Below are positions 1 through 64,000 of a stretch of DNA of 64,000 nucleotides, piece by piece. The notes beneath the pieces are model-generated. The model did not search any database. It was not told the origin of the DNA and saw only the letters and a program-made list of their open reading frames with translations. How positions within the stretch are numbered: position 1 is the stretch's first letter; every line of letters starts with the position of its first letter. The stretch comes from Chloroflexota bacterium (lineage in GTDB: Bacteria > Chloroflexota > Anaerolineae > Anaerolineales > UBA4823), in assembly GCA_012516075.1 (NCBI GenBank), contig JAAYXE010000093.1, positions 879 through 64,878 on the forward strand. The letters are read 5' to 3'. The position numbers and the translations under genes were made by a program.

Positions 1-609
1 CGCCTGTATTATGAATCGGTCCACTGGATCACCGGAATTGAACAGGGACCGGACGGATCGCTCTGGTATGAACTCACCGATGACCTGCTGCACGTCAGGC
101 ACTTCGTGCCCGCTGCACACGTTCGCCCGATCCACCCGGACGAAATCTCACCCATTTCTGCGGATGTGCCGCCCGAAGAAAAGCGCATCGAGATCTCGCT
201 CGCCGATCAGACCCTTACCGCTTATGAAGGCAGTGAAATGGTGCTGCATACCAGGGTCTCTACAGGCATTCACATAGACAACCCGCCTAACGGGATCCCC
301 ACGGACACGCCGCGCGGCAGATTCTTCATCCAGACCAAATTCCCCTCCCGTCACATGGGTGATGGCCGCCTCAACAGCGATATCAACGCTTACGAGCTGC
401 CGGGCGTCCCCTGGACATCCGTTTTTCACGAATGGGGTGTGGCGCTGCACGGGACCTACTGGCACGATAATTTTGGCCGTATCATGAGTCACGGCTGTGT
501 CAATATGCGCAACGCAGACGCGAAGTGGATTTACCGCTGGACCACCCCCATCGCCGGTCCACAGGACTGGTTCGCGCGCGGGAACGGAACCCTGATCAAA
601 GTCTATTAA
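1..609 (+). CDS. L,D-transpeptidase (YkuD family), 5'-truncated by the window edge
   Basis: Frame 1 is open from nt 1 (..SLWYELTDDLLHVRHF..), upstream of the listed ATG at 106. The C-terminal YkuD catalytic signature HGTYWHDNFGRIMSHGCVNM (His...Cys) is present. Confidence 0.85.
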   Translation, partial: RLYYESVHWITGIEQGPDGSLWYELTDDLLHVRHFVPAAHVRPIHPDEISPISADVPPEEKRIEISLADQTLTAYEGSEMVLHTRVSTGIHIDNPPNGIPTDTPRGRFFIQTKFPSRHMGDGRLNSDINAYELPGVPWTSVFHEWGVALHGTYWHDNFGRIMSHGCVNMRNADAKWIYRWTTPIAGPQDWFARGNGTLIKVY

Positions 610-637
610 CTGGTAAAAAACAGGGTAGTATACAGAT

Positions 638-677
638 ACTGGTCTGGCAGCGAGATAGCCGCCAGACCAGTTTTTTT
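638..677 (+). terminator. Rho-independent terminator after the L,D-transpeptidase gene
   Basis: Perfect 11-bp stem ACTGGTCTGGC / GCCAGACCAGT around a 12-nt loop, followed by T7. Confidence 0.8.
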
Positions 678-882
678 AATCCTCGCAGAAGATGTGTACC
701 CCATTCAAAGGTAGTTTTTTTTCCAGCCAGCCCGGCACTCATATAGAATATGCTGTCCATCACACGTATAAGCGGCACAGCCTCCCTCGCGCCAGTCCAG
801 CAATACCTGCCTACCCGGTCAACCAGAGCGCGCTGCTGTTCACCTGTACCTGATTACCTGAGGATCTAAAGCCTTCGCAGGG

Positions 883-910
883 TTCACTCTCGCCGGTAGA
901 GCGTTATAAT
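883..910 (+). promoter_or_regulatory. Sigma70-like promoter for the PCuAC gene
   Basis: TTCACT, 16-nt spacer, perfect TATAAT (905-910). It lies about 40 nt upstream of the GTG start and its GGGAGGG RBS. Confidence 0.5.
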
Positions 911-948
911 GGACCTGACAAATGAACGGATACAGGGAGGGAATATAA

Positions 949-1392
949 GTGAAATTTCCGGTTTGGATCATCAGCTTTTTCGCCGTCACCATACTGCTGG
1001 CGGCATGCAGCACAGCGGGAGCGGAAAGCGCAGAAGGGCTGTCCATTCGTGATCCCTGGGCGCGGCCGGGACCGGCCGGGGGCACCAGTGCGATCTATTT
1101 CAGCATTGAAAACGATTCAGAAGCGGATACGCTGCTGGGCGCCAGCGCCAGTGTCGCCGGGGCAGTCGAACTGCACCGCAGTATGATGAGTGACGACGGA
1201 ACGATGAGTATGGAACACCAGCATTCCATTTCCATTCCTCAGGGCGAGACGGTGAACTTTGAGCCCGGTGGGCTGCATGTGATGTTGATCGACCTCACCG
1301 ATGGATTGGATGTGGGAGAGAGCTTTCCCCTCACGCTCACATTTGAAAAGGCCGGCGATGTTACCGTGATGGTACCCGTACGCGAACCCTGA
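949..1392 (+). CDS. Periplasmic copper chaperone PCu(A)C (DUF461) lipoprotein
   Basis: Lipobox LLAAC at the N-terminus. His/Met Cu(I) motif HRSMMSDDGTMSMEHQH and GGLHVMLIDL. GGGAGGG RBS before the GTG start. Confidence 0.8.
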   Translation: MKFPVWIISFFAVTILLAACSTAGAESAEGLSIRDPWARPGPAGGTSAIYFSIENDSEADTLLGASASVAGAVELHRSMMSDDGTMSMEHQHSISIPQGETVNFEPGGLHVMLIDLTDGLDVGESFPLTLTFEKAGDVTVMVPVREP

Positions 1393-1423
1393 TATAGATA
1401 ACCGCAGTTCTTAAAATAAAAAC

Positions 1424-1458
1424 ATCGCAGGCGGTTCCTCCATCTGCGATATTTTTTT
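1424..1458. terminator. Bidirectional terminator between convergent PCuAC and ctaA-ctaB genes
   Basis: ATCGCAG / CTGCGAT stem flanked by an A-rich tract (aaaataaaaac) and ATTTTTTTAT. Confidence 0.6.
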
Positions 1459-1472
1459 ATAGATTTCATGCT

Positions 1473-3311
1473 TTACAGCAGCCGGTCGATCATCAGGACC
1501 ACAAAAATAAATGCCAGGTACATGCTGGAGTAGCGGTACATCTTCCAGGCCACTTTGTTGCCTTCCTGCTTCCACACCATCCAGGCGGCATGCAGCAGCC
1601 ACAGCCCCAGCAGCAGCGCACCGATCAGATAAATTCCTCCCCCCAGGCCAAACAGCGGCATCAGCAGGGTCAAGGCCACCAGTTCGATGGTGTAGATAAA
1701 GATCTGGCGGCGGGTCTCCGCTTCGCCGCGCACCACAGGCAGCATGGGCACCCCGGCGCGCGCATAGTCCTTACGCCGCACAATCGCCAGGGCCCAGAAG
1801 TGCGGCGGGGTCCACATGAAAACCAGGGCGAACAGAAAGAGCGAGGGGATATCCAGGCTCCCCGTTGCCGCTGCCCAACCAACCAGCGGCGGTATCGCCC
1901 CTGCGCCTCCGCCGATGACGATGTTCTGCACCGTGGTTTTCTTCAGGATGATGCTGTACAGCAGCACGTAATACAGAATACCGGCCAGGGAGAGCAGCGC
2001 GGCCAGGAAATTGACAAAGGCCACCATCAGGTAAAAAGAAGCCAGCGCGATACCTACCCCAAACGCCAGGCCCTCGCCGGGAGTCAGCCGGCCGGCAGGG
2101 ATGGGCCGCTTCTGGGTGCGCTGCATCTTGACGTCATCCAGGCGGTCGATGTACTGGTTAATCGCCCCCGACCCGCCGGCAGCCATGAAGCCACCCAGCA
2201 GAGTCCAGAAGGTCAGCGAGAGGGAAGGCCAGGCCTGCGCGCCGATGACCATACCAGCATAAGTGGTGACCAGCAGCAGCAGTACGACCACCGGTTTGGT
2301 AAGCGCCAGCAGGTCCTTCCACAGCCCCTTTCGACCTGCAATGGATGCCGCGTCCGCCATCTCTTCTTCCGTGCTGCGGGCTGCCATCCCGACAGCCGTC
2401 ACCTGCACGACCAGCGCAGCCAGCGCGGCGACGGCCGTCGCCTGGTGCAGGGCCAGCATATACACCGGAAAGCCATTCACCAGCCTGGCACCTAAAAGTC
2501 CCTGCGAAATGAAGAGCACTACCGCAGCCGTAGTCGCTACCAGAATGGGGGTCTGTGTCCGCTGGGTACGCCAGGCTTGCAGGAAAAGTGCAACCAGCAG
2601 TCCACCGGAAACGGCAACCACCAGGCGGTGAATAACGTTCAACCAGGCGGCGGGCGTCTGGGGAAGGCTCAGCCCGTCGCACAGCGGCCAGGATGGGCAG
2701 GCTGTGCTGGCCTGGCCCCCCGATACCAGCGCGCCGGTGAGCAGAAGCACGGAGAATGCCAGTAATGTCAGCAGCGAAAGCCGTGCGAACGGCGAGCGGT
2801 ATACCAGGCGCGCCGGCTGGACCGTTCCTGCACGCTCCAGGTAGAACATTACCACCAGCGAGACCAGCACGGGCGCCAGTGTGAGCAGGGATAGCAGCAG
2901 ATGCAGGGCGGTGACGCTCTGCGGGTCAAACGGCAGGACACCCAGCGCGATGGCCGCGCCCAGCAGGATCTGCACCACCATCATCGCCAGGCCCAGATAT
3001 AACGGACGGGCGATCCAGGGCTCCGAGCGAAAATGCCGCCAGGCCAGCCAGGCCGACCCTGCGACCAGCGGTGCTGCCAGGATGGTGGTCAGGCGGTGGA
3101 TCAGGTCGATCACCGTTTGCTGGCCTGCGGGAGCATCCCACATGGCCAGGCAGGGACCCAGGCTGAACAGATCCGGGCAGGCTCCGCCCGCCTCGGTAAC
3201 CCGCACGATCCCGCCGGTAATGATGAGAACAAACAGGGTCAGGGCGGCAGCCAGCACGAGCGCGCGCAGCCATGCCGGTACGCCGCCAGGGGCGGTCATC
3301 TGGTTGCTCAT
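1473..3311 (-). CDS. ctaA/ctaB: Fused heme A synthase (CtaA/COX15, N-terminal) and protoheme IX farnesyltransferase (CtaB/COX10, C-terminal)
   Basis: The N-terminal half has paired Cys and His motifs of CtaA (CPDLFSLGPC, HRLTTIL, CPSWPLCDG, HRLVVAV). The C-terminal half has UbiA-type prenyltransferase motifs (NQYIDRLDDVKMQRTQKRPIPAGR, MWTPPHFWALA). It is a single uninterrupted 612-aa ORF. Confidence 0.85.
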   Translation of the reverse strand: MSNQMTAPGGVPAWLRALVLAAALTLFVLIITGGIVRVTEAGGACPDLFSLGPCLAMWDAPAGQQTVIDLIHRLTTILAAPLVAGSAWLAWRHFRSEPWIARPLYLGLAMMVVQILLGAAIALGVLPFDPQSVTALHLLLSLLTLAPVLVSLVVMFYLERAGTVQPARLVYRSPFARLSLLTLLAFSVLLLTGALVSGGQASTACPSWPLCDGLSLPQTPAAWLNVIHRLVVAVSGGLLVALFLQAWRTQRTQTPILVATTAAVVLFISQGLLGARLVNGFPVYMLALHQATAVAALAALVVQVTAVGMAARSTEEEMADAASIAGRKGLWKDLLALTKPVVVLLLLVTTYAGMVIGAQAWPSLSLTFWTLLGGFMAAGGSGAINQYIDRLDDVKMQRTQKRPIPAGRLTPGEGLAFGVGIALASFYLMVAFVNFLAALLSLAGILYYVLLYSIILKKTTVQNIVIGGGAGAIPPLVGWAAATGSLDIPSLFLFALVFMWTPPHFWALAIVRRKDYARAGVPMLPVVRGEAETRRQIFIYTIELVALTLLMPLFGLGGGIYLIGALLLGLWLLHAAWMVWKQEGNKVAWKMYRYSSMYLAFIFVVLMIDRLL

Positions 3312-4150
3312 GACTTTCTCCTGATGGACAGGTCCATATCTTTGCTGACAGAGGCGTGCTGGTTTGCACGCCCGTTTTTCTGTGCAGGATCAACTTTACT
3401 GCCGGCGGATTTTTCCTGACGCTGGATGAAAAACGGATACCCGATGCCCAGTATGGCAGCGAAGGCGAACCACTGCAGCGCATACCCGAGGTGTGAGCCC
3501 TCGGTCAGGTTCAACTGGGGCGCCGTACGAGCCGGCAGCCCGGTCCACGACGGAGATGGCGCCTGCTGGATGTAGGCAGGCAGCAGGTCATAGCTCACCT
3601 GCTGGTCGATCGCCTCCACGTTGACAAAATTCCAGCTCTTTACCGGTTCGCCGCCCGGAACCGGGGTCGGGTCGCTGCGCGGGCCAAAATCGGGCCGCGA
3701 CTGCGAGCGGCGGATCACCCCACGTACCTCCACCACCCCCGGCTCGGCATATTTCGACCAGTCGCCTGAGGTGTAGTCTTCAGCCGGAATCCATCCCCGG
3801 TCGACCAGGATCGCCCTTTCTGTACCTTCGATGACCAGGGGAGTCACCAGGTGCACACCCCACTGACCGTCCATGGCCTGATTGCGAATGGCGATTTCCT
3901 GGCTGTGATCATATTCCCCGCGCACGATCACATCCCGGTACTCCATGTTATGCAGGTCCGCCTGCAGCGCAGCCCCATTGAGTTCCAGCGGGGGCATGTT
4001 TAGTTGAGCCTGCACGCGGGCATTAAAAGCTCGCCGCTGTTCCAGACGATCGAGCTGCCAGAAGCCCAGACGGATCATTACCACCACAGCAGCGATCACC
4101 AGCAGCGTGGTCAGGATCCAACGCCGGCTCAACATTCGTGTAAAGATCAT
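3308..4150 (-). CDS. SURF1-family cytochrome oxidase assembly protein
   Basis: N-terminal TM followed by RLGFWQLDRLEQRRAFN, plus the C-terminal HLGYALQWFAFA TM. It shows 4-nt overlaps with both neighbours. Confidence 0.8.
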   Translation of the reverse strand: MIFTRMLSRRWILTTLLVIAAVVVMIRLGFWQLDRLEQRRAFNARVQAQLNMPPLELNGAALQADLHNMEYRDVIVRGEYDHSQEIAIRNQAMDGQWGVHLVTPLVIEGTERAILVDRGWIPAEDYTSGDWSKYAEPGVVEVRGVIRRSQSRPDFGPRSDPTPVPGGEPVKSWNFVNVEAIDQQVSYDLLPAYIQQAPSPSWTGLPARTAPQLNLTEGSHLGYALQWFAFAAILGIGYPFFIQRQEKSAGSKVDPAQKNGRANQHASVSKDMDLSIRRKS

Positions 4151-4686
4151 CGCTGCTCCTGTGCGGGCGAGGCTTTTTCTTCCTGCTGCTCCTGTTTCAC
4201 CGGAAAGACCAGCAGGCTGTACATAAACGCCAGAATTGCGGTCGTCGGAAAGGTGAGCCCGAGCCCCGTCAGGCGCACGCCTACGGAGGTGCCTGCACGC
4301 ACATCGAAGCCCAGATAGCGGCTGGGTCTGAACGAACAGGAAAGTGCGTATTTATCGGCCTGCTCCAGCGCTAACCGGGCTGTCCCGCCAGCCGGGATCC
4401 ACAGCGGCCCCAATTCGTGGTCCGTGGTATCGTGATTTTTTACTTCCAGCACGTCGCCGATGACAAATTGAAGCTCCGCAGGGATAGATGGCACTTCCTC
4501 TCCGGCGGCGACACGCGACGCGGTCCCTTCCGGTATCTCGAGCCGGATCGTTTGAGGAGCGCGATCGTAGTTTTCTCGCTGCAGGTGGTAAGTCAGCTCG
4601 TTAAACGCAAACGAAAGCGCCAGAGAAAGAAGGAGCACAATCCACAGGCGTTTCCAGTAGGGTCGCAGGGCCGGTTTTTTGAACAT
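4147..4686 (-). CDS. Two-TM membrane protein, possibly cupredoxin-like, inside the oxidase assembly operon
   Basis: TM helices at both ends. The soluble core carries LEVKNHDTTDHEL, which parallels LELNNNGALAHEI of the cupredoxin at 43960-44460, and a single Cys (ALSCSF). It is translationally coupled to SURF1. Confidence 0.45.
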   Translation of the reverse strand: MFKKPALRPYWKRLWIVLLLSLALSFAFNELTYHLQRENYDRAPQTIRLEIPEGTASRVAAGEEVPSIPAELQFVIGDVLEVKNHDTTDHELGPLWIPAGGTARLALEQADKYALSCSFRPSRYLGFDVRAGTSVGVRLTGLGLTFPTTAILAFMYSLLVFPVKQEQQEEKASPAQEQR

Positions 4687-4694
4687 CTTTTGAC

Positions 4695-5306
4695 TTACCT
4701 TTCACGCAGGAGATGGGCGACGTCCTGCGTCATTTTTTCTACTTCCATTCCAAAGGGAAACGTCATCCGCCAGTTGCCGGCTTTGTCCACCACATAGACA
4801 CGCGCCGTATGATCTACCAGGTAGCCAGAAGCGCCGGTCGTTTCCACCTTTTCCCGGTAAACCCCATAACTTTTCCAAACCTGCTCCAGTTCTTCCTGCT
4901 CGCCGGTCAGGGCAACGAACTCAGGGTCGAAGTTCGCCATGTGCTTTGCCAGCCGCTCGGGCGTATCGCGTTCAGGGTCGACTGTGACAAAGACAAACTC
5001 AACGTTTTCGGCATCTTTCCCTAAACGGGTTTTAATGCGTCTGAATTCCGAAAGCGTAACCGGGCACACGTCCGGACAGTATGTGTATCCAAAGAAGATG
5101 AGCACGACCTTACCCTGCTGCTCGCCCAGTCGAAAAGTCCCCCCGTTCTGGTCGGTCAATTCAAAATCGGCAGCCGGCACCGGGGGTTCGATCAGTGCGC
5201 CCTGGTAGGTATACAGATTGGAGTAGAGCTGCCAGCCCCCCAGCATCACGGCCAGACCAAGGAGCGCCCCGATACCGATCGTAACAAACCTGGATTTCAT
5301 CATCAT
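4695..5306 (-). CDS. SCO1/SenC copper chaperone (thioredoxin fold)
   Basis: N-terminal TM, CPDVCP motif and the downstream conserved His (VDHTARVYVVD). Confidence 0.85.
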   Translation of the reverse strand: MMMKSRFVTIGIGALLGLAVMLGGWQLYSNLYTYQGALIEPPVPAADFELTDQNGGTFRLGEQQGKVVLIFFGYTYCPDVCPVTLSEFRRIKTRLGKDAENVEFVFVTVDPERDTPERLAKHMANFDPEFVALTGEQEELEQVWKSYGVYREKVETTGASGYLVDHTARVYVVDKAGNWRMTFPFGMEVEKMTQDVAHLLRER

Positions 5307-5444
5307 CTCGCCTACCGCCTGTCCTCAGAGAAAGGGAGGAGCCGGCCGGTGCAGAGGAACACCCTGCCGGCCAGCTCCGCCATCCACCTGTGGACAGGTT
5401 ATCTCTTCGTAAAGTACGCAGTATCAGTCCTGGCCTCAACTCCC

Positions 5445-6023
5445 CTAAAGCACCGGTGTACCAATCAGGTACAGCGACGGGTAAAAGAGGATCCAGACCA
5501 CGTCGATAAAGTGCCAGTAAACCGCCGCAGCTTCCACGGGCCAGTGGCGTTCCTCGTTATACAGTCCTTTACGTCCGTTGCGGTAGATGATGGCCAGGAA
5601 AATGACGCCGGTCAGCACGTGGAAGGCATGGAAGCCGGTCATGGCGTAGAAGAGCGAGGCGGCCGCTCCATCCGCGGGACCGAAAGGAGCGATCTGCCAC
5701 TCCACCCCCACCACGCCGATGAGGAACAGGGTTCCCAGCGCCAGTGTGATCAGGGTGCTGCGTAAAAAGGTCTTCCGGTCGCCGAAGGCGATCGCCGTTT
5801 CCGCCCGGTTCATGAAAAAGCTGCTCACCAGCAGCATGGCGGTGACCACCAGGCCAACCACCTGGCTGACTTCAGGCCGCTGCGCTGTACCCAGCAGATA
5901 GAAGCGGCTGACCAGCAGACCACCGAAAACAAAAGAATCGGAGAGCAGGAACAGCCAAAGCCCCAGACGGTTGGAATTGGCTCTCCAGCGATATTGTGAG
6001 GTGGTTACAGTCTCGGACGACAT
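5445..6023 (-). CDS. ctaE: Cytochrome c oxidase subunit III
   Basis: LWLFLLSDSFVFGGL, FHAFHVLTGVIFL and YWHFIDVVWI motifs. Operon position next to subunits I and IV. Confidence 0.85.
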   Translation of the reverse strand: MSSETVTTSQYRWRANSNRLGLWLFLLSDSFVFGGLLVSRFYLLGTAQRPEVSQVVGLVVTAMLLVSSFFMNRAETAIAFGDRKTFLRSTLITLALGTLFLIGVVGVEWQIAPFGPADGAAASLFYAMTGFHAFHVLTGVIFLAIIYRNGRKGLYNEERHWPVEAAAVYWHFIDVVWILFYPSLYLIGTPVL

Positions 6024-6235
6024 CAGTGCATCTCCTCTTCACCGGCAAACAGGCGCGGCAGGTGCATATATTCCTTGATGACAAAGTAGGCTTTAATCGC
6101 TGCGACTCCCAGCAGCGGCGCCCACCAGGAGCTGGCCACCGCCCCGAGGAAGAATTCGCCAATCGTCAGGACGACCAGCAAAATCATCACGCTGACGCCG
6201 ATCTGGTACGCTTCTTTCTTTTTGTTCTCATCCAT
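6023..6235 (-). CDS. ctaF: Cytochrome c oxidase subunit IV (small prokaryotic caa3-type)
   Basis: 70-aa two-helix protein between subunits I and III. Its stop overlaps the subunit III start. Confidence 0.65.
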   Translation of the reverse strand: MDENKKKEAYQIGVSVMILLVVLTIGEFFLGAVASSWWAPLLGVAAIKAYFVIKEYMHLPRLFAGEEEMH

Positions 6236-6269
6236 TTCAGACCTCTCCTATGCGTGATACGCTGTGCCG

Positions 6270-8210
6270 CTAATCGGCGCCAGCCGGCGCCACGGAGGGC
6301 TCTCCCGGCTCTGCTTCGGGCCGCACCGGCCGGGCGCGCTCTTTATCGATGTCGACAAAGGCAGAACCTTCCAGCCCGTAGTCATAAGGTTCGCCAATTA
6401 CCGTGAAAGGCTGGGGATAATTATGCTTGGGCAGCGGCGAAGGAAGCTGGAATTCCGGAGAGCGGGAGCGCCAGGGATTGGCCACAGCCACCGGACCGCG
6501 CCGCGCACTGTAGATGATGTTGATTACTCCAATGATGATCGAAAGACCGATTACATAGGCCGCGATGGTGATCAGCAGCTGCGTGGTCTCAATACCCAGA
6601 GCCGGGTCATAATCTGCAATCCGGCGGCGCATACCCAGCAGCCCGACCTGCATCTGGCCCAGCGACTGTACGTAGAAGGCGGGCAGCATCAGGAAGAAGT
6701 GCAGTTTCCCCAGGGTTTCGTTGTACATCCGCCCGGTCATCTTCGGGAACCAGTAATATATGGCTGCGAAGAAGGGGAACACGAAGCCGCCGAACATCGT
6801 GGCGTGGAAGTGTCCCACGATCCAGTATGTATCCTGCAGGTGGAGGTCGGTGGAAACCGTGCCGTTGGGCGGCCCGCTCAATCCGCCCAGCAGGAAGATG
6901 GAGATAGCGCCCAGCACAAAGAGCATCGGCGTGGGGAAGGTCAGCTTGCCCTGCCAGATTGTGGCCACCCAGCTAAAGAACTTGACCCCAGTGGGGACTG
7001 CCACCAGCAGGGTGGAGTACATGAAGGGGACCCGCAGGTAGGACGCCATACCCGAGGTGAACATGTGGTGCGCCCATACCAGGAACCCAACCAGGGCAAT
7101 TCCGAAAGAAGACACGGCCACCCAGCGGTAGCCGAAGAGCGGCTTGCGGGAGAAGACAGGCAGCAGTTCGCTGATCACGCCCAGCCCGGTAAGGATAAAC
7201 ACGTACACCGCGGGATGGGAATAGAACCAGAACAGGTGCTGGAACAGGATCGGATCGCCGCCGCGCTCCGGGGAGAAAAAGCCCATTCCAAACAACCGTT
7301 CAAACATCACCAGCTGGAAGGAAAGACCGATCAACTGCGTGGCGGTCAGGCTGATGATGGAGGTCGCAAACGCTGTCCACACAAAAACCGGCATGCGGAA
7401 GTAAGACATCCCCGGTGCCCGCAGACGGACGATGGTTGCGATGATGTTCAGCGAGCCGAGAATGGACGACAGACCGAACAGGTAAACGCCCAGGAAAAAC
7501 ATCTGCATGCCCAGCGGTGCCCGGGTGCTGAGCGGTGGATAGCCTGTCCAGCCGGTGTCGAACCCGCCCAGGAACAGGCTGCTGAGCAGGATGATCCCGG
7601 CCGGAACGTTGATCCAGTAGGCGAATGCATTCAACCGCGGGAAGATCATGTCGTTCGCGCCGATCAACAGCGGCACCAGGTAGTTCGACATGGCCGCCAC
7701 GCCCAGCAGCATCGCATAGATCATGACGATGCCGTGCAGGCTCATGATCGTGTTGAACTGTTCCAGCGACAGGAACTGGAGCCCTGTAGCGGCCAGTTCG
7801 GTGCGGAACGTGATGGCAAACAGACCTGCCAGGCAGATCATCGCCAGGGCCGTCACACCGTACTGGATTCCGATCACTTTGTGGTCGTAGGAAATGCTCA
7901 GGTAGCGCCGCACCCCAGATTCGTGATCATCCTGGGGGTGTTCGGGGGTCTCCAGTCCGCGCATCCAGCGGAACCAGTCAGAGGTCACGCCGGTTGCCAG
8001 CATGAATCCGATGGCGCCGAAAAGTGCTCCGACCACCCAGGCCGGCTCGGTAAACCCGAATGCGCCAGGGTTCCAGGCCGTGAGGCCCAGAGCCAGGCGG
8101 ATCACCGTCACCAGCAGCAGGCCTGCCGGTGTGCCAATCACAAATCCGATCAGGCCCCTCAGCAGCCCTATTGAAAGGAAACCACTATTCGTCCTGCGAT
8201 TCATAATCAT
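6270..8210 (-). CDS. ctaD: Cytochrome c oxidase subunit I (heme-copper oxidase catalytic subunit)
   Basis: WFYSHPAVYVFILTG, VWAHHMFTSG and GHFHATMFGG ligand motifs. Twelve or more TM segments. Confidence 0.95.
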   Translation of the reverse strand: MIMNRRTNSGFLSIGLLRGLIGFVIGTPAGLLLVTVIRLALGLTAWNPGAFGFTEPAWVVGALFGAIGFMLATGVTSDWFRWMRGLETPEHPQDDHESGVRRYLSISYDHKVIGIQYGVTALAMICLAGLFAITFRTELAATGLQFLSLEQFNTIMSLHGIVMIYAMLLGVAAMSNYLVPLLIGANDMIFPRLNAFAYWINVPAGIILLSSLFLGGFDTGWTGYPPLSTRAPLGMQMFFLGVYLFGLSSILGSLNIIATIVRLRAPGMSYFRMPVFVWTAFATSIISLTATQLIGLSFQLVMFERLFGMGFFSPERGGDPILFQHLFWFYSHPAVYVFILTGLGVISELLPVFSRKPLFGYRWVAVSSFGIALVGFLVWAHHMFTSGMASYLRVPFMYSTLLVAVPTGVKFFSWVATIWQGKLTFPTPMLFVLGAISIFLLGGLSGPPNGTVSTDLHLQDTYWIVGHFHATMFGGFVFPFFAAIYYWFPKMTGRMYNETLGKLHFFLMLPAFYVQSLGQMQVGLLGMRRRIADYDPALGIETTQLLITIAAYVIGLSIIIGVINIIYSARRGPVAVANPWRSRSPEFQLPSPLPKHNYPQPFTVIGEPYDYGLEGSAFVDIDKERARPVRPEAEPGEPSVAPAGAD

Positions 8211-8256
8211 TCCTCCGGAACTTATTCACTCTTATCCGTATCCGGTCGCCTGCAGG

Positions 8257-9264
8257 CTATCTCAGGCTCTGGATAAAGGCGATGATGTCCTGAATTTGCT
8301 CTTCGGTCATCTGATCGGCGATATTTTCAGGCATTACATTCGGGAACCCCTGAACGATCTTTGCGCCCGGTTCGACAATCGACTCATGTAGATAAGCGTC
8401 GTCCACGGTCACCGTTGTGCCGTCTGCCAGAGTCTCCTGCGATCCGTAAACCCCCAGCCAGGTCGGTCCGACCAGCGGAGTACCGTCCACGCTGTGGCAG
8501 GCCAGACAGCCGTACTGCTCGGCCCAGACGCGGCCGCGCTCCACCGGGTCGTCGGAGACGCCGGAGGATTCGGCCACCCAGACTTCAAACTCATCCTGCG
8601 AAAGCACGCGTACATCCGCCAGCATATACGCATGCTGTATACCGCACAGTTCTGCGCAGCGAACCTTGTAGTCTCCCTCGATTGTGGGGGTAATGCGCAG
8701 GTCGCGGATGAATTCTTCCCCACCGGGGAGAGCGTCCTGCTTCACACGGAATTCAGGAACCCAGAAGGAGTGGATCACATCTGTCGAAGACAGGTGCAGG
8801 AGGGCCTGCTTGTTGACCGGCAGAACCAGTTCGGTGGACGCAAAACCATATTCCGGGTATTCAAATCGCCAGGACCACTGGGTGCCGATGACATTGACTT
8901 CCAGCGGCCGGGGCTCCGGTCTGACGGTTTCAGCCAGAGACTGTCCGCCCAGATAAGCAAAATAGAGAACGGTCAGAAGCGGTGCAACCGTCCAGATAAC
9001 TTCCAGACGGCTGTTCCCTTCGATGTGAACCGCATCGGTGTCATCGCCTTTCTTACGCCGAAAAACGATGATGCTGTAAAGCATGAAGACCACGATCAGG
9101 GAAAACAGAAAAGCGATCACCCGAAATTCCAGGCGGAAAAGTGCATCGATTGGCTCAGCCTGAGCGCTGGCACTGACCGGGAGCAGCCGCACCTGGTCCA
9201 GGCCGACGATCAAAAGCGCGGTAACGGCTAAGACCAGCAGGGCTGCGATGACAAGATGTTTCAT
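8257..9264 (-). CDS. ctaC: Cytochrome c oxidase subunit II with C-terminal cytochrome c domain (caa3 type)
   Basis: ATG at 9264 is preceded by AGGAGA. Signal-anchor plus two TMs, HSFWVPEF, CuA site CAELCGIQHAYM and heme c site CLACH. The reading frame stays open upstream (see the next feature). Confidence 0.9.
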   Translation of the reverse strand: MKHLVIAALLVLAVTALLIVGLDQVRLLPVSASAQAEPIDALFRLEFRVIAFLFSLIVVFMLYSIIVFRRKKGDDTDAVHIEGNSRLEVIWTVAPLLTVLYFAYLGGQSLAETVRPEPRPLEVNVIGTQWSWRFEYPEYGFASTELVLPVNKQALLHLSSTDVIHSFWVPEFRVKQDALPGGEEFIRDLRITPTIEGDYKVRCAELCGIQHAYMLADVRVLSQDEFEVWVAESSGVSDDPVERGRVWAEQYGCLACHSVDGTPLVGPTWLGVYGSQETLADGTTVTVDDAYLHESIVEPGAKIVQGFPNVMPENIADQMTEEQIQDIIAFIQSLR

Positions 9265-9756
9265 ATCCGTTCTCCTGTTCTGATTATTTGGCTTTGTTCG
9301 GTCTTGATCGAAAAATGAACGTCCGCCTTTGAACAGCAAACGCTTCTGGCCGGCAGCGGGTTCTTCTATCTGTGATTGCTCGCGCGGCCAGGCGCGGGTC
9401 CACTCATCCAACCAGTCATCAATTTGCGAAGCCGCCAGGGTGCGCCGGTCGTAGATAATCGCTTCCCCTGCGCTCTGCAGCGACAGCAGCACCACACGCA
9501 GCTTTTTCTCCCCCTCGACAAACCGGGCCAGAAACTCATCGCGGTTGAGGGCCTGATCATCGTAGTCCACGATGATCAGGTCCGGGCTTAATCGCTCCAG
9601 AGCTGAGATGGCCTCTTCCAGGTTCGTAACCATCCCCACCACCTCAACCCCGGTTGCGTGGCGTTCTTTCAGCAGGTTGCGTAACCCCTGTCCAAAGAGG
9701 GGGTGGCTGGAGGCAATCACAACGCGGCGAGCTGGTTGTCGGCTGGGGGTGACCAT
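9265..9756 (-). CDS. Receiver (CheY-like) pseudo-domain segment in frame with ctaC, with no stop codon of its own
   Basis: The alternating beta/alpha pattern RRVVIASSHPLFGQGLRNLLKE..VEVVGMV..NLEEAISALERLSPDLIIVDYDD..LRVVLLSL resembles a REC fold. The usual N-terminal DD pair is replaced by SS. ATG at 9756 has GGGAGAGG upstream, and there is no stop before the ctaC ATG. Confidence 0.5.
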
Positions 9757-9932
9757 TCGAATGGAATCCTCTCCCGTTTCAGAATTCACAGCAAGCCAAC
9801 CGGCCCGCGCGGCGGCAGAAATGCCCGCAGTGAACGCCAGGCATGCCCCGCGCTGGAGATAATGTACCAAATACAGTCCAAATTGTCATCCATCATTGCG
9901 ACGCAAAGGAGCGAATCTTGTGTAGCCCGGAC

Positions 9933-9952
9933 GGGTGATTTTGAGATCACCC
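9933..9952. promoter_or_regulatory. Palindrome GGGTGAT-N6-ATCACCC in the divergent region between the oxidase operon and gene 10044
   Basis: Perfect 7-bp inverted arms with a 6-nt spacer, extended by outer CCGGAC / GTCCGG complementarity. Confidence 0.4.
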
Positions 9953-10043
9953 GCCGGTCGTCCGGCCCTCTGTCATCAGATGCTACTCCGGGCCCTGTGG
10001 TATATTCGGGTTGATCACGCAGCAGATTGAGAGACATCAGGCG

Positions 10044-10898
10044 ATGAAATCTTTAACGATTGAAAAGATCCAGGCATACCGTGAAGACACATTTCGCCTC
10101 CGAACGGGCAGGAAGGTTACCAGCCTGGAGCAGGCGATCGAATTCGTCAACGAACGTGGTTACATCTTTTTCTGGCCCATCCGCGAGGTAACCTTCCCCA
10201 GCCTGTGGGTCGCTACCGCCGGTGACCGCCCGGTCGCCGACGCACACGACGACCCGGGTCACGTCACCTGGGGTTGGAAGGATGAGCTTCTGGGGAAGCG
10301 CCGCTGGTACTACGCCAAAGTCCTGCGCAAGCGCGCCACGATCATTTCCCTGGAAATCGCCCCCTATTTCTATGCTCTCTCCGAAAACTACGGTTCGATT
10401 GAAGACGACTATCTCACCCTCTACGAGCAGGGCCTGCTCTCTCTCGAAGCCAGAGCGATTTACGAAGCGATATTAAAGGAAGGGCCGCTGCACACCATCG
10501 ACCTGCGTAAAGCTGCCCGGCTGAGCAGCCGGGAGAGCGATTATCGTTTCAACCGGGCGCTGGTCGACCTGCAGGTCGATTTCAAGCTCCTGCCCACCGG
10601 CGTGGCGAAAGCCGGCGCGTGGAATTATGCCTTCATTTACGATATTGCTGCCCGGCACTTCCCCGATCTCCCCGACCAGGCCCAGAAAATTGGCGAGCGA
10701 GCGGCTCGCAAAAAGCTGGTGGAGCTGTTCCTCCGCTCCACGGGCGCTGCGCTGGAGGGAGAACTTCGCAAAATGTTCCCCTGGAGGCCCCGCCAGATGG
10801 ATAAGACCATTGCAGCTCTCGAAGAAGAAGGCGTGATCTGCCGCACCGCTGTTGAAAACCAGCCTGGTGCCTGGCTGGCCCTGCGGGAACTGAGCTGA
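10044..10898 (+). CDS. Hypothetical protein (possibly winged-helix, AlkZ-related-like)
   Basis: Clean ORF. The ATG at 10044 is preferred over the listed 10011. The family guess comes from memory of FWPIREVTFPSLW / WGWKDELLGKRRWYYAK-type sequences and is unverified. Confidence 0.35.
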   Translation: MKSLTIEKIQAYREDTFRLRTGRKVTSLEQAIEFVNERGYIFFWPIREVTFPSLWVATAGDRPVADAHDDPGHVTWGWKDELLGKRRWYYAKVLRKRATIISLEIAPYFYALSENYGSIEDDYLTLYEQGLLSLEARAIYEAILKEGPLHTIDLRKAARLSSRESDYRFNRALVDLQVDFKLLPTGVAKAGAWNYAFIYDIAARHFPDLPDQAQKIGERAARKKLVELFLRSTGAALEGELRKMFPWRPRQMDKTIAALEEEGVICRTAVENQPGAWLALRELS

Positions 10899-11058
10899 CT
10901 CATCTGGAGGAACAGGGGGAAATAATCTGCCCGGAAATATCCTGTATAATGAAGCAGGGGGTTACAAACCGGTGCAGTTTTAAGGTTGATCTCCCACCGT
11001 TGGCCCACCCGGGCGCTGACATCAAACAAAACGACCAGGGATACGGAGGAGTGAGGCG

Positions 11059-12096
11059 ATGTATACCGGAATAGATCAAGACCATGTAAAAGTGATGACC
11101 ATCGAGCGGCATATCCTGGAGCAGGAACGCTTCCATCCCGAGGCAACCGGCGTGCTGACCAGCCTGCTGTACGATCTGGCTCTGGCAGGCAAAATTATTG
11201 CCAGCAAAACCACGCGCGCTGGCCTGGCCGAAATCCTGGGACGGGCGGAGGAGGTCAACGTCCAGGGCGAGCAGGTGATGAAGCTCGATAAATTCGCCGA
11301 CCGCACCATCTACCGGCTTAACGACCACACCGGACGGTTGGCCGCTATGGCATCCGAAGAACATGCCGATGTGCTCGTGATTCCCGACCGCTACCCCTCC
11401 GGTAAGTACGTACTGCTCTACGATCCGCTGGACGGTTCCAGCAATATCGACTGCAATGTTCCCATTGGCACCATCTTTTCCATCTTTCGCCGCAAATCTC
11501 CTGGTGGAGAGCCTGCCTCCCTGGAGGACTGCCTGCAGCCCGGTCGCGATCTGGTCGCTGCCGGCTATATCCTGTACGGCACCAGCACCATGATGGTCTA
11601 TACGACCGGGCAGGGTGTGCACGGGTTCACCCTGGACCCCTCAGTGGGCGAGTTCCTGCTCTCACATCCCAATATCCGCATTCCTGAAAAACCCAAATAT
11701 TTCAGCGTCAACCTGGGTTACCAGATCTACTGGAGCAAAGGGGTGCAGTGCTTCACCGATTATCTGCAGGGCAAGGATGATGGCATTCAGGGCCTCTCCC
11801 TGCGCTACATCGGATCGCTGGTGGCCGATTTCCACCGCAACCTGCTCTCCGGCGGTATTTTCTATTACCCCGCCGATACACGCGATCCGAAGAAACCGCA
11901 CGGCAAGCTGCGGCTGCTGTACGAGTGCGCCCCGCTCTCCTTTATCGCCGAGCAGGCGGGAGGTAAAGGCTCGGATGGGAGACAGAATATCCTCGATATC
12001 CAGCCCGAATCGCTGCACCAGCGCTGCCCGCTGTTTATCGGGAATAAAGATCTGGTGGAAAAAGCAGAGGAAATGATCCAGAGGTACGATCCATGA
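11059..12096 (+). CDS. fbp: Fructose-1,6-bisphosphatase class 1
   Basis: It aligns by eye with Fbp: [52 protein letters not shown]. Strong GGAGGAG RBS before 11059. An alternative start is at 11095. Confidence 0.9.
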
Positions 12097-13031
12097 TCGA
12101 AGCTGCGTTGATGATCGAAGGACAGGACGGATTGAACTGGCCGCGCTGGCAGAAAATTGCGCGCCTGGCAGAAGATCTGGGCTTTGCGGGGCTGTATCGC
12201 TCGGACCACTTTACCAACGCCGTCCCGCCCGACAAAGACTCTCTCGAACTGTGGGTCTCACTGACCTGGCTGGCCTGTAACACGCAGCGCATCGAATTCG
12301 GCCCCCTGGTCACGCCGGTCTCTTTCCGTCATCCCACACTCACAGCGCGCATGGCCGCCGCGGTGGACGACCTGTCCGGCGGCCGCCTTACCCTGGGCCT
12401 GGGTGCCGGGTGGCAGGAGCGCGAACACACCCTTTTTGGTTTTGACCTGCTGAGCATTCCCGAGCGCATGCGGCGCTTCGAAGAGGGCCTGCAGGTGATC
12501 ACCCGCCTGCTGCAGAGCGACCGGCCGGTGGATTACTCTGGCCGCTACTATCACCTTCAGGAGGCAGTCCTGCTCCCCCGCCCGCAGCGGCCGGGCGGCC
12601 CTCCCATTCTCATCGGCGGGAACGGGAAGAAATACACGCTGCCGCTCGCCGCGCGCTTCGCCCGGGAATGGAACGCCGTATTCCTGACCCCGGAGCAGTT
12701 CAGGGAGCGCAGTCTGCGGCTGGATGAGCTGCTGGAAAAGGAAGGCCGGGATCCGCACTCGCTTAACCGCTCGGTGATGGTGGGCACGGTGTTTGGCAGA
12801 GATCAGGCCGAGGTGGAGCGCCGGGTGCAGGAACGCACCGGGGGCAAAGCCGGTCCGGCTGAGCTGCGCAGTCGAGGGGTGATTGTGGGCACGGCCCCGG
12901 AGTTTATTGAACAGATCAAGCGGCTGGAGGAGGCCGGCGCACAGCGGGTCATGCTCCAGTGGCTGTATCTGGATGATCTCGAAGGGATTCAGGCCATGGC
13001 CGAATCCGTGCTGCCAGAGCTGCAGCGTTAA
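12093..13031 (+). CDS. Luciferase-like monooxygenase family, probable F420-dependent oxidoreductase
   Basis: LLM-class features ([28 protein letters not shown]). The ATGA overlap with fbp indicates co-transcription. Confidence 0.75.
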
Positions 13032-13072
13032 CTGCTGGTGAATCCAGCCGGTCATACCGGATAGGGAGGCGG

Positions 13073-13852
13073 ATGGTTTTGAGACGTGATAATCCTGGCG
13101 TACCAAGAACCTTATTTTGGATCACGCTGTTATTCATTCTGCTCACCATAAGCTGCAGCTTCACCTCCAACCTGGGCGAACGGGTGGGCGGCGTGCGCGA
13201 AACTGCAGGGTCCGTGGCAACGAGTATTCAGGAAGGCCGCGACCTGCTCTCCACAGGCCAGGCCGCAGTCACGCAGCTGGCGAACAGCGAACTCGTCCAG
13301 ACCGCCATGGCGCTGGCCACTGAACAGGGCCCCAGTTTTCTGGCGACAGTCCAGGCACTGGCTACAGAACAGGGACCTTCGCTGCGGCAGACCGTCGAAG
13401 CCTTCGCGACGGACGAAGGGCCGTCCATTCGAGCCACCGTGGAGGCCTTTGCGACCGAGCAGGGACCGGGGCTTGCCAGGACCGGTGAAGCGCTCATCAC
13501 TCAGGGCCCTTCACTTGTTGAAACCGGCCAGGCTGTAGCAACGCAGGTCGCCGGCAGCAGTGGAGAGGTTCCAACCGATATCCCGCTTGTTGAAGATGAT
13601 CGCGCCGACCTGGTGGTTTCCGGAGCACTGATCTCTTATACGACCAGCATGACCTATGAGCAGGTCCTGGACTTTTACGAAACGCGCATGCCCGCCAGCG
13701 GCTGGACGAAATCCACCTCCGGTTCACTGACCGGCACAGAATCGGCGGTTCTGGTCTTTCAGAAATCATCCCGTCAGGCGACCGTCGCCATCACTGCCAT
13801 CCCCACCAGCGAACGCACCGCTGTGCTGATCAATATTCAGGGAGAAGAATAA
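13073..13852 (+). CDS. Secreted or anchored hypothetical protein with internal tandem repeats
   Basis: N-terminal hydrophobic signal-anchor (LFWITLLFILLTISC) and five A(L/F)ATEQGPSxxxTV(Q/E)-type units. The C-terminal ~90-aa globular part has no recognisable motif. Confidence 0.6.
   Translation: MVLRRDNPGVPRTLFWITLLFILLTISCSFTSNLGERVGGVRETAGSVATSIQEGRDLLSTGQAAVTQLANSELVQTAMALATEQGPSFLATVQALATEQGPSLRQTVEAFATDEGPSIRATVEAFATEQGPGLARTGEALITQGPSLVETGQAVATQVAGSSGEVPTDIPLVEDDRADLVVSGALISYTTSMTYEQVLDFYETRMPASGWTKSTSGSLTGTESAVLVFQKSSRQATVAITAIPTSERTAVLINIQGEE
13301..13546 (+). repeat. In-frame tandem repeat, about 45 nt (15 aa) period, about five copies
   Basis: ALATEQGPSFLATVQ / ALATEQGPSLRQTVE / AFATDEGPSIRATVE / AFATEQGPGLARTGE / ALITQGPSLVETGQ, read directly from the translation. 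Confidence 0.8.
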
Positions 13853-13936
13853 CACCTCCGACCCGAGGGAAAGCAGAAGGATTTTTGGAACCTTGAATTT
13901 TTTAGACTACACGAAGCACTGGAGCGGAGAAAAAAG

Positions 13937-14470
13937 ATGAACGTTTCGGATGCTGTTCAGATGAAGCGAGCCATTCGCGAGTTCAGCGACAGGCCCATCC
14001 CCCGTGAAGCTGTACTCAAAATCTTAAACGCCGGCCGCCGCGCCCAGTCGGCAAAGAATTCACAGCCCTGGCATTTTATTGCCATCCAGGATCGCAGCAC
14101 GCTGCAGGAGCTCGCCAAACTGGGCACCTGGGCCGGGCACCTGGCCGGCGCCGCCCTGGGGGTGGTATTTCTCTCTCCCCCCTTTACACAGAAGTTCTCG
14201 ATCGCCTTCGATCTCGGTCAGGCGGCTGCCTATATGCAGCTTGCCGCCTGGGAACTGGGCATTGGATCGGTCCCGGCCACGATATACGAGTGCGATAAGG
14301 CCCGCGAACTGCTGGGTTTCCCACCGGAACTGGAAACTCATCTGGCGCTTTCCTTCGGTTATCCCCGTGACCCGGGGATGCTCACCCGTCCTCCTCTGAA
14401 GGGCGGCCGCCAGCCGCTGCAGGAAGTGGTCCACTGGGAGCGCTGGGGCGGCCAGCTCTCCACCTCGTGA
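13937..14470 (+). CDS. Nitroreductase family protein
   Basis: RAIREFSDRPIP, AGRRAQSAKNSQPWHF and the family-typical length of 177 aa. Confidence 0.8.
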   Translation: MNVSDAVQMKRAIREFSDRPIPREAVLKILNAGRRAQSAKNSQPWHFIAIQDRSTLQELAKLGTWAGHLAGAALGVVFLSPPFTQKFSIAFDLGQAAAYMQLAAWELGIGSVPATIYECDKARELLGFPPELETHLALSFGYPRDPGMLTRPPLKGGRQPLQEVVHWERWGGQLSTS

Positions 14471-14477
14471 GGCCCGG

Positions 14478-15395
14478 GTGAAAGCCTTTTACAGCGACCA
14501 ATTTGTGCTCCCTCTGCCCGAAGGCCACCGCTTCCCCATGCAGAAATACGCTCTGCTGCGGGAGCGGATCATGGAGGCCGGCTTGTTCCAGGATGGTGAG
14601 CTGTGCGTGCCGCCCGCAGCACGGGATGAAGATCTGCTGCTGGTGCACACACCCGATTATGTGCACCGTGTGCAAACCGGTGCGCTGACTGCTCAGGAGA
14701 TCCGCAGGATCGGATTCCCCTGGTCACCGCAGATGGTGGAACGCTCCCGCCGTTCGGTCGGTGCGACCATTGAAGCCAGCCGGGCTGCGCTGGCTGACGG
14801 GCTGGCAGCAAACCTGGCCGGTGGAACGCACCACGCATACCCCGATCACGGAGAAGGTTTCTGCGTGTTCAACGACGTAGCCGTCGCGGCGAGGGTCATG
14901 CAGCACGAGGGCCTCGCCCGGCGTATCCTGATCATCGATACCGATGTACATCAGGGCAATGGTACCGCTGCGATCTTTGCCGGCGATGACAGTGTCTTCA
15001 CTTTCTCTATACACGGCGCTAAAAATTATCCCTTTCACAAAGAACGCAGCAGTCTGGACATTGAGCTGCCCGACGGCAGCGGGGATGAAGTCTTTCTCGA
15101 GGCGCTGCGCACAGGCCTGAACCAGGCGCTGGATGCCGCCAGAGCAGACCTGGCGTTTTACATCGCCGGGGCGGACCCGTTCTGTGAAGACCGCCTTGGC
15201 CGGCTCTCCGTGTCCAGAGATGCACTTGCCGAGCGTGATTGGATGGTTTTCGGCCGCTGCCGGGATGCCCGGCTGCCGGTGGTCACCGTGATGGGCGGCG
15301 GCTATGCCCGCAGCGTGGAGGACACGGTCGCGATCCACCTGCACACCATTCGTGCCGCAGTGCATACCAGTAAACAGATTATCCGGGAGAAGTAA
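14478..15395 (+). CDS. Histone deacetylase / acetoin utilisation (HDAC superfamily) protein
   Basis: GGTHHAYPDHGEGFCVFNDVAVA, IDTDVHQGNG and GGGY zinc/active-site motifs. GTG start. Confidence 0.85.
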   Translation: MKAFYSDQFVLPLPEGHRFPMQKYALLRERIMEAGLFQDGELCVPPAARDEDLLLVHTPDYVHRVQTGALTAQEIRRIGFPWSPQMVERSRRSVGATIEASRAALADGLAANLAGGTHHAYPDHGEGFCVFNDVAVAARVMQHEGLARRILIIDTDVHQGNGTAAIFAGDDSVFTFSIHGAKNYPFHKERSSLDIELPDGSGDEVFLEALRTGLNQALDAARADLAFYIAGADPFCEDRLGRLSVSRDALAERDWMVFGRCRDARLPVVTVMGGGYARSVEDTVAIHLHTIRAAVHTSKQIIREK

Positions 15396-15399
15396 CTTA

Positions 15400-16041
15400 A
15401 TGACCACTTATAACGTCGACCTGAGCCTGTACATCACTGACCTGTTTGTCAGGCAGGACGAGACTTTAAATGAGGTACTGCGACGTACGCCCCGCCTGGG
15501 ACTGCCGGAGATTAACGTCAAACCCGAAGAGGGGCGCTTTCTTCAGGTCCTCGTGCGCGCCATCGGGGCGCGCAAGGCGCTTGAAATCGGTACACTGGGC
15601 GGTTACAGCGGCATCTGGATCGCCCGCGGTCTGGTGGATGGGGGAAGGTTGATCACGCTGGAGAAAGAACCCCGCCGTGCGGAGATCGCCCGGGAGCATT
15701 TCGAGGCCGCAGGGGTCGCCGACCGCGTGGAGATCCGTACCGGTGATGCCCACGCGACCCTGGAAACCCTGACCGGAGAGGTGTTCGATTTCGTTTTTAT
15801 CGATGCAGAAAAAACTGGCTACCCTCATTATTATGAATGGGCGCTGCAGCATACCCGCCCGGGTGGAGTTATCGCCTGTCACAACGCTTTTCGAGGGGGA
15901 AGCGTGGCCGGTTTACGTGAGCCGGACGAGTACACCGCCATTATGCAGGAATTCAACCGCAAGGTTGCCAGTGACAGCCGGGTGCTGAGCACCATCTACC
16001 CCGCCGGGGACGGGACAGTGCTTGCTGTAAAGGTCGCCTGA
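15400..16041 (+). CDS. Class I SAM-dependent O-methyltransferase (caffeoyl-CoA OMT-like, Methyltransf_3)
   Basis: The ATG at 15400 lies just after the upstream gene's stop. ALEIGTLGGYSGIWIA SAM-binding loop and FDFVFIDAEK. The listed 15304 start overlaps the upstream gene and is unlikely. Confidence 0.8.
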   Translation: MTTYNVDLSLYITDLFVRQDETLNEVLRRTPRLGLPEINVKPEEGRFLQVLVRAIGARKALEIGTLGGYSGIWIARGLVDGGRLITLEKEPRRAEIAREHFEAAGVADRVEIRTGDAHATLETLTGEVFDFVFIDAEKTGYPHYYEWALQHTRPGGVIACHNAFRGGSVAGLREPDEYTAIMQEFNRKVASDSRVLSTIYPAGDGTVLAVKVA

Positions 16042-16148
16042 GCCCGGAGTGCAGCTTGAAATCAGACTGAAACCTTTCATTCAGGCCTGCGTAAACAGAT
16101 ATAGAAAGAAACTTTTGGGTACGGATATTACAGAGAAGGAGGTACAAA

Positions 16149-16340
16149 ATGTCTTCAGGACGCCCATTGCGCCGATCTCGTCGAAATCGCGTTATCGCCG
16201 GCGTGTGCGGGGGCCTGGGAGAATTCTTCGGGATCAGCGCCTTCTGGTTTCGGCTGGCATTCCTGATCGCACTGCTCCCTGGAGGCTTTCCCGGCATCCT
16301 CGGTTACATCTTGTTCTGGATCATCATCCCCAGCGAATAA
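16149..16340 (+). CDS. PspC domain-containing small membrane protein
   Basis: RSRRNRVIAGVCGGLGEFFGISAFWFRLAFLI is the canonical PspC motif. GAAGGAGG RBS. Confidence 0.85.
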   Translation: MSSGRPLRRSRRNRVIAGVCGGLGEFFGISAFWFRLAFLIALLPGGFPGILGYILFWIIIPSE

Positions 16341-16390
16341 CCTGCACACAGCAAGGGAGATCTGCTCTTCCCTCTTGCTGTGTGAATCAA

Positions 16391-16425
16391 AAGGCCTTCA
16401 GGGTTTTCCTGAAGGCCTATTTTTT
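16391..16425. terminator. Bidirectional terminator between the PspC gene and the convergent small ORF
   Basis: AGGCCTTCAGG / CCTGAAGGCCT stem, A-run upstream and T7 downstream. Confidence 0.8.
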
Positions 16426-16468
16426 TATACTCCCTGAATTTTTTTAGCCTGATTTTCGGTGAAATGAA

Positions 16469-16666
16469 TTAGGCACCCTGCTGGGCCGGCTCTACATGCT
16501 GGAGAGATTCTCGCAGGTTCAGCAGAATCTTCTTGCGGTTTTTCAGAAACTCTTTGAAATCGTAGCGATCGGCACGGATGATCTGAGAATGGATTTCCGA
16601 AATCGAACTCTCGAGCACTTCCATTAAAGCCTGCTGCTCTTCGGGTGAGATATCGAGCCTGTACAT
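16469..16666 (-). CDS. Small helical hypothetical protein (65 aa)
   Basis: AAAGGAGA RBS 8 nt before the ATG. Charged amphipathic helical sequence with no recognisable family. Confidence 0.55.
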   Translation of the reverse strand: MYRLDISPEEQQALMEVLESSISEIHSQIIRADRYDFKEFLKNRKKILLNLRESLQHVEPAQQGA

Positions 16667-17206
16667 AGAATCATCTCCTTTTGACCCAACATCTAAATCC
16701 GCCCGGCGGCTGGGCGGCGCACCGAACGGTTAATTTGTATTTGTGTTTAAAATAACAAATGCCGACACTTTATCATACCATGGAAGGGTTAATTGCGATA
16801 GGCTGCAGGAGGTGTACTTTCACTTTTGAAAGCTGCGCACATCTCCTCTTTGGGTAAGGTGTTCCACACATCCCCATAAGAATTCAATCCAGGGGGTGAA
16901 ATTGCGCGCGCCGTAAGCAGCAGCGCTTTTCATTCGCGCAGCAGCCAGGCATCTTGAGCGGCATGCTTCGTATGCTCAGTCGAAAGACGCCCGGCTGCTG
17001 TACGATGGAAGAATCCTGGCTGCACAGTTTACTCCGCTCGCAGACGCAGTCAAAGAAGCCTGGATGTTCGGCCGAAGGAACTTGAGGGAATGGCGAGCGC
17101 GCAAATAATCCACGTCACTCTGCTCAATCCGCATCCGAGATGTGCAGAAACAACCGCGTCCCCTTCCCTGGCTTCATCTCCGATCTCAACCCCCTGAAAG
17201 TCGCAC

Positions 17207-17235
17207 TTGACAACTGGATTGCACTAATCTAGACT
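17207..17235 (+). promoter_or_regulatory. Sigma70-like promoter for the MOSC gene
   Basis: TTGACA (17207-17212), 17-nt spacer, TAGACT (17230-17235), about 90 nt upstream of the ATG at 17326. Confidence 0.6.
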
Positions 17236-17325
17236 GTGAGAGTCCGGTTTCCTCGAAATGCGGGTTTACCGGCAGCAGCGGCGAACCTGATGAAGATTGA
17301 GCGGTATCCAGGAGGGTTTTTATCA

Positions 17326-17799
17326 ATGGCCTCAATTTACAGTATCGTCATTCAACCCGAAAATATGGAATATGGTGAAGAAATCAAAGATTACATCCGG
17401 GTTTCCGTGGACGAAGCCCAGCTGGTGGCAGGACACGGTATTGCCGGCGATCAGAAAGCGGGTCGTCATCCGCGCCGCCAGGTGAACCTGCTGTCCTATG
17501 AATGGCTGGAGGAACTGGCCCCTGCCGGGTATAAAACCATGCCGGGCCAGTTTGGCGAGCAGTTGATCCTGCGCGGACTGGATGTGCTCAGTCTGAAACC
17601 GGGGGACGTCATCCGGCTGGGGGAAACGGCTGAAATCGAAATCACCAAACCGCGCACCGGGTGCACACGCCTGGAAGCCGCTCAGGAGAAACCCTGCAGG
17701 GACGTGCTCGGCCCCATCGGGATGCTGGCAAAAGTGACCCGCAGCGGTGTGATCCGCGTTGGCGATCTGGTGCGGGTGGTCGAAAAACTCCCTGCCTGA
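17326..17799 (+). CDS. MOSC domain-containing protein
   Basis: GIAGDQKAGRHPRRQVNLL and EITKPRTGCTRLE (conserved Cys) are MOSC features. ATG at 17326 with CAGGAGGG RBS. The listed 17236 start lies at the predicted promoter. Confidence 0.8.
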   Translation: MASIYSIVIQPENMEYGEEIKDYIRVSVDEAQLVAGHGIAGDQKAGRHPRRQVNLLSYEWLEELAPAGYKTMPGQFGEQLILRGLDVLSLKPGDVIRLGETAEIEITKPRTGCTRLEAAQEKPCRDVLGPIGMLAKVTRSGVIRVGDLVRVVEKLPA

Positions 17800-17826
17800 A
17801 GATACAGGACGAGAACGCCTGCATCA

Positions 17827-20800
17827 TCAATGGAAACTGCCTGACCCGATGCCGCGCAGGAAACTGCGCCGCAGGGTCTTGTTCTTCAGCCGCCGGTCGA
17901 TAGAAGCGGCGATTTCCTGCGCTTCTCGCTGCAGCGCCTCGCTCCACTGGTCATCCCCATTCTGCACCAGCAGCGCGCTTAACTGCTGGCGTGCCTGGAT
18001 GCGCCCGGGCGGGTAGCACATCGCATCGGCCAGACGCAGCGCCGCTTCCAGCTCAACCCTGGCTTTTTCCGCATCCCCACCGGCTATATACAGCCCGGCC
18101 TGAAGCATGTGACCGCGCTGCAGGTATTTGCGTGCCCGGGTCCTGCCCGCAATTTGAAACAGCTCCTCCACACCCTGCTGCGCCTCTGCGAGCTGGCCAG
18201 TGGATAGATGCAGCCGGGCGCGCGCATCGGCCAGCCGGGTGCGCCAGCGCCAGTCGTGAACGCCGTATTCCGTGAGCCCCAGGCTCTCTTCGCAGGCCTG
18301 GATGTACGCCAGCGCCTCATCCAGCCGTCCCAGGCCGATGCAGTCCAGCGCCAGGTTAATCTGCGTGCTGATTTCAATCTCTTTGAACCCGGTTAGCGCC
18401 CGGGTGGGTTCCAGGCCCGACAGGTCGATGGCGTAGGCCGTCTCCCAGTCACCCAGTTCAGCGTGCAGCCAGCCAAGCTGGTTGATATGGCGCGCCGCCC
18501 AGGGAGAATCAATCTCATCGGCCGCTCTTTTTCCGGCTTCCAGATCGGCCAGCGCCTGATCATAATTGCCCCTGCCGCCCTCAGCCAGCGAGAGAATGTA
18601 GTTCAGCACGATGGAGATCCGCCGGTTGCCGGTCTGCCGGGCCAGCTCAACTCCCCGGCGGGCGCGCGCTGCGGCACGCCAGAACAGCCCCATAAAGTTG
18701 TCCTGCATGGCCAGAAAATGCAGGCATTCGGCCTGCAGAGACTGGCTCTCCGGCTGGGTCCGGCTGTGCACCAGCACGGTCTGCAGGCGCTTCTGAGCCG
18801 GGATCAATTCACCGGCGTTTTGCAGCGCACTGCTGAGCACAATGGCCGCCCGGATCGCCAGCAGCGGATCGCCAAGCGCGCGGGCTTTCTCTTCCGCCTC
18901 TCTGGCGAGGGCAATGCTCTGTTCACCCTGACCGCTGCTCCACAGCAGCCAGGCAAGATAGGCCAGCAGGCGTGTTTCGTCCGCTTCATAACCGAGCTGG
19001 CGCGCCAGCTCGAGCGCCTGTTCATAGTCAGCCCGCGCCTGCGCAAACAACCCCTGAAAGAAATAAACCTGGGCCCGCCCTTCATGAATCTTAAGCAGAT
19101 CTCCGGGCAGGTCCCGGGCATATGGCAGCGCTTTATTGAAGTACTTCAAGGCATCGGCATGGGCGAAGAAACGCACAGCCTGAGCTGCAGCCAGGCGGTA
19201 GAAGTGGTAGGCGCGCTCATCACCGGCCATTTCGTAATGGTAGGCCACCAGAGCAGCCTGGCTTTCTGGCCGCCGGCCGGCGATCGCCTCGAAGACCTCC
19301 CCTACCTTCCGGTGGTAGGCTTTTCGCTGCCTGGTGATTATCGAACGATAGGCAGCCTCGTGCGCCAGCGCATGGCGAAAACGGTATTCCTGGCCGTCGC
19401 CGTTCAGCGGTACGATCAGATTCAACCGCTGGAACGTCTCCATCTGCGCCGGTAAATCAACCTCTTCATCCAGGACACGCACCAGCACCTGAGCAGAAAA
19501 AGAGCGTCCAATAACGGAGGCGACCTGCAGCGTACGCCGGCCTGGTTCGCTCAAGTGGTCCATGCGTGAGACCAGCAGTGCGTGCAGGCTGTCCGGAATA
19601 CGCAGGTGATCTTCTTCGACCCGCGCCTTCCTGTCCTGCAGCAGCATGCCGCTCTCCAGCAGCGACTGTACAACTTCGCGGATATAAAGCGGATTCCCTT
19701 CGGCTTTCTGCAGGATCTGCGCGCGCAGCTCCTGGGACAGGCTGGCGCCGGGAAACCGGCTGTGCAGCAGGCTGTCGATCAGCTCTCCCCCTTCGGTTTC
19801 GCCCAGAGGAGCCAGGTTGATTTCTTTATAGGCTGTTGAATAGTTACTTCTGGCATGCTCAAGCACATAAACAGCCGGCGACTGCTCTTCCGGACGGGAG
19901 GCGCACAGGAAGAGCACCGGTGTTTCCTTCACCAGTTGGAACAGATGCACGATCAGCTCCGCCGAACCTGCATCGACCCACTGCAGATCGTCGAAGACGA
20001 TCACGGATGGCTGGTTTTTAAAACGGATCTCCAGCAGCCGGTAGACGATCTCGAACAGCTCGCGTTTAAAGCTCTCGCCCTGCAGCACAGTGTTACCGGA
20101 ATCCGGATCATCTCCACCAAAAAGAAGAGAATAAATTCGCACAGCCCGCGAGCGCAGTTCAGGGTCATAGTAGCGCAAAAAATGGGTCAGCTTGTGCTCA
20201 ACCTGCGCAGCGCTGTCCGTCTCCTTAATGCCGCTCTCGGCCTGCACGTGCTGGCGGAACTGCTCATACGGCCGGCTGGACGCATACGCAGCCGACCGGA
20301 TGTGCATCCAGCTCACATCCGGTTCCGTACCCGCATGTCGTGCAGTCTCGTGCTGCAGGGCCTCGATCAGGCGGGTCTTCCCCAGGCCGGCTTCGCCCAC
20401 CAGAGAAACGATCTGTCCCTGCCCTGAGGTGACCCGGAATACTGCATCCCGCAGCGCGGCCATTTCCGGAACGCGTCCCACCAGGGGCTGCTGCGCTTCC
20501 GCCAGGTAAATCGGTTCGTTCCCCGTCCGGAACCCCAGCACGCGGTAAGCGTTCACGCGCGCTTCCTTGCCCTTCACCTCGATGGCCCCCAGCGGTTCCA
20601 CTTCAACCAGGGAGGCGATCAGGCGGTAAGTGAATTCAGAGATCTGGACCGTCCCCGGGCGGGCGGTCTGTTCCATGCGCGCGGCCAGGTTGATGGCGTC
20701 ACCCATGGCGGTGTACTCCCAGCGCTGCTGCGTGCCCACGCTCCCGACCACAACAAGCCCGGTGTTGATCCCCACGCGCACGTCAAAATCGAGCCCGCGT

Positions 20801-21351
20801 TCCTGCTTCAGCTTCTGGCGGTAGATCTGGATTCCGTCCACGATTTCCAGCCCTGCCCTGACCGCCCGCTCGGGATCGTCTTCGTGCGCTGAAGGCGCGC
20901 CGAAAAACGCCAGCACGGCGTCGCCCATCATGCGCGGGATTGTGCCGTCATAGCGCAGGATGGGCGGGATCAGGTAACCAAATGCGCCGTTCATTATTTC
21001 GGCCCACTCTTCGGGATCCAGCCGCTCGGCCATCGCCGTGGAGCCTTTGACATCACAGAACAGCATGGTGACCACCCGCCGTTCTCCGACCAGGCTCCCA
21101 TCTTCCGGCGCTTCCTGCAGGCGCTCGAGCAGCTCCTGGGAGATGTATTTCTGCAGGCGCGGCTGCAGTTCAGCCTGTGCAGACACAGCCCGGCCGCAGC
21201 GGATGCAGTAGTTCGCAGACGCAGGGAGCATCTCCCCACACTCCGGACACAGCACGCGCCCGGTCAGGGGCAGGCCGCAGCGGCAGCAGAAGTTCGCCCC
21301 AACAGGGATGGCTGAATAACAGCGCGGACAGGTTTCTGGTTGATCGGTCAC
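17827..21351 (-). CDS. Double zinc-ribbon / class III adenylate-guanylate cyclase / AAA(P-loop) ATPase / TPR multidomain signalling protein
   Basis: N-terminal CPRC..CCRC and CPEC..CIRC ribbons. Cyclase core (TMLFCDVKGST, MGDAVLAFFGAP, VRVGINTG, GDAINLAARME). P-loop GEAGLGKTRL. Long C-terminal TPR-like helical repeats. GTG start. Confidence 0.85.
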   Translation of the reverse strand: MTDQPETCPRCYSAIPVGANFCCRCGLPLTGRVLCPECGEMLPASANYCIRCGRAVSAQAELQPRLQKYISQELLERLQEAPEDGSLVGERRVVTMLFCDVKGSTAMAERLDPEEWAEIMNGAFGYLIPPILRYDGTIPRMMGDAVLAFFGAPSAHEDDPERAVRAGLEIVDGIQIYRQKLKQERGLDFDVRVGINTGLVVVGSVGTQQRWEYTAMGDAINLAARMEQTARPGTVQISEFTYRLIASLVEVEPLGAIEVKGKEARVNAYRVLGFRTGNEPIYLAEAQQPLVGRVPEMAALRDAVFRVTSGQGQIVSLVGEAGLGKTRLIEALQHETARHAGTEPDVSWMHIRSAAYASSRPYEQFRQHVQAESGIKETDSAAQVEHKLTHFLRYYDPELRSRAVRIYSLLFGGDDPDSGNTVLQGESFKRELFEIVYRLLEIRFKNQPSVIVFDDLQWVDAGSAELIVHLFQLVKETPVLFLCASRPEEQSPAVYVLEHARSNYSTAYKEINLAPLGETEGGELIDSLLHSRFPGASLSQELRAQILQKAEGNPLYIREVVQSLLESGMLLQDRKARVEEDHLRIPDSLHALLVSRMDHLSEPGRRTLQVASVIGRSFSAQVLVRVLDEEVDLPAQMETFQRLNLIVPLNGDGQEYRFRHALAHEAAYRSIITRQRKAYHRKVGEVFEAIAGRRPESQAALVAYHYEMAGDERAYHFYRLAAAQAVRFFAHADALKYFNKALPYARDLPGDLLKIHEGRAQVYFFQGLFAQARADYEQALELARQLGYEADETRLLAYLAWLLWSSGQGEQSIALAREAEEKARALGDPLLAIRAAIVLSSALQNAGELIPAQKRLQTVLVHSRTQPESQSLQAECLHFLAMQDNFMGLFWRAAARARRGVELARQTGNRRISIVLNYILSLAEGGRGNYDQALADLEAGKRAADEIDSPWAARHINQLGWLHAELGDWETAYAIDLSGLEPTRALTGFKEIEISTQINLALDCIGLGRLDEALAYIQACEESLGLTEYGVHDWRWRTRLADARARLHLSTGQLAEAQQGVEELFQIAGRTRARKYLQRGHMLQAGLYIAGGDAEKARVELEAALRLADAMCYPPGRIQARQQLSALLVQNGDDQWSEALQREAQEIAASIDRRLKNKTLRRSFLRGIGSGSFH

Positions 21352-21525
21352 CTTCTGGTTTCCGTACCTCTCCCCCCGATGTACCGTGTACAGCTTACCC
21401 CCATTGTACAGGCATATCTCCGCGATGCAAGAACCAGATTTCCAGGCTCACGCATGCGATCAGCCGCTGGAATTCCGGTCTGGATCGCTGACAGGGTATA
21501 CTTACCAGCGAACGGGGACAATAAA

Positions 21526-23253
21526 ATGAGTGCAAACCGCCCACCTTTTGAGACAGACCCGGCTGTATCCACCAGCCTGCTGTGGCCGCCCGGCGTGCGC
21601 GAGATTGATAATCCGGTCATCCGGCCCGAGGACGCCGCATATCGCGATCTGGGGCTGGCCCACCTGGTGTACGCCTTTACCTCCGACTCCCAACAGCAGC
21701 GCGACATCGCCAGAATCCTGGGCACCCTGCTCCAGGACCCGCAGGTGATCCGCTACCGGCAGGATGTGCTCGCCGACCTGCTGCACAGCCCTGGACTGGT
21801 CGAACGGCTGGAGGCCCTTTTTCCAAAAATAGACGCCCTGGGCCGCTATGCCCACCGCCGGTCCGAATCCAACTCGCTGCGGGAGGTCACCTGGCGCCTG
21901 GGCGAGCTGCAGAGTCTGGTGGACAGCGTCCAGGGCCTGCACGAGGCTCTGCAGGCGGACGTTTCATCCCAGGCTTTGCGCAGTCTGCGCGCTCAAACGG
22001 ACGCCATGCAGGCCGATCCGGTATTCCAGAACCTGGTGCGGGAGCTGCCCGGCATGCTGGAACGCCTGCGCTCCAGCGCCAGCATCACCATCGGGGTGAA
22101 CCTGGATGAATATCTGCGCCCGGTGGAAGCCACCCTGCTCGCGGGCAACAGGGAGAAATTCACCTCCCCAACGCTGCTGGAACGCCTGCTCGGGAAAAAG
22201 GCTGCAGGCCAGGCTGGCCTGGCGCCGCTGCACTCCGTCCCCCGGCGCAGCCCCGGAGGTGTGCCCGGGATCCAGGGCAGCGCCGAATCACGCTGGGCGG
22301 TAGAACCGCTCATGGTACCCCTGTTTGCCGACCTGGCGAAGGTGATCGAAAAAACAACCGCACCGGTCGTCAAGGAGCTCAGGCGCTATTCCAATCTGCA
22401 CAGCAAAATGTTCATCACCCTGGGGAAAGAGCTCAGCTTTTACCTGGGCGCTGTGCGCCTGGTCAGGAAACTGCAGGAGATGGGAATCCCGGTCTGCCGG
22501 CCGGAGCTGGCCCCGGTCAAAGAGCGCCTGTGCAAGGTGACGCAGTCCTGCAATGTCAACCTGGCGCTGCGATTGGGCAGCCAGCAGTCGGACAGCATTA
22601 ACAGAATCGTGCTCAACGATATTCACATCGGCCCAGCGGGCCGCATCCTGATCCTCACCGGGCCCAACCAGGGCGGGAAAACGACCTACCTGCAGGGAGT
22701 CGGGCTGGTCCAGGTGCTGGCACAGGCAGGGCTGTATGTGCCCGGCGAGAGCGCGCGCATCAGCCCGGTCGACAGGATTCTCACCCATTTCCCGCTCGAG
22801 GAAAACCCCGCAGCCGGGTCCGGCCGCTTCGGAGAGGAGACCCAGCGTTTAAGTGAGCTCTTTGCCCAGGTGACTGCCTCCAGCCTGGTGCTGCTCAACG
22901 AGACATTTTCCAGCACCAGCGCTGGCGAGAGCATCTATCTGGCCCAGGATGTTGTGCGCATTCTGCGCCGGCTGGGTGCGCGCGCCCTCTACGCCACCCA
23001 CCTCCATGAGCTGGCAGCCCAAGCAGAGGCTCTCAACACCTCCACTCCGGGCGACAGCCTGGTGATCAGCCTGGTTGCTTCGCCCATCGATGAGCTGAAC
23101 CCCGATGGACACCGGCATAGTTTTCGGGTCGTAGCGCGCCCGCCGCTGGGACGCAGCTTCGCCCGCGAGCTGGCGGCGCGCTACGGGGTCAGCTATGAAC
23201 AGCTTGAACAGATGCTCAAGAGCAGGGGCCTGCTCCCACCAGACGGCTCCTGA
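21526..23253 (+). CDS. MutS-related ATPase (MutS domain V family, no obvious mismatch-binding or Smr domain)
   Basis: Walker A LTGPNQGGKTTYL, LLNETFSSTSAGE and ATHLHEL. The start at 21526 avoids overlap with the divergent cyclase gene. Confidence 0.75.
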   Translation: MSANRPPFETDPAVSTSLLWPPGVREIDNPVIRPEDAAYRDLGLAHLVYAFTSDSQQQRDIARILGTLLQDPQVIRYRQDVLADLLHSPGLVERLEALFPKIDALGRYAHRRSESNSLREVTWRLGELQSLVDSVQGLHEALQADVSSQALRSLRAQTDAMQADPVFQNLVRELPGMLERLRSSASITIGVNLDEYLRPVEATLLAGNREKFTSPTLLERLLGKKAAGQAGLAPLHSVPRRSPGGVPGIQGSAESRWAVEPLMVPLFADLAKVIEKTTAPVVKELRRYSNLHSKMFITLGKELSFYLGAVRLVRKLQEMGIPVCRPELAPVKERLCKVTQSCNVNLALRLGSQQSDSINRIVLNDIHIGPAGRILILTGPNQGGKTTYLQGVGLVQVLAQAGLYVPGESARISPVDRILTHFPLEENPAAGSGRFGEETQRLSELFAQVTASSLVLLNETFSSTSAGESIYLAQDVVRILRRLGARALYATHLHELAAQAEALNTSTPGDSLVISLVASPIDELNPDGHRHSFRVVARPPLGRSFARELAARYGVSYEQLEQMLKSRGLLPPDGS

Positions 23254-23262
23254 TCCCGCACC

Positions 23263-25944
23263 TTACGCCAGCGCGCCAAACCAGCCTCTGCGCTCCATCC
23301 ATTTGGCAATTTCCAGCACCGGTGAAATAGTCAGCGAGACGGCCAGGATGATCAGCCAGTCTTCCAGCGACAGGCTGAAGGTCTCAAACGGCGTCTGCAG
23401 GAAGGGGACGTAGACGATAATCACCAGCATCAGGAAATCCCACAGCACCGCCCAGTTCAGCCAGCGGTTGCTGAAGGGCTGGTTGAATACAGAGTGCCGG
23501 TCTGAACGGTAGTTGTAGGCCTTGAAGAACTGGATCAGGACCAGGGAGACAAAGGTCATGGTCATCGCTTCGGCCAGGCTGCGTCCGGAGTTGAGCGCCC
23601 AGGAGAACAGCCCCAGGTTGGCCAGCGAGGACCAGATCCCGCCCACCAGCATCAGGATGACCACAGCTCGTGTGAAAATGCCCTGCCGGGTGTCGCGCGG
23701 CCGGCGGCGCATCAGGTCGGGTTCTGGCGGGTCCACGGCCAGCGCAAGGGCCGGCAGGCCGTCCGTCGCCAGGTTGACGAACAGGATCTGCACGGCGGTC
23801 AGCGGCAGCGGCATACCCAGCAGAGCCGCCCCGGCCATCAACCCGATCTCGCCGATATTCGAAGACAGCAGGTACATCAGATATTTCTTGATGTTGCCAA
23901 AGATGCCGCGTCCTTCTTCGACGGCCGCCACGATGGAAGCAAAGTTATCGTCAATCAGAGTCATATCGGCGGCCTCTTTACTCACATCCGTCCCGGTGAT
24001 GCCCATGGCGATCCCGATGTCCGCCTTCTTCAAAGCCGGGGCGTCGTTGACGCCGTCTCCTGTCATGGCGACGATGTGACCCTTGTTCTGCAGGGCTGTG
24101 ACCACTCTCAACTTATGGGCCGGAGACACACGCGCGTACACTTCGATCTGCTCGACCTCACGCTCGAATTCTTCATCAGACATGTTCTCCAGCTCAACCC
24201 CGGTCACCACTTTCCCCACCTTCAGCAGACCCAGCTCCTGCGCGACCGCCTTTGCCGTGACCGGGTGGTCGCCGGTAATCATCACCGGGCGGATACCGGC
24301 CTGCTCGCAGATCTGGATCGCCTGGCGCGCCTCCGGTCGCGGCGGGTCAATCATACCCACCAGCCCCAGGAAGGTCATCTCGTTCTCGGCTTCGGTAATA
24401 CGCTCGGCCGGTTTTGACGCCACCGCCAGCACGCGCAGCGCCTGGGCCGCCATCTCCTGCCCGGCATCGATAATCGCCTGGCGGTCTTCTGCGGTCAGCG
24501 GACGTACACCGTCTGGGGCCATCCAGGTGCTGCACGCATCCAGGATGACTTCCGGGGCTCCCTTCGAGCAGGCCAGCCGTCCATCCGGCGTTTGCAGCAG
24601 GGTGGTCATGCGCCGGGTTTCGGAGGTGAATGGAATCTCGTCCACACGCGGGTACTGGCGGTCCAGCTCCGCGCGCTGCAGCCCGGCCTTTGCCGCGGCC
24701 ACCAGCAGCGCCCCCTCGGTTGGATCGCCTTTGATATCCCAGCGCCCGCCTTCTTCCACCAGCCTGGCGTCGCTGACCAGCACCGCGGCTCGCAGCAGGT
24801 TTTCCAGCCGTTCGAAGCTGCCGTTTAGCCCTCCATCCGCCCGGAACTCGCCCACCGGTTCGTAGCCCGAGCCCGTGACCTCAATCATCTGTCCGGCCGT
24901 GTAGATCTTCCTCACGGTCATCTCATCTTTGGTCAGTGTGCCGGTCTTGTCCGAGCAGATGACTGAGGTGCTGCCGAGCGTTTCGACGGTGGGCAGCCGC
25001 CGCACCAGGGCGTTGCGCTTCACCATGCGCTGGATGCCGATCGCCAGCGAAATGGTCACCACAGCCGGCAGCGCTTCGGGGACGACCGCCACCGCCAGGG
25101 CAATGCCGAAGATAAACATTTCCAGCAGGTCCTGGCCCCGCAGCAGGCCCAGGACCACAATGATGCTGACCACCACCAGGGCAGCTCGAGCCAGCACTTT
25201 CCCCACCCGGTCGAGGTTTTCCTGCAGCGGGGTCTGTCCGGTTTCCACATCCTGCAGCATGCCGGTGATGCGGCCGAATTCGGTGTTCATCCCGGTCGCA
25301 GTGACCAGCGCTTTTCCGCGCCCGTAGGTCACTGCGGTCCCGGAGAAGACCATGTTCAGGCGGTCGCCAGGGGGAAGGTCACCGCCCGGGATCGGATCGG
25401 TGATTTTCTGCACCGGCAGTGATTCTCCCGTCAGGGCTGCTTCCTCGACCTGCAGGTTGACCGCCTGGATCAGGCGCGCATCCGCCGGGATCTTATCACC
25501 CGCCTGCAGCAGGATCACGTCGCCGGGTACCAGCTCTCGGGCGGGGATCTCGACTTCCGACCCGTCCCGCAGCACGGTGGCCGTGGGGGCTGCCATTTCT
25601 CGCAGCGCTTCCACGGCTCGCTCGGCCCGGTATTCCTGGATAAAGCCCAGGAAAACTGCAAAGAGCACGATTACTGCAATAGCCGCCGCTTCGATCCCGT
25701 GCCCCAGCACGGCGGAAATCAGCGTCGCGGCCAGCAGGATGATGACGAAGATGTTCTTGAATTGCTCGAGCAGGACCTTAAACGGGGTTACCCGCCTGAC
25801 TGCGAGCAGCTCGTTCGGCCCACATTCCTGCAGCCGGACCTGCGCGTCGCGGCTGTTTAAGCCCTCCGGTGTGGAGGCCAACTTCTGGAGGGCTTCTTCA
25901 ACCGTAAGGGTGTGCCAGTTCTCGACAGGGTGCATCATTTGCAT
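23263..25944 (-). CDS. P-type ATPase, type IIA (SERCA/PMR1-like Ca2+/Mn2+ transporter)
   Basis: [39 protein letters not shown] and ten predicted TMs. The ATG at 25944 with a GGAGA RBS is preferred to the TTG at 25959. A Mn2+ riboswitch candidate lies upstream. Confidence 0.9.
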   Translation of the reverse strand: MQMMHPVENWHTLTVEEALQKLASTPEGLNSRDAQVRLQECGPNELLAVRRVTPFKVLLEQFKNIFVIILLAATLISAVLGHGIEAAAIAVIVLFAVFLGFIQEYRAERAVEALREMAAPTATVLRDGSEVEIPARELVPGDVILLQAGDKIPADARLIQAVNLQVEEAALTGESLPVQKITDPIPGGDLPPGDRLNMVFSGTAVTYGRGKALVTATGMNTEFGRITGMLQDVETGQTPLQENLDRVGKVLARAALVVVSIIVVLGLLRGQDLLEMFIFGIALAVAVVPEALPAVVTISLAIGIQRMVKRNALVRRLPTVETLGSTSVICSDKTGTLTKDEMTVRKIYTAGQMIEVTGSGYEPVGEFRADGGLNGSFERLENLLRAAVLVSDARLVEEGGRWDIKGDPTEGALLVAAAKAGLQRAELDRQYPRVDEIPFTSETRRMTTLLQTPDGRLACSKGAPEVILDACSTWMAPDGVRPLTAEDRQAIIDAGQEMAAQALRVLAVASKPAERITEAENEMTFLGLVGMIDPPRPEARQAIQICEQAGIRPVMITGDHPVTAKAVAQELGLLKVGKVVTGVELENMSDEEFEREVEQIEVYARVSPAHKLRVVTALQNKGHIVAMTGDGVNDAPALKKADIGIAMGITGTDVSKEAADMTLIDDNFASIVAAVEEGRGIFGNIKKYLMYLLSSNIGEIGLMAGAALLGMPLPLTAVQILFVNLATDGLPALALAVDPPEPDLMRRRPRDTRQGIFTRAVVILMLVGGIWSSLANLGLFSWALNSGRSLAEAMTMTFVSLVLIQFFKAYNYRSDRHSVFNQPFSNRWLNWAVLWDFLMLVIIVYVPFLQTPFETFSLSLEDWLIILAVSLTISPVLEIAKWMERRGWFGALA

Positions 25945-26104
25945 TTCTGTTCTCCACAAACCATGTTCAGCCGGTCCTTTTCAATGGATAAAAAGGCCGG
26001 CAGTAAAGCTTTTTCAAAAAGGCGTGTTTGATCGTTCTCCACCGGTTTTCCCCCAACCGGTGGAATGAAGTAATTTGGGCTTCGGCGTTGATGATTTCTG
26101 GCAT

Positions 26105-26245
26105 AAAAAAAGACCACCACAACGTAAAGTTGCGCTGGTCTCGCTGTTTCTATACTGACAGCCGGAAGCGGCTCTGGAGGTGAGCGCACTTCGTACTGAC
26201 GACTGCCATCCTGCCGGAGCAGGCAGCTACTCCCCAAGCGGAGCA
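26105..26245 (-). promoter_or_regulatory. yybP-ykoY (Mn2+) riboswitch candidate with intrinsic terminator expression platform
   Basis: The minus-strand RNA reads CGCUUGGGGAGUAGCUGCC..GGCAGUCGUCAGUA..GGCUGUCAGUAUAGAAACAGCGAGACCAGCG. It contains the GGGGAGUAG and GAGACC blocks that I recall as invariant in this class, and GUCGUCA. A 12-bp terminator hairpin (GACCAGCGCAAC / GUUGUGGUGGUC) plus U7 follows. It sits about 160 nt upstream of the ATPase start. Confidence 0.75.
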
Positions 26246-26251
26246 GAACGA

Positions 26252-26280
26252 AGTTTAATGCAGCCCGCTGCCGCTGTCAA
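26252..26280 (-). promoter_or_regulatory. Sigma70-like promoter driving the riboswitch and ATPase transcript
   Basis: On the minus strand: TTGACA (26280-26275), 17-nt spacer, TAAACT (26257-26252). Confidence 0.6.
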
Positions 26281-26409
26281 GAATGATCTTTGGCCAACGT
26301 CAGCAGGCCAGGGGATTAGGTCCAATTTCCATGAGGAGTGACCCGGCAGCGCTGATTGTCATATCCCTCCCATTGGAGTAAGATTGGCCTGCAGTTTGTG
26401 GAAGGACTT

Positions 26410-28680
26410 ATGTTCTCGATCCGGGATTTTTTTCATTTGCCCCAAATAGATGCCTGGGTTGACCGGCTGGGCGCCGGCCAGCCCGGGTTGACCATCATTG
26501 CCGGCCTCGACGCGCGACCCGGCATCACCTTCCCGCCCCAGGGTCTGCTGCCCAGTGGCCGCTCGGCGATCTTCTCCATCCTGATCGAACAGGTGCTCAC
26601 CAGCAGCCCGAAAACCCGCTGTCATCTCCTCGCCCTCGATAAGCAGACGCTGCGAGTCCCCCGTCAGCTTCGCCGGCAGGTACAGTTTTTCAGCACAGAA
26701 GCACCCTTCAGCTACGCCGGCAGGGTGGAGGAAGCGCTCAAAGACCGCCCCACCATGCTGGTCATCGACTGCCTGGATGCAGACAGCCTGCAACCCGCCA
26801 TCCGGGCAGCCCAGGAAGGCCTTTTCGTACTGGCGCAGTTTGACACCGTGCTGTACGGCGCCGAGGTGATCGACCAGCTTTACCCCCTCGGCATGTCTGA
26901 AAGCCAGCGCGCAGTCATCAACTGCATCCTCAGCGTGCAGCGTCTGCAAACGCTGTGCGCGCAGTGCAAAACTGAAGCCCCTCTCAGCCCGGATCAGGCC
27001 GCCCGGCTGCGGTCGCATCCCCTGCTGGCCTCACCCGGTCCGCTGGTAACGGACCTGCTTTCCGGGCTGCTGAAAGACGATCTCCAGGTTTACCAGGAAG
27101 GGAGCTGCCCCTCCTGCCAGGGCACCGGACGCCGCGGCGAGGCGATGGTGTTCGACATCTTTCACCCCAATGCTGGCCCGGGGGATCACAACCTGCCCCT
27201 GGCTGCTTATGTGGGCCGCCTGGCTGAACTGGGCTACCTGTCGCTGGAAGACTTTCTGGACTTCGAAAACCGCCACCGGCGCCGGATGGCGTATACCCTG
27301 CTGTCGCTGGAAAGTGTCCTGGCCGCTAAATCAAATATATACGAGCGCAAACAGGCCGAACTGGAGGCTGCCAACCGTGTGCTGACGCAGCGCACCCGCT
27401 CTCTGATCTCACTGCGTGAACTGGGCCAGGCGATGGTCACCTCTGACGACCTGCAGGATCTGGCCAACCGGGTATGCCGTTTTGCCCTGGACCTGTGCGG
27501 AGCGGACCGGGTCATTGTCTATTATTCACAGTCCATCCACGATGCCGAGGCGCTCGCATCCGGCGGCTGGGGGACAGACCGGGTGCCCCGAAAAGTGGAC
27601 CCGTCCACCACAATGGCACCTGCCGCGCTGCAGCTTCTGGAAAAGGCGGTCGAGCCGGTGGCGTTCAACTTCTGGCCTCCCGGCATCCCGCCCCGCAATC
27701 CCGATGTGGAGGGAGCAGAGCTGCGAGCCGGTCTGCTGGTGCCGCTGATTGCCCAGGAGAAACGTGTGGGGTTCATCCTGGCTCACACCACACGCAAGCC
27801 GGCTTTCCTGCAGGCTGAAATCTCCATGCTGCACACACTGGCCCAACAGGCTGCCCTGGGGATCCAGCGCGCCCGCCTGATCGAAAACCTGCACAATAAA
27901 ATCGCCAGCCTGGAAGCAGCACAAAAGGAACTGGCGCAGAAAGAGCGCATGGAACGGGAGCTGGAGCTGGCGCGCCAGGTGCAGCAGAGTATGCTGCCGC
28001 GTGCCTTTCCGCAGGCTGCCCGCTGCCGCTTCGCGGCGCGTTCTCTACCGGCGCGCTGGGTAGGCGGCGATTTCTACGACGTGATCCCGCTGCAGGCAGG
28101 GAACATCGGCATTGCCATCGCCGACGTCTCCGATAAAGGTCTACCGGCGGCTCTGCTGATGGCGCTCACGCGCAGCCTGCTGCGGGCTGAAGCGCCTCGC
28201 CAATCATCGCCTCAGGCTGTGGTAGAGCGCATCAATCAGCTTTTGATCGAACTGGTCGGTGATTTGAGCATGTTCGTCACCCTGTTCTATGCTGTGGTCG
28301 AGCCGGGAAGCCGCCGTCTGACCTACTGCCGGGCGGGCCATGACTACCCCATGCTGCTGCGGGGCGGCAGCGCCCGGCTGTTAGCCGGAACAGGCACCCC
28401 TCTCGGTATCTGGGGAAAGGAAGAGGAATTTAAACTGTCAGAGGAGACTCTGTTCCTGGAGTCCGGGGACCGGCTGGCGCTGTACTCGGATGGCCTGACC
28501 GATGTTCTCTCAGAACAGGGCGAGATGTTCGACCGCGAGCGCCTGACCTCCCTGCTGGTCGAGGCTTCCAGCCTGCCGCTCAGCGAGATGTGCACCTCGG
28601 TTTTCTCCAGCCTGCTGGCTTTTCAGGGAGACGCCGAACAGCACGACGACATGACCCTGCTGCTCATCGAGATGATCTAG
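26410..28680 (+). CDS. Degenerate GspE/PilB-like ATPase domain, GAF, coiled coil and PP2C (SpoIIE-type) phosphatase
   Basis: The N-terminal ~270 aa align by eye with the GspE C-terminal ATPase domain, including the Cys4 cluster (CAQCK ... CPSCQGTGRRGE). The Walker A is replaced by GLDARPGIT, the Walker B region by VIDCLD and the His box by QEGL. The middle region is GAF-like. The C-terminus carries GGDFYDV, ADVSDKGLPAALLM and HDDMTLL. ATG at 26410 is preferred. Confidence 0.7.
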   Translation: MFSIRDFFHLPQIDAWVDRLGAGQPGLTIIAGLDARPGITFPPQGLLPSGRSAIFSILIEQVLTSSPKTRCHLLALDKQTLRVPRQLRRQVQFFSTEAPFSYAGRVEEALKDRPTMLVIDCLDADSLQPAIRAAQEGLFVLAQFDTVLYGAEVIDQLYPLGMSESQRAVINCILSVQRLQTLCAQCKTEAPLSPDQAARLRSHPLLASPGPLVTDLLSGLLKDDLQVYQEGSCPSCQGTGRRGEAMVFDIFHPNAGPGDHNLPLAAYVGRLAELGYLSLEDFLDFENRHRRRMAYTLLSLESVLAAKSNIYERKQAELEAANRVLTQRTRSLISLRELGQAMVTSDDLQDLANRVCRFALDLCGADRVIVYYSQSIHDAEALASGGWGTDRVPRKVDPSTTMAPAALQLLEKAVEPVAFNFWPPGIPPRNPDVEGAELRAGLLVPLIAQEKRVGFILAHTTRKPAFLQAEISMLHTLAQQAALGIQRARLIENLHNKIASLEAAQKELAQKERMERELELARQVQQSMLPRAFPQAARCRFAARSLPARWVGGDFYDVIPLQAGNIGIAIADVSDKGLPAALLMALTRSLLRAEAPRQSSPQAVVERINQLLIELVGDLSMFVTLFYAVVEPGSRRLTYCRAGHDYPMLLRGGSARLLAGTGTPLGIWGKEEEFKLSEETLFLESGDRLALYSDGLTDVLSEQGEMFDRERLTSLLVEASSLPLSEMCTSVFSSLLAFQGDAEQHDDMTLLLIEMI

Positions 28681-28859
28681 ATGAAACCTGCGCGCGCGAA
28701 GCGCCCTCGCACTGCTCACAGCCTGGATGGCGGAGCGTGTGTTCCTTCAGCACGACCTGATAAGGGCTGCCGGTGTACTTGCTGAAGCCGGGATAGATCT
28801 GTTCGACAGCCGGCGGCCGGCGAGCAGCCTTCGACCGAAGCCAGACAGGCGTGCGTGCT

Positions 28860-29876
28860 TCAGCGCACCAGCACCGGCAGCCAGAGGAAATCGCTGTATG
28901 ATACCGGTCTGCGCACCTGACCCGAATCTTCATCCACCATCAAACTGGAGACATCCACCGCTTCAAAAGCCGAACCAGGTACGCTTTTCAGTTCACGAAG
29001 CATATCGTTATCCCAGCGCTCATCCGGCGCACCGCTGATGTACCAGTTGCTGCCGTTATCCGCCAGGATCAGCCCGTAGGTCTGCATGGCGCGCAGGATC
29101 ACCTGCACCGGGGGCGAGAAACCGGAGATATCGAACGAACGCTTCAGGCGGAAGCGCTGCCCCATCATGGGTACATCCGGGTCCATAATGCTGCTTGCTT
29201 CATGACGCGCCGGCCAGACGTAACCCAACCCGCTGGTTCTGCGTGCCGTAAACCGCAGGGCATGGGTGATCTCACCGCCTGCCACCTCCTCGTAGCGCAC
29301 CAGGCCGGGAAGGATGGGCAGCCCGGCCGCGTCCGCCGAGGTCCAGCCGGCCGGCCGCAGCCGGTTTGACCTCAGGTCAAAGATCGCCCCTGAGCCGGCC
29401 CGCCACCGCCCCCCTCCCATTGGACGGGCATCGAAGAGTTCGTACAGCACGCAGGTATCGCGATTGACGATCAGAATGTGCCGGTCGCCGCTGGAATCTG
29501 GCCCGCCTTCGATTAACGGGTTCTCCGGGATGGGGTACAGGCCCGCATCGCTTTCATCATCGTGTTCAAATTCGACAGGGACGCCCGGCTGGCTTGAATC
29601 GACCACGTTATAGGGGATCCCGATCGGACTACCCTCCCACGTCCCTGAGCCGAAATCCGGATGCAGCCGTCCATCCCGGCCGATGGAAGCCACATAGGCA
29701 TCGGACCGCGGGTGCACCGAGAGGTGGTCTACCCTTGCATTCCAGATATTGTCCGCCGGAAAGAGCGGGCAGCCGGCGATACCGGCTGCCGCGGGTTCTG
29801 CTCTGCCGTCCGTCCACAATCCACCCGATACCATACAGACGAACAGGAGCAGACAGATGACCGCACCTTTTTTCAT
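28860..29876 (-). CDS. Secreted hypothetical protein
   Basis: N-terminal signal peptide (MKKGAVICLLLFVCMVSGG) and a conserved-looking CPLFPADNIWNARVD block. I recognise no catalytic motif. Confidence 0.55.
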   Translation of the reverse strand: MKKGAVICLLLFVCMVSGGLWTDGRAEPAAAGIAGCPLFPADNIWNARVDHLSVHPRSDAYVASIGRDGRLHPDFGSGTWEGSPIGIPYNVVDSSQPGVPVEFEHDDESDAGLYPIPENPLIEGGPDSSGDRHILIVNRDTCVLYELFDARPMGGGRWRAGSGAIFDLRSNRLRPAGWTSADAAGLPILPGLVRYEEVAGGEITHALRFTARRTSGLGYVWPARHEASSIMDPDVPMMGQRFRLKRSFDISGFSPPVQVILRAMQTYGLILADNGSNWYISGAPDERWDNDMLRELKSVPGSAFEAVDVSSLMVDEDSGQVRRPVSYSDFLWLPVLVR

Positions 29877-30134
29877 GAGATACCTCGAGTTTTTAATAAA
29901 ATCGAAATTGTGACCACGAAAAACCTGCTATACTATATCAAATTCTCACCATTCTCATAGCATAAAAACCACCTTCGTACATCCTCCCCCTGTACGGGAA
30001 GGCGCTTGTCGAGGATCGACAGCGAAATATCCACCCCTTTTTTCGCAGTACAGCCTGCGCTGGGTTGCATTGAGTGCTCTGGCGCTCTCAGCCGGGTTGA
30101 TATTAAAAACCGCTTCACGCGGCCCTGGAGGCAG

Positions 30135-31253
30135 ATGAACGTGACACAACCGACGCAAACAGATCAATGGTTGAATATTGAGCTCGAAACCAAACCCGAT
30201 TTTGAGATGGCAATGAAGCGCATTTATGCCTGGTTTGAGCAGGAGATTATTGACCGTCCCCCGGTGCGCTTTACACGCCACAATGCGGAATATGAAGAAG
30301 CCTCACATGATTGGAAACCGGAGTGGAAAGAGCTCAAAGACCGCTGGTTCGATGTCGAATACAATCTCGAGCGCTTCCTGAAGGAGCTGGAAAGCAAACG
30401 CTTCCTGGGCGAGACCTTCCCGGTCTTCTGGCCCAACCTGGGCCCTAACTTCTTCTCCGCCTGCTACGGTGTCCCCCAGGTGTTTGGCGAGGTAACCTCC
30501 TGGGCCGAGCCCGATCTGGAAGCTTATGGTGAACCGCGCCGCTTCGATTTCGAGCACGAGTTCATGCGCAAGATGGTGGAGTTCACCCAGGCAGCGCTGG
30601 AAATCTGTGATGGTAAATTTATCGTGGGCTACACCGACCTGCACGGCGGGCTGGACTGGCTCATGGCCCAGCGCGGTTCTGAGCGCCTGTGCATGGATCT
30701 GTACGAATATCCCGATGACGTCAAGCGCTACCTGGACGTCGTAATTGAGGATTTCTTAAAGGTCTACGACTATTTTCACGATATGCTCCGGTCACACGGG
30801 CAGCCCTCTGTGACCTGGATGAACATCCCATCCTTTGGGAAACTGCATATCCCCAGCGCCGACTTCGCCACAATGATTTCGAAGCGCCATTTCGATGAGT
30901 TCGTCTACCCGACGCTGGAGAAAGAATGCCTGCACATGACCCACAACATCTTCCACGTGGACGGGAAGGGAGTGGCGCGTCACCTGGACCGCATCCTGGA
31001 GCTGCCCAACCTGCAGGCCATCCAGTGGGTGCAGGGTGTCGGAGACGACTGGCCCATTATGCAGTGGGTGCCGCTGATCCAGCGCATCCAGGCCGCTGGC
31101 AAGTCAGTTGTTGTGGATATGGACCTGAAAGACCTGGACGCATTTATGGAAGCAGTGAAACCCGAGGGCATCCTGCTCTGCCTGCCGTCTGAAAACGAGG
31201 AAGAGGAACTGGAAGTCTTAAAGCGCCTGGAGAAGTGGACCGGGAAGAACTGA
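30135..31253 (+). CDS. Hypothetical protein, possibly uroporphyrinogen-decarboxylase (URO-D)-like fold
   Basis: ATG at 30135 with a GGAG RBS. The N-terminal AMKRIYAWFEQEIIDRPPVRF resembles the URO-D/MtaA-family N-terminus. This assignment is weak and unverified. Confidence 0.35.
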   Translation: MNVTQPTQTDQWLNIELETKPDFEMAMKRIYAWFEQEIIDRPPVRFTRHNAEYEEASHDWKPEWKELKDRWFDVEYNLERFLKELESKRFLGETFPVFWPNLGPNFFSACYGVPQVFGEVTSWAEPDLEAYGEPRRFDFEHEFMRKMVEFTQAALEICDGKFIVGYTDLHGGLDWLMAQRGSERLCMDLYEYPDDVKRYLDVVIEDFLKVYDYFHDMLRSHGQPSVTWMNIPSFGKLHIPSADFATMISKRHFDEFVYPTLEKECLHMTHNIFHVDGKGVARHLDRILELPNLQAIQWVQGVGDDWPIMQWVPLIQRIQAAGKSVVVDMDLKDLDAFMEAVKPEGILLCLPSENEEEELEVLKRLEKWTGKN

Positions 31254-31267
31254 GCGGCTGAATCCGC

Positions 31268-32605
31268 TCAGGACGATTTCACGTTCCGGGACCGTTTTTC
31301 CTGGTACATACGCTCATCGGCCTCGCTCAATACGTCCACCAGACGGCATCCGGCTTCACCGGTTGCCGCGCCGATTGAAGCGCTCAACTCCCAATTTGAA
31401 CTGGTATTGCCCCCATTCGCCGCCTGAGGTCCGCTTCGGGCGGCGTTCCATTTATTAATTGCCTCGCGCAGACGGGCAACGGCTTTCTCAACCACTGCCT
31501 GGCTGGCTCCTTCCAGCAGGATCACAAATTCGTCCCCGCCGATACGGGCTGCAGTATCACTCTTGCGGAACGCGCTGCGGATCACGGAAGCCATAGCCTG
31601 AAGCAGTTCGTCGCCAGCCGCGTGCCCGCTGCTGTCGTTGACCTGCTTCAGGTGGTCGATATCCAGCGATATAACGCTGATCGGCCATCTCCCTCCAGCC
31701 TGCAGTTTTTTCAGCCTGTCTTCAAAATATGCCCGGTTGTACAGCCCGGTGAGTGAATCCTGGTAACTCAGCTGCTCCAGTCTTGCACTCATTGATTTCA
31801 TCATCTCAAGGGCACGGATGTTGTTTACAGCAGCCGCCGCGCTGTCCGCCAGATACATTAACAGTTCTACGTCATGTTCGTTAAAAGGTCTGCGGCCGAC
31901 CTTATTGGCGGTGGTGATCGTGCCGATCACCTCGTCCTGAGCTGTCAGCGGGACCACGATCAACGCCCCAACCCCGCGCTCGATGCGGCGCTGGCGAGTG
32001 GCCGGAGGTTCGATACCGTCATCTGCATGCAGGGAGAGCACCGGCTGTCCGGTGCGAAAGACGATCCCACTGATGCCGGCTTCCAGCTCCTCGTAGCTCA
32101 GCCTTTCATCTTCCTCCCCATCATCCGCCCATTCGATGACCTGCCGCTTCTTATGATCGACAATATAGAGGGATGTCCGGTCCGCCTGGACAAGCTGGTG
32201 ACAGGCACTGTCCAGCCGCTGGCAGATAGTGGGCAGGTCTTCGGCCCCAAGGATGGATTGGGCAGCCTGCAGCAGTGCGCGTGTTTCCTGCAGCTGTTCG
32301 AACTGCTGGTCAAACAATCTGCTGGCTTCCAGAATCAGTGCGAACAGATGCGCACATTCGTGAGCCCTGTCTACCGCAAACTTTGAAAACGGCTGATCCC
32401 AATGACGTAGAAACCGGATTTGCCCCAACTGACGGCCTTCATAAACCAGGGGCAGTTCCAGTCCCGGCTGTTCGTTATCCAGGGTACCAGAGGTAAATGT
32501 GACCTCAGAGCACTGGATCAGGATCTGAAACTGATCCAGCAGGCGCTGGAAGATTTCTTCTTTTAGTGTGCCCCAGTGCGCGCCTTCGTTATCTGCAGTC
32601 TTCAT
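31268..32605 (-). CDS. GAF-domain diguanylate cyclase (GGDEF)
   Basis: C-terminal DSLTGLYNRAYF, ISLDIDHLKQVNDSSGHAAGD and RIGGDEFVILL, with two GAF-like N-terminal regions. Confidence 0.85.
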   Translation of the reverse strand: MKTADNEGAHWGTLKEEIFQRLLDQFQILIQCSEVTFTSGTLDNEQPGLELPLVYEGRQLGQIRFLRHWDQPFSKFAVDRAHECAHLFALILEASRLFDQQFEQLQETRALLQAAQSILGAEDLPTICQRLDSACHQLVQADRTSLYIVDHKKRQVIEWADDGEEDERLSYEELEAGISGIVFRTGQPVLSLHADDGIEPPATRQRRIERGVGALIVVPLTAQDEVIGTITTANKVGRRPFNEHDVELLMYLADSAAAAVNNIRALEMMKSMSARLEQLSYQDSLTGLYNRAYFEDRLKKLQAGGRWPISVISLDIDHLKQVNDSSGHAAGDELLQAMASVIRSAFRKSDTAARIGGDEFVILLEGASQAVVEKAVARLREAINKWNAARSGPQAANGGNTSSNWELSASIGAATGEAGCRLVDVLSEADERMYQEKRSRNVKSS

Positions 32606-32957
32606 AATCCGGTTCCGGTGGTGTATCAGGGTTTCCGTCCAATCGTCTAACCTGTAATCAGAACACGAATGTAGCTTGCAGGTTGATTAATGTATACATT
32701 GTATATCATGAGGCTCTGGCGGCCGGAATAAAATGTTAATTAATAATTGCATACGATTATGATTTACCAGCCGGTGGTTATAAAATCAACGGAATGTGAT
32801 CCGTAAACTGAAACGGGGGAGACCCCTGAAAGACCCATCCAACCGGATCTCTTGCCGGACCACCTTTCTCAGCAATATCCGTGGAATGCAATTATCTGGT
32901 CGTCAAAAAATCCTGCTCGTCGAGTGCCATGTTGTGGTCGCTGCTGCTCATTAAGCG

Positions 32958-32997
32958 AGCAATGGGATGGCCCGGCATACCGGGTCATCCCATTGCT
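32958..32997 (-). terminator. Strong hairpin downstream of the giant ORF (terminator-like, no clear U-tract)
   Basis: AGCAATGGGATG(G)CCCGG cata CCGGG(T)CATCCCATTGCT, about 60 nt after the stop at 33055. Confidence 0.5.
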
Positions 32998-33054
32998 TTC
33001 CGTTCCGAGAGGCGTGTGCCCTGACCTCTCCAGCGGAGCCCCAAAAGCTGTGTG

Positions 33055-36000
33055 CTAACCGGCAGTTCTGTGCTTCGCCGGCTTCAAGATAGACCTCATA
33101 ACCGCCCGGTGGTGTTTCCCCGAGTTTGCCGCCGGCGCTCGCAGCAGCTGCGTCTCCGGGATCGAGGACGAGATCTCCAGCTTGTGGTAGGCCGGCCGGA
33201 TGAAGAAGATGTCTTCGCCAATGCTGGCGAGGATCTCCTCCAGCACGCCGGCATTCACCAGGCTGGGCCCGAAGAGACCCAGCGGGCCGTAGATGTGACA
33301 CGGAGCCGATGAATAGAGCAGCTGTCCGTTGACGTAGAGCTCGTAAGCGGGGAAGCCGTCATGCCGGCTGTCGGAATCGATGTAGCAGCGCACCATTCCG
33401 GAAAGCCCCATGTTCTCCAGCCGTACCTTCAGGTCGGCATCGATGCCGGGAGCGAAGTTCTCGAAGGTCCAGTGTTCCGCCGGGAGCGTGGCGTTGATGC
33501 GGAACCTAACGGTGAGCGTCGATGCGGTGGACCCTTCGAACTTCACCTCGATGTTCGGTGGAACCGCGGGAAGGGTGTTCTCGGTAAAAGGAACGCTTCC
33601 TGGCAGCAGGGTATACGCCCAGGGCTGGAACCCGGACGAACAGGCGGGTACAGGGCTCTGGTTCGCATCCAGGTCTTCGCTGTTGTACTCACGCGTCGGG
33701 CCAAATTCTGCGAGGGAAAGCAGTCCACCCGGGAAGGGGATGATGGCATCCTCGGGATGCGGGCCGCGCGCGGGGTCCATGGCCACTTTTACGATCGCCT
33801 GAGCCCGGTGGCTGCCGCTGTTATACGAAAAGCCCCGGTTATCTCCGCCGATCGAATACTTCGCCATATCGTCAATAAACGGGAGCATCGCAGGATTGAC
33901 GACACTGAAAACACCCTTCAATGCGTCAACCACCGGCGGTGGAATGGCGACGACCTCAGAAGGGATAAAGAGACGCAGTTTGATCTCCAGATTCGGAAAG
34001 ATCGAGGACTGTCCCGGCAGGATGTCATCGAGGTCTACGGGGGATGAGCCATTTCCGTTCGAGACCGGGGCGCCCATCGCGCCCGTCCCGGCCTGATCGG
34101 TCACCGGGATGGTGCCGCCGTTCGTATTCTCCTTGACCTCATCCAGGTATTCCACCGTGGCGCCCTGTTCGGTGAGCGTGTTGGGCGGGTCGGCGATGTT
34201 GCTGCTCATCGCTGCCCCGACCATCGATGCGACCTGCTGTCCGAGCGATACGGCTGCATTCAGCGCGTTTGCAGCCGCATCGCCGGCCAGGTTGCCGGAC
34301 AGCTGGGCAGTATTGTTGGCCAGTGCGGCCAGACTACCCAGGATGGCTGTAAGCTGAGATGTCTTGGACATGTCGGTAAACATGCTCCCATTCTGGATCG
34401 CTTCAAGGGCCGAATTCAATGAAGTCGGCATGGGGTACTGCGTCGGTGCAATCTGGTTCAACACGCTGACCGGCACCGTCGGCGTCAGGCCTTCAGGCAG
34501 GGGCTGGGCGTAGTCCTGGTTGACATTGACCGGCAGAATTTGCGGGGCAAGATTGGGGATCGGTGAGTCCTGCCAGTTGAAGAAGCGGCGTACGTTGATG
34601 TACTCGGAGGCATTCGACAGCCCGAGGATGGCTTCGGCAAATACGCCGGAAGACGGCAGAAATACCGTTCTCCAGTGATGGCGCTTGCGGATCTCGGTCT
34701 CGTAATCGCGCAGACCCTCGACGTAATCGTTAATCAAACCGCTGATATCATCTTCGCGCGGTCTGGGAAAGTCGAAAGTCCAGTCAATTGTGCCTTCCGC
34801 GCCATCGAGCACCGCACCGTGCGCGGTGTAGTTAATCTGGAGCGTGTTGTTATCTCCCATCACAGCGGTTCCGGTGATCGCCACTGGATTGGTGAACTGC
34901 CGGCCGTTGATCACCTTGATCAGATCGATGGTCCCCTCCACTGCGCGCGCCTTCTTGCCGCCGGCCTGCTCGTCAATGTACAGCGTGATGTTGGCCGTGG
35001 AATAGTTGTTCCCCTTTCCATGCAGAACCGGCTGTCCCCACAGGGTGTACTTACCAGCATTCCTTCCTTTCCGGACAACCTTCTGCTTGATCCCGTTACC
35101 GGTCAGGGCGTTATCAAAATCAAACAGCGGCGCCCGGACTGCACTGAAGAAGTTCTGACCGAGCCTGCGCTGCAGGTCTTCCGGGTCCTCCTTCAGCTTG
35201 AAGATCAACAGATTCTCGGTCAATCCCAGCGGGTTGGGATCAATCAGGGCGCTCAGCGCCAGGGTTTCCGTCGTTCCGAAAATTCCCAGGTGCTCGATGA
35301 TGTCGATTATCTGCTCCTTTTCCACATTCGCCAGCAGGTACTTGGTGTATCCGTACTTGTAGAAGTTGAAATGCGACTCGATTTCTTCGATGACATCGGC
35401 CGGGTTGATGTCGGAGATCGTTGCCAGCTGGGTGTTGATGTGAGCCGTGACGTCGCTGATCTCTTCATCGACCTCGTTCTTCAACTGCCCGTATGTGTAC
35501 GACCGGTTGATGGTCTGCAGCACCACCTGGGTGTTGGCGTTCCGGTCTTCGAGGGTGTACTCGATATCGATCCTCAGGTCGACGGATGCGCTGGTGTTCA
35601 GGATCGAGAACAGGTTGTTGTCGACATCTTCTTTGAGTGCCTCCCGGTTGCTGCCCAGGCCCAGTTCATTGTCGTCGCGGTTGGTATCCGTCACCTTGGG
35701 GGTCTTATTCTCGTCAGACAGGTAGGCCTTCATCGTCTGTTTGAGTTCCGATGTAAAGTCGGACTTCAGGCTGGCCCGGATGCCCTCATCGATCTCGAAC
35801 GAATCGACACCGCCGAACTCGGCCTTATCCAGCACTGCCGTGTCCAGGATATCGTAGCTGATATACGTGCTGCTGCCGGACATCTTGAAGTTCAGGCTGT
35901 CATCCAGATCGAAGCCGGTGATCGCCAGGGTCACTTCAGGATTTGAATCAGTCAGCTTCACGCGGACATTTTCGGAGTACGAGCGCGTGCGGGTGATCTT

Positions 36001-37482
36001 CACCCGGGTGATCCTGACGTCGCCGGAGGCGTCAAAGGCCTCATTTTGCGGGTTGAAGTCCTTCACAACCTGGTCGAACTCGACGAAGCGGCCCGGCATG
36101 ACGCGCTTGATCGCCCGGCCGAAGATATACCAGTAGTCTTTGATCAGATCGATATTGAAGGTGATCGGGCCAAAGGGCAGGAACAGCACCGGATAGAGCC
36201 TTTCCACCGTGGTATCGGTCCGGTAGCTGTGCAGCACTTCGTAGTACTGGATCGTGAGGGCGTGGCTGTGGTTGTAGTTGGTCACAACGCGGGTCTGAGC
36301 GCGCTGCCTTCCCCGCTGCTCGTCTTCGACAATCACGGTGGACATGACCGAGCGCACGTTGGAGGCGTTCTGGACGGTGGAATCCGAGATGTTCTGGACC
36401 AGTTCACCAGCGACCGTGCGTTCACCGCTGGTCTCCGACTGGAGCCGGCCCTGCACCGTCCCGTTGGAATACACCAGACTGCCGCCAATCGAATTGGCAG
36501 CCGAGGCCAGCGCGCTGCCGGCGCCCCGAACGGGCAGGCCAATTAGAGCCGTCAGATCAGCCGCGAGCGATCCACCGCCGGATGCGCCTGCTCCAGCGCC
36601 GCTCACCAGGCCTGCCCCCGTCGTACGCGTGGTGGCATCGACGTCGGTTGAGCCGTAGAGGTGTTCCCGGGCCGTGGTCTGCACGACCTCATTCAGCGCT
36701 CGCACCTGGGTAAATGTCGCCTGCAGTTCTTCGGATACCCCGGTATCCTCATCGCGAGAGCTGCGCTGCCGGCGAAACCAGTCCAGCACTGCGATCTGGC
36801 GCTGCTCTCCGGGCGCCAGCGCCAGGCTGTGGATAATCTCCCCCAGGTTGGTGCCGGCGTTGATCCATCTTTGATGGAAGGAAGCCAGGTAGCCCAGGTA
36901 AAACTTGAACTCCGAGCGGTAGAAGATGTTGATCAGCTCTTCCGCCGGGTCAGGCTCGTCTTTGTCCGAAAAATACGTCAGTTCGTAATCGCTGAGACGG
37001 TAATCCTTCTCCTTTACGTAGTTGCTGAAGCGTACCTGGGTATGGGTGCTGCCGATCAGCTTCGGGATCAACGCCGGAGGAGCGGATGGCTTCTCGTAAA
37101 ACTCCCCGCGGACTGCTTCCAGAATGATCTCCTGTGCCTCCTGATACGGTGGTAAAGCTTCAAGCTGGCTGAGCGTTTGCACGCCGAAGACAGTTTCAAG
37201 CTGGCCGGCAGCGGCTTCGTCGACACTGATCAGGTAGATGATGTCTAATTCGTCCAGCCTGTTGAGGTTATCGGGGGTCAGAGCCTCCTCTTCGATGTAG
37301 TGCTCAAGCCCAGCATTTTCCACATTACCCTGTCGGAAAGCAGCCATGGAATATTCAGCATGCCGGCAGGGCGCAAACTCCGCCATGTCTCGAATGGTGA
37401 AAATTCCAAGCTCATTAAGGGCCTGGATTTTCTCCAGCGTATTGACGGACGGTAATTGAGTGATCGAGTAATACGGTTTCAT
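33055..37482 (-). CDS. Giant orphan protein (1475 aa), function unknown
   Basis: Single uninterrupted ORF. ATG at 37482 with AGGGAG RBS. No signal peptide or TM segment seen. Two HhH-like motifs at the N-terminus and two Gly/Ala/Ser-rich low-complexity tracts. Conserved-looking core VVTNYNHSHALTIQYYEVL. The C-terminal domain carries IGGDNRGFSYNSGSHR and SRHDGFPAYELYVNG. GC is visibly lower than in neighbouring genes. Confidence 0.8.
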   Translation of the reverse strand: MKPYYSITQLPSVNTLEKIQALNELGIFTIRDMAEFAPCRHAEYSMAAFRQGNVENAGLEHYIEEEALTPDNLNRLDELDIIYLISVDEAAAGQLETVFGVQTLSQLEALPPYQEAQEIILEAVRGEFYEKPSAPPALIPKLIGSTHTQVRFSNYVKEKDYRLSDYELTYFSDKDEPDPAEELINIFYRSEFKFYLGYLASFHQRWINAGTNLGEIIHSLALAPGEQRQIAVLDWFRRQRSSRDEDTGVSEELQATFTQVRALNEVVQTTAREHLYGSTDVDATTRTTGAGLVSGAGAGASGGGSLAADLTALIGLPVRGAGSALASAANSIGGSLVYSNGTVQGRLQSETSGERTVAGELVQNISDSTVQNASNVRSVMSTVIVEDEQRGRQRAQTRVVTNYNHSHALTIQYYEVLHSYRTDTTVERLYPVLFLPFGPITFNIDLIKDYWYIFGRAIKRVMPGRFVEFDQVVKDFNPQNEAFDASGDVRITRVKITRTRSYSENVRVKLTDSNPEVTLAITGFDLDDSLNFKMSGSSTYISYDILDTAVLDKAEFGGVDSFEIDEGIRASLKSDFTSELKQTMKAYLSDENKTPKVTDTNRDDNELGLGSNREALKEDVDNNLFSILNTSASVDLRIDIEYTLEDRNANTQVVLQTINRSYTYGQLKNEVDEEISDVTAHINTQLATISDINPADVIEEIESHFNFYKYGYTKYLLANVEKEQIIDIIEHLGIFGTTETLALSALIDPNPLGLTENLLIFKLKEDPEDLQRRLGQNFFSAVRAPLFDFDNALTGNGIKQKVVRKGRNAGKYTLWGQPVLHGKGNNYSTANITLYIDEQAGGKKARAVEGTIDLIKVINGRQFTNPVAITGTAVMGDNNTLQINYTAHGAVLDGAEGTIDWTFDFPRPREDDISGLINDYVEGLRDYETEIRKRHHWRTVFLPSSGVFAEAILGLSNASEYINVRRFFNWQDSPIPNLAPQILPVNVNQDYAQPLPEGLTPTVPVSVLNQIAPTQYPMPTSLNSALEAIQNGSMFTDMSKTSQLTAILGSLAALANNTAQLSGNLAGDAAANALNAAVSLGQQVASMVGAAMSSNIADPPNTLTEQGATVEYLDEVKENTNGGTIPVTDQAGTGAMGAPVSNGNGSSPVDLDDILPGQSSIFPNLEIKLRLFIPSEVVAIPPPVVDALKGVFSVVNPAMLPFIDDMAKYSIGGDNRGFSYNSGSHRAQAIVKVAMDPARGPHPEDAIIPFPGGLLSLAEFGPTREYNSEDLDANQSPVPACSSGFQPWAYTLLPGSVPFTENTLPAVPPNIEVKFEGSTASTLTVRFRINATLPAEHWTFENFAPGIDADLKVRLENMGLSGMVRCYIDSDSRHDGFPAYELYVNGQLLYSSAPCHIYGPLGLFGPSLVNAGVLEEILASIGEDIFFIRPAYHKLEISSSIPETQLLRAPAANSGKHHRAVMRSILKPAKHRTAG

Positions 37483-37714
37483 TCGGTACTCCCTGGAAGG
37501 AACCTTCCTCTGATTTGTTCGCCCCCGCAGTGGACTGCACATCCTGATGGTGTGGTTGAAAGCCGGTCGGTCAGTGAACAGGCAGTGCCCGGGTGGATTT
37601 ACCCGGACTCATTTATCGCTGCGCTGCAAATAAACTTGATGCGTGAATTCACTGGAACTGGCGAATTAATAAGATAAATCGGACCGATTAACATGCTAAT
37701 ATTATGACAACGGA

Positions 37715-37745
37715 CTGTCACGCCGGCGTGACAGGGATGTGACAG
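37715..37745. promoter_or_regulatory. 20-bp perfect palindrome CTGTCACGCCGGCGTGACAG plus a third GTGACAG half-site at the STAND gene start
   Basis: Read directly: the palindrome spans 37715-37734 and GTGACAG recurs at 37739-37745, overlapping the GTG start. The related motifs GGACTGCAC (37530-37538) and GGACTGTCAC (37712-37721) lie in the same divergent spacer. Confidence 0.45.
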
Positions 37746-39604
37746 AGGGGTGGAAAAATTTGGACTCCGTGCGAATATTCCTGTTTGGCTCGCCTCGCAT
37801 CGAACATCAGGGCAAACCGGTCAGTGTCGAACGCCGCAAAGCGTTGTTCCTGGTGGCGTACCTGGCGATGGCGGAGCAGAGGCAGAGCCGTGAGGCGCTC
37901 ACCAGCCTCTTCTGGCCCGAACTCGACCATGTGCACGCGCGCTCTGCGCTGCGGAGTACGCTGCATTCGCTCACCAGAGCGGTCCCCCTGCCCTGGATTG
38001 ACACCGATGCGGTTTCCGTAGCGTTGAAACGGGATATGGTCTGGGTGGACGTCGACGCCTTTATCGGACTTCTGGTTCAGCGCGGCGCCCACAGCCATGC
38101 CCGCAGCACCGTGTGTGCAGAATGCGTGAAACTCAACCAGCAGGCGATTGAACTGTACCAGGCTGATTTTCTGGCCGGATATAACCCATCCTACAGCGGA
38201 GAATTCGATAACTGGCAGCGCACACAGCGGCAGTGGCTGCGCTGGGAGTTCATGGATATCCAGCGCCAGATGTCTGAATACTACGGCGGTAAGGGAGAAT
38301 ATGATCTGGCGATCCGCTATGCGCAGCAGTGGCTCTCTATGGATCCACTGGATGAGAATGCTCACCGCCAGCTCATGCGCCTGCATGCTGCCAATGGCCA
38401 GCGGACCTATGCACTGCGGCAGTTTGAGCAGTGCGTGAAAATCCTGGATGAGGAACTCGCGACCCCTCCCGATGCAGAGACCAGGCTCCTCTACGAATCC
38501 ATCCAGAACCAGCCGGGGGCTGCGAAATTCAAATTTAATACGGCCGAGCAGCCCGCTGCCGTCAGCATTCTGCCGCCTCTGCCTCCCCTGATTACAGGCC
38601 GCAATAAAGAACTGGAAGAGATCAAACGGCGCCTGGGCATTGGCTCCGTCGAGCTGCGCGCCGTCACGGTTATTCAGGGCTGGCCGGGTGTTGGAAAAAG
38701 CACGCTGCTGGCAAAGCTCGCCCACGATCCTGAGGTTGCGGGCCAGTTTCCCGATGGAATCTTCTGGGCTTCGCTGGGTGAATCCCCGGACATCTATGGT
38801 GAGATCTCCGCCTGGGCCGATGCACTCCTCCCTGGTGGTCCGGGCCGGATCCAGAACCCGGATGAACTGAGAGCCCAGCTTACGGCGGTGCTGCGCGACC
38901 GGCGTTCTCTCCTGCTGCTGGATGACGTCTGGCAGATTGAGCACGTGCAGCCGTTCCGTGTGGGCGGGCAGCACTGTGCGCTCGTCATCACCAGCCGGCT
39001 GAACGACGTCTCCATCGAACTCGCCCCCACCGCAGGCGACATCTACCGGCTGCCAGTGCTGTCCGAGGAGGCCGGGCTCGACCTGCTGGGGAAGCTCGCC
39101 CCGCAAATGCTGCAGAAAGACCCCCGGGCAGCGCGTGAACTGGTCCACGACCTGGAAGGCCTGCCCCTGGCCATCCACGTAGCCGGTCGTCTGCTGCAGA
39201 ACGAAGCGCGCCTGGGATGGGGCCTGCGGGAGCTGCTGGCGGAGCTGCGCAGCGGTGCAGCTCTGCTCAACGCGCCTGCACCCAGCGACATGCACGCTGC
39301 CCGGCAGGCTGCCTCGCCCACGGTGGCAGCGCTGTTAAGACGCAGCACCGATCTGCTGGATGAGGAAACCCGCAGGAAATTCGCCTGCCTGGGGCTGTTC
39401 GTCCCAAAACCGGCCACATTCGACCTGCAGGCAATGGCAGTAGCATGGGGGGTTGATGACCCCCGTCCTGCTGCACGCCTGCTGGTCAATCGCGGGCTGC
39501 TCGAGCCGGTAAGTGGCGGCCGTTTTCAGATGCATGCGCTGCTGGTCATGCATGCCCGCTCTCTGCTGGATCAAATGAGCGATGGCGACACTCGCACCTC
39601 CTGA
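37739..39604 (+). CDS. SARP-type winged-helix/BTAD transcriptional activator domain fused to NB-ARC (STAND) NTPase
   Basis: N-terminal OmpR/SARP-like wHTH (VRIFLFGSPRIEHQGKPV..RRKALFLVAYL). BTAD region (YQADFLAG.., DENAHRQLMRLHAANGQRTYALRQFEQC). P-loop GWPGVGKSTLLAKLA and LLLLDDVW. A TTG start near 37760 is an alternative. Confidence 0.85.
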   Translation: MTEGWKNLDSVRIFLFGSPRIEHQGKPVSVERRKALFLVAYLAMAEQRQSREALTSLFWPELDHVHARSALRSTLHSLTRAVPLPWIDTDAVSVALKRDMVWVDVDAFIGLLVQRGAHSHARSTVCAECVKLNQQAIELYQADFLAGYNPSYSGEFDNWQRTQRQWLRWEFMDIQRQMSEYYGGKGEYDLAIRYAQQWLSMDPLDENAHRQLMRLHAANGQRTYALRQFEQCVKILDEELATPPDAETRLLYESIQNQPGAAKFKFNTAEQPAAVSILPPLPPLITGRNKELEEIKRRLGIGSVELRAVTVIQGWPGVGKSTLLAKLAHDPEVAGQFPDGIFWASLGESPDIYGEISAWADALLPGGPGRIQNPDELRAQLTAVLRDRRSLLLLDDVWQIEHVQPFRVGGQHCALVITSRLNDVSIELAPTAGDIYRLPVLSEEAGLDLLGKLAPQMLQKDPRAARELVHDLEGLPLAIHVAGRLLQNEARLGWGLRELLAELRSGAALLNAPAPSDMHAARQAASPTVAALLRRSTDLLDEETRRKFACLGLFVPKPATFDLQAMAVAWGVDDPRPAARLLVNRGLLEPVSGGRFQMHALLVMHARSLLDQMSDGDTRTS

Positions 39605-41042
39605 ACAGACCTCTGTTCAAATGCAGCTGGCCCGCTATTATCTCCATAAACTGCGTGCAGCTTCCGCAGCCGTCCAGCACGGTCAGGGGAGTGCTGCCTA
39701 TGGCCTCGAGATGCTGAACCAGGAATGGGAGCAAATTGAACACTGGCAGGCATATGCAGCAGAACACAGGAGCCGCGACGCCGGGTGGGCGCGCCTCTGT
39801 ATGGAATTTCCCCTGGCTGGCGTGGAGGTTCTGGCCCTGCGCCAGAGCATAGCCGGGCGGGTGCGCTGGCTGCGTGCCGGTCTGGAAGCCGCAGAGATGC
39901 TCGCAAACGAGCGCGCTGAGCTCGCTATCCTGGATGAACTCAGCGGCGCCTACCAGCTGCTGGGGGATCTCCCTCAGGCGGAAAACTGCGCCACCCGGCT
40001 GCTGGAACGGGCCGAGGCCCTTCAGGACAAGCTGGCCATCGGACGGGCTTATTACCGCCTGGGCAGCCTGGATGAGGAACGCGGCCGTTATCCCCAGGGG
40101 CGCGAAAAAGTCCAGTATGCATTGAACATCTTTCAACAGCAGGGCGCTCAGACCGATGCCGGGCGTGCGCTGCAGCGATTGGGCGCGATTGCCCTTTACA
40201 GCTCAGAATATGAGCAGGCCTACCACCACTTTTCACGTCACCTGGAAATTATGGAAGCCGCAGGCCGTATGAGCGAGGTCTGCACCGGGCTGCTCTCGAT
40301 CGCACAGGCGCTGATGCTGCTCGATGAGATCGATCGTGCTGAGCCTTATATCCGCCGCGCGGTGCAGCTCAGCCGCCTGCTGGGATACCAGCGCCTGCTG
40401 GGCGCCGGTCTGATCATGCTGGGGCAGTGGACTGCCGAGCAGGGTCAAATGGAACAGGAACTGCAGTATTATGCCCAGGGGATCGCCGCAGCCCGCGCTG
40501 CCGGGTCACAGCGCGATGTGATCCACGGTCTCTCGAATTCCGGCCTGGCACGCATGCACAGCGGAGACCTGCAAGGCGCCCTACGGGATCTGCAGGCAGG
40601 GCTGGAACTTGCACGCCAGGCGGGTTTGCCGCGCTTCATCTGCAATCTGCAGCGCAACATCGCCGATGCCTATCTGCTCTCAGGCGAGGCGGAAAAGGCC
40701 CGCCGGCCGCTGGAGGAGGCGCTGCGCCTGGCCGGCGAACAGGGCTCCATTTACCCGGTGATCAAAGCCCTGACCAGTGCAGTTCATTATCTCGTCATCC
40801 AGGAAAGGTTCAGTGAGGCTGCTGTCTGGGCCGGCGCGCTGATCGGCCGCCATGAAGTCGACCAGCGCCTGTTTATACCACTCCTTGCCCGGCTGGAAGC
40901 CGCGCTGGGGAGGGATGTATGCTGGCAGACTTTAAACCGGGGACGCGATATCGACATCCAGGCCAGCCTGCCGCAGATTCTCGAACAGATCGGTCAGCCG
41001 CATTCGGATACCCTGAACGACACCATTCGCCAGACGAAGTAA
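39582..41042 (+). CDS. TPR-repeat protein, apparent C-terminal sensor arm of the AfsR-like STAND, encoded as a separate overlapping ORF
   Basis: It starts 23 nt before the upstream stop in a different frame. There are repeated A..YY..G...A TPR-like units (RAYYRLGSLDEERGRY.., GRALQRLGAIALYSSEYEQA..). Confidence 0.75.
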   Translation: MATLAPPEQTSVQMQLARYYLHKLRAASAAVQHGQGSAAYGLEMLNQEWEQIEHWQAYAAEHRSRDAGWARLCMEFPLAGVEVLALRQSIAGRVRWLRAGLEAAEMLANERAELAILDELSGAYQLLGDLPQAENCATRLLERAEALQDKLAIGRAYYRLGSLDEERGRYPQGREKVQYALNIFQQQGAQTDAGRALQRLGAIALYSSEYEQAYHHFSRHLEIMEAAGRMSEVCTGLLSIAQALMLLDEIDRAEPYIRRAVQLSRLLGYQRLLGAGLIMLGQWTAEQGQMEQELQYYAQGIAAARAAGSQRDVIHGLSNSGLARMHSGDLQGALRDLQAGLELARQAGLPRFICNLQRNIADAYLLSGEAEKARRPLEEALRLAGEQGSIYPVIKALTSAVHYLVIQERFSEAAVWAGALIGRHEVDQRLFIPLLARLEAALGRDVCWQTLNRGRDIDIQASLPQILEQIGQPHSDTLNDTIRQTK

Positions 41043-41092
41043 AGAAGGGTATACTGGCATCAGGGGGTAAGTGAAAACGAAAGGAATTCTTC

Positions 41093-43363
41093 ATGGATCA
41101 TTCAGAACACCGCTCCGGGCGCCCGCACCAAACGGATGAGGATCCGGATGCTGACCCGCATGGTGAAGAGCTCCAGAAACATGGAACCCATCACCAGACG
41201 CACAGGCACGATCACGCGCAGGAAGAGCGGCGTATGGAGGGGCCTCTTCTCAGCGGGGCCATGAATCGCGCTGCCCACGGGCGGGATGTGATCGAGCACG
41301 GCGCTCATATGGAGCACACAGAACACTCTCAGCACGCTGCACATGCAGCAGAGCATACCGGTCATGAAGAGCATGCCGGGCACGGTGCACATGTCGACCA
41401 TACCGGCCATGAGGAGATGTTCCGCCGGCGCTTCTGGGTATCGCTGCTGCTTGCCATCCCCGTGCTGCTCTACAGCCCTGCGGTGCAGGAACTGCTGGGT
41501 TTCACCATGTCGGCTTTCCCCGGCTCGAACCTGATCGAGCCGTTCTTCTCCGTGATCATCTTTCTGTACGGCGGCATTCCGTTCCTGCAGATGGCTGTGC
41601 CCGAGCTGCGCAGCCGCCGGCCGGGAATGATGACCCTGATTTCTCTGGCGATCACGGTGGCTTTTGTTTACAGCCTGGCCGCCCTTTTCCTTCCAGACCA
41701 GAGGGGCTTCTTCTGGGAACTGGTGACTCTGATCGTCATCATGCTCCTCGGTCACTGGCTGGAGATGCGCAGCGTACGCCAGGCATCCGGAGCGCTCACC
41801 GAGCTGGCCAGCCTCATGCCCGACACCGCTGAGCTCATCCGGGCGGACGGCAGCCTGGAGGTCGTGCCGGTGAACCGCCTGCAAAAGGGCGATGTGGTGC
41901 TGGTGCGGCCGGGGGCCAGCGTGCCAGCCGACGGCGAGGTGCTGGAAGGCTCATCGGACGTGAACGAAGCCATGATCACCGGCGAGTCACTTCCGGTGAG
42001 CAAAGACCCCGGCGATAAAGTCATCGCCGGCACCATCAATGGAGGCGGAAGCCTGCGTGTGCGGGTTACTGCCACAGGCGATGAAACGGCCCTGGCTGGC
42101 ATCATGCGCCTGGTGGATGAAGCCCAGCGCTCCAGATCGAACACCCAGGTGCTGGCCGACAAAGCTGCCGGCTGGCTGTTCTACATCGCGCTGGGAGTTG
42201 CTGTGCTTACCGCCCTTGCCTGGACGATCGCCATTGGCTTCAATGTGGAGGTCATCGCCCGTGTGGCCACTGTGCTGGTTATCGCCTGCCCGCACGCTCT
42301 GGGTCTGGCCATCCCGCTGGTCGTCGCCATCACCACTTCCCTGGGAGCGAATAACGGCATCCTGGTGCGTGACCGTTTGGCCCTTGAAGAAGCGCGTCGC
42401 ATCGACACCGTAATCTTTGACAAAACTGGCACACTGACCAGAGGCGAGTTCGGTGTGGTGGGGATCGAAACGGCAGGTGGCTGGGATGAAAACGAAGCCC
42501 TTGCCCTCGCCGCGGCCGTGGAAGGCGATTCTGAGCATACCATCGCCCGCGGTATCCGCAGTTTGGCCGCAGACCGGGAGCTTGCACTTCCCCGGGTCTC
42601 TGATTTTGAAGCCATCAAGGGGCGCGGGGTGCGGGCGGTCTGGCAGGGGCGCGAGGTCTACATAGGGGGTCCGCGCCTGCTGGAAGGCCTGAACCTGAGT
42701 CTGCCGGAGCCGCTGGCCGGTTTTAAAAACCGGGCCAGCACCCTGGGCCAGTCTGTGATTCACCTGGTGGTGGATGGCAGCCTGGCAGCCAGCTTTGCCC
42801 TGGCCGACGTGATCCGTCCCGAGAGCAAGCAAGCTGTCGAGAAGCTGCACGAGATGGGCGTGGAAGTGGCTATGCTGACCGGAGACAGCCAGGCGGTGGC
42901 GGCTGCGGTCGCCGCCGAGCTGGGCATCGACAGCTACTTCGCTGAAGTGCTGCCCGAACATAAAGACCAGAAAGTGGCCGAGCTGCAGCGCCAGGGGAAG
43001 CGAGTTGCCATGGTCGGCGACGGGGTCAACGATGCCCCTGCCCTGACCCGGGCAGATATCGGCATTGCCATCGGCAGCGGCACGGATGTGGCGGTCGAGT
43101 CCGCCGGCATCATTCTGGTGCAGAGCAACCCCCTGGATTTGGTCAGGATCATCCAGCTCAGCCGGGCCAGCTACCGCAAGATGATCCAGAACCTGGCCTG
43201 GGCAACCGGTTACAACGTGATCGCCCTACCCCTGGCGGCCGGCGTGCTGGCTCCATGGGGGATTCTGCTCTCACCCGCCGCCGGCGCGGTGCTCATGTCG
43301 CTCAGCACGATTATCGTCGCCATCAACGCCCAGTTCCTGCGCGGCGAAAGGCTGGCTGCGTAA
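41093..43363 (+). CDS. copB: Heavy-metal P1B-type ATPase, CPH-motif (CopB-like) with His-rich N-terminus
   Basis: N-terminal ~100 aa are very His-rich ([34 protein letters not shown]). TM6 CPH motif ([13 protein letters not shown]), DKTGTLT and [10 protein letters not shown]. Confidence 0.85.
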
Positions 43364-43959
43364 CTGGCAGATTTACTTTATCTGCACAGTGCAGGGGTTG
43401 TTCCACAAAAGCAGGTTATTCATTCACCCCTGTTGATTCTAGCCCGCGAAGAGGATACTGCATCGCCCGGAGCGAACGGCAGGGTTCATTCCTGGAAGGC
43501 CCAGTGTTGCGGCGAGAGCCGGTTTTCTTCTTTGGGTATTGGTCCAGAGGCTTCGTCTGCTGCTCTCCGCGAGCCGTGCCCCCCGATGCGTGGGTGCGGG
43601 CCCCCCTGTAATGAGTTTCCTGATCATCGTAAGAAAAACCTATCCATAGAAAGGGACTTTACCTCCTCCGGGTTTTCCCTTATTGCCAGAGGTCGCGTCA
43701 ATGCTAAGATTAAAGTACAGAGAAGGATACCGGTATGCGGAGCACAGGAGGGATAGCCGCGTGTACCGGTGCTGACAGCCATGGCATTCGCCATGCGTGA
43801 CCGGTTTCAGGAACGCCAGATCTGCAGAAAAGCCCTGAAACTGCCAGCTACCCCCTGAGAGCAGGCGGTGAGCACGCACACCCGCTGCACAACTGCCTGC
43901 TCTATAACGCGGGAAGGTCATGGGTTTATTCCGATTTTTAAGAACCACAGGAGAAAGCG

Positions 43960-44460
43960 ATGAGAATCTTGCGAACGATTTCGCTGTTGAGCGTGCTCGT
44001 GGTGTTACTGTCCGCCTGTGGAACGGCTGCTACACCCGAGCCTGTATCCATAACCATCGAGATGGACGAATTCACATTCACACCCGCCAGTCTGGATCTG
44101 AAGGTAGGGCAGCGGGTCACTCTGGAACTGAACAATAACGGTGCCCTCGCGCACGAGATCATGTTTGGACGACAGGTGATGAACGAAAACAACCGCCCGG
44201 CGGGATACATGGAAGATATGTTCGCTGCCGGCGGCGTGGAGCCGGAAGTCAATATTATTGAAGAGGGGGATTTGACCACGTCAACGGAGACCCATAAGGA
44301 ACATGAAGGGTTTATGGTGATCGTCGGTGCAGGCGGCCGTGCCACCATGACTTTCGACGTCACGGAAGGGATGGCTGGCGAATGGGAGATGGGCTGCTTT
44401 GAACAGGACGGCGTACACTACGACGCCGGCATGCTGGGAACGGTGACGGTCTCTCAGTAA
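43960..44460 (+). CDS. Cupredoxin-family copper-binding lipoprotein
   Basis: Lipobox LLSAC. Blue-copper-like ligand pattern: His in LAHEIMFG, then C-x7-H-x4-M (GCFEQDGVHYDAGM). AGGAGA RBS. Confidence 0.75.
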   Translation: MRILRTISLLSVLVVLLSACGTAATPEPVSITIEMDEFTFTPASLDLKVGQRVTLELNNNGALAHEIMFGRQVMNENNRPAGYMEDMFAAGGVEPEVNIIEEGDLTTSTETHKEHEGFMVIVGAGGRATMTFDVTEGMAGEWEMGCFEQDGVHYDAGMLGTVTVSQ

Positions 44461-44526
44461 TAACAGCCTGTGCTCCCCCCTCACTGGAAAGCCGTATACC
44501 GGTATTAATTCCCGCCTGAAACGGAA

Positions 44527-44565
44527 GACCCTGAGCCCGGTAAACAACCTACCGGGCTCAGGGTC
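44527..44565. terminator. Bidirectional terminator between the cupredoxin and YHS genes
   Basis: Perfect 16-bp stem GACCCTGAGCCCGGTA / TACCGGGCTCAGGGTC with a 7-nt loop. Confidence 0.8.
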
Positions 44566-44706
44566 TTTACTGGGGCTGCTTCGATTGAAATCCTGTTGGG
44601 GATGGGCGCCTTTCTATTCAGGAACGTGGCCTACCCCACAGGATGTATGACGGATACTATTCCCCTATCCCATCAATGACCCATTCCATCAAGCAGGCCA
44701 TGAAGC

Positions 44707-44892
44707 TCAGTTCGGCATCCCCTGGGCGCCGCCCTGATTGCCAGTATACTTCTCCGGCTCTTTGTCGAATGCGCTTTTGCATCCCGGCGAGCAGAAATAA
44801 TACGTCTTACCCTGAAATTCCGATTTCCCGGCTGCAGTCTCCGGGTCGACCGTCATACCACAAACCGGATCGATCTCTGTTTTCATCGCCAT
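44707..44892 (-). CDS. YHS (TRASH) domain metal-binding protein
   Basis: [11 protein letters not shown]...[19 protein letters not shown] is the canonical YHS motif. AAAGGAG RBS. Confidence 0.85.
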
Positions 44893-45125
44893 CAGTTACC
44901 ACTCCTTTCTAAAACGAATACCGATTTCTGAATCCATCCAGCCGGCGGTCCAGGGAAGAGTGATCCTTCCCCAGCGTCATTTCTGTATGCAGGGATCTGA
45001 GACGATGAACCAGCCGGTTATTGTGGATCCTCGATAACCCCCAGCACAGTGATTATAACGGCAAATCGATTGTGGTTCATTTCAACCCATTCCGAAATAA
45101 ACAAGGGATCAAAGTAGCATAAACT

Positions 45126-45141
45126 TGTGACAAATATCACA
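45126..45141. promoter_or_regulatory. CRP/FNR-family binding site (perfect TGTGA-N6-TCACA) upstream of the hydrogenase operon
   Basis: TGTGAcaaataTCACA read directly. A TATAGT -10 candidate at 45164-45169 puts the site centre near -42, a class II geometry. Confidence 0.6.
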
Positions 45142-45212
45142 TTCCACCCGGCGGCTTTTGATATATAGTAATTTTGACGCAATGGTTTAAGCAACCGACC
45201 AAGGAGGGCATT

Positions 45213-45782
45213 ATGCTGGATTGGCTGCTGGTAATTGCAGCAATCTTGTGCGCGCTTCAGGTAGTCCGGTCGCCCCGCCTGCTGTCTTCCGCCCTGTGGC
45301 TGGCGGGAGTCAGCGCACTGGTATCCATTCTGCTCTACAGGCTTGGCGCCCCTGAAGTTGCGGTCATTGAGCTCAGCGTCGGAGCGGGTCTGGTCACCGT
45401 CCTGTTTGTATTTGCTTTCAACATCGTCGGCGAAGAAGGTCAGACAGCCGCCTCACTGATTCCCCGGCCGCTGATCTGGGGTCTGGTGCTGCTGGCTGCG
45501 GCCCTTCTGGGCTGGTACACGCTGCCAGCTGCCAGCTTCCCTGATCGCGCTGCAGAACCGTCCTTTGCCGTGGTGCTGTGGGAACAGCGCGGATTAGACG
45601 TGCTGGTTCAGGTAGCGCTGATCTTCTCCGGCGTCATGGGATTGACCGGTCTGCTGGGGGGCGTTCACCAGCTCCGGAAAGATCAAGCACTGCAAGAAAC
45701 CGTCTCTTCACTCCCTGAATCCCCACCGCCCCCGCTCAGCACACCCGAATACGAACCCGCAATCGAGGAGGTGCAGGTATGA
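45213..45782 (+). CDS. MnhB/MbhD-E-like membrane subunit of the Mrp-type module
   Basis: Multi-TM protein. DUF4040/MnhB-like pattern (SALWLAGVSALVSILLY..PEVAVIELSVGAGL.. and WEQRGLDVLVQVALIFSGVMG). AAGGAGGG RBS before the ATG at 45213. Confidence 0.65.
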   Translation: MLDWLLVIAAILCALQVVRSPRLLSSALWLAGVSALVSILLYRLGAPEVAVIELSVGAGLVTVLFVFAFNIVGEEGQTAASLIPRPLIWGLVLLAAALLGWYTLPAASFPDRAAEPSFAVVLWEQRGLDVLVQVALIFSGVMGLTGLLGGVHQLRKDQALQETVSSLPESPPPPLSTPEYEPAIEEVQV

Positions 45783-46099
45783 ACGCACTGCTCTCCGATC
45801 CGGCCAGTATCCTGGTCATTGGGATGTTAGGTCTGCTGGGTGTCGGTTTTTATGGTCTGCTGGCAGTACGCAACCTGATAAAAATGGTTGCTGTCCTGCA
45901 GATCCTGATCAAAGCGGCGGTGCTGGCCCTTGTGCTGGCCGGCCGGGCCAGCGGTCAGGTGAACCTGGGGCAGAGCCTGGCCGCCACCGTCATCGTTGCC
46001 GACACGGTTGTGGCGGTGATCGGTCTGGCGCTGGCCGTACAGGTGCGCCGCCGCTGTGGGACCCTGGACCTCAAGAAACTCTCGCAGTTGAGAGGATGA
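45779..46099 (+). CDS. MnhC/NuoK-like small membrane subunit
   Basis: 106-aa three-TM protein, with a 4-nt overlap with the upstream gene. Confidence 0.65.
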   Translation: MNALLSDPASILVIGMLGLLGVGFYGLLAVRNLIKMVAVLQILIKAAVLALVLAGRASGQVNLGQSLAATVIVADTVVAVIGLALAVQVRRRCGTLDLKKLSQLRG

Positions 46100-46103
46100 T
46101 GCC

Positions 46104-47855
46104 ATGGCTGCACTCTTGATCACCCTGGTTATTGCGCTCCCCTGGTTGGGGGCCCTGCTGGTCTGGCTGGTTCGCGACCGGGATGAAAACCTGCAGCACA
46201 GCCTGGCCCTTCTGTTCTCCGGCGCCTCTGGCCTGGCATCCCTGGTGCTGCTGGCCTTCACCGGCAGCGAGGTGGTGATCCGGGTTCCCGTAGGCGCCTA
46301 TTTCGGCGATCTCACCTTTATCCCCGATGGTCTGGGGGTGTTCCTGGCTGCTGTAGCTGCGGTCATCGGCAGCCTTGCCGTGCACTTCTCACGCGATTAC
46401 ATGCACGGCGAAGCACAGTTAGGCCGATACTACGCCCTGGTGCTGATTTTTATCGGGGCAATGGCCGCCCTCGTCCTTACCGGCAGCCTGTTCTTCCTGT
46501 TCATCTTCTGGGAGATCACAGCCCTGTGCTCATACGCTCTGATCTCCTTCGACAACGACAACCCCAGGGCCGTGGCGGGGGGCATCAAAGCGCTGCTGAT
46601 CACCTCGGTGGGCGGTCTCGGGCTGCTGGCCGGAGCGCTGCTGGTCTACAGCTACCTGGGGAGTTACGAGATCAGCACCGTGCTCGAGCGATCAGGCGAG
46701 CTGCCGGCCCCGGCCCTGGCTGTGCTCGCTTTCGGCGCCCTGATTGCTGCCGCTGCCAAATCCGCGCAGGTCCCCTTCCAGACCTGGCTCCCGGACGCCA
46801 TGGAAGCCCCCACGCCGGTCTCCGCCCTGATCCACGCCGCGACGATGGTCAATGCCGGCGTCTACCTGCTGGCGCGCTTTTTCCCGGCATTCGCCCCGGT
46901 GCCCGGCTGGACATTTGCGGTGATGCTGGTGGGCCTGCTCTCCGCCCTGCTGGCCGCTCTGATGGCCTGCACCACGTACGACCTCAAGCGCGTCCTGGCG
47001 TATTCCACCATCAGCCAGCTTGGCTATATGGTCTATGCCATCGGCGCCGGTTCGGTGCTTGCCAGCCAGTTCCATCTGTTCAGCCATGCCGTCTTCAAGG
47101 CGCTGCTCTTCCTGGGAGCGGGCGCGGTCATCCACAGCGTCGGCACACGCGATATGCGTGCAATGGGTGGGCTGGGACAGAAAATGCCCTTCGTGCGCAA
47201 TGTCTTCATCACGGGTGCACTGGCATTGGCCGGCCTCCCCCCGCTCAACGGCTTCTGGAGCAAAGAGCTGATTCTGGAGGCCGGCCTGCACAGCGGACCC
47301 GTCTGGGCTTTCGCCCTGATGCTGCTGGTAGCCGGCCTGACGGCCTTCTACACGTTCCGCACGGTCTGGATGGTGTTTTTCACTCCCAGCCGCGTGAGCG
47401 AAGTGCACACCGTGGGGGCGGCGATGAAAACAGCCCTGGCGCCGCTCGCCCTTGCAGCTCTGGTCAGCGGTTTTCTGGCCGGTCCGTTCGATGCTCTGCT
47501 CTCAAACAGCCTGCCCTTCCACCAGCTGCATGCTGAAAGCACAGGTGCGCTGCTGCTCGAGGTGCTGAGCGCACCGGCCACCCTGCTGGCCCTGGCGGTG
47601 ATCGCCGCTGGCCTGGCTGCCTGGCATTTTCGCTCAGCGCTGACCGGACTGCAGGCGCTGGCTGCCCCTCTGCAGCGTGCTGCCAGCGAGAGTTTCGGTT
47701 TTGAGTGGCTCAATCACCAGATTGTGGCCTTCGTCCAGGGGTTTGCCGGGTTCCTGCGCCGCTCCCAGAGCGGACAGATCTCCTGGAACCTGGCCGGCAT
47801 TATCGGCGGACTGCTGGTCGTCCTGGTGATATTGCTCTGGGCGGTTCAGGTGTGA
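46104..47855 (+). CDS. NuoL/MnhA-like proton-conducting antiporter subunit
   Basis: Antiporter-like core (WEITALCSYALISF, AAAKSAQVPFQTWLPDAMEAPTPVSALIHAATMVNAGVYLL, FSHAVFKALLFLGAG). Confidence 0.85.
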   Translation: MAALLITLVIALPWLGALLVWLVRDRDENLQHSLALLFSGASGLASLVLLAFTGSEVVIRVPVGAYFGDLTFIPDGLGVFLAAVAAVIGSLAVHFSRDYMHGEAQLGRYYALVLIFIGAMAALVLTGSLFFLFIFWEITALCSYALISFDNDNPRAVAGGIKALLITSVGGLGLLAGALLVYSYLGSYEISTVLERSGELPAPALAVLAFGALIAAAAKSAQVPFQTWLPDAMEAPTPVSALIHAATMVNAGVYLLARFFPAFAPVPGWTFAVMLVGLLSALLAALMACTTYDLKRVLAYSTISQLGYMVYAIGAGSVLASQFHLFSHAVFKALLFLGAGAVIHSVGTRDMRAMGGLGQKMPFVRNVFITGALALAGLPPLNGFWSKELILEAGLHSGPVWAFALMLLVAGLTAFYTFRTVWMVFFTPSRVSEVHTVGAAMKTALAPLALAALVSGFLAGPFDALLSNSLPFHQLHAESTGALLLEVLSAPATLLALAVIAAGLAAWHFRSALTGLQALAAPLQRAASESFGFEWLNHQIVAFVQGFAGFLRRSQSGQISWNLAGIIGGLLVVLVILLWAVQV

Positions 47856-47858
47856 GAG

Positions 47859-49397
47859 GTGGATATGGAAAACACGGTCATCATCCTGATCTTCCTGCCT
47901 CTGCTGGCTTCCCCGCTGATCTACCTGCTGGGGCGCCTGTCACTCGCCCTGCAGCCCGCTGATCGCTCGCTCAACCTGGCGAAGTGGGCTGCGCTGCTGG
48001 CACTGCTGGCCGGCTGGATCCCCTTTGTCCAGGCTGTGCAGCAGTTCTCTTCAGCAGGCGCGCTCGTCACGCGCATTGGCGGCGTGGCGCTGCGCCTGGA
48101 TGGCCTCAGCCTGCTGCTGGCTGCCGTGGCGCTCGGTCTGGGCGGGGTGGTTGCCCTGTTCTCCGTCCCCTATATGGCCGGCGAGAGCGGCGAAGAGAAG
48201 TACTACGCCATGCTCACCGCCATGGTGGGCATGATGATCGGCCTGGGCAGCGCCGGTGACCTGTTCAACCTGTGGGTGTGGTTCGAGGGCATGGCCGTCT
48301 CGTCTTACCTGCTGGTCGTATTCTACAAAGAGGAGCCCGCCGCCCTGGAAGCCGGCGTCAAGTACGTTGTTCAGAGCGCCGCCGGTTCGGTGCTGGTGCT
48401 GATCGGCATCGCCCTCACGCTGGCGGAAACCGGCACACTCGACCTGATGGAGATCCACACCCGCGCAGCCGGTTCCCCGCTGCTGCTGGCCGCCGGGGCG
48501 CTGTTCCTCACCGGTTTTGGGGTCAAGGCTGCCCTGGTCCCCCTGCATACCTGGCTGCCCGATGCCCACTCGCAGGCGCCAAGCGGCATCAGCGCCATGC
48601 TCTCCGGTGTGGTGATCGAAGCCGGTTTGATCGCCATGCTGCGCTCGCTGGCCGCGATCAGTGGCGAATCCCGGAGTGCCGCACTTTGGGGACTGCTGCT
48701 GATGGGGTTTGGCGCCCTCAATATGCTCTTCGGAAACCTGCTGGCCCTGCGCCAGATTCAGGTAAAGCGTCTGCTGGCATTCTCCAGCCTGAGCCACGTC
48801 GGCTACATGGTCTTCGGTCTCGGGGTGGCCATCTGGGCTGGAGAGGCAGCCGGAGCGCAGGGCGGTCTGTTCCATCTGCTCAACCATGGATTGATGAAAG
48901 GCCTGGCATTTCTGGCGGCCGGAGCCCTGCTGTACGCCCTCAGCGGACTGCACGCTGCAAACGGCGCACAGAGCCACGGTTCGCTGGCCATCGCAGACCT
49001 GAACGGTGCAGCCCGGCGCTATCCCACTGCGTCACTGGCCTTCAGCCTGGCCTTGCTGGGTTTAGGCGGACTGCCCCCGATGGCCGGCTTTATGTCGAAA
49101 TGGCAGATTTTCGTGGCCGGGTTTAACACCCACAGCACAGCAGTGCTCCTGCTCACTGGTTTTGCCGCCCTGAACAGTGTGGTATCGCTGGCTTATTATG
49201 CCCCGCTGGTGAACGCCGTCTACCGCAAACAGCCATCGAAAGCGGTTCAGCACGGGGTGCCCATCCCGCGTCTCATGGCAATCCCCCTGGCGCTGCTGGC
49301 CGCAGTCGTGCTGCTGTTCGGCTTCTTCCCCGGCCTGGCAGAATGGCTTACCGGACCAGCGGCCGGCAGCCTGCTGAGCGCTATCGGAGGTTTCTGA
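47859..49397 (+). CDS. NuoM/N / MnhD-like proton-conducting antiporter subunit
   Basis: FGVKAALVPLHTWLPDAHSQAPSGISAMLSGVVIEAG and LNHGLMKGLAFLAAG motifs. Confidence 0.85.
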   Translation: MDMENTVIILIFLPLLASPLIYLLGRLSLALQPADRSLNLAKWAALLALLAGWIPFVQAVQQFSSAGALVTRIGGVALRLDGLSLLLAAVALGLGGVVALFSVPYMAGESGEEKYYAMLTAMVGMMIGLGSAGDLFNLWVWFEGMAVSSYLLVVFYKEEPAALEAGVKYVVQSAAGSVLVLIGIALTLAETGTLDLMEIHTRAAGSPLLLAAGALFLTGFGVKAALVPLHTWLPDAHSQAPSGISAMLSGVVIEAGLIAMLRSLAAISGESRSAALWGLLLMGFGALNMLFGNLLALRQIQVKRLLAFSSLSHVGYMVFGLGVAIWAGEAAGAQGGLFHLLNHGLMKGLAFLAAGALLYALSGLHAANGAQSHGSLAIADLNGAARRYPTASLAFSLALLGLGGLPPMAGFMSKWQIFVAGFNTHSTAVLLLTGFAALNSVVSLAYYAPLVNAVYRKQPSKAVQHGVPIPRLMAIPLALLAAVVLLFGFFPGLAEWLTGPAAGSLLSAIGGF

Positions 49398-49711
49398 TGT
49401 CTGAAGTCCTGCTCTCTCCCCCGGTCGCTTTTCTGGCTTATTTTGCGCTGGCTGGACTACTTTACCTGTTCGGGCGCCTTCTCGCCGGCAAAGGCAGTCC
49501 CTCTGCCCTGAAGTCCAGCCTGTACGCCAGCGGTGAAGCCCCTCCGGCAGGTCAGGCCGCACCAGGCTACCGGCAGTTCTTTATCTATGCGCTCTTTTTT
49601 GCCATCCTGCACCTGGGCGTACTGATGCTGGCCAGCGGCAGCCTGACGCCCCTGTCCGGTATCTATCTGGCCGGTCTGCTGCTTTCACTGGTAGCGTTGA
49701 TCCTCGGCTGA
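49397..49711 (+). CDS. NuoA-like small membrane subunit (putative)
   Basis: ATG overlaps the upstream TGA. Three predicted TMs with YASGEAPP and FFIYALFFAILH resembling the NuoA loop/TM2 pattern. The assignment is tentative. Confidence 0.5.
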   Translation: MSEVLLSPPVAFLAYFALAGLLYLFGRLLAGKGSPSALKSSLYASGEAPPAGQAAPGYRQFFIYALFFAILHLGVLMLASGSLTPLSGIYLAGLLLSLVALILG

Positions 49712-49739
49712 AAGCTCTACCGGCATACAGAAAAGGAAA

Positions 49740-50249
49740 ATGGCAATGGAAACCCAGATCAACTCGCCCTGGAACAGAATGATGGACCAGATGAAAGCCT
49801 GGGCACGAATCAACTCACCCTGGGCAATCCACTTCAACAGCGGTTCTTGCAACGGCTGTGATATCGAGATTCTGGCCACCCTCACCCCGCGCTACGATCT
49901 GGAACGCTTCGGCGTCAAACTGCAGGGCTCCCCGCGTCATTCCGATGTGTTGATCTGCACTGGCCCGGTCACTCGCCAGGCGCGCGAGCGTCTGCTGCGT
50001 ATTTACGAACAGATGCCGGAACCCAAATTTGTGGTCGCGGTCGGATCCTGCGGCCTTTCTGGCGGTGCCTTCCAGGGCTGCTACAACGTGATTGGCTCCA
50101 TTGACGAGGTCATCCCGGTGGATGCATATATCCCTGGCTGTCCGCCCCGCCCCGAAGCAATCATCGACGGAGTGGTCAAGCTGCTGTCGAGCCTGAAACC
50201 TGGCGCTGCCGGTGCGCAGCCCGCCTCCAATGGAAAGGGTATGGCATGA
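49740..50249 (+). CDS. [NiFe]-hydrogenase group 4 small subunit (NuoB-like, 4Fe-4S)
   Basis: Cys ligands in GSCNGCDIE, GSCGLSGG and IPGCPPRPEAI. Confidence 0.9.
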   Translation: MAMETQINSPWNRMMDQMKAWARINSPWAIHFNSGSCNGCDIEILATLTPRYDLERFGVKLQGSPRHSDVLICTGPVTRQARERLLRIYEQMPEPKFVVAVGSCGLSGGAFQGCYNVIGSIDEVIPVDAYIPGCPPRPEAIIDGVVKLLSSLKPGAAGAQPASNGKGMA

Positions 50250-51850
50250 CAAATCCCGAGCTGATTTCCTTTGACAGCCTCCTCGAGAACGGCCGCAGCC
50301 TGCTGGAAAGCCAGATCATTGAGGCACAGACGCCCGAGCCCGGCCGGCTGGATCTGGTTATTGGCCCGTCCGACCTGCCGCAGGCAGTCCAGACCCTGGT
50401 GGACAATCACTGGGGTTACCTGGCCGCCATCACCGGGCTGGACCGGCCGGAAAGCAGTGAGGTCGAAGCCCTCTACCACTTCTGCAGCGGCCCGGCCGTG
50501 CTCACGCTGCGTGTGCGCGTCCCCTACGCGGAACCGGCTCTGCCCACCATCTGCGGGGTGATCCCTTCCGCCACGCTTTATGAGCGCGAGTTTATGGAGA
50601 TGTTCGGCGTGCAGGTGACCGGCACCCCCGACCCGCAGCGCCTGTTTTTACCCGATGACTGGCCTGAGGGGGTCTACCCGCTGCGCAAATCCTTCAACCC
50701 CCAGGAAAAGGTCCCCCAGGTGAAGCCGAAAGCAAACGGTGACAATGCAGGAAGGTACATCGTCCCCATTGGACCGCAGCATCCGGCGTTGAAAGAGCCC
50801 GGCCACTTTGAATTTACGGTAAACGGCGAGATCGTCACCGGCGCCAGCGTGCGGCTGGGGTACGTCCATCGCGGCATCGAGAAAGCCTGTGAGGAACGCA
50901 CCTGGACTCAGGCCATGTACCTGCTCGAGCGTGTGTGCGGGATCTGTTCCAACAGCCACGCCTACGCTTATGTGCTGGGTGTGGAGAAGCTGGCGCAGGT
51001 TGAAGCCCCGGAGCGTGCCCAGGCTATTCGCGAGCTGGTCGCCGGGCTGGAGCGCATTCACAGTCATCTGCTCTGGCTGGGTGTGGCGGCCCATGAGGCC
51101 GGCTTCGACACCCTCTTCATGTACTCCTGGCGCGACCGTGAAACCGTGATGGACCTGTTAGAGGGACTGACCGGCAACCGGGTCAACTACTCGGCCAACC
51201 TGATCGGGGGCGTCAAGTTCGATGTGGACGACGAACAGCGCCGCACCATTCTCGCCGGACTGGACTACCTGGAGGAGCGCTGCCGGCATTATCTCGATGT
51301 AGTTTCCACCGATGCTGCTTTCTTACAGCGCACCCGCGGAGTGGGCACAATGACCCGTGAGCAGGCTGAGCTGCTGGGAGTGGTCGGTCCCACTGCGCGC
51401 GCCTCCGGTGTGGACAGGGATATCCGCGTGGAAGCCCCGTACGGCTCCTACCGCCGCTTCCCCGTCAGCATCGTGATCGAACATGCCGGCGACCTGGAGG
51501 CTAAATTTGTGGTGCGCGTCAAAGAGATGCTGGTCAGTATTTCCACGCTGCGCGCCCTCCTGGATAACCTCCCGCCGGGCGAGCTGGTTGCCCGCGTGCC
51601 GCGCAGGATCCCGGCCGGTGAAACGATCAGCCGTGTTGAAGCCCCGCGCGGCGAGCTGTTCTACTTTATCAAGAGCAGCGGCGGCGATAAGCCGGAACGG
51701 GTCAAAGTGCGCACTCCTTCCATCTGCAACTTTGGCTCTGTCATCCACACAGCCGTCGGCCACCAGTTCGCCGATATGCCCATGCTGCTGGCCGGAATCG
51801 ATCCCTGCTTCTCCTGCAACGACCGTATGATCGTGGTGAGGAAGAAATGA
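50246..51850 (+). CDS. [NiFe]-hydrogenase group 4 large subunit with N-terminal NuoC-like domain (HycE-like NuoC-NuoD fusion)
   Basis: Both NiFe-ligating motifs are retained: RVCGICSNSH near the middle and DPCFSCNDR at the C-terminus. This marks a true hydrogenase rather than complex I NuoD. Confidence 0.9.
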   Translation: MTNPELISFDSLLENGRSLLESQIIEAQTPEPGRLDLVIGPSDLPQAVQTLVDNHWGYLAAITGLDRPESSEVEALYHFCSGPAVLTLRVRVPYAEPALPTICGVIPSATLYEREFMEMFGVQVTGTPDPQRLFLPDDWPEGVYPLRKSFNPQEKVPQVKPKANGDNAGRYIVPIGPQHPALKEPGHFEFTVNGEIVTGASVRLGYVHRGIEKACEERTWTQAMYLLERVCGICSNSHAYAYVLGVEKLAQVEAPERAQAIRELVAGLERIHSHLLWLGVAAHEAGFDTLFMYSWRDRETVMDLLEGLTGNRVNYSANLIGGVKFDVDDEQRRTILAGLDYLEERCRHYLDVVSTDAAFLQRTRGVGTMTREQAELLGVVGPTARASGVDRDIRVEAPYGSYRRFPVSIVIEHAGDLEAKFVVRVKEMLVSISTLRALLDNLPPGELVARVPRRIPAGETISRVEAPRGELFYFIKSSGGDKPERVKVRTPSICNFGSVIHTAVGHQFADMPMLLAGIDPCFSCNDRMIVVRKK

Positions 51851-52755
51851 ACGCATTTCTGAGTGCTGCTGCGCTGTTGTTTTTCCCCGGCGGTTTGTCG
51901 CTGCTGGTTTCCGGCCTGGCATATGAATGGGCCGACCGTAAGCTGCTCGCTCGTATGCAGAACCGCCTGGGTCCGCGCTGGTTCCAGCCCTTAGCCGATG
52001 TCGTGAAACTGCTCAGCAAGGAAGAGATCGTACCCTACGGTGCCAACCGCCTGATTTTCAACCTGCTGCCGGTGGCGGCCCTGGCCGGGCCGCTCACCGC
52101 TGCCCTGTACGTACCGCTCTTCGGTCTGCCGCCCATGTACAGTTTTCAGGGTGATCTGATCGTGGTGATCTACCTGCTGTCGCTGCTCACCATCTGCACC
52201 GGCCTGGCAGGCGCAAACATGGCCAGCCGCTTCTCGGTGCTGGGCGCCACCCGCACTCTGACTCAGGTGTTCGCCTACGAGGCGCCTTTTCTGCTGGCGC
52301 TGCTGGGGCCAGCCATCGCTGCCGGGTCCTGGGAGATCCGCAGCATACAGGCCTTCGCCGAAACCCGCTGGCTGCTCCTCACTCAGCCGCTCGGTTTCCT
52401 GGTGGCCCTGATCGGCCTGATGGGCAAGCTGGAACTGCCGCCCTTCGACGCTCCCGAGGCAGAGACCGAGATCGTGGCCGGCGCGCTGACTGAGTACAGC
52501 GGGCGTGGTCTGGCGCTCTTCCGCCTGGGCAAAGGCGTGGAGATGGTCGTCGGACTGACCCTGATTGCCGCCTTCTTCCTGGGGGGCGTGGGCAACCTGC
52601 CCGGCTTCTTGCTCAAAACGCTGGTCCTGCTGCTGGTTCTGGTTACGCTGCAGGCTGTGCTCACCCGCTTTCGCATCGACCAGGTGGTGCGCGGCTGGCG
52701 CTGGGGTGCGCTGCTCGCACTGCTGCAGATCCTGGTCATGATCATCTGGGGATAG
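51847..52755 (+). CDS. NuoH/HycD-like membrane subunit
   Basis: ADRKLLARMQNRLGPRW and EAETEIVAGALTEYSG motifs. Confidence 0.85.
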   Translation: MNAFLSAAALLFFPGGLSLLVSGLAYEWADRKLLARMQNRLGPRWFQPLADVVKLLSKEEIVPYGANRLIFNLLPVAALAGPLTAALYVPLFGLPPMYSFQGDLIVVIYLLSLLTICTGLAGANMASRFSVLGATRTLTQVFAYEAPFLLALLGPAIAAGSWEIRSIQAFAETRWLLLTQPLGFLVALIGLMGKLELPPFDAPEAETEIVAGALTEYSGRGLALFRLGKGVEMVVGLTLIAAFFLGGVGNLPGFLLKTLVLLLVLVTLQAVLTRFRIDQVVRGWRWGALLALLQILVMIIWG

Positions 52756-52764
52756 GAGGGTAGA

Positions 52765-53202
52765 ATGAAGATCGGTACCATGCTAGGTGATGTGACCACC
52801 TCCCTCTTCCGCCGTCCGGTTACCCGTCGTTACCCTTTCGAACGCCGCCCGGCGCCCGCAAGGCTGCGCGGCCGGTTGATCTGGAACCCGGAGAAATGCA
52901 CCGGCTGCCAGCTGTGCTGCCGGGACTGTCCCTCCAACGCGATTGAACTGATCATCATCGATCGCGCCAGCAAGCAGTTTCTGATGCATTATCACATCGA
53001 CCGCTGCACGTTCTGCGCGCAGTGTGTGCACAGCTGCCGCTTCAACTGCCTGGGAATGTCGAACGAGGACTGGGAGCTGGCGGCGCTCAGTAGAGATGAT
53101 TTTTCGGTGTTCTATGGAAACGAATCCCTGCGGCAGCAGTACCTTGATGGGCTTTCCCGGGAGGGAAGCGCTGCTGCTGAAGCTGAGAGCGCGGCTGACT
53201 GA
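52765..53202 (+). CDS. NuoI/HycF-like 2x[4Fe-4S] ferredoxin subunit
   Basis: CTGCQLCCRDCP and CTFCAQCVHSC clusters. Confidence 0.85.
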   Translation: MKIGTMLGDVTTSLFRRPVTRRYPFERRPAPARLRGRLIWNPEKCTGCQLCCRDCPSNAIELIIIDRASKQFLMHYHIDRCTFCAQCVHSCRFNCLGMSNEDWELAALSRDDFSVFYGNESLRQQYLDGLSREGSAAAEAESAAD

Positions 53203-53683
53203 AGCCGCTGCCCGGGCAGCTCCGGAGCCGCCCCGACTGGCCCTGATTGGCGCTGGCCAGGAGCTGCGCGGTGATGACGCCGCCGGAATCGAAGTCCTGC
53301 GGCAGATCAAGGCGAAGATCTCTACCTGCGAGCACATCCTCACGCTGGAAGCCGGGCCTGCGCCCGAGAACCTCACCGGGCCGCTGGTCCGCTTTCGCCC
53401 CCACCTGGCGCTGATTTTCGACGCCGCCGCTCTGGACGGCCCACCCGGCGCCTGCTGCCTGCTGGATGCGCATGACCTGGATCACAGCAGCCTGGGTACG
53501 CACGCCCTCTCCCTGAGCCTGTTTGCCCGCTATCTGACGCAGCAGACCGGCTGCGATCTGGCTCTGGTGGGCATCCAGCCGGCCCAGATGGATTTGTGCA
53601 TGCCGCTCTCCCCCCCGGGTTCTACCGCTGTGAGGGAGCTCAGCGCGCTGGTGTCGGAACTGTTGCTCACCGGGGATTATTAG
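53147..53683 (+). CDS. Hydrogenase maturation endopeptidase (HycI/HyaD family)
   Basis: LIGAGQELRGDDAAGIEVLRQI and the later ..FDAA..H.. pattern. The ATG at 53147 overlaps the upstream gene by 56 nt, and the true start is uncertain. Confidence 0.7.
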   Translation: MGFPGREALLLKLRARLTEAAARAAPEPPRLALIGAGQELRGDDAAGIEVLRQIKAKISTCEHILTLEAGPAPENLTGPLVRFRPHLALIFDAAALDGPPGACCLLDAHDLDHSSLGTHALSLSLFARYLTQQTGCDLALVGIQPAQMDLCMPLSPPGSTAVRELSALVSELLLTGDY

Positions 53684-53768
53684 AATTATTAGAGGTAGAT
53701 AGTACATATTTTCACGTGACTTTATTCACTGGTAAGCAGCCGCTCCCCCGTGATATCCTCAACTCAGA

Positions 53769-54113
53769 ATGCACGAGTTATCCGTCACCGAAAGCCTGCT
53801 GGAAATTGCCCTGCGACATGCAGAACCGGCAGGGGCGAAGCGCATCCTCGCCCTGCACATCGTCGTCGGCCAGCTTTCCTCTATCGTCGACGCCTCGGTG
53901 CAGTTCTACTGGGACATCGTTGCCCGGGACACTATCGCAGAGGAGGCGCAGCTTCACTTTCGCCGGGTGCCGGTGGAGCTGAGCTGTGAGGCCTGCGGAC
54001 ACACCTACTCGCCTGAAAATGACGAATTCTCCTGTCCGGCATGCGGCGGCGAGCGCTTCAAAATCACGGCCGGAGAAGAGTTTTACCTGGAATCCATCGA
54101 GATCGACAAATGA
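53769..54113 (+). CDS. hypA: Hydrogenase nickel incorporation protein HypA
   Basis: MHELS N-terminus and the zinc site CEACG...CPACGG. Confidence 0.9.
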   Translation: MHELSVTESLLEIALRHAEPAGAKRILALHIVVGQLSSIVDASVQFYWDIVARDTIAEEAQLHFRRVPVELSCEACGHTYSPENDEFSCPACGGERFKITAGEEFYLESIEIDK

Positions 54114-54769
54114 GCACATGTATTCCTGTTGTAGAGAACATCCTCAGCGCCAATGACCGTCTGGCCGCGGAAAACCGGGCCATCTTCGATAAGGCCGGGG
54201 TGTTTGCCATTAACCTGATGGCGTCACCTGGCGCCGGGAAGACCTCACTGGTGGAGCGCACCGTGGAGGGACTGGCAGGTCGACTGCGCCTGGGTGTGAT
54301 CGAAGGCGACCTGGCCAGCAGCCTGGACGCCGACCGCGCCGCTGCTGCCGGTGCCGCAGCCGTGCAGATCAACACTGGCGGCGAATGTCACCTGGACGCA
54401 GTAATGCTGCACGCCGCGCTGCCCCAGCTCGACTTGAAGAGCCTGGACCTGCTCATCGTGGAGAACGTGGGCAACCTGGTCTGCCCCACCAGCTTCAAAC
54501 TGGGCGTGCACTGCAACATCCTGATCGCATCTACCCCTGAGGGCGATGACAAACCCTATAAATACCCCGGCTCTTACCGCGGGATTGACGCCCTGGTGAT
54601 CAATAAAATCGACCTGCTCCCCTACGTGGACTTCGACATGCAGAACTTCCGCCGGGGGGTTGAAATGCTCAACCCCGGTGTGATGACTTTTCCACTCTCC
54701 TGCCGTACCGGCGAGGGCCTGGACGCCTGGCTGGACTGGCTGGCTGCCCAGGTAAAAAACCGGGCATAG
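54110..54769 (+). CDS. hypB: Hydrogenase nickel incorporation GTPase HypB
   Basis: ATGA overlap with hypA. P-loop SPGAGKTSL, ENVGNLVCP and INKIDL. Confidence 0.9.
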   Translation: MSTCIPVVENILSANDRLAAENRAIFDKAGVFAINLMASPGAGKTSLVERTVEGLAGRLRLGVIEGDLASSLDADRAAAAGAAAVQINTGGECHLDAVMLHAALPQLDLKSLDLLIVENVGNLVCPTSFKLGVHCNILIASTPEGDDKPYKYPGSYRGIDALVINKIDLLPYVDFDMQNFRRGVEMLNPGVMTFPLSCRTGEGLDAWLDWLAAQVKNRA

Positions 54770-54793
54770 CAGCAGGCCTCTGGCCGACAGGGT

Positions 54794-57169
54794 GTGATGA
54801 TGGAAACCCTATCCGCTGTACATATCCACATCACCGGCATTGTTCAGGGCGTTGGCTTCCGGCCCTTTGTATACGGGCTGGCGGAACGCAGCGGGCTGAC
54901 CGGCTGGGTGCGCAACACTTCCGCCGGTGTGGAGATTGAGGCCGCCGGCAAACCCGGGGACCTGCAGGAGTTCATACACCTCCTGCAGACTCAGGCCCCG
55001 CCGCTGGCACGCATTGATGACATCCAGGTGCAGCCCTGCACCCCCAATGGGTACACGAGCTTTCAGATTCTGACCTCCGAGGCGCAGGCCGGGGCGTTCC
55101 AGCCCATCTCCCCGGATGTATGCACCTGTGAGGACTGCCTGCGCGAGCTCTTCGACCCCACCAACCGGCGCTACCGCTACCCGTTCATCAACTGCACGAA
55201 CTGCGGACCGCGCTTCACCATCATTCGGGATATCCCATACGACCGGCTGAACACCACCATGGCCGGCTTCCCCCTCTGTCCGGACTGCCTGGCCGAATAT
55301 CAGGACCCGGCCGACCGGCGCTTCCACGCCGAGCCGGTCGCCTGCCCGGCCTGCGGCCCGCAGCTGTGGCTGGAATGCCAGGGAGCGCGGATGGCGGACG
55401 GGGATGAAGCTCTGCTCACAGCCCGGCGCATGCTGCAGGAAGGTAAAATCCTGGCGGTGAAAGGCCTGGGCGGTTTTCACCTGGCCTGTGATGCCCTCAA
55501 TGCCGCAGCCGTGGATGAGCTGCGCCGGCGCAAGCGGCGCGTGGAGAAGCCCTTTGCCCTGATGGCCGCCGACCTGCAGAGCATCGAACGCCACTGTTAT
55601 ATAGCACCACAGGAGCGCCAGCTTTTAGAGTCGCCGCAGCGCCCGATCGTGATCCTGCGCCGGCGGCCTGACTCCCCGGTCGCGCCGGGCATCGCCCCCG
55701 GGCAGCACACCCTGGGGTTCATGCTGCCCTACACCCCTCTGCATTACCTGCTGCTTGCAGACACCCTCCCCGGCCAGGCCCTGGTGATGACCAGCGGCAA
55801 CCTGAGCGAAGAACCGATCGCCACAGACAACGACGAGGCGCGCAGCCGTCTGTCCGCACTGGCCGATGCCTTCCTGATGCACGACCGCCCGATCCACACC
55901 CGCTGCGATGACTCCGTCGTGCGCGTGCTGGTCCCCGGTATGTCCATCCCTTCATCTGGTATTCCCCGGCAGAGCGAACCGGCGGCCCAGCCCATGATGC
56001 TGCGCCGTGCCCGGGGCTATGCCCCACAGCCGGTTCATCTGCCCTGGGAGTCCGTCCCCCTGCTGGCAGCCGGCGCAGAGCTCAAGAACACCTTCTGCCT
56101 GGCGAGCGGCACTTATGCCTTCCTCAGCCAGCATATCGGCGATCTGCAGAACTGGGAGACCCTGCAGGCCTTTGAACAGGGCGTGGCGCATTTCGAGCTC
56201 CTGTTCCACATCCGCCCCGAGGTGCTGGCCTACGACCTGCACCCTGATTACCTGGCGACACGGTATGCGCTCAGGCGCGCCCGGGAAGAAGGCCTGCCGG
56301 CTGTGGGCGTGCAGCACCACCACGCTCATATTGCCGCCTGCATGGCAGAAAACGGCCTGAAAGGTGATGATCTGGTAATCGGCGCTGCCTTTGACGGCAC
56401 CGGTTACGGCACAGACGGGACCATCTGGGGCGGGGAGTTCCTGATCGCCGGTTACAGCGGTTTTCAACGCCGCGCCCATCTGGACAGCTTTCCCCTGCCC
56501 GGAGGCGACGCGGCCGTGCAGCGGCCTGCGCGCGCCGCTTTGGCTGCCCTGCAGTATTACGGCCTGTCGTGGGACCCGGACCTGCCCCCTGCCCAGGATC
56601 TGAACGCTCAGGAACAGAGAGCCCTGCGCTTTCAACTCGAGCAGGGCATCAACACCCCGCTCACATCCAGCATGGGCCGTCTGTTCGACGTGGTCGCTGC
56701 CCTGGCCGGTGTTCGCCAGCGGGTCAACTACGAAGCCCAGGCGGCGGTGGAACTGGAAGCGCTGGTCGACCCGCATGAATCAGGCCTTTATGAGTTCGAC
56801 CTGCAGTCCGGCGAATCGCTGGTCATCCACCCCGGCCCGCTGCTTGAAGCCGTGGTCGCCGATGTGCTCTCCGGCGCAGCCGTAAAAACCATCGCTGCCC
56901 GCTTCCATAACGGCCTGGCGCAGATGGTCCTGCAGGTCTGTGAGCGGCTGCGCCGCGATAGCGGTCTGACAACCGTCGCACTCAGCGGCGGTGTATGGCA
57001 GAACCTCACCCTGCTGCAGAAGACCGTCCCGCTGCTGCAGGAGAACGGTTTCGAAGTCCTTCTCCACCGCCTGGTGCCGGCCAACGATGGCGGGCTGGCG
57101 CTCGGACAGGCGGCGGTAGCATCACACTGGAGGCGTCATGTGTCTGGGAGTACCCGGGAAAATCGTTGA
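54794..57169 (+). CDS. hypF: Carbamoyltransferase HypF
   Basis: Acylphosphatase-like N-terminus (GIVQGVGFRPFV). Two zinc-finger pairs (CEDCLREL..CTNCGPRF and CPDCLAEY..CPACGP). YrdC-like and Kae1-like C-terminal domains. Confidence 0.95.
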   Translation: MMMETLSAVHIHITGIVQGVGFRPFVYGLAERSGLTGWVRNTSAGVEIEAAGKPGDLQEFIHLLQTQAPPLARIDDIQVQPCTPNGYTSFQILTSEAQAGAFQPISPDVCTCEDCLRELFDPTNRRYRYPFINCTNCGPRFTIIRDIPYDRLNTTMAGFPLCPDCLAEYQDPADRRFHAEPVACPACGPQLWLECQGARMADGDEALLTARRMLQEGKILAVKGLGGFHLACDALNAAAVDELRRRKRRVEKPFALMAADLQSIERHCYIAPQERQLLESPQRPIVILRRRPDSPVAPGIAPGQHTLGFMLPYTPLHYLLLADTLPGQALVMTSGNLSEEPIATDNDEARSRLSALADAFLMHDRPIHTRCDDSVVRVLVPGMSIPSSGIPRQSEPAAQPMMLRRARGYAPQPVHLPWESVPLLAAGAELKNTFCLASGTYAFLSQHIGDLQNWETLQAFEQGVAHFELLFHIRPEVLAYDLHPDYLATRYALRRAREEGLPAVGVQHHHAHIAACMAENGLKGDDLVIGAAFDGTGYGTDGTIWGGEFLIAGYSGFQRRAHLDSFPLPGGDAAVQRPARAALAALQYYGLSWDPDLPPAQDLNAQEQRALRFQLEQGINTPLTSSMGRLFDVVAALAGVRQRVNYEAQAAVELEALVDPHESGLYEFDLQSGESLVIHPGPLLEAVVADVLSGAAVKTIAARFHNGLAQMVLQVCERLRRDSGLTTVALSGGVWQNLTLLQKTVPLLQENGFEVLLHRLVPANDGGLALGQAAVASHWRRHVSGSTRENR

Positions 57170-57386
57170 AATTTACGAGGCCAACGGCCTGAAAATGGGC
57201 AAGATCGACTTCGGCGGGGTCACGCGTGAGGTCTGCCTCGCCTATGTGCCCGATGCCTGCGTGGGTGAGTACACCGTCATCCACGCCGGTTTTGCTCTTA
57301 ACCGCATTTCCGAACAGGAAGCACTCGAGACCCTGGAGATTCTGCAGCAGATCGCGGCGGACGAACTCGAAACCGGCGAACCCTGA
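57138..57386 (+). CDS. hypC: Hydrogenase assembly chaperone HypC
   Basis: [12 protein letters not shown]-terminus, 82 aa. Confidence 0.9.
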
Positions 57387-57435
57387 GCGGCAGCAGACTC
57401 CGGCGTTATTGACAGGTGATGAGAGCGGTAGAGAA

Positions 57436-58554
57436 ATGAAATTTACGACCGAATTTCGGGATGCAAAGCTGGCCCAGGGGCTGGTGGAGGCGATCCGCCG
57501 CAAAATCACCCGCCCCTGGGTGATCATGGAAATCTGCGGGGGGCAGACGCACGCCATTTTGCGCTACGGGCTGGATGAAATCCTGCCGCCTGGCATCGAA
57601 CTGGTGCACGGCCCCGGCTGCCCGGTCTGCGTCACCCCTCTGGAGCAGATCGACCGCGCCGTGTGGATCGCCTCCCAGCCGGGCGTCATTTTCACATCCT
57701 TCGGTGACATGCTGCGCGTGCCTGGCTCGGATAAGGACCTGTTTTCGGTGCGCGCCGCCGGCGGCGATGTGCGCGTGGTTTACTCGCCGCTCGACGCCGT
57801 CCGCATCGCACAGCAAAACCCCGACCGGCAGGTGGTCTTTTTCGCTGTCGGTTTCGAGACCACCGCTCCGGCCAACGCCATGAGCGTGCTGCAGGCTCAG
57901 GCGCTCGGACTGCGCAACTTCAGCGTGCTGGTCTCCCATGTGCGCGTGCCGCCCGCCATGCACGCCATTCTCAGCTCGCCGGGCTGCCGTGTGCAGGGCT
58001 TTCTGGCTGCCGGGCACGTGTGCACGGTGATGGGCTATCATGAGTACCCGCCCATCGCCGGGCAGTACGGCACGCCCATCACCGTTACCGGATTCGAGCC
58101 TGTGGATATCCTGCGCGGGATCCAGCTCACCATAGAGATGCTGGAAAGTGGACGTGTGCAGGTGGCCAATGCTTACCCGCGTGTGGTCACCTTTGAGGGC
58201 AGCCGGCCGGCCCAGGATGTCATCCGGCGCGTGTTCACCGGCTGCGACCGCCAGTGGCGCGGCATTGGAATGATCCCCGACAGCGGGTGGAAGCTGCGCC
58301 CGGAGTTTGCCGAATTTGACGCCGAAGTTCGTTTTCCGGTGAGCGAAATCCAGACCCGGGAGCCGGAAGACTGCATCGCCGGGCAGATCCTGCAGGGGCT
58401 CAAAAAGCCCTTCCAGTGCCCGGCATTTGGAACGCGCTGTACCCCCGAGCACCCGCTGGGCGCCACGATGGTCTCCTCCGAAGGCGCCTGCGCTGGCTAT
58501 TATCGCTACCATCGTGACCGCCATAATCTTACTGAAGAACCGGTATCAGCATGA
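57436..58554 (+). CDS. hypD: Hydrogenase formation protein HypD
   Basis: ATG at 57436. [19 protein letters not shown] and FETTAP motifs. Confidence 0.9.
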
Positions 58555-59639
58555 CGATGAAACCCGAAAACCAATCTCTGCAGTCAGTAAACATCGAAGG
58601 CCCCGTCTGCCCCACGCCCCTTCCCCACAACGACCGCATCGTCCTGGGGCACGGCAGCGGCGGGCGTATGTCACATGACCTGATCGCCCGCACCTTCTTC
58701 GCCGCCTTCTCCAACCCGGCGCTCACCGCCAGAGACGATGCCGCCCGGCTGCTTACCAGCTCTGGGGAGCAGCTGGCGATCAGCACCGATTCGCACGTCG
58801 TCTCGCCGCTGTTTTTCCCCGGCGGTGACATCGGCCGTCTGGCGGTGTGCGGCACGGTAAACGACGTCGCCATGCTCGGCGCCGAGCCGCTCTGGTTGAC
58901 TGCAGGCTTTATCCTCGAAGAGGGCCTGGAAATTGAAACGCTGCAGCGCGTGGTGGCCTCTATGCAGGCCGCGGCTCAGGAGGCCGGCGTGCAGATCGTG
59001 GCCGGCGACACCAAGGTAGTGCAGAAAGGTAAGGCGGATGGCCTGTTCATTACCACCACGGGCATTGGCGTCATCCGTCCCGGGGTGAACATCAGCGGCG
59101 CCGGAGCCCGGCCCGGTGATGTGGTCATCATCTCTGGCCCCATCGGAGATCACGGCATCGCCGTGCTGCAGGCGCGCGGCGAGCTGGGTTTTGATTCGGA
59201 CATCTGCAGTGATACGGCCCCGTTGAACGGCCTGGTTTCCGCCCTGCTCTCTGCAAACGCCGCGGCTGTGCATGTCCTGCGCGACCCCACCCGCGGCGGG
59301 CTTGCCACCACTTTAAACGAAATTGCCCGCCAGTCTCAGGTCGGGATTCTGCTGGAGGAAGACCGCATCCCCGTACGCCCCGCCGTGGCCGCTGCCTGTG
59401 AAATGCTGGGGTTCGACCCGCTGTACGTCGCCAACGAAGGCAAGCTTGTGGCGATCGTCGCCCCACATGCCGCGCAGGACGTACTGGATGCCATGCGTTC
59501 CCACGCTTACGGAACAGAAGCTGCGATCATCGGCCGCGTGGAGGCCGGAGCGCCCGGCCAGGTGCTGATGAAAACCGCCATCGGCGGCACTCGCGTTGTC
59601 GACATGCTTGCTGGGGAGATGCTGCCGCGCATCTGCTGA
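58551..59639 (+). CDS. hypE: Hydrogenase expression/formation protein HypE
   Basis: AIR-synthase-like fold motifs ([24 protein letters not shown]) and the C-terminal PRIC. Confidence 0.9.
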
Positions 59640-59748
59640 GCGCTGCCCGGGCGGCACAGCAATAATCATCTCATACGATCTTCCTGCATCCCTGCGGTGC
59701 AGTTTCTCTATTGACAGCCGTTCGCAATCAGGCTTTCCCGCCGCATCT

Positions 59749-59790
59749 ACACCCATTTTCAACAGCCACCTGGCTGCTGAAGATGGGTGT
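59749..59790 (+). terminator. Terminator of the hydrogenase/hyp operon
   Basis: 19-bp stem ACACCCATTTTCAACAGCC / GGCTGCTGAAGATGGGTGT (one G-U pair, one mismatch), 4-nt loop and a T-rich tail. Confidence 0.65.
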
Positions 59791-59873
59791 TTCTTAATCT
59801 TCGTAAGATATTCTCCGTGCATGCGACCTATAGCCAGGAAGCGATCAAATTTGCGGATAAGGAGGGAAATACC

Positions 59874-60512
59874 ATGAACGTTTTCCGTCACAGCCTGGTT
59901 CGCGTGCTCGGCATCCTGCTGGCCGTCGCGCTGACACTGGGGAGCTACACCTATGTCTCAGCCAACAAAAAAGTGACCAGGCAAACCTTCCACGATGAGA
60001 TGCGCAAGCTGTGGGAAGATCATGTGACCTGGACACGGGTGTATATCATCAGTGCGCTTGCCGGTCTGCCCGATCAGGATCATGCCGCCGCTCGCCTGCT
60101 GAAAAACCAGGATGATATCGGGGATGCGATCAGGCCCTTTTACGGCGAGCAGGCTGGCGACCAGCTTTCCGGTTTGCTGCGTGAGCATATCCTGATTGCT
60201 GCCGAACTCGTGGATGCTGCGAAGAACGGTGACGCCGAAGCCTTTGAGGACGCCCATGCTCGCTGGTATGTAAACGCCGACGAGATCGGGGCGTTTCTCC
60301 ATGCGGCCAACCCCAGACACTGGCCGCTGGATGAGATGCAGGAGATGATGAGGGAACATCTGGATCTGACGCTGAATGAAGCTTCCGCACGCCTGAACGA
60401 GGATTGGGAGGCGGATATTGCCGCTTATGATGAGATCCACGTCCAGATCCTGCACATGGCGGACATGCTCAGCGATGGCATCATCCGCCAGTTCCCACAA
60501 AAATTCCGGTAG
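59874..60512 (+). CDS. Secreted or anchored helical hypothetical protein
   Basis: AAGGAGGG RBS before the ATG at 59874 and an N-terminal signal-anchor (LVRVLGILLAVALTLG). I recognise no motif. Confidence 0.6.
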   Translation: MNVFRHSLVRVLGILLAVALTLGSYTYVSANKKVTRQTFHDEMRKLWEDHVTWTRVYIISALAGLPDQDHAAARLLKNQDDIGDAIRPFYGEQAGDQLSGLLREHILIAAELVDAAKNGDAEAFEDAHARWYVNADEIGAFLHAANPRHWPLDEMQEMMREHLDLTLNEASARLNEDWEADIAAYDEIHVQILHMADMLSDGIIRQFPQKFR

Positions 60513-60656
60513 GTTAGAGGATTACCTCGCCCCAGCTCCGCCGCACCGTCTCCAGGAGTTCTGAACTGACGCGGTTGAAATTCCAGGGGCGCCCTGAACC
60601 TTCAGCACAGCACCGGTCACAACAGCCTGCAAACGGTGCAAAACCGGCCCCTGTTT

Positions 60657-60691
60657 GCCGGCCCCGTTGTTACGGGGCCGGCTTTTATTTT
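60657..60691 (+). terminator. Rho-independent terminator
   Basis: GCCGGCCCCG ttgtta CGGGGCCGGC followed by TTTTATTTT. Confidence 0.8.
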
Positions 60692-61231
60692 CTCGCACAT
60701 TTCAGCCAGATTTTCTTTTCCATAAACTCAGACCGGTCTGTGACTCTGTGACTCACACGATCCGGTGATCGCAAGTGCTGTGGACAGTCTCAACCTCTTC
60801 CCCGGTGTACAGTCCCACCGACTGCTTCTCACCCTTCAGCTGTATTCCCCTGGACCTTGCTCTTATCACTGCGACACCACAAAAACGATCCCGTCGCTGC
60901 GCTTCCAGTCGATAAGAAGGCTGGGCACTGCAGAGCCCACCAACCGTAGGATCTGTGACCTGCACCGGTCAGTTGGATTCAAACTCTCTGGGGATAAAAC
61001 AGCCCCGGACAAGTAGATCTACGCACTTATACTCAGCATTTTGACAGCCCAGAGAACGCTTTTCCTTCCGGTATCAGCAGGACAAATTACGTGATTAAGA
61101 GGATGAATCCAGCGTCAGGTTGCTCTACAATTTTCTGCAGAAGGACATATATCGGGGGGCGTGATTTCCCGAATTCGAATCATATCCCCCGGGGGAGACT
61201 CTGTGCGGCACGTGCAGTTAAGGAGGCACCT

Positions 61232-61846
61232 GTGCAAACCATTTTTATCTCTCTGCTCATCGCTCTGGTCGGCCTGGTACTGCTGTTGTTCGGTTACCGG
61301 GTGTTCTTAATGATGCTTCCGGTCTGGGGTTTTCTGTCAGGGTTCTGGCTGGGTGCAGACCTGACCGCGCTGAGCCTGGGTTCCGGTTGCCTGGGAAGTT
61401 TGGCCGGCTGGCTGGTCGGTCTGGCCCTGGGGCTGGTGTCTGCACTGCTCGCTCAGGTGTATGTTGAGATGTACATCGGGGTGATAGGAGCGGTGATCGG
61501 GTATCAGATCGGTTCAGGTTTGTTCGCCGCACTGGGTCTGGGAGGCTTGCTTGCTGCACTGGCCGGGCTCGTCCTGGCTCTTGTAACCGCAGGATTTTTT
61601 TACATGTTTGACTTCAAGCGACTTCTTGCTATGGCAGTGACCGCTGTCTACGGTGCCAGCGCGCTCATCCTGGCAGCCCTGCTTCTGGTTGGCCGCGTTG
61701 CACTCAACACACTGCAGTCCGCCGGGGACACGATTCAGCCTGTCCTGCAGGATTCATTCTTCTGGCTGCTGCTCTGGCTGGCGCTGGCAGTAGCGGGTTA
61801 TTTCATTCAAGACCGGACATCCGCATCACGCCTGCGCTTCGCCTGA
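61232..61846 (+). CDS. Gly/Ala/Leu-rich multi-pass membrane protein (DUF4203/TM7S3-TM198-like suspected), paralogue A
   Basis: GTG at 61232 after a strong AAGGAGG. Six to seven TMs. LFGYRVFLMMLPVWGFLSGFWLGADL. It is clearly paralogous to 63102-63732. Confidence 0.7.
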   Translation: MQTIFISLLIALVGLVLLLFGYRVFLMMLPVWGFLSGFWLGADLTALSLGSGCLGSLAGWLVGLALGLVSALLAQVYVEMYIGVIGAVIGYQIGSGLFAALGLGGLLAALAGLVLALVTAGFFYMFDFKRLLAMAVTAVYGASALILAALLLVGRVALNTLQSAGDTIQPVLQDSFFWLLLWLALAVAGYFIQDRTSASRLRFA

Positions 61847-61859
61847 CCAGAGTGGGAGG

Positions 61860-62015
61860 ATGATGCGTTTTGGGAGACCCATATTCTTCCTTCTGGCCGG
61901 CGTGACACTCACAGCCTGCACCGCTCCTTCCGCCGCGACGGGGTCTTCTTTCAGCGGGCGTATCCGTGGCAGCGTTATCGTTCTCCAGCGGATGCCCTGG
62001 ACCTCGCTGCATTGA
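61860..62015 (+). CDS. Small lipoprotein ORF (51 aa), possibly the 5' fragment of a decayed gene
   Basis: GGGAGGA RBS, signal peptide and lipobox (FFLLAGVTLTAC). It is below the 60-aa ORF-track cutoff. Downstream sequence in other frames (..LIEVQLLDV.., ..GEYTHIAVEDGGGLKF..) looks like remnants of a CarboxypepD_reg-like domain. Confidence 0.4.
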   Translation: MMRFGRPIFFLLAGVTLTACTAPSAATGSSFSGRIRGSVIVLQRMPWTSLH

Positions 62016-62236
62016 TCGAGGTGCAGCTTCTGGATGTCTACAGGGCAGATGCGCCGGCCGGTGATTGCCACAGCCGGTCACCCATCCTGTGAACAGCAGG
62101 AAAAAAACCTTCTTTGAAGGGTGATGATCATCCGCCGCTGCGCGACAATGATAAGCAGCAGTCTTCTTGCCTCTCCCGCGCCGGGAGAATATACACATCG
62201 CCGTTGAAGACGGTGGTGGCCTGAAATTTCCTGCGT

Positions 62237-63088
62237 GTGAAAATGAACTGGCTGAAAAAGATTACAGCGGCACTTTTGATGATCCTGGCCTTGCTAGGTC
62301 TCCTGATATGCGCCGCTGTTTTCATCGGTGTGTGGGTTGTGAATGCACCGCTGTCTGATGGGGTTGTCGAAACTATTGAAACCGTTGAAAGTTATTTCAC
62401 CTCGATCGACCAGACCCTGGACCGGCTCCAGACCGGATTCGCCGGTCAGCAGGAGATTATCAGCAGAATCCAGGATGATTTGAACAGCACAACTATTAGC
62501 GATGCAGCGGTTCTGCAAAGGGTCATTTCCGAGATTGCCGGTGAAGAGATGCGCCCTGCCATTGAGGGGCTGGTGAGCACAACCAGGGCGATCAGCAAAG
62601 GGGTACTGGCTTTCAATTCCGCACTGACTGCTTTCAACAGGGTCCCCGGAATCGACCTGCCCACACTCTCTGAAGATATCGCATCGATAAATAGTCGGGT
62701 TGATTCGATCAGTCAGGACCTGGAACAGATTCAGGTCCAACTATCTTCTTCGGAAGGAATAAAAAACCGGCTGCTCCAGCCTGTCAACGATCTGGCAGCG
62801 GGGCTGAACCGCGCTGAAACCACCCTTGCCGGGGTTAAATCGACCACCTCTGCCCTGCTGTTCAGGCTGGGATCACTGAAAGTGAGTATCCCGCGCTGGA
62901 TCGACCTGTCCAGCGCGGGCGTATCGATACTATTTCTCTTATTTGGTGCCGGGCAGGTGCTTTTGTTCGAACAGGCCTGGAAATGGTTCCGCTCGATCTC
63001 GCTGACCCGTACACCGGAAACTCCAGGCGCGGGCGGAGAAACCACACCCGAAATGGGTCCCGGTGCGTCTACCGGTGGATCAATTTAA
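62237..63088 (+). CDS. Bitopic/hairpin membrane protein with a long helical extracytoplasmic domain
   Basis: N-terminal TM (ALLMILALLGLLICAAVFIGVWVV), a ~190-aa helical region, a C-terminal TM (GVSILFLLFGAGQVLLF) and a Pro/Gly/Thr tail. Confidence 0.6.
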   Translation: MKMNWLKKITAALLMILALLGLLICAAVFIGVWVVNAPLSDGVVETIETVESYFTSIDQTLDRLQTGFAGQQEIISRIQDDLNSTTISDAAVLQRVISEIAGEEMRPAIEGLVSTTRAISKGVLAFNSALTAFNRVPGIDLPTLSEDIASINSRVDSISQDLEQIQVQLSSSEGIKNRLLQPVNDLAAGLNRAETTLAGVKSTTSALLFRLGSLKVSIPRWIDLSSAGVSILFLLFGAGQVLLFEQAWKWFRSISLTRTPETPGAGGETTPEMGPGASTGGSI

Positions 63089-63101
63089 AAGGAACATCGA
63101 G

Positions 63102-63732
63102 ATGCAGATGGTATTAATCTCTCTTTTCTCCCTGATCATTGGGGGAGTCTTACTGCTGTACGGCTTCCGGGTGCTCAGGGCGGTGCTTCCTGTCTGGGGA
63201 TTCTTAGCCGGGTTCTGGCTGGGGGCGGACCTGGCTGCGCTGGCCCTCGGACAGGGCTTCCTGGGTACAATTGCCGGCTGGGCTGCCGGTCTCATACTCG
63301 GAGCAGTTGGTGCAGCACTGGCTCATTTTTTTCACCACCTCTCTATAGGGCTCGTGGGGGCTGTCATTGGCTATCATCTGGGGTTCCGGTCTGCTTTCAA
63401 CGATTGGCCTGGGAGGGATCCTCGCTGCCCTGGGTGGACTGGTACTGGCCATCCTCGCAGCCAGCCTGTTTTTCGGTACAGAATTCCAGCATTCCTGGTC
63501 CATGTTGATGTCGTCAACTGCTGGCGCTAACGCTGTCCTGCTGTCACTCCTGCTGCTGATCGGACGGGTCTCAGTGGACGGTCTTCAGGACGCAGGAAAT
63601 GCAGTCCAGCCGGTATTAAACGACTCCTGGCTGTGGCTGCTCGCCTGGCTGGCCCTGATTATCCTCGGCTACTTCTATCAGAGGCGCGGGTACTCTGTCG
63701 CGGTGTCTCTGGATCACGGTGTTCAGGCATAG
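63102..63732 (+). pseudogene. Paralogue B of the 61232 membrane protein, interrupted by a +1 frameshift in a G4 run (63380-63383)
   Basis: The frame from ATG 63102 matches paralogue A up to ..AVIGYHLG. The homologous continuation SGLLSTIGLGGILAAL.. is in the next frame (listed ORF 63367-63732). Removing one G restores a full-length protein. Confidence 0.7.
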
Positions 63733-63818
63733 ATATCGCCGTGGCCCAGGTCACATCCCCGATGCCAGATTCTCCCGGCCCACGACGTTCCTGCCAGGCC
63801 GGCGTGGAGTGTAAATAG

Positions 63819-64000
63819 ATGAAACTGAAGATGCAGATCGCTCATTTCTTGATCATCGCTGTCGTCCAGGTGATTGCCATATTGTTCCTGGCGTTCTGGC
63901 TGGATGGTTTACTGATCGAATCCATCCCTGCGGCCGCTGCTGTAGCCGCGGCTTATATTCTGGCCCAGGAGTTCTACTGGTGGTTGTTTATCAGCTTCTT
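63819..64000 (+). CDS. Membrane protein, 3'-truncated by the window edge (holin-4/DUF360-like guess)
   Basis: ATG at 63819 and two hydrophobic helices (IAHFLIIAVVQVIAILFLAFWL, AAAAVAAAYILAQEFYWWLFISF). The ORF runs off the window. Confidence 0.5.
   Translation, partial: MKLKMQIAHFLIIAVVQVIAILFLAFWLDGLLIESIPAAAAVAAAYILAQEFYWWLFISF

Follow-up and report, generated by a model that had tools for sequence, protein, structure and literature searches.

Introduction

The C-terminal cassettes of known polymorphic toxins are typically nucleases and deaminases. Colicin-type bacteriocins are large and modular, have no signal peptide and carry a C-terminal killing domain, as exemplified by the muramidase pesticin. 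Phage structural proteins are typically large, with Gly/Ala-rich helices and C-terminal peptidoglycan hydrolases, and phage P2 gpV, phi92 gp138 and T4 gp37 have iron-binding tips. The lumen cargo of contractile injection systems (CIS) is typically far smaller than the 1,100-1,600 aa of the proteins considered here. We describe a gene whose product shares features with several of these systems and which, judged from its relatives, belongs to a very large family with an exchangeable C-terminal part.

Results

The window, a stretch of 64,000 nucleotides of a Chloroflexota metagenome contig, contains an uninterrupted minus-strand ORF (33055..37482) that encodes 1475 aa plus the stop codon from the ATG at 37482. 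It is a real gene, of which the independent gene call P0001 gave an identical protein. As reported in the first-pass annotation, whose quoted peptides were all found where it had placed them, it is the largest gene in the window (runner-up, 1174 aa). Another in-frame ATG, at 37542, would extend the protein to 1495 aa; the start at 37482 is favoured because the Shine-Dalgarno-like GGGAG read directly from the sequence (37489..37493, minus strand) lies at a 6-nt spacer from it, because P0001 has the same start and because homologues align by BLASTP from residue 5-6. A stem-loop with 18-nt arms and a 4-nt loop (inverted repeat I2, 32958..32997, minus strand) begins 58 nt past the stop codon and folds as RNA at -36.3 kcal/mol (z = -4.8). 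Since no U-tract was found on inspection of the sequence, a canonical intrinsic terminator was rejected, and this stem-loop is possibly a 3' end or stabiliser element.

The 1475-aa protein matched nothing in Pfam, NCBIfam or PADLOC at E<=1, nothing in PHROGs at E<=0.1 and nothing in the PDB by sequence, and Foldseek searches with AlphaFold models gave nothing significant in the PDB or BFVD, in support of the earlier statement that it fits no characterised family. The same annotation called it an orphan, which it is not: it has 132 word-sharing homologues, and a profile of residues 135-500 matches 2,965 clusters (50% identity) at E<=1e-3 and 1,583 at E<=1e-30. Relatives are widespread, with family members in 266 species genomes of at least 10 phyla and also on haloarchaeal megaplasmids; one haloarchaeal member is full-length. 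Members measure about 1,100-1,600 aa. No signal peptide was found in the window protein or in family members, and there is no TM-like segment in the former, as had been noted; its highest 19-residue Kyte-Doolittle mean (1.62) falls in a proline-rich stretch. On the basis of these comparisons, the gene is a member of a very large modular family without a name or a Pfam model, and alignments show its first ~1,140 residues to be conserved across Chloroflexota, Proteobacteria, Actinomycetota, Bacteroidota and haloarchaea. The family layout comprises a helix-hairpin-helix (HhH)-like domain, a β-rich core, a variable middle, a conserved block II, an Ala/Gly-rich helix and a hypervariable C-terminal cassette.

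The N-terminal domain (residues 1-130; 37093..37482, minus strand) is modelled as all-helical, with AF2 pLDDT mostly >90, and contains two HhH-like motifs, LNELGIFTIRDMAEF (residues 22-36) and VFGVQTLSQLEAL (residues 98-110). In 38 N-termini of the family, Pfam matches below threshold are most often of HhH type (DNA_pol_lambd_f, HHH_5, TfoX_C, RNA_pol_A_CTD, POLH-Rev1_HhH, RAD51D_N), beside RecG_wedge and DUF4332 (six each), and the best PDB profile match is the HhH of DNA pol IV (E = 0.11). No match was significant in either search, and it is the consistency of the sub-threshold matches, together with the confident helical model, that supports the HhH-like assignment of the first-pass annotation.

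Conserved block I, the β-rich core (residues 135-500; 35983..37080, minus strand; alignments A1, A2 and A4), has long predicted strands at 147-163, 192-222, 227-244, 384-401 and 409-436, and its profile had no PDB match at E<=10. Two motifs are located at turns of these strands in the AF2 model. HSLALAPGE (residues 218-226; 36805..36831, minus strand), with L222, A223, P224, G225 and E226 invariant, lies between strands 192-222 and 227-244. TNYNHSH (residues 401-407; 36262..36282, minus strand) lies between strands 384-401 and 409-436, and its N402, Y403, N404, H405 and H407, which include an HxH motif, are invariant in 118 sequences; the core that had been singled out as conserved-looking is thus a true signature of the family, in which no motif is more conserved. 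A Gly/Ala/Ser-rich loop within the block (residues 286-345; 36448..36627, minus strand), of low alignment occupancy and low pLDDT, differs in length among members and gives weak DUF1269 and DUF3482 matches in homologues. In one subclade it carries a pair of hydrophobic, glycine-zipper-like segments, a hydrophobicity that is missing from the window protein and from most members.

The variable middle (residues 501-905; 34768..35982, minus strand), delimited by the conservation and occupancy profile, AF2 and the BLASTP coverage map, holds confidently modelled α/β domains (pLDDT ~90), and an insertion at residues ~765-920 is present in only ~30% of members. Block II (residues 906-1040; 34363..34767, minus strand) carries LPSSGVFAEAILGLSNASE..RRFFNWQDSPIP (942-976) and QNGSMFTDMSK (1030-1040), with G946, F948, E950, A951, N957, E960, R966, W970, P976 and F1035 invariant in the alignments. 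It is followed by an Ala/Gly/Ser-rich segment (residues 1041-1100; 34183..34362, minus strand), seen in AF2 and in the occupancy profile, of which residues 1041-1083 are modelled as a single long helix. The long β-hairpins are confidently modelled, while the conserved stretches 237-391 and 955-1096 are of low confidence. Fold searches with the chassis gave insignificant matches only; the weak ones are enriched in pore-state β-pore-forming toxins (aerolysin, epsilon toxin, Ib, CDTb, PA and lysenin), all at E>=0.02 and probability <=0.2. Because the two top motifs lie at long β-hairpin turns and the most conserved stretches are of low confidence, we suspect, speculatively, that block I might work in oligomeric form, as a β-needle with a metal tip or as an assembly resembling a β-pore.

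The junction (residues 1101-1164; 33991..34182, minus strand), defined by BLASTP end points and tail clustering, consists of a conserved P-x-T-x-T-x-x-G-A motif and a Gly/Ser/Pro linker. The closest relatives are up to 76% identical before it, and similarity ends at about residue 1140 (end points q1132-1153 for P0002-P0018). The 115 tails compared formed 56 clusters, of which 37 held a single tail; the largest class (16 tails) was the DUF3238-like one. DUF3238-like tails sit on N-termini that are 26-49% identical to that of the window protein, and relatives that are 54-76% identical carry others. The tails are thus shown by comparison to be of many unrelated types, shuffled relative to the N-terminal phylogeny. 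Domain searches named Peptidase_M74, GH25, Amidase_2, HH_signal/M15, DUF2272, C11 and C70; 40 further members yielded HH_signal (two), GH25, M23, CHAP, Amidase_2, Amidase_6, C92, DUF4056 and GATase/C26, and precomputed annotations added OmpA, Beta-lactamase2 and Poly_export. LAS peptidases are included among these tails, and DUF2272 has been placed among the NlpC/P60-CHAP amidases, including Tse1 (PMC10318531). Members with this NlpC/P60-type tail are present in the haloarchaeon Haladaptatus. Named tails all lie C-terminal to block II where their position was checked. A tail could be named in only ~23 of the 160 scanned members, and by annotation the named ones are overwhelmingly predicted peptidoglycan hydrolases or modules that bind peptidoglycan. 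The small ORFs that follow P0010 and P0011 were considered as immunity genes and rejected, being split-off pieces of the tails.

The cassette of the window protein (residues 1165-1428; 33199..33990, minus strand) is linked by phmmer (E = 1e-9) to P0122, P0124 and P0126, in which DUF3238 scores above the Pfam cutoff, and profile A3 matches PDB 3c5p_A at E = 6.8e-12 with the GDxRxF and HDGFPxYE motifs both aligned. R1170, F1172, G1213, R1216, H1374, F1377 and E1381 are invariant in alignment A3. These alignments identify the cassette as a distant homologue of DUF3238 (PF11579), represented by Bacillus anthracis BAS0735 (3C5P), and the resemblance suggested in the first-pass annotation was right in this sense. 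GDxRxF and HDGFPxYE(L/F)Y are common to both; in contrast to DUF3238, the cassette remains below the Pfam gathering threshold (11.3 vs 21.1 bits), has extra inserts (helices at domain positions 42-66, a loop at 94-115) and is joined to a chassis of 1,140 aa; most of the DUF3238 members recovered stand alone, at ~220 aa. Its AF2 model (pTM 0.73) matches no PDB fold, and the literature searched made no mention of DUF3238. A basic C-terminal extension (residues 1429-1475; 33058..33198, minus strand) is not present in the other DUF3238-like tails of A3; pLDDT is <50 at positions 293-335 of the C-terminal domain.

A composition unlike that of the neighbours and AT-rich bracketing spacers had previously been taken as signs of horizontal acquisition. 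The gene has a GC of 0.583, against 0.611 +/- 0.029 in 30 other window genes (z = -0.93), a GC3 of 0.752 against 0.728 +/- 0.052 (z = +0.46) and a synonymous-codon log-likelihood at z = 0.00. The GC shortfall is confined to codon positions 1 and 2, and amino-acid composition is therefore behind it. At 45-60 kb, in the hydrogenase region earlier credited with 65-68% GC, the Mbh/Mrp-like genes and those after them measure 60-65%, and the two flanking spacers (0.49 and 0.51) are less than 1 SD from the mean of the 15 window intergenic regions (0.548 +/- 0.062). Thus, nothing in the composition of this copy betrays transfer, since GC and codon usage match the contig; statistical indistinguishability from the other contig genes is what the first-pass annotation had itself named as speaking against its claim. 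Old horizontal transfer within the family is nevertheless implied by its patchy occurrence in archaea and in many phyla.

No tRNA or Rfam match was found anywhere in the window and no convincing repeats flank the gene. Neither an integrase nor a CIS-like domain was detected among the window ORFs scanned, which reach up to 45.8 kb (28860-31253 gave no matches). The 449-bp downstream spacer yielded no immunity-like gene: it holds short ORFs only (<=68 aa inside the spacer, and one of 116 aa overlapping the 3' end of the gene), none with supporting evidence. No neighbour of any kind is conserved among 86 family loci, no secretion system is linked to the gene, and no phage context was seen at the loci examined.

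Discussion

The architecture described here, in which a swappable C-terminal cassette follows a constant N-terminal chassis, is probably that of a new family of polymorphic effectors used against other cells, and it suggests a type of microbial weapon that has not been described before. The tail would act on or in the envelope of the target cell. One reason to suppose a use against other cells is that DUF2272-tailed members occur in Haladaptatus, a haloarchaeon, and haloarchaea make no murein. The conserved chassis would export the tail from the producer and/or bring it to its substrate, and candidate export routes are lysis, a CIS encoded elsewhere and self-insertion. Several observations run against an effector role: the window has no immunity-like gene downstream and the 86 loci no common neighbour, neither a known trafficking domain nor a linked secretion system was detected, few of the scanned members have a nameable tail, the chassis fold matches are insignificant and the cassette model has no PDB counterpart.

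Self-directed lysis, or programmed death in abortive infection or developmental autolysis, is unlikely. The HhH domain would then sense a nucleic-acid cue, block I breach the membrane of the cell itself and the tail degrade its own wall, as a holin and endolysin in one polypeptide. The stand-alone loci and the lack of a signal peptide, an immunity gene and secretion genes would suit it, as would the β-pore toxins among the weak fold matches and the glycine-zipper pair in block I, but the former are insignificant and the latter is confined to one subclade. Some loci also have conflict-type genes around them: SIR2, helicase and integrase genes accompany a homologue on a Bacillus tropicus plasmid, HNH_2 and DUF7002 occur in locus L004, and STAND NTPase genes adjoin the window gene and occur in L007; however, PADLOC was negative, the STAND genes are not recurrent and a complete member with an amidase-type tail is found in a haloarchaeon, which lacks murein. 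It is quite unlikely that the protein is instead a cargo or spike-like part of a CIS (eCIS, T6SS or cytoplasmic) encoded elsewhere, comparable to orphan evolved-VgrG/effector genes. In Actinopolymorpha pittospori, genes for Pvc16_N, an AAA ATPase and eCIS_core are found at a distance of 4-10 kb from the homologue, yet this is the only species with adjacent CIS genes in ~90 loci examined (L001, L002 and L008 being the same locus). Signal-peptide-less archaeal peptidoglycan hydrolases are mildly enriched in sheath-gene genomes (P = 0.059; PMC12352652), and the HxH at the predicted β-hairpin tip may recall the iron-binding tips of P2 gpV, phi92 gp138 and T4 gp37. Against this, neither fold nor sequence searches matched VgrG, gp5, PAAR or Afp proteins, the window ORFs scanned lack CIS-like domains, and a folded protein of this size is far above usual lumen cargo.

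A lineage-specific orphan acquired recently by horizontal transfer and marked by aberrant composition, the reading initially proposed, is very improbable. Raw GC is indeed ~3 points under the window gene mean, the phyletic pattern is patchy and some members are on plasmids, but the deficit reflects amino acids, the spacers are ordinary, marks of integration were not found in the searches above and the family has thousands of members. A phage or prophage structural protein (tail-associated lysin, tape-measure or internal virion protein) would fit the large size, the Gly/Ala-rich helical segments and the C-terminal peptidoglycan hydrolases, and a distant relative is found on one IMG/VR contig. 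This is, however, one of 2.9 million viral contigs, tblastn found the family in 0 of 50,697 phage genomes, the window protein has no PHROG or BFVD fold match and no phage genes were seen among the window ORFs scanned or at homologue loci, so that this origin is effectively refuted.

Compared with known systems, the proposed effector resembles colicin-type bacteriocins (pesticin, S-type pyocins) in lacking a signal peptide; in contrast to them, it has no sequence or fold similarity and no adjoining immunity or lysis gene, and the family extends to archaea and monoderm lineages, for which import through Ton/Tol would make no sense. Spikes with lysins (T4 gp5, P2 gpV, phi92 gp138, evolved VgrGs) share with it an elongated β-rich core combined with a peptidoglycan hydrolase and, if the modelled hairpin is correct, perhaps an HxH tip, but no fold match was detected, the family is not in phage genomes and its hydrolase is C-terminal and polymorphic. 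With the polymorphic toxins (Rhs/YD, CdiA, LXG/T7SS, MuF, TANFOR-type), it shares a long conserved N-terminal part that precedes a hypervariable C-terminal cassette, similarity that drops off abruptly at a fixed junction behind a conserved motif, the same cassette on distant N-termini with different cassettes on close relatives, and cassettes that include known antibacterial enzyme families. It differs from them in that no RHS/YD, haemagglutinin, LXG/WXG, PAAR, MuF or TANFOR domain was detected in the window protein, that no adjoining immunity gene or secretion-system linkage was found, that the cassettes of the family are mainly cell-wall enzymes and that it is also present in archaea.

A large family of undescribed proteins

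The gene at 33055-37482 is real and is a member of a large undescribed family. Its uninterrupted minus-strand ORF runs from 37482 to 33055, encodes 1475 aa and is the largest among the window ORFs, as the first-pass annotation had stated; every peptide quoted there was recovered in the protein. The start at 37482 is supported by a GGGAG (37489-37493) that precedes the ATG by 6 nt, by the independent gene call of an identical 1475-aa protein (P0001) on the same contig in the Logan assembly of SRR27151694, and by homologue alignments beginning at focal residue 5-6. An alternative in-frame ATG at 37542, upstream of this start, would add 20 residues.

The full protein matched nothing in Pfam, NCBIfam or PADLOC at E<=1. 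The profiles of two alignments of its conserved part (A2 and A4) gave no match in the PDB, and the PDB matches obtained with the sequence itself were dismissed as scFv linker noise. The protein had been described as an orphan, which is no longer tenable. Indeed, a word-indexed search returned 132 homologues, and when 1.84 billion representative proteins were searched with a profile of residues 135-500, 2,965 clusters matched at E<=1e-3 (1,583 at E<=1e-30). Almost without exception, the full-length proteins listed are 1,100-1,600 aa long and have the matched block in a similar position. Literature searches by concept found no description of the family, and searches for DUF3238, BAS0735 and Lsan_1158 found nothing.

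When one genome per species was scanned, relatives were present in 266 of 185,579 species. The carrier phyla include Actinomycetota, Bacteroidota, Chloroflexota, Cyanobacteria, Gemmatimonadota, Planctomycetota, Verrucomicrobiota, Acidobacteriota and Desulfobacterota, and carriers were also found among Alpha-, Beta- and Gammaproteobacteria (Legionella, Thiobacillus, Nitrosospira, Roseobacter). Moreover, a relative was found on 33 PLSDB plasmids, among them plasmids of Bacillus tropicus, Streptomyces clavuligerus and Nostoc as well as megaplasmids of the haloarchaeon Haladaptatus. The member on the megaplasmid of Haladaptatus sp. YSMS36 (L095:7248-11321), a 1357-aa protein annotated 'DUF2272 domain-containing protein', is a full-length archaeal member with the N-terminal domain, TNYNHMH and block II (see below), and its DUF2272 (NlpC/P60-like) tail is homologous to the tail of an Anaerolineales member. 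Haladaptatus plasmid H7 has two matching places.

Anatomy of the conserved chassis

A domain map was drawn from BLASTP coverage, the chassis alignments A1, A2 and A4, the conservation profile and an AF2 model of residues 1-1140 (mean pLDDT 72.9). Residues 1-130 are modeled with pLDDT mostly above 90 as a helical domain with two HhH-like motifs, for which the family consensus reads 'ALxxLGIxxxxDLA' and 'LxGIxxxxAxxLxxxFGVxTxxxLA'. The first-pass annotation had noted an HhH-like N-terminus. The helical model agrees with this, and HhH-type families (HHH_5, TfoX_C, RNA_pol_A_CTD and similar) were the commonest Pfam matches of the N-termini of 38 members, but all of these matches were sub-threshold (best E = 4e-4), and the top PDB match of the N-terminal profile, the HhH of DNA polymerase IV, reached only E = 0.11. 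From sequence and model together, an HhH domain is plausible but not proven.

Block I (residues 135-500) contains very long β-strands at 192-222, 227-244, 384-401 and 409-436, with two invariant motifs, HSLALAPGE (218-226) and TNYNHxH (401-407), at its hairpin turns. Its Gly/Ala/Ser-rich loop (286-345) varies in length, and a hydrophobic glycine-zipper pair is found there in one subclade only. An integral-membrane topology was rejected, given this restriction of the hydrophobic glycine-zipper segments to one subclade and a second Ala/Gly region that is not TM-like. The middle region (501-905) is variable, and an insertion at about 765-920 is carried by only about 30% of members. Block II (906-1040) is marked by 'LPxxGVFAEAILGRSNASE..RFxNWQDSPIP' and 'QNGNMFRDMSK'; it is followed by an Ala/Gly-rich stretch (1041-1100), mostly (1041-1083) one long helix in the AF2 model, and by the variable tail from about residue 1140.

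AF2 has low confidence in the very two stretches that are most conserved, 237-391 and 955-1096. This would agree with segments whose folding requires an oligomer or a preceding conformational change; the low confidence could also come from the shallow alignment of 55 sequences. Neither AF2 model had a Foldseek match at E<0.01 in the PDB, nor did the chassis in BFVD, and the PDB and BFVD matches listed include no spike protein. β-pore-forming toxins in their pore state are over-represented among the weak PDB fold matches, at probability <=0.2, with aerolysin, epsilon toxin, Ib, CDTb, PA and lysenin among the top matches (E = 0.03-0.5), an enrichment of model-based matches that can be taken as a hint only. 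By analogy, the HxH at the hairpin tip might be likened to that of iron-loaded phage spikes.

Exchangeable tails, the nameable ones mostly peptidoglycan-related

In BLASTP alignments with relatives that are 54-76% identical to the focal protein over residues 1-1140, all similarity ends at residues 1132-1153. By sequence, the 115 tails analyzed form 56 clusters, of which 37 hold a single tail. The largest has 16 tails including the focal one, and the N-termini of its members are only 26-49% identical to the focal protein, the closest relatives of which mostly carry other tail types; tail type is therefore incongruent with N-terminal identity. Wherever the position was checked, the Pfam-recognised tails lie after block II. 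A first set comprised Peptidase_M74, clostripain (C11), DUF2272, GH25, HH_signal/M15, Amidase_2 and C70, and 40 further diverse members added HH_signal (twice), GH25, M23, CHAP, Amidase_2, Amidase_6, C92, DUF4056 and GATase/C26. Precomputed annotation or source names gave OmpA (four times), Beta-lactamase2 and Poly_export. DUF2272 has been placed with the NlpC/P60-CHAP amidases, including Tse1, in a classification of papain-like enzymes (PMC10318531). About 23 tails can thus be named, of which roughly 18 are hydrolases of peptidoglycan or modules that bind it.

Short ORFs of 129 and 151 aa (L002:14364-14753 and L094:10364-10819) were found 65-70 bp downstream of P0010, the Actinopolymorpha member, and P0011, and are 40% identical to each other. 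They were considered as immunity genes and rejected, being homologous to the last ~145 aa of the longer members P0002, P0004, P0006, P0008 and P0012. This homology indicates a terminal tail sub-module that is separate in some genomes and fused in others.

The focal tail itself gave 11.3 bits against DUF3238 (E = 0.3), below the Pfam gathering threshold of 21.1 bits. However, a phmmer search with residues 1165-1428 found eight proteins at E = 2.5e-9 to 2.5e-5, six of them of about 220-250 aa, and three of the eight (P0122, P0124 and P0126) pass the DUF3238 cutoff. In addition, a profile built from 16 domains of this kind (A3) matched BAS0735, a protein of 'unknown function' (PDB 3C5P, 3c5p_A), at E = 6.8e-12, over an alignment covering both the GDxRxF and HDGFPxYE motifs. 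The resemblance to DUF3238 suggested in the first-pass annotation is thus correct as remote homology. The AF2 tail model (pTM 0.73) had no Foldseek fold match in the PDB, 3C5P included, and nothing about function could be learned from the genomic surroundings of DUF3238 genes that stand alone.

Composition and surroundings of the focal gene

Horizontal acquisition had been proposed from an aberrant composition, and this compositional argument is refuted. The GC content of the gene is 0.583, against 0.611 +/- 0.029 in 30 other window genes (z = -0.93), its GC3 is 0.752 against 0.728 +/- 0.052 (z = +0.46), and its synonymous codon choice, as per-codon log-likelihood under window usage, coincides with the mean (z = 0.00). 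The slight shortfall in GC is confined to codon positions 1 and 2 and so comes from the amino-acid composition. The AT-rich spacers said to bracket the gene are ordinary too, their GC of 0.49 and 0.51 being less than 1 SD from that of 15 window intergenic regions (0.548 +/- 0.062). Searches of the window for tRNA and Rfam families found no match, and no convincing flanking repeats were seen around the gene. In the first half of the window, the longest low-GC gap is at 16042-17235, 1.2 kb at GC 0.506 with no ORF of >=150 aa and no Rfam or tRNA match.

The ORFs scanned in the first 46 kb (to 45.8 kb) that have Pfam matches are ordinary chromosomal genes, among them cytochrome oxidase, FBPase, P-type ATPases and the start of an Mbh/Mrp-like cluster. 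The FBPase shows 100% identity to a protein named 'MAG: Chloroflexi bacterium', which makes the host an uncultivated member of the Chloroflexota. Directly downstream of the focal gene lies a GGDEF protein gene. A near-perfect 18-bp stem-loop is located at 32958-32997 on the minus strand, 58 nt past the focal stop (-36.3 kcal/mol, z = -4.8), with no U-tract after it. Upstream and divergent is a BTAD-NB-ARC/TPR regulator, in the form of a BTAD-NB-ARC ORF (37739-39604) and a TPR ORF (39582-41042), both on the plus strand and overlapping by 23 nt, which look like one SARP/AfsR-type STAND regulator in two frames, the division being either genuine or due to a frameshift. The Caldilineaceae homologue (L007) is likewise flanked by STAND/HTH-NB-ARC genes.

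Elsewhere in the window, a plus-strand ORF at 26356-28680 has an unusual architecture, with a partial T2SSE-like ATPase region (E = 1.4e-6), a GAF domain and then a SpoIIE/PP2C phosphatase. A single minus-strand ORF of 612 aa at 1473-3311 joins COX15/CtaA (haem A synthase) to UbiA/CtaB (haem O synthase) and adjoins SURF1, SCO1 and cox genes. The COX2-cytochrome c ORF at 8257-9870 (minus strand), read from a TTG, has a weak N-terminal match to a response-regulator receiver (E = 5.7e-5, under the Pfam cutoff), which may reflect an over-extended start or a real fusion.

Genomic context across loci

Clustering of 5,782 flank ORFs from 86 loci revealed no conserved neighbour, immunity gene or chaperone; the only recurring clusters were shadow ORFs inside the gene and generic ABC and histidine-kinase families. 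At the focal locus, the 449-bp downstream spacer has no supported ORF for an immunity gene, no trafficking domain was matched in the protein in Pfam, NCBIfam or PADLOC, and no secretion-system link was seen, the matched window ORFs of the first 46 kb being housekeeping genes. The neighbours at individual homologue loci are likewise mostly housekeeping or unremarkable. The Bacillus plasmid copy is surrounded by conflict-type genes, and in Ekhidna a family member is immediately followed by a gene for a 541-aa protein with a C-terminal Colicin_D (tRNase toxin) domain (L003:14747-16372), which suggests a small toxin island.

Discussion

What do these proteins do? A housekeeping wall enzyme explains the facts less well than a polymorphic effector directed at other bacteria. 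These facts are the conservation of the chassis, its abrupt junction with tails that are shuffled and for the most part cell-wall enzymes, the absence of a signal peptide, and the occurrence of members in a haloarchaeon, from a group not known to make murein. The main rival is a role in self-directed lysis or abortive infection. A phage virion protein, either a lysin or a tape-measure protein, was also considered and rejected, since a family member was found in none of 50,697 phage genomes and in 1 of 2.9 million viral contigs, and the focal protein has no match in PHROGs at E<=0.1. A role as spike or cargo of a contractile injection system, which we consider unlikely, might have been indicated by eCIS genes 4-10 kb from the Actinopolymorpha copy; they are near no other copy among roughly 90 loci examined, no CIS-like domain was seen among the scanned window ORFs (to 45.8 kb), and eCIS linkage was set aside as seen in one species only. 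An AAA gene beside the Flammeovirga copy was likewise discarded as an eCIS link, being a generic AAA.

If the family does act against other bacteria, its export could proceed by lysis-dependent release as for colicins, by loading on a CIS encoded elsewhere or by autonomous insertion of the β-hairpin core. In a further reading, which we consider rather improbable, the chassis would be a delivery device that works on its own and had so far escaped recognition. It would assemble itself into a needle or pore and take its own C-terminal enzyme across an envelope without a dedicated secretion system, and bacteria of more than ten phyla as well as haloarchaea would use it against bacterial cell walls. 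Its parts would be the HhH domain, the long β-hairpin core with the invariant HxH-tipped turn, block II and the Ala/Gly-rich helix.

With the effector reading, about 3,000 clusters of 1,100-1,600-aa 'hypothetical' proteins would become polymorphic, mostly cell-wall-degrading effectors, and their tails a catalogue of candidate lytic enzymes. Through the family, one could also approach the function of DUF3238/BAS0735, which would then be a putative effector domain directed at the envelope. It poses the question of how peptidoglycan hydrolases without a signal leave monoderm bacteria, diderm bacteria and archaea, a question already raised for archaeal peptidoglycan hydrolases (PMC12352652). Cultured carriers include Actinopolymorpha pittospori, Pseudonocardia sulfidoxydans, Thiobacillus denitrificans, Nitrosospira multiformis, Legionella gresilensis, Streptomyces clavuligerus and Haladaptatus spp.

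Compared with polymorphic toxin systems, the family differs in that neither an immunity gene nor a known trafficking domain nor linkage to a secretion system was seen, whereas it shares with them a conserved N-terminal region and hypervariable C-terminal domains that are swapped at a junction at about residue 1140. While it lacks two of the usual membership features, the family is built like a polymorphic toxin system and would work like one.

Follow-up and report, generated by a model that had tools for sequence, protein, structure and literature searches.

Modular bacteriolysins and colicin-like bacteriocins kill through muramidase or endopeptidase domains, and are encoded by lone genes under tightly regulated expression. 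Among regulators, AfsR and the other large SARPs of Streptomyces are STAND activators built as SARP-NOD-TPR proteins (PMC10936776). By the rule published for SARPs, direct repeats are found 11 or 22 bp apart, 8 bp separate the 3′ one from the −10 element, and the afs box is centred at −29.5 (PMC10936776). The locus described here is chromosomal, lies among metabolic and signalling genes, and was found in a 64-kb stretch of DNA from a Chloroflexota bacterium (the window, i.e. the whole stretch analysed). In it, the gene of a giant protein faces a SARP-type STAND regulator across a short divergent spacer. About an even chance is given to the reading that a locally recruited STAND-gated promoter drives here a polymorphic effector whose probable target is the envelope, the pairing of the two being opportunistic.

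The giant gene lies on the minus strand (33055..37482, stop codon at 33055–33057 included) and encodes 1,475 aa, the maximal ORF in the ORF list being of 1,495 aa (33055..37542). The ATG at 37482 is likely the true start, since the alignments of homologues begin at about residue 5 of the 1,475-aa protein, public gene calls are of 1,475 aa, and a ribosome-binding site, AGGGAG, is read from the sequence just upstream (37489..37494, minus strand). A strong hairpin about 60 nt 3′ of the stop (32956..32997, minus strand) may be a terminator, without a U-tract; it also gave, on both strands, a palindromic miRNA-like match below threshold. Although the protein has no match in Pfam, NCBIfam, PHROGs or PADLOC, it is not the orphan, motif-less and compositionally foreign product that a sequence-only reading of the window had seen in it: it belongs to an uncharacterized family found in many phyla (132 word-indexed homologues, 2,218 clusters at 50% identity and 323 loci in the 185,579 species genomes of GTDB), some 40 of its residues are invariant, and the GC3 of the gene (0.752) falls within the range of its neighbours (0.64–0.80).

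On the plus strand, two overlapping genes are opposed to it, so that the divergent layout proposed by the same reading is borne out by the ORFs and by Pfam. The first (37760..39604) encodes a SARP (BTAD) and NB-ARC STAND regulator of 614 aa from the TTG at 37760 (ORF length given as 621/614 aa), with Pfam matches to BTAD (E 6e-23) and NB-ARC (E 1.5e-24); its ribosome-binding site, GAGGGG (37745..37750, plus strand), is read at a place where purine-rich blocks align in the orthologues. The second gene (39582..41042, plus strand) overlaps the first by 23 nt and encodes a TPR partner of 486 aa (Pfam TPR_12, E 2e-18, and TPR_MalT), collinear with the TPR region of AfsR and matching positions 722–885 of the NCBIfam AfsR model. 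Thus, of the single SARP-NB-ARC-TPR unit that had been proposed, the BTAD, NB-ARC and TPR domains are present, but distributed over two genes and with a wHTH that Pfam does not detect. The split is native, as, in hundreds of cases, an orthologue of about 608 aa precedes a separate TPR gene of about 480 aa; a single frameshifted gene is, thereby, ruled out. Indeed, at E<1e-30 the regulator has 547 homologues, the top 120 or so are uniformly of about 608 aa and 57–71% identical, a TPR gene of about 475–490 aa lies 3′ of the orthologue in nearly all loci, and the two-gene unit recurs in hundreds of Anaerolineae. The orthologue profile aligns to residues 52–616 of AfsR (8k60; E 1.7e-27) and also matches the NB-ARC of Apaf-1; between wHTH and BTAD an invariant HxH...CxxC motif is found.

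The spacer had been described as AT-rich and of about 255 bp. The length holds (255–277 bp) and its GC content is 0.505 versus 0.60 for the window, but such a composition is ordinary, as other intergenic stretches of the window range from 0.41 to 0.55. Next to the regulator, the spacer contains three SARP-type boxes with an 11-bp period (37713..37745; GTnAC cores at 37717–37721, 37728–37732 and 37739–37743), whose orientation is ambiguous because the core is quasi-palindromic; boxes 1 and 2 form a 20-bp palindrome (37715–37734), and the triple site (37717–37743) has no counterpart elsewhere in the window. A predicted leftward −10 element, CATAAT (37701..37706, minus strand), is found 10 nt away from the box 1 core, and a sigma-70-like promoter (37721..37693), the sole such match on the strand of the giant gene within the spacer, overlaps both. 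The predicted rightward −10 of the SARP operon (TAATAT / TATTAT after TG; 37697..37705, plus strand), for which a conserved TGnTAnTAT is found upstream of the orthologues, overlaps the leftward one. The boxes would stand at about −25, −36 and −47 of the predicted leftward promoter and, at the same time, inside the predicted leader of the regulator itself. Their spacing from the −10 is close to the AfsR–afsS geometry and fits the published activator rule (PMC10936776). Against such a promoter, no recognizable element is found in the leader of about 210 nt that its transcript is predicted to have.

The same layout (−10, 11-nt gap and three 11-bp repeats) is found in 13 orthologous loci with otherwise diverged flanks, where TATAnT-type hexamers occur in the register of the leftward −10, and upstream of the regulator unit there is always a −10-like TAnTAT and, after it, the three GTnAC boxes with their 11-bp period. 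As position and period of the boxes are kept whatever gene lies to the left, their presence is not informative about the giant gene in particular. In every orthologue they are 15–20 nt from the regulator start codon; here they abut its ribosome-binding site, and could serve autoregulation only, or act in the 5′ UTR. Furthermore, no orthologue of the SARP-NB-ARC gene was found at 86 other giant-family loci, and no giant-family gene at about 80 loci of the regulator's relatives, same-species contigs excepted, which leaves the idea of a dedicated two-part module unsupported. An explanation that is unlikely, albeit deserving serious weight, is that the adjacency is coincidental, the boxes being an autoregulatory operator or a 5′-UTR element of the regulator operon and the giant gene being independently promoted and having no relation to the STAND protein. 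It accounts for boxes that stay by the regulator start whatever the left neighbour and for synteny missing both ways, and these genomes commonly contain STAND regulators (the window has another at 17827–21351); what it does not account for is that all orthologues keep one spacing between boxes and leftward −10, in line with the activator rule, that the left neighbour is divergently oriented in about 13 of 17 orthologues, and that at three independent Chloroflexota loci other SARP genes come with canonical repeat/−10 promoters directed toward giant-family genes.

These three loci pair different SARP-STAND genes with giant-family genes, each with its own 11-bp direct repeats. In L032, where the SARP-STAND gene is directly upstream, TTAGTGGACAT TTTGTGGACAT is followed after 8 bp by TATGAT, with 280 nt between it and the giant gene downstream; in L022, the same TTAGTGGACAT TTTGTGGACAT box, with TAGGAT at 8 bp, lies between the giant gene and its divergent SARP-STAND neighbour. 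Outside these two loci the box is found in none of the 170. In L172, three copies of TTGCGAACGTT, 7 bp and TACAAT precede an operon encoding an 874-aa protein, a 527-aa protein and the giant protein, opposite a divergent BTAD-NB-ARC gene. Overall, four of the eight named Chloroflexota giant loci combine an adjacent SARP-STAND gene, of whatever lineage, with tandem 11-bp repeats that are separated by 7–8 bp from a −10 facing the giant gene or the operon to which it belongs. Other arrangements are a divergent split HTH-AAA16/TPR regulator (L171) and an AAA16-TPR-LuxR regulator two genes upstream (L079 and L080), while L018, L052 and L062, as well as the giant loci examined in all other phyla, have no STAND neighbour. 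Against a roughly estimated background of about 0.15 STAND-like ORFs per 10 kb (from 470 kb of comparable DNA), four to five positives among eight give a rough binomial p of about 1e-3, which makes chance adjacency unlikely.

The pairing is opportunistic: orthologous regulators face other genes elsewhere, and in front of other giant-family genes of Chloroflexota lie SARP-STAND genes of other lineages, each with repeat boxes of its own. Of the earlier proposal that the STAND/SARP protein switches on the giant gene, what stands is the geometry of the GTnAC boxes and −10 together with the Chloroflexota recurrence, and what falls is a fixed partnership. Such a regulatory link is plausible in the light of boxes and recurrence, yet locally recruited, as orthologous synteny is lacking in either direction, and would be confined to one phylum.

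As for the giant protein itself, family members range from 1,100 to 1,700 aa. Homologue BLAST coverage, invariant columns and the AF2 model delimit a conserved scaffold (aa 1–1140; 34063..37482, minus strand), which is modelled with a pLDDT of 72.8 and has no significant fold match in PDB and BFVD. In the model, an N-terminal helical region (1–125) is followed by very long beta-hairpins, the tips of which bear the invariant motifs LALAPGE (222–226) and NYNHxH (402–407), on either side of a disordered Gly/Ser/Thr-rich insert (237–391); well-folded alpha/beta domains (444–950), a second invariant block (943–976) and a long Ala-rich helix (1041–1090) complete the scaffold. The variable C-terminal domain (aa 1141–1475; 33058..34062, minus strand) has a DUF3238-like fold. 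It is weakly homologous to PF11579 proteins (E 2.5e-9) and scores below the Pfam cut-off for PF11579 (DUF3238; 11 bits versus a gathering score of 21), while its AF2 model matches 3c5p_A (BAS0735) with E 2.4e-8, probability 1.00 and a TM of 0.63 on the target. For DUF3238 no function is known, and the literature searched does not mention it.

Across the family, 53 tail types are found among 113 homologues, the scaffold being kept while the tail differs even at 75% identity. Most recognizable tails either hydrolyse or bind peptidoglycan or are peptidases (GH25, Amidase_2, M74, HH_signal, DUF2272, OmpA, C11 and beta-lactamase2), and one more tail bears an HExxH motif. Some of them (OmpA, SLBB/Poly_export) bind the wall rather than lyse it, which also suits a large, envelope-associated protein that is structural or remodelling (an adhesin, a sheath or a wall maintenance factor) instead of a toxin, with the C-terminal domain anchoring or trimming the producer's own wall; the regulatory link may hold in that case too. 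This explanation appears improbable. It is in keeping with the lack of a conserved downstream immunity gene at the giant-family loci, with the PKD, beta-helix or T9SS surface-protein genes that often lie immediately upstream of relatives, and with the NosD/PMP, cadherin-like and CHAP proteins among the left neighbours of orthologous regulators. However, such extreme turnover of tails on a constant scaffold is typical of conflict proteins, the distribution is patchy, and haloarchaeal plasmids carry members with a DUF2272 tail although haloarchaea, to our knowledge, have no murein.

A very improbable Avs-type anti-phage or conflict system, with a phage protein as the trigger of the STAND protein and the giant protein set free as an abortive-infection effector (e.g. 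pore and wall hydrolase, with lysis from within), would draw on the STAND and TPR architecture, on a giant protein with long beta-hairpins, no signal peptide and pore-state beta-toxins as best, non-significant, fold matches, on the wall-hydrolase tails of relatives and on copies near SIR2 and helicase genes (a Bacillus plasmid) or PIN and Fic genes (Haladaptatus), but PADLOC gives no defence signature for the giant or the NB-ARC protein, the regulator pair behaves as a conserved lineage gene rather than a patchy defence gene, its output is a DNA-binding domain and, for abortive infection, induction through transcription is slow, the giant family has no match in phage GenBank and one only in IMG/VR, and the neighbourhood is metabolic and signalling.

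In the preferred mechanism, that of a STAND-gated promoter and an envelope-directed effector, a signal sensed via the TPR partner and the nucleotide switch of NB-ARC would turn the regulator on. The SARP domain would then occupy the three boxes and activate the leftward promoter as AfsR does that of afsS, the −35 element being replaced, while the same occupancy would cover +8 to +30 of the rightward promoter and, therefore, repress the regulator. The leftward gene being here the giant gene, it would become STAND-gated. Its product would most likely be a polymorphic effector aimed at the cell envelope, bacteriolysin- or toxin-like, with the C-terminal domain as payload on a scaffold that provides for binding, translocation or release. 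Counting against a toxin are the lack of a signal peptide or known trafficking domain, of a conserved immunity gene, of a known activity of the tail and of a significant fold match.

When compared with known systems, the C-terminal model resembles DUF3238 (BAS0735 of Bacillus anthracis), and PF11579-carrying homologues score at E of about 1e-9, but known members are stand-alone proteins of about 200 aa, whereas here the domain is fused to the scaffold of 1,140 aa. With the beta-pore formers the giant model shares beta-hairpins of about 30 residues and a Ser/Thr/Gly-rich insert; pore-state aerolysin and epsilon toxin are its top PDB matches, at non-significant values (E at least 0.015, probability 0.1–0.2, TM below 0.1), and the invariant residues at the hairpin tips are polar (His, Asn, Glu), not membrane-rivet-like. 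As in bacteriolysins, a non-catalytic N-terminal part and a wall-degrading C-terminal domain are united in one large protein, but the giant proteins are far larger, their scaffold is unrelated by sequence, and the DUF3238-like tail of the window has no known enzymatic activity. Polymorphic toxin systems differ by their RHS, filamentous-haemagglutinin, LXG, PAAR or other trafficking modules and by their adjacent immunity genes, the giant-family loci having no conserved neighbour at all; the giant family resembles them in the conserved N-terminal part, the low-complexity linker and the highly variable C-terminal domain, in some tails being wall hydrolases or peptidases, and in a widespread but patchy distribution that includes plasmids.

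With respect to AfsR of Actinomycetota, the Chloroflexota regulator has its TPR part as a separate, translationally coupled protein and the HxH...CxxC motif, falls far under the equivalog cut-off of the NCBIfam model (83 versus 1430 bits), has three boxes instead of two, also within its own leader, and is adjacent to neither a biosynthetic cluster nor a small afsS-like gene. Nevertheless, the order of BTAD, NB-ARC and TPR is the same, AfsR is the best solved-structure match of the regulator, and the putative sites are direct repeats of 11-bp period near the position of the afs box relative to the −10.

The open reading frames (ORFs) of the window agree with the divergent layout of a giant gene and a SARP-NB-ARC gene that the sequence-only reading had described, and the same layout is found on many contigs of the same species. 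The maximal ORF of the giant gene spans 33055..37542 on the minus strand; its most likely start is the ATG at 37482, preceded at 6 nt by an AGGGAG ribosome-binding site and giving a protein of 1,475 aa, from residue ~5 of which the homologues align and which is also the form of the public gene calls. On the plus strand, the regulator ORF, first mapped at 37739..39604, most likely starts at TTG 37760 (614 aa), which matches the ATG of its orthologues as well as public gene calls. It is overlapped by 23 nt, in another frame, by a TPR ORF (39582..41042, plus strand), after which comes the ORF of a P-type ATPase (41093..43363). This last belongs to a heavy-metal cluster directly 3′ of the TPR gene (41093-43363, 43960-44460 and a small minus-strand gene near 44700-44890) that comprises copper-type genes, namely the P-type ATPase, with a His-rich N-terminus, a cupredoxin-like protein and a 61-aa YHS-domain protein; subunits of Mrp/Nuo-type antiporters come next, and the neighbourhood is not kept in orthologues of the regulator. 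About 60 nt past the stop codon of the giant gene, a hairpin with a stem of ~19 positions (32956-32997) is without a U-tract, was matched below threshold as miRNA-like on both strands and may act as a terminator or belong to a repeat element. A second STAND-type protein of the window (17827-21351, minus strand, 1,174 aa) combines a double zinc ribbon, an adenylate/guanylate cyclase domain, AAA_16 and TPR.

The two genes had been proposed to form a dedicated module, to be recognized by a SARP/NB-ARC/TPR gene conserved beside homologues of the giant protein, and such a pairing is kept in neither direction. Of 86 other giant-family loci, 78 of them taken from genomes and 8 from contigs of relatives that are close or named, none has an orthologue of the SARP-NB-ARC gene, and all-against-all clustering of neighbour ORFs in 83 loci gave no partner of any kind that is conserved; the loci of the four closest homologues examined (proteins P0002, P0004, P0005 and P0007, 63-76% identical) have other neighbours. 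In reverse, when three long contigs and ~80 metagenomic loci with SARP-NB-ARC relatives were examined, giant-family genes were found only on contigs of the same species, and the left neighbours of regulator orthologues vary from a pair of NosD/PMP beta-helix proteins to a 1,637-aa cadherin-like protein, a class-V aminotransferase, an alpha/beta hydrolase, a CHAP protein or a ~60-aa membrane ORF. Since there is no orthologous synteny in either direction, a dedicated two-gene module is unsupported; the two genes do not form a fixed system, and the claim of a novel two-part system was overstated.

The domains assigned to the regulator hold, while its description as a single SARP-NB-ARC-TPR gene does not, the TPR part being a separate ORF in a split that is kept in orthologues. 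Pfam places BTAD (PF03704, E 6.3e-23, residues 103-256) and NB-ARC (PF00931, E 1.5e-24) on the first protein and TPR on the second; the translation of the first includes Walker A (GWPGVGKS) and Walker B (LLLLDDVW) motifs, and its profile matches the NB-ARC domains of Apaf-1 and plant NLRs. No Pfam Trans_reg_C match to the winged helix-turn-helix was found in the regulator even at E up to 1, and the orthologue profile, when compared with AfsR, begins at residue 52, covering only part of the AfsR DNA-binding domain. Homologues number 547 at E<1e-30, the best ~120 of which are all of ~608 aa and 57-71% identical, and in almost every locus the SARP-NB-ARC orthologue is followed by an overlapping or abutting gene for a separate TPR protein of ~475-490 aa. 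The pair is collinear with AfsR, at positions 54-613 and 722-885 of the model, and the regulator profile aligns with residues 52-616 of the AfsR structure 8k60 (E 1.7e-27). The uniform length of the orthologues, the separate TPR genes and the collinearity with AfsR lead to the conclusion that, judged by sequence, this is a native split AfsR-like STAND regulator; a frameshifted AfsR pseudogene is ruled out by orthologues that are uniformly of ~608 aa, each with its own TPR gene.

An HxH...CxxC motif (H111, H113, C119 and C122; window 38084-38125, residues ~109-122 of the 614-aa protein), which lies between the DNA-binding part and BTAD and is invariant in 20/20 aligned orthologues, could be a metal or redox site. 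Among the metagenome loci L116-L167, the match of many relatives to the regulator is limited to its NB-ARC part (residues ~270-605), so that the same ATPase module is joined to other N-terminal output domains in related bacteria.

The DNA between the two divergent genes has the typical composition of intergenic DNA in the window (GC 0.505) and contains, upstream of the regulator, three GTnAC cores with an exact period of 11 bp (37717-21, 37728-32 and 37739-43), 11 nt ahead of which stands the AT-rich TAATATTATG; such a three-box site occurs only once in the 64-kb window. In 13 orthologous loci, where the surrounding DNA has otherwise diverged, an order is kept in which TGnTAnTAT is separated by a constant 11 nt from three CGTnACA boxes, with a ribosome-binding site and then the start codon after them. 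The -10-like element is a good hexamer on both strands. Read leftwards, as CATAAT (37706-37701), it would place the boxes at about -25, -36 and -47 (centres) from the predicted start, and the sole sigma-70-like minus-strand match in the spacer overlaps box 1; read rightwards, it would place them at ~+8 to +30 relative to the start predicted for the promoter of the regulator itself. In SARP target promoters the direct repeats have a spacing of 11 or 22 bp, and 8 bp separate the 3′ repeat from the -10 element; at afsS, the AfsR box has its centre at -29.5 (PMC10936776). The predicted sites fit this rule, the repeats being both present and conserved, and ~13/17 regulator orthologues have a divergently oriented left neighbour. 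The simplest reading of the predicted starts would be a back-to-back control region from which the regulator activates the leftward gene and represses itself.

Other readings of the spacer were rejected. A small divergent ORF of the afsS kind, universal to these loci, was considered: a ~60-aa membrane ORF is found to the left of only some SARP-NB-ARC orthologues and is absent here. Where present (L092 660-842, L093 261-443, L097 6660-6842 and L087 6128-6307, all on the minus strand), its sequence includes the motif F-x-P-W-x-D-x-I-P-L and its C-terminus is hydrophobic. A -10 element downstream of the boxes, serving the regulator's own promoter, is not conserved in orthologues. A 20-bp palindrome was taken as a possible window-specific bidirectional operator, and is ruled out as a by-product of the GTnAC core, which is quasi-palindromic; only the central base distinguishes the first box from that of the orthologues. 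The ~210-nt leader gave no Rfam match and no stable structure (z-score -1.16).

The idea that a STAND/SARP protein regulates the adjacent giant gene finds some support elsewhere in the phylum, in the recurrence of SARP-STAND promoters, although not as a fixed pairing. The SARP-STAND proteins at other Chloroflexota giant loci are of lineages different from that of the window (only 29-33% identical in the SARP part). At L032 (Chloroflexia), a gene for a 1,057-aa SARP-STAND protein lies directly upstream of the giant gene, 280 nt before which is found the box TTAGTGGACAT TTTGTGGACAT, followed by 8 bp and TATGAT; at L022 (Ardenticatenaceae), where the 1,015-aa SARP-STAND gene is divergent, the same box, followed by 8 bp and TAGGAT, is aimed at a small membrane ORF and then the giant gene. 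The box is absent from all others of 170 loci. The promoter-like stretch of 36 nt that is near-identical in these two distant loci (L022 8230-8280 and L032 9578-9625), with two TTTGTGGACAT repeats, 8 bp and a -10 element, is far better conserved than the adjacent SARP proteins (29% identical) or the giant proteins (27%). At L172 (Anaerolineales), a BTAD-NB-ARC gene is divergent from an operon for an 874-aa, a 527-aa and a giant protein, at which are aimed three copies of TTGCGAACGTT, followed by 7 bp and TACAAT. A split HTH-AAA16/TPR regulator is divergent at L171 (Caldilineaceae), and an AAA16-TPR-LuxR regulator lies two genes upstream at L079 and L080, which hold the closest homologues; three named Chloroflexota loci (L018, L052 and L062) are without such a regulator.

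With a background of ~0.15 STAND-like ORFs per 10 kb of comparable DNA by the same detection method, it is unlikely to be due to chance that 4-5 of 8 loci are positive within ~5 kb upstream (binomial p about 1e-3, a crude estimate from loci chosen partly post hoc). The association is absent in the other phyla examined, and SARP-like repeat promoters are not a general feature upstream of giant genes, being found at only 2/78 loci (background frequency, 0.01 per 750 nt) and confined to the Chloroflexota cases. Because of the recurrence at Chloroflexota giant loci, the regulatory idea survives in a weaker form, namely that STAND-gated SARP promoters have probably been recruited repeatedly to giant-family genes within this phylum.

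The giant gene itself is neither an orphan, nor motif-less, nor compositionally foreign, as had been thought. A word-indexed search gave 132 homologues; 323 giant-family loci from many phyla were found in a scan of one genome per GTDB species, and a full HMMER scan with residues 140-480 as the query gave 2,218 clusters at 50% identity, of which the best 150 are mostly proteins of 1,100-1,700 aa. About 40 columns are invariant across the family, including the motifs LALAPGE (222-226) and NYNHxH (402-407) and a second block at 943-976. A foreign composition is ruled out by a GC3 of 0.752, as compared with 0.64-0.80 in neighbouring genes. The protein has no Pfam domain, and its scaffold (residues 1-1140) matched no solved structure by sequence. 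The AF2 model of the scaffold (mean pLDDT 72.8) predicts an N-terminal helical region, beta-hairpins of ~30 residues with the invariant motifs at their tips, a disordered Gly/Ser/Thr-rich insert, confident alpha/beta domains and a long Ala-rich helix; nothing significant was returned for this fold by Foldseek against PDB and BFVD.

A phage origin, or a role as a phage structural or tail-associated lysin protein, was rejected on the basis of tblastn of the family against 50,697 phage records and a PHROG search of the giant protein, both without a match, and of a single weak locus among 2.9 million IMG/VR contigs. The family is found on 33 plasmids, haloarchaeal ones included. The copy on a Bacillus tropicus plasmid (L169) has genes for SIR2, a helicase, an AAA ATPase and an integrase at its side, and that on a Haladaptatus plasmid (L170) lies, with no annotation but DUF2272, among PIN, Fic, CopG and HTH genes; both surroundings look like variable or conflict islands. 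Directly before the giant homologue at L079, L080, L171 and L173, on its upstream side, is a gene for a large protein of secreted or surface type (PKD-domain, T9SS cargo or pectate-lyase-like beta-helix); no homology links these proteins to one another.

Homologues share residues ~1-1140 and then diverge fully, so much so that even 75%-identical ones align only over 6-1140; beyond a Gly/Ser/Pro-rich linker, 53 tail types were distinguished among 113 homologues. Those that can be recognized are mostly peptidoglycan hydrolases or binders, or peptidases, the domains of relatives being GH25, Amidase_2, Peptidase_M74, HH_signal, DUF2272, OmpA, Peptidase_C11, beta-lactamase2 and Poly_export, with one further type carrying an HExxH motif. 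The tail of the window protein has weak homology to DUF3238 proteins (PF11579, 11.3 bits, below the Pfam cut-off of 21.1), and its AF2 model matches 3c5p_A, a structural-genomics protein (E 2.4e-8, probability 1.00), which, given that weak homology, is probably itself a DUF3238 member; no paper on DUF3238 was found in a literature search. A downstream immunity gene was seen neither at the locus, where 32606-33054 contains no credible ORF, very small ones aside, nor as a conserved +1 neighbour across 83 giant loci. Pfam gave no trafficking domain in the giant protein or in 43 relatives, N-terminal and central parts alike, and no signal peptide was found in the giant protein.

Toxin, lysin and envelope device are candidate functions of the family. 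Its architecture suggests, with modest confidence, that the giant protein is a polymorphic effector directed at the cell envelope. More doubtful, and on balance unlikely, is the wider proposal that the family is a new class of self-contained polymorphic antibacterial effectors, which in Chloroflexota would repeatedly be under the control of ligand-gated SARP-STAND activators; the beta-hairpin scaffold of ~1,140 aa would then form an oligomeric device for translocation or piercing, and the swappable C-terminal domain would be its payload. An Avs-type or other catalogued defence system is not supported by PADLOC, which gave no match for the giant or the NB-ARC protein and only a generic TPR match (E 8e-8) for the TPR protein; nor is the patchy, island-like spread of Avs-type systems seen, the regulator orthologues, uniform in length and 57-71% identical, being present with their conserved TPR partner in hundreds of Anaerolineae/Chloroflexota assemblies.

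The interest of the locus, which is moderate, lies in a large unannotated family and in SARP-type control in Chloroflexota. The family is indeed very large and wholly unannotated, with polymorphic C-termini, and, if a function were assigned to it, thousands of giant genes now called ‘hypothetical’ would gain an annotation and a new delivery scaffold could come to light. If the regulatory reading is true, activation of the SARP/AfsR type takes place in Chloroflexota as well, with the promoter geometry known from Streptomyces but with the ATPase-output part and the TPR part of the regulator in two proteins, which would offer a tractable natural system for how a TPR module controls a STAND switch in trans. 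If the antibacterial-effector proposal is true as well, AfsR-type ‘sigma adaptation’ control would extend beyond Actinomycetota and antibiotic gene clusters. No paper combining SARP, NB-ARC and Chloroflexi was found in a literature search.

Among known systems, the top Foldseek matches of the giant scaffold are aerolysin-type beta-pore-forming toxins, namely aerolysin and epsilon toxin in the pore state, and are weak (E 0.015-0.05, probability about 0.1-0.2). With polymorphic toxins the giant family has in common a conserved N-terminal region and a variable C-terminal domain, but the cognate immunity gene and trafficking module of those toxins were not found; among relatives, the recognizable tails include wall hydrolases and peptidases, and the tail of the window protein is DUF3238-like. 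The ~60-aa ORF beside some regulator orthologues recalls the afsR-afsS arrangement, although the window is without it. The regulator may, by analogy, work like AfsR, yet its two proteins, with scores of 83.2 bits (SARP-NB-ARC) and 40.4 bits (TPR), fall below the curated 1430-bit cut-off of the AfsR equivalog NF053617 of NCBIfam, and, while AfsR and the other large SARPs have the TPR in the same polypeptide, here it is a separate protein.
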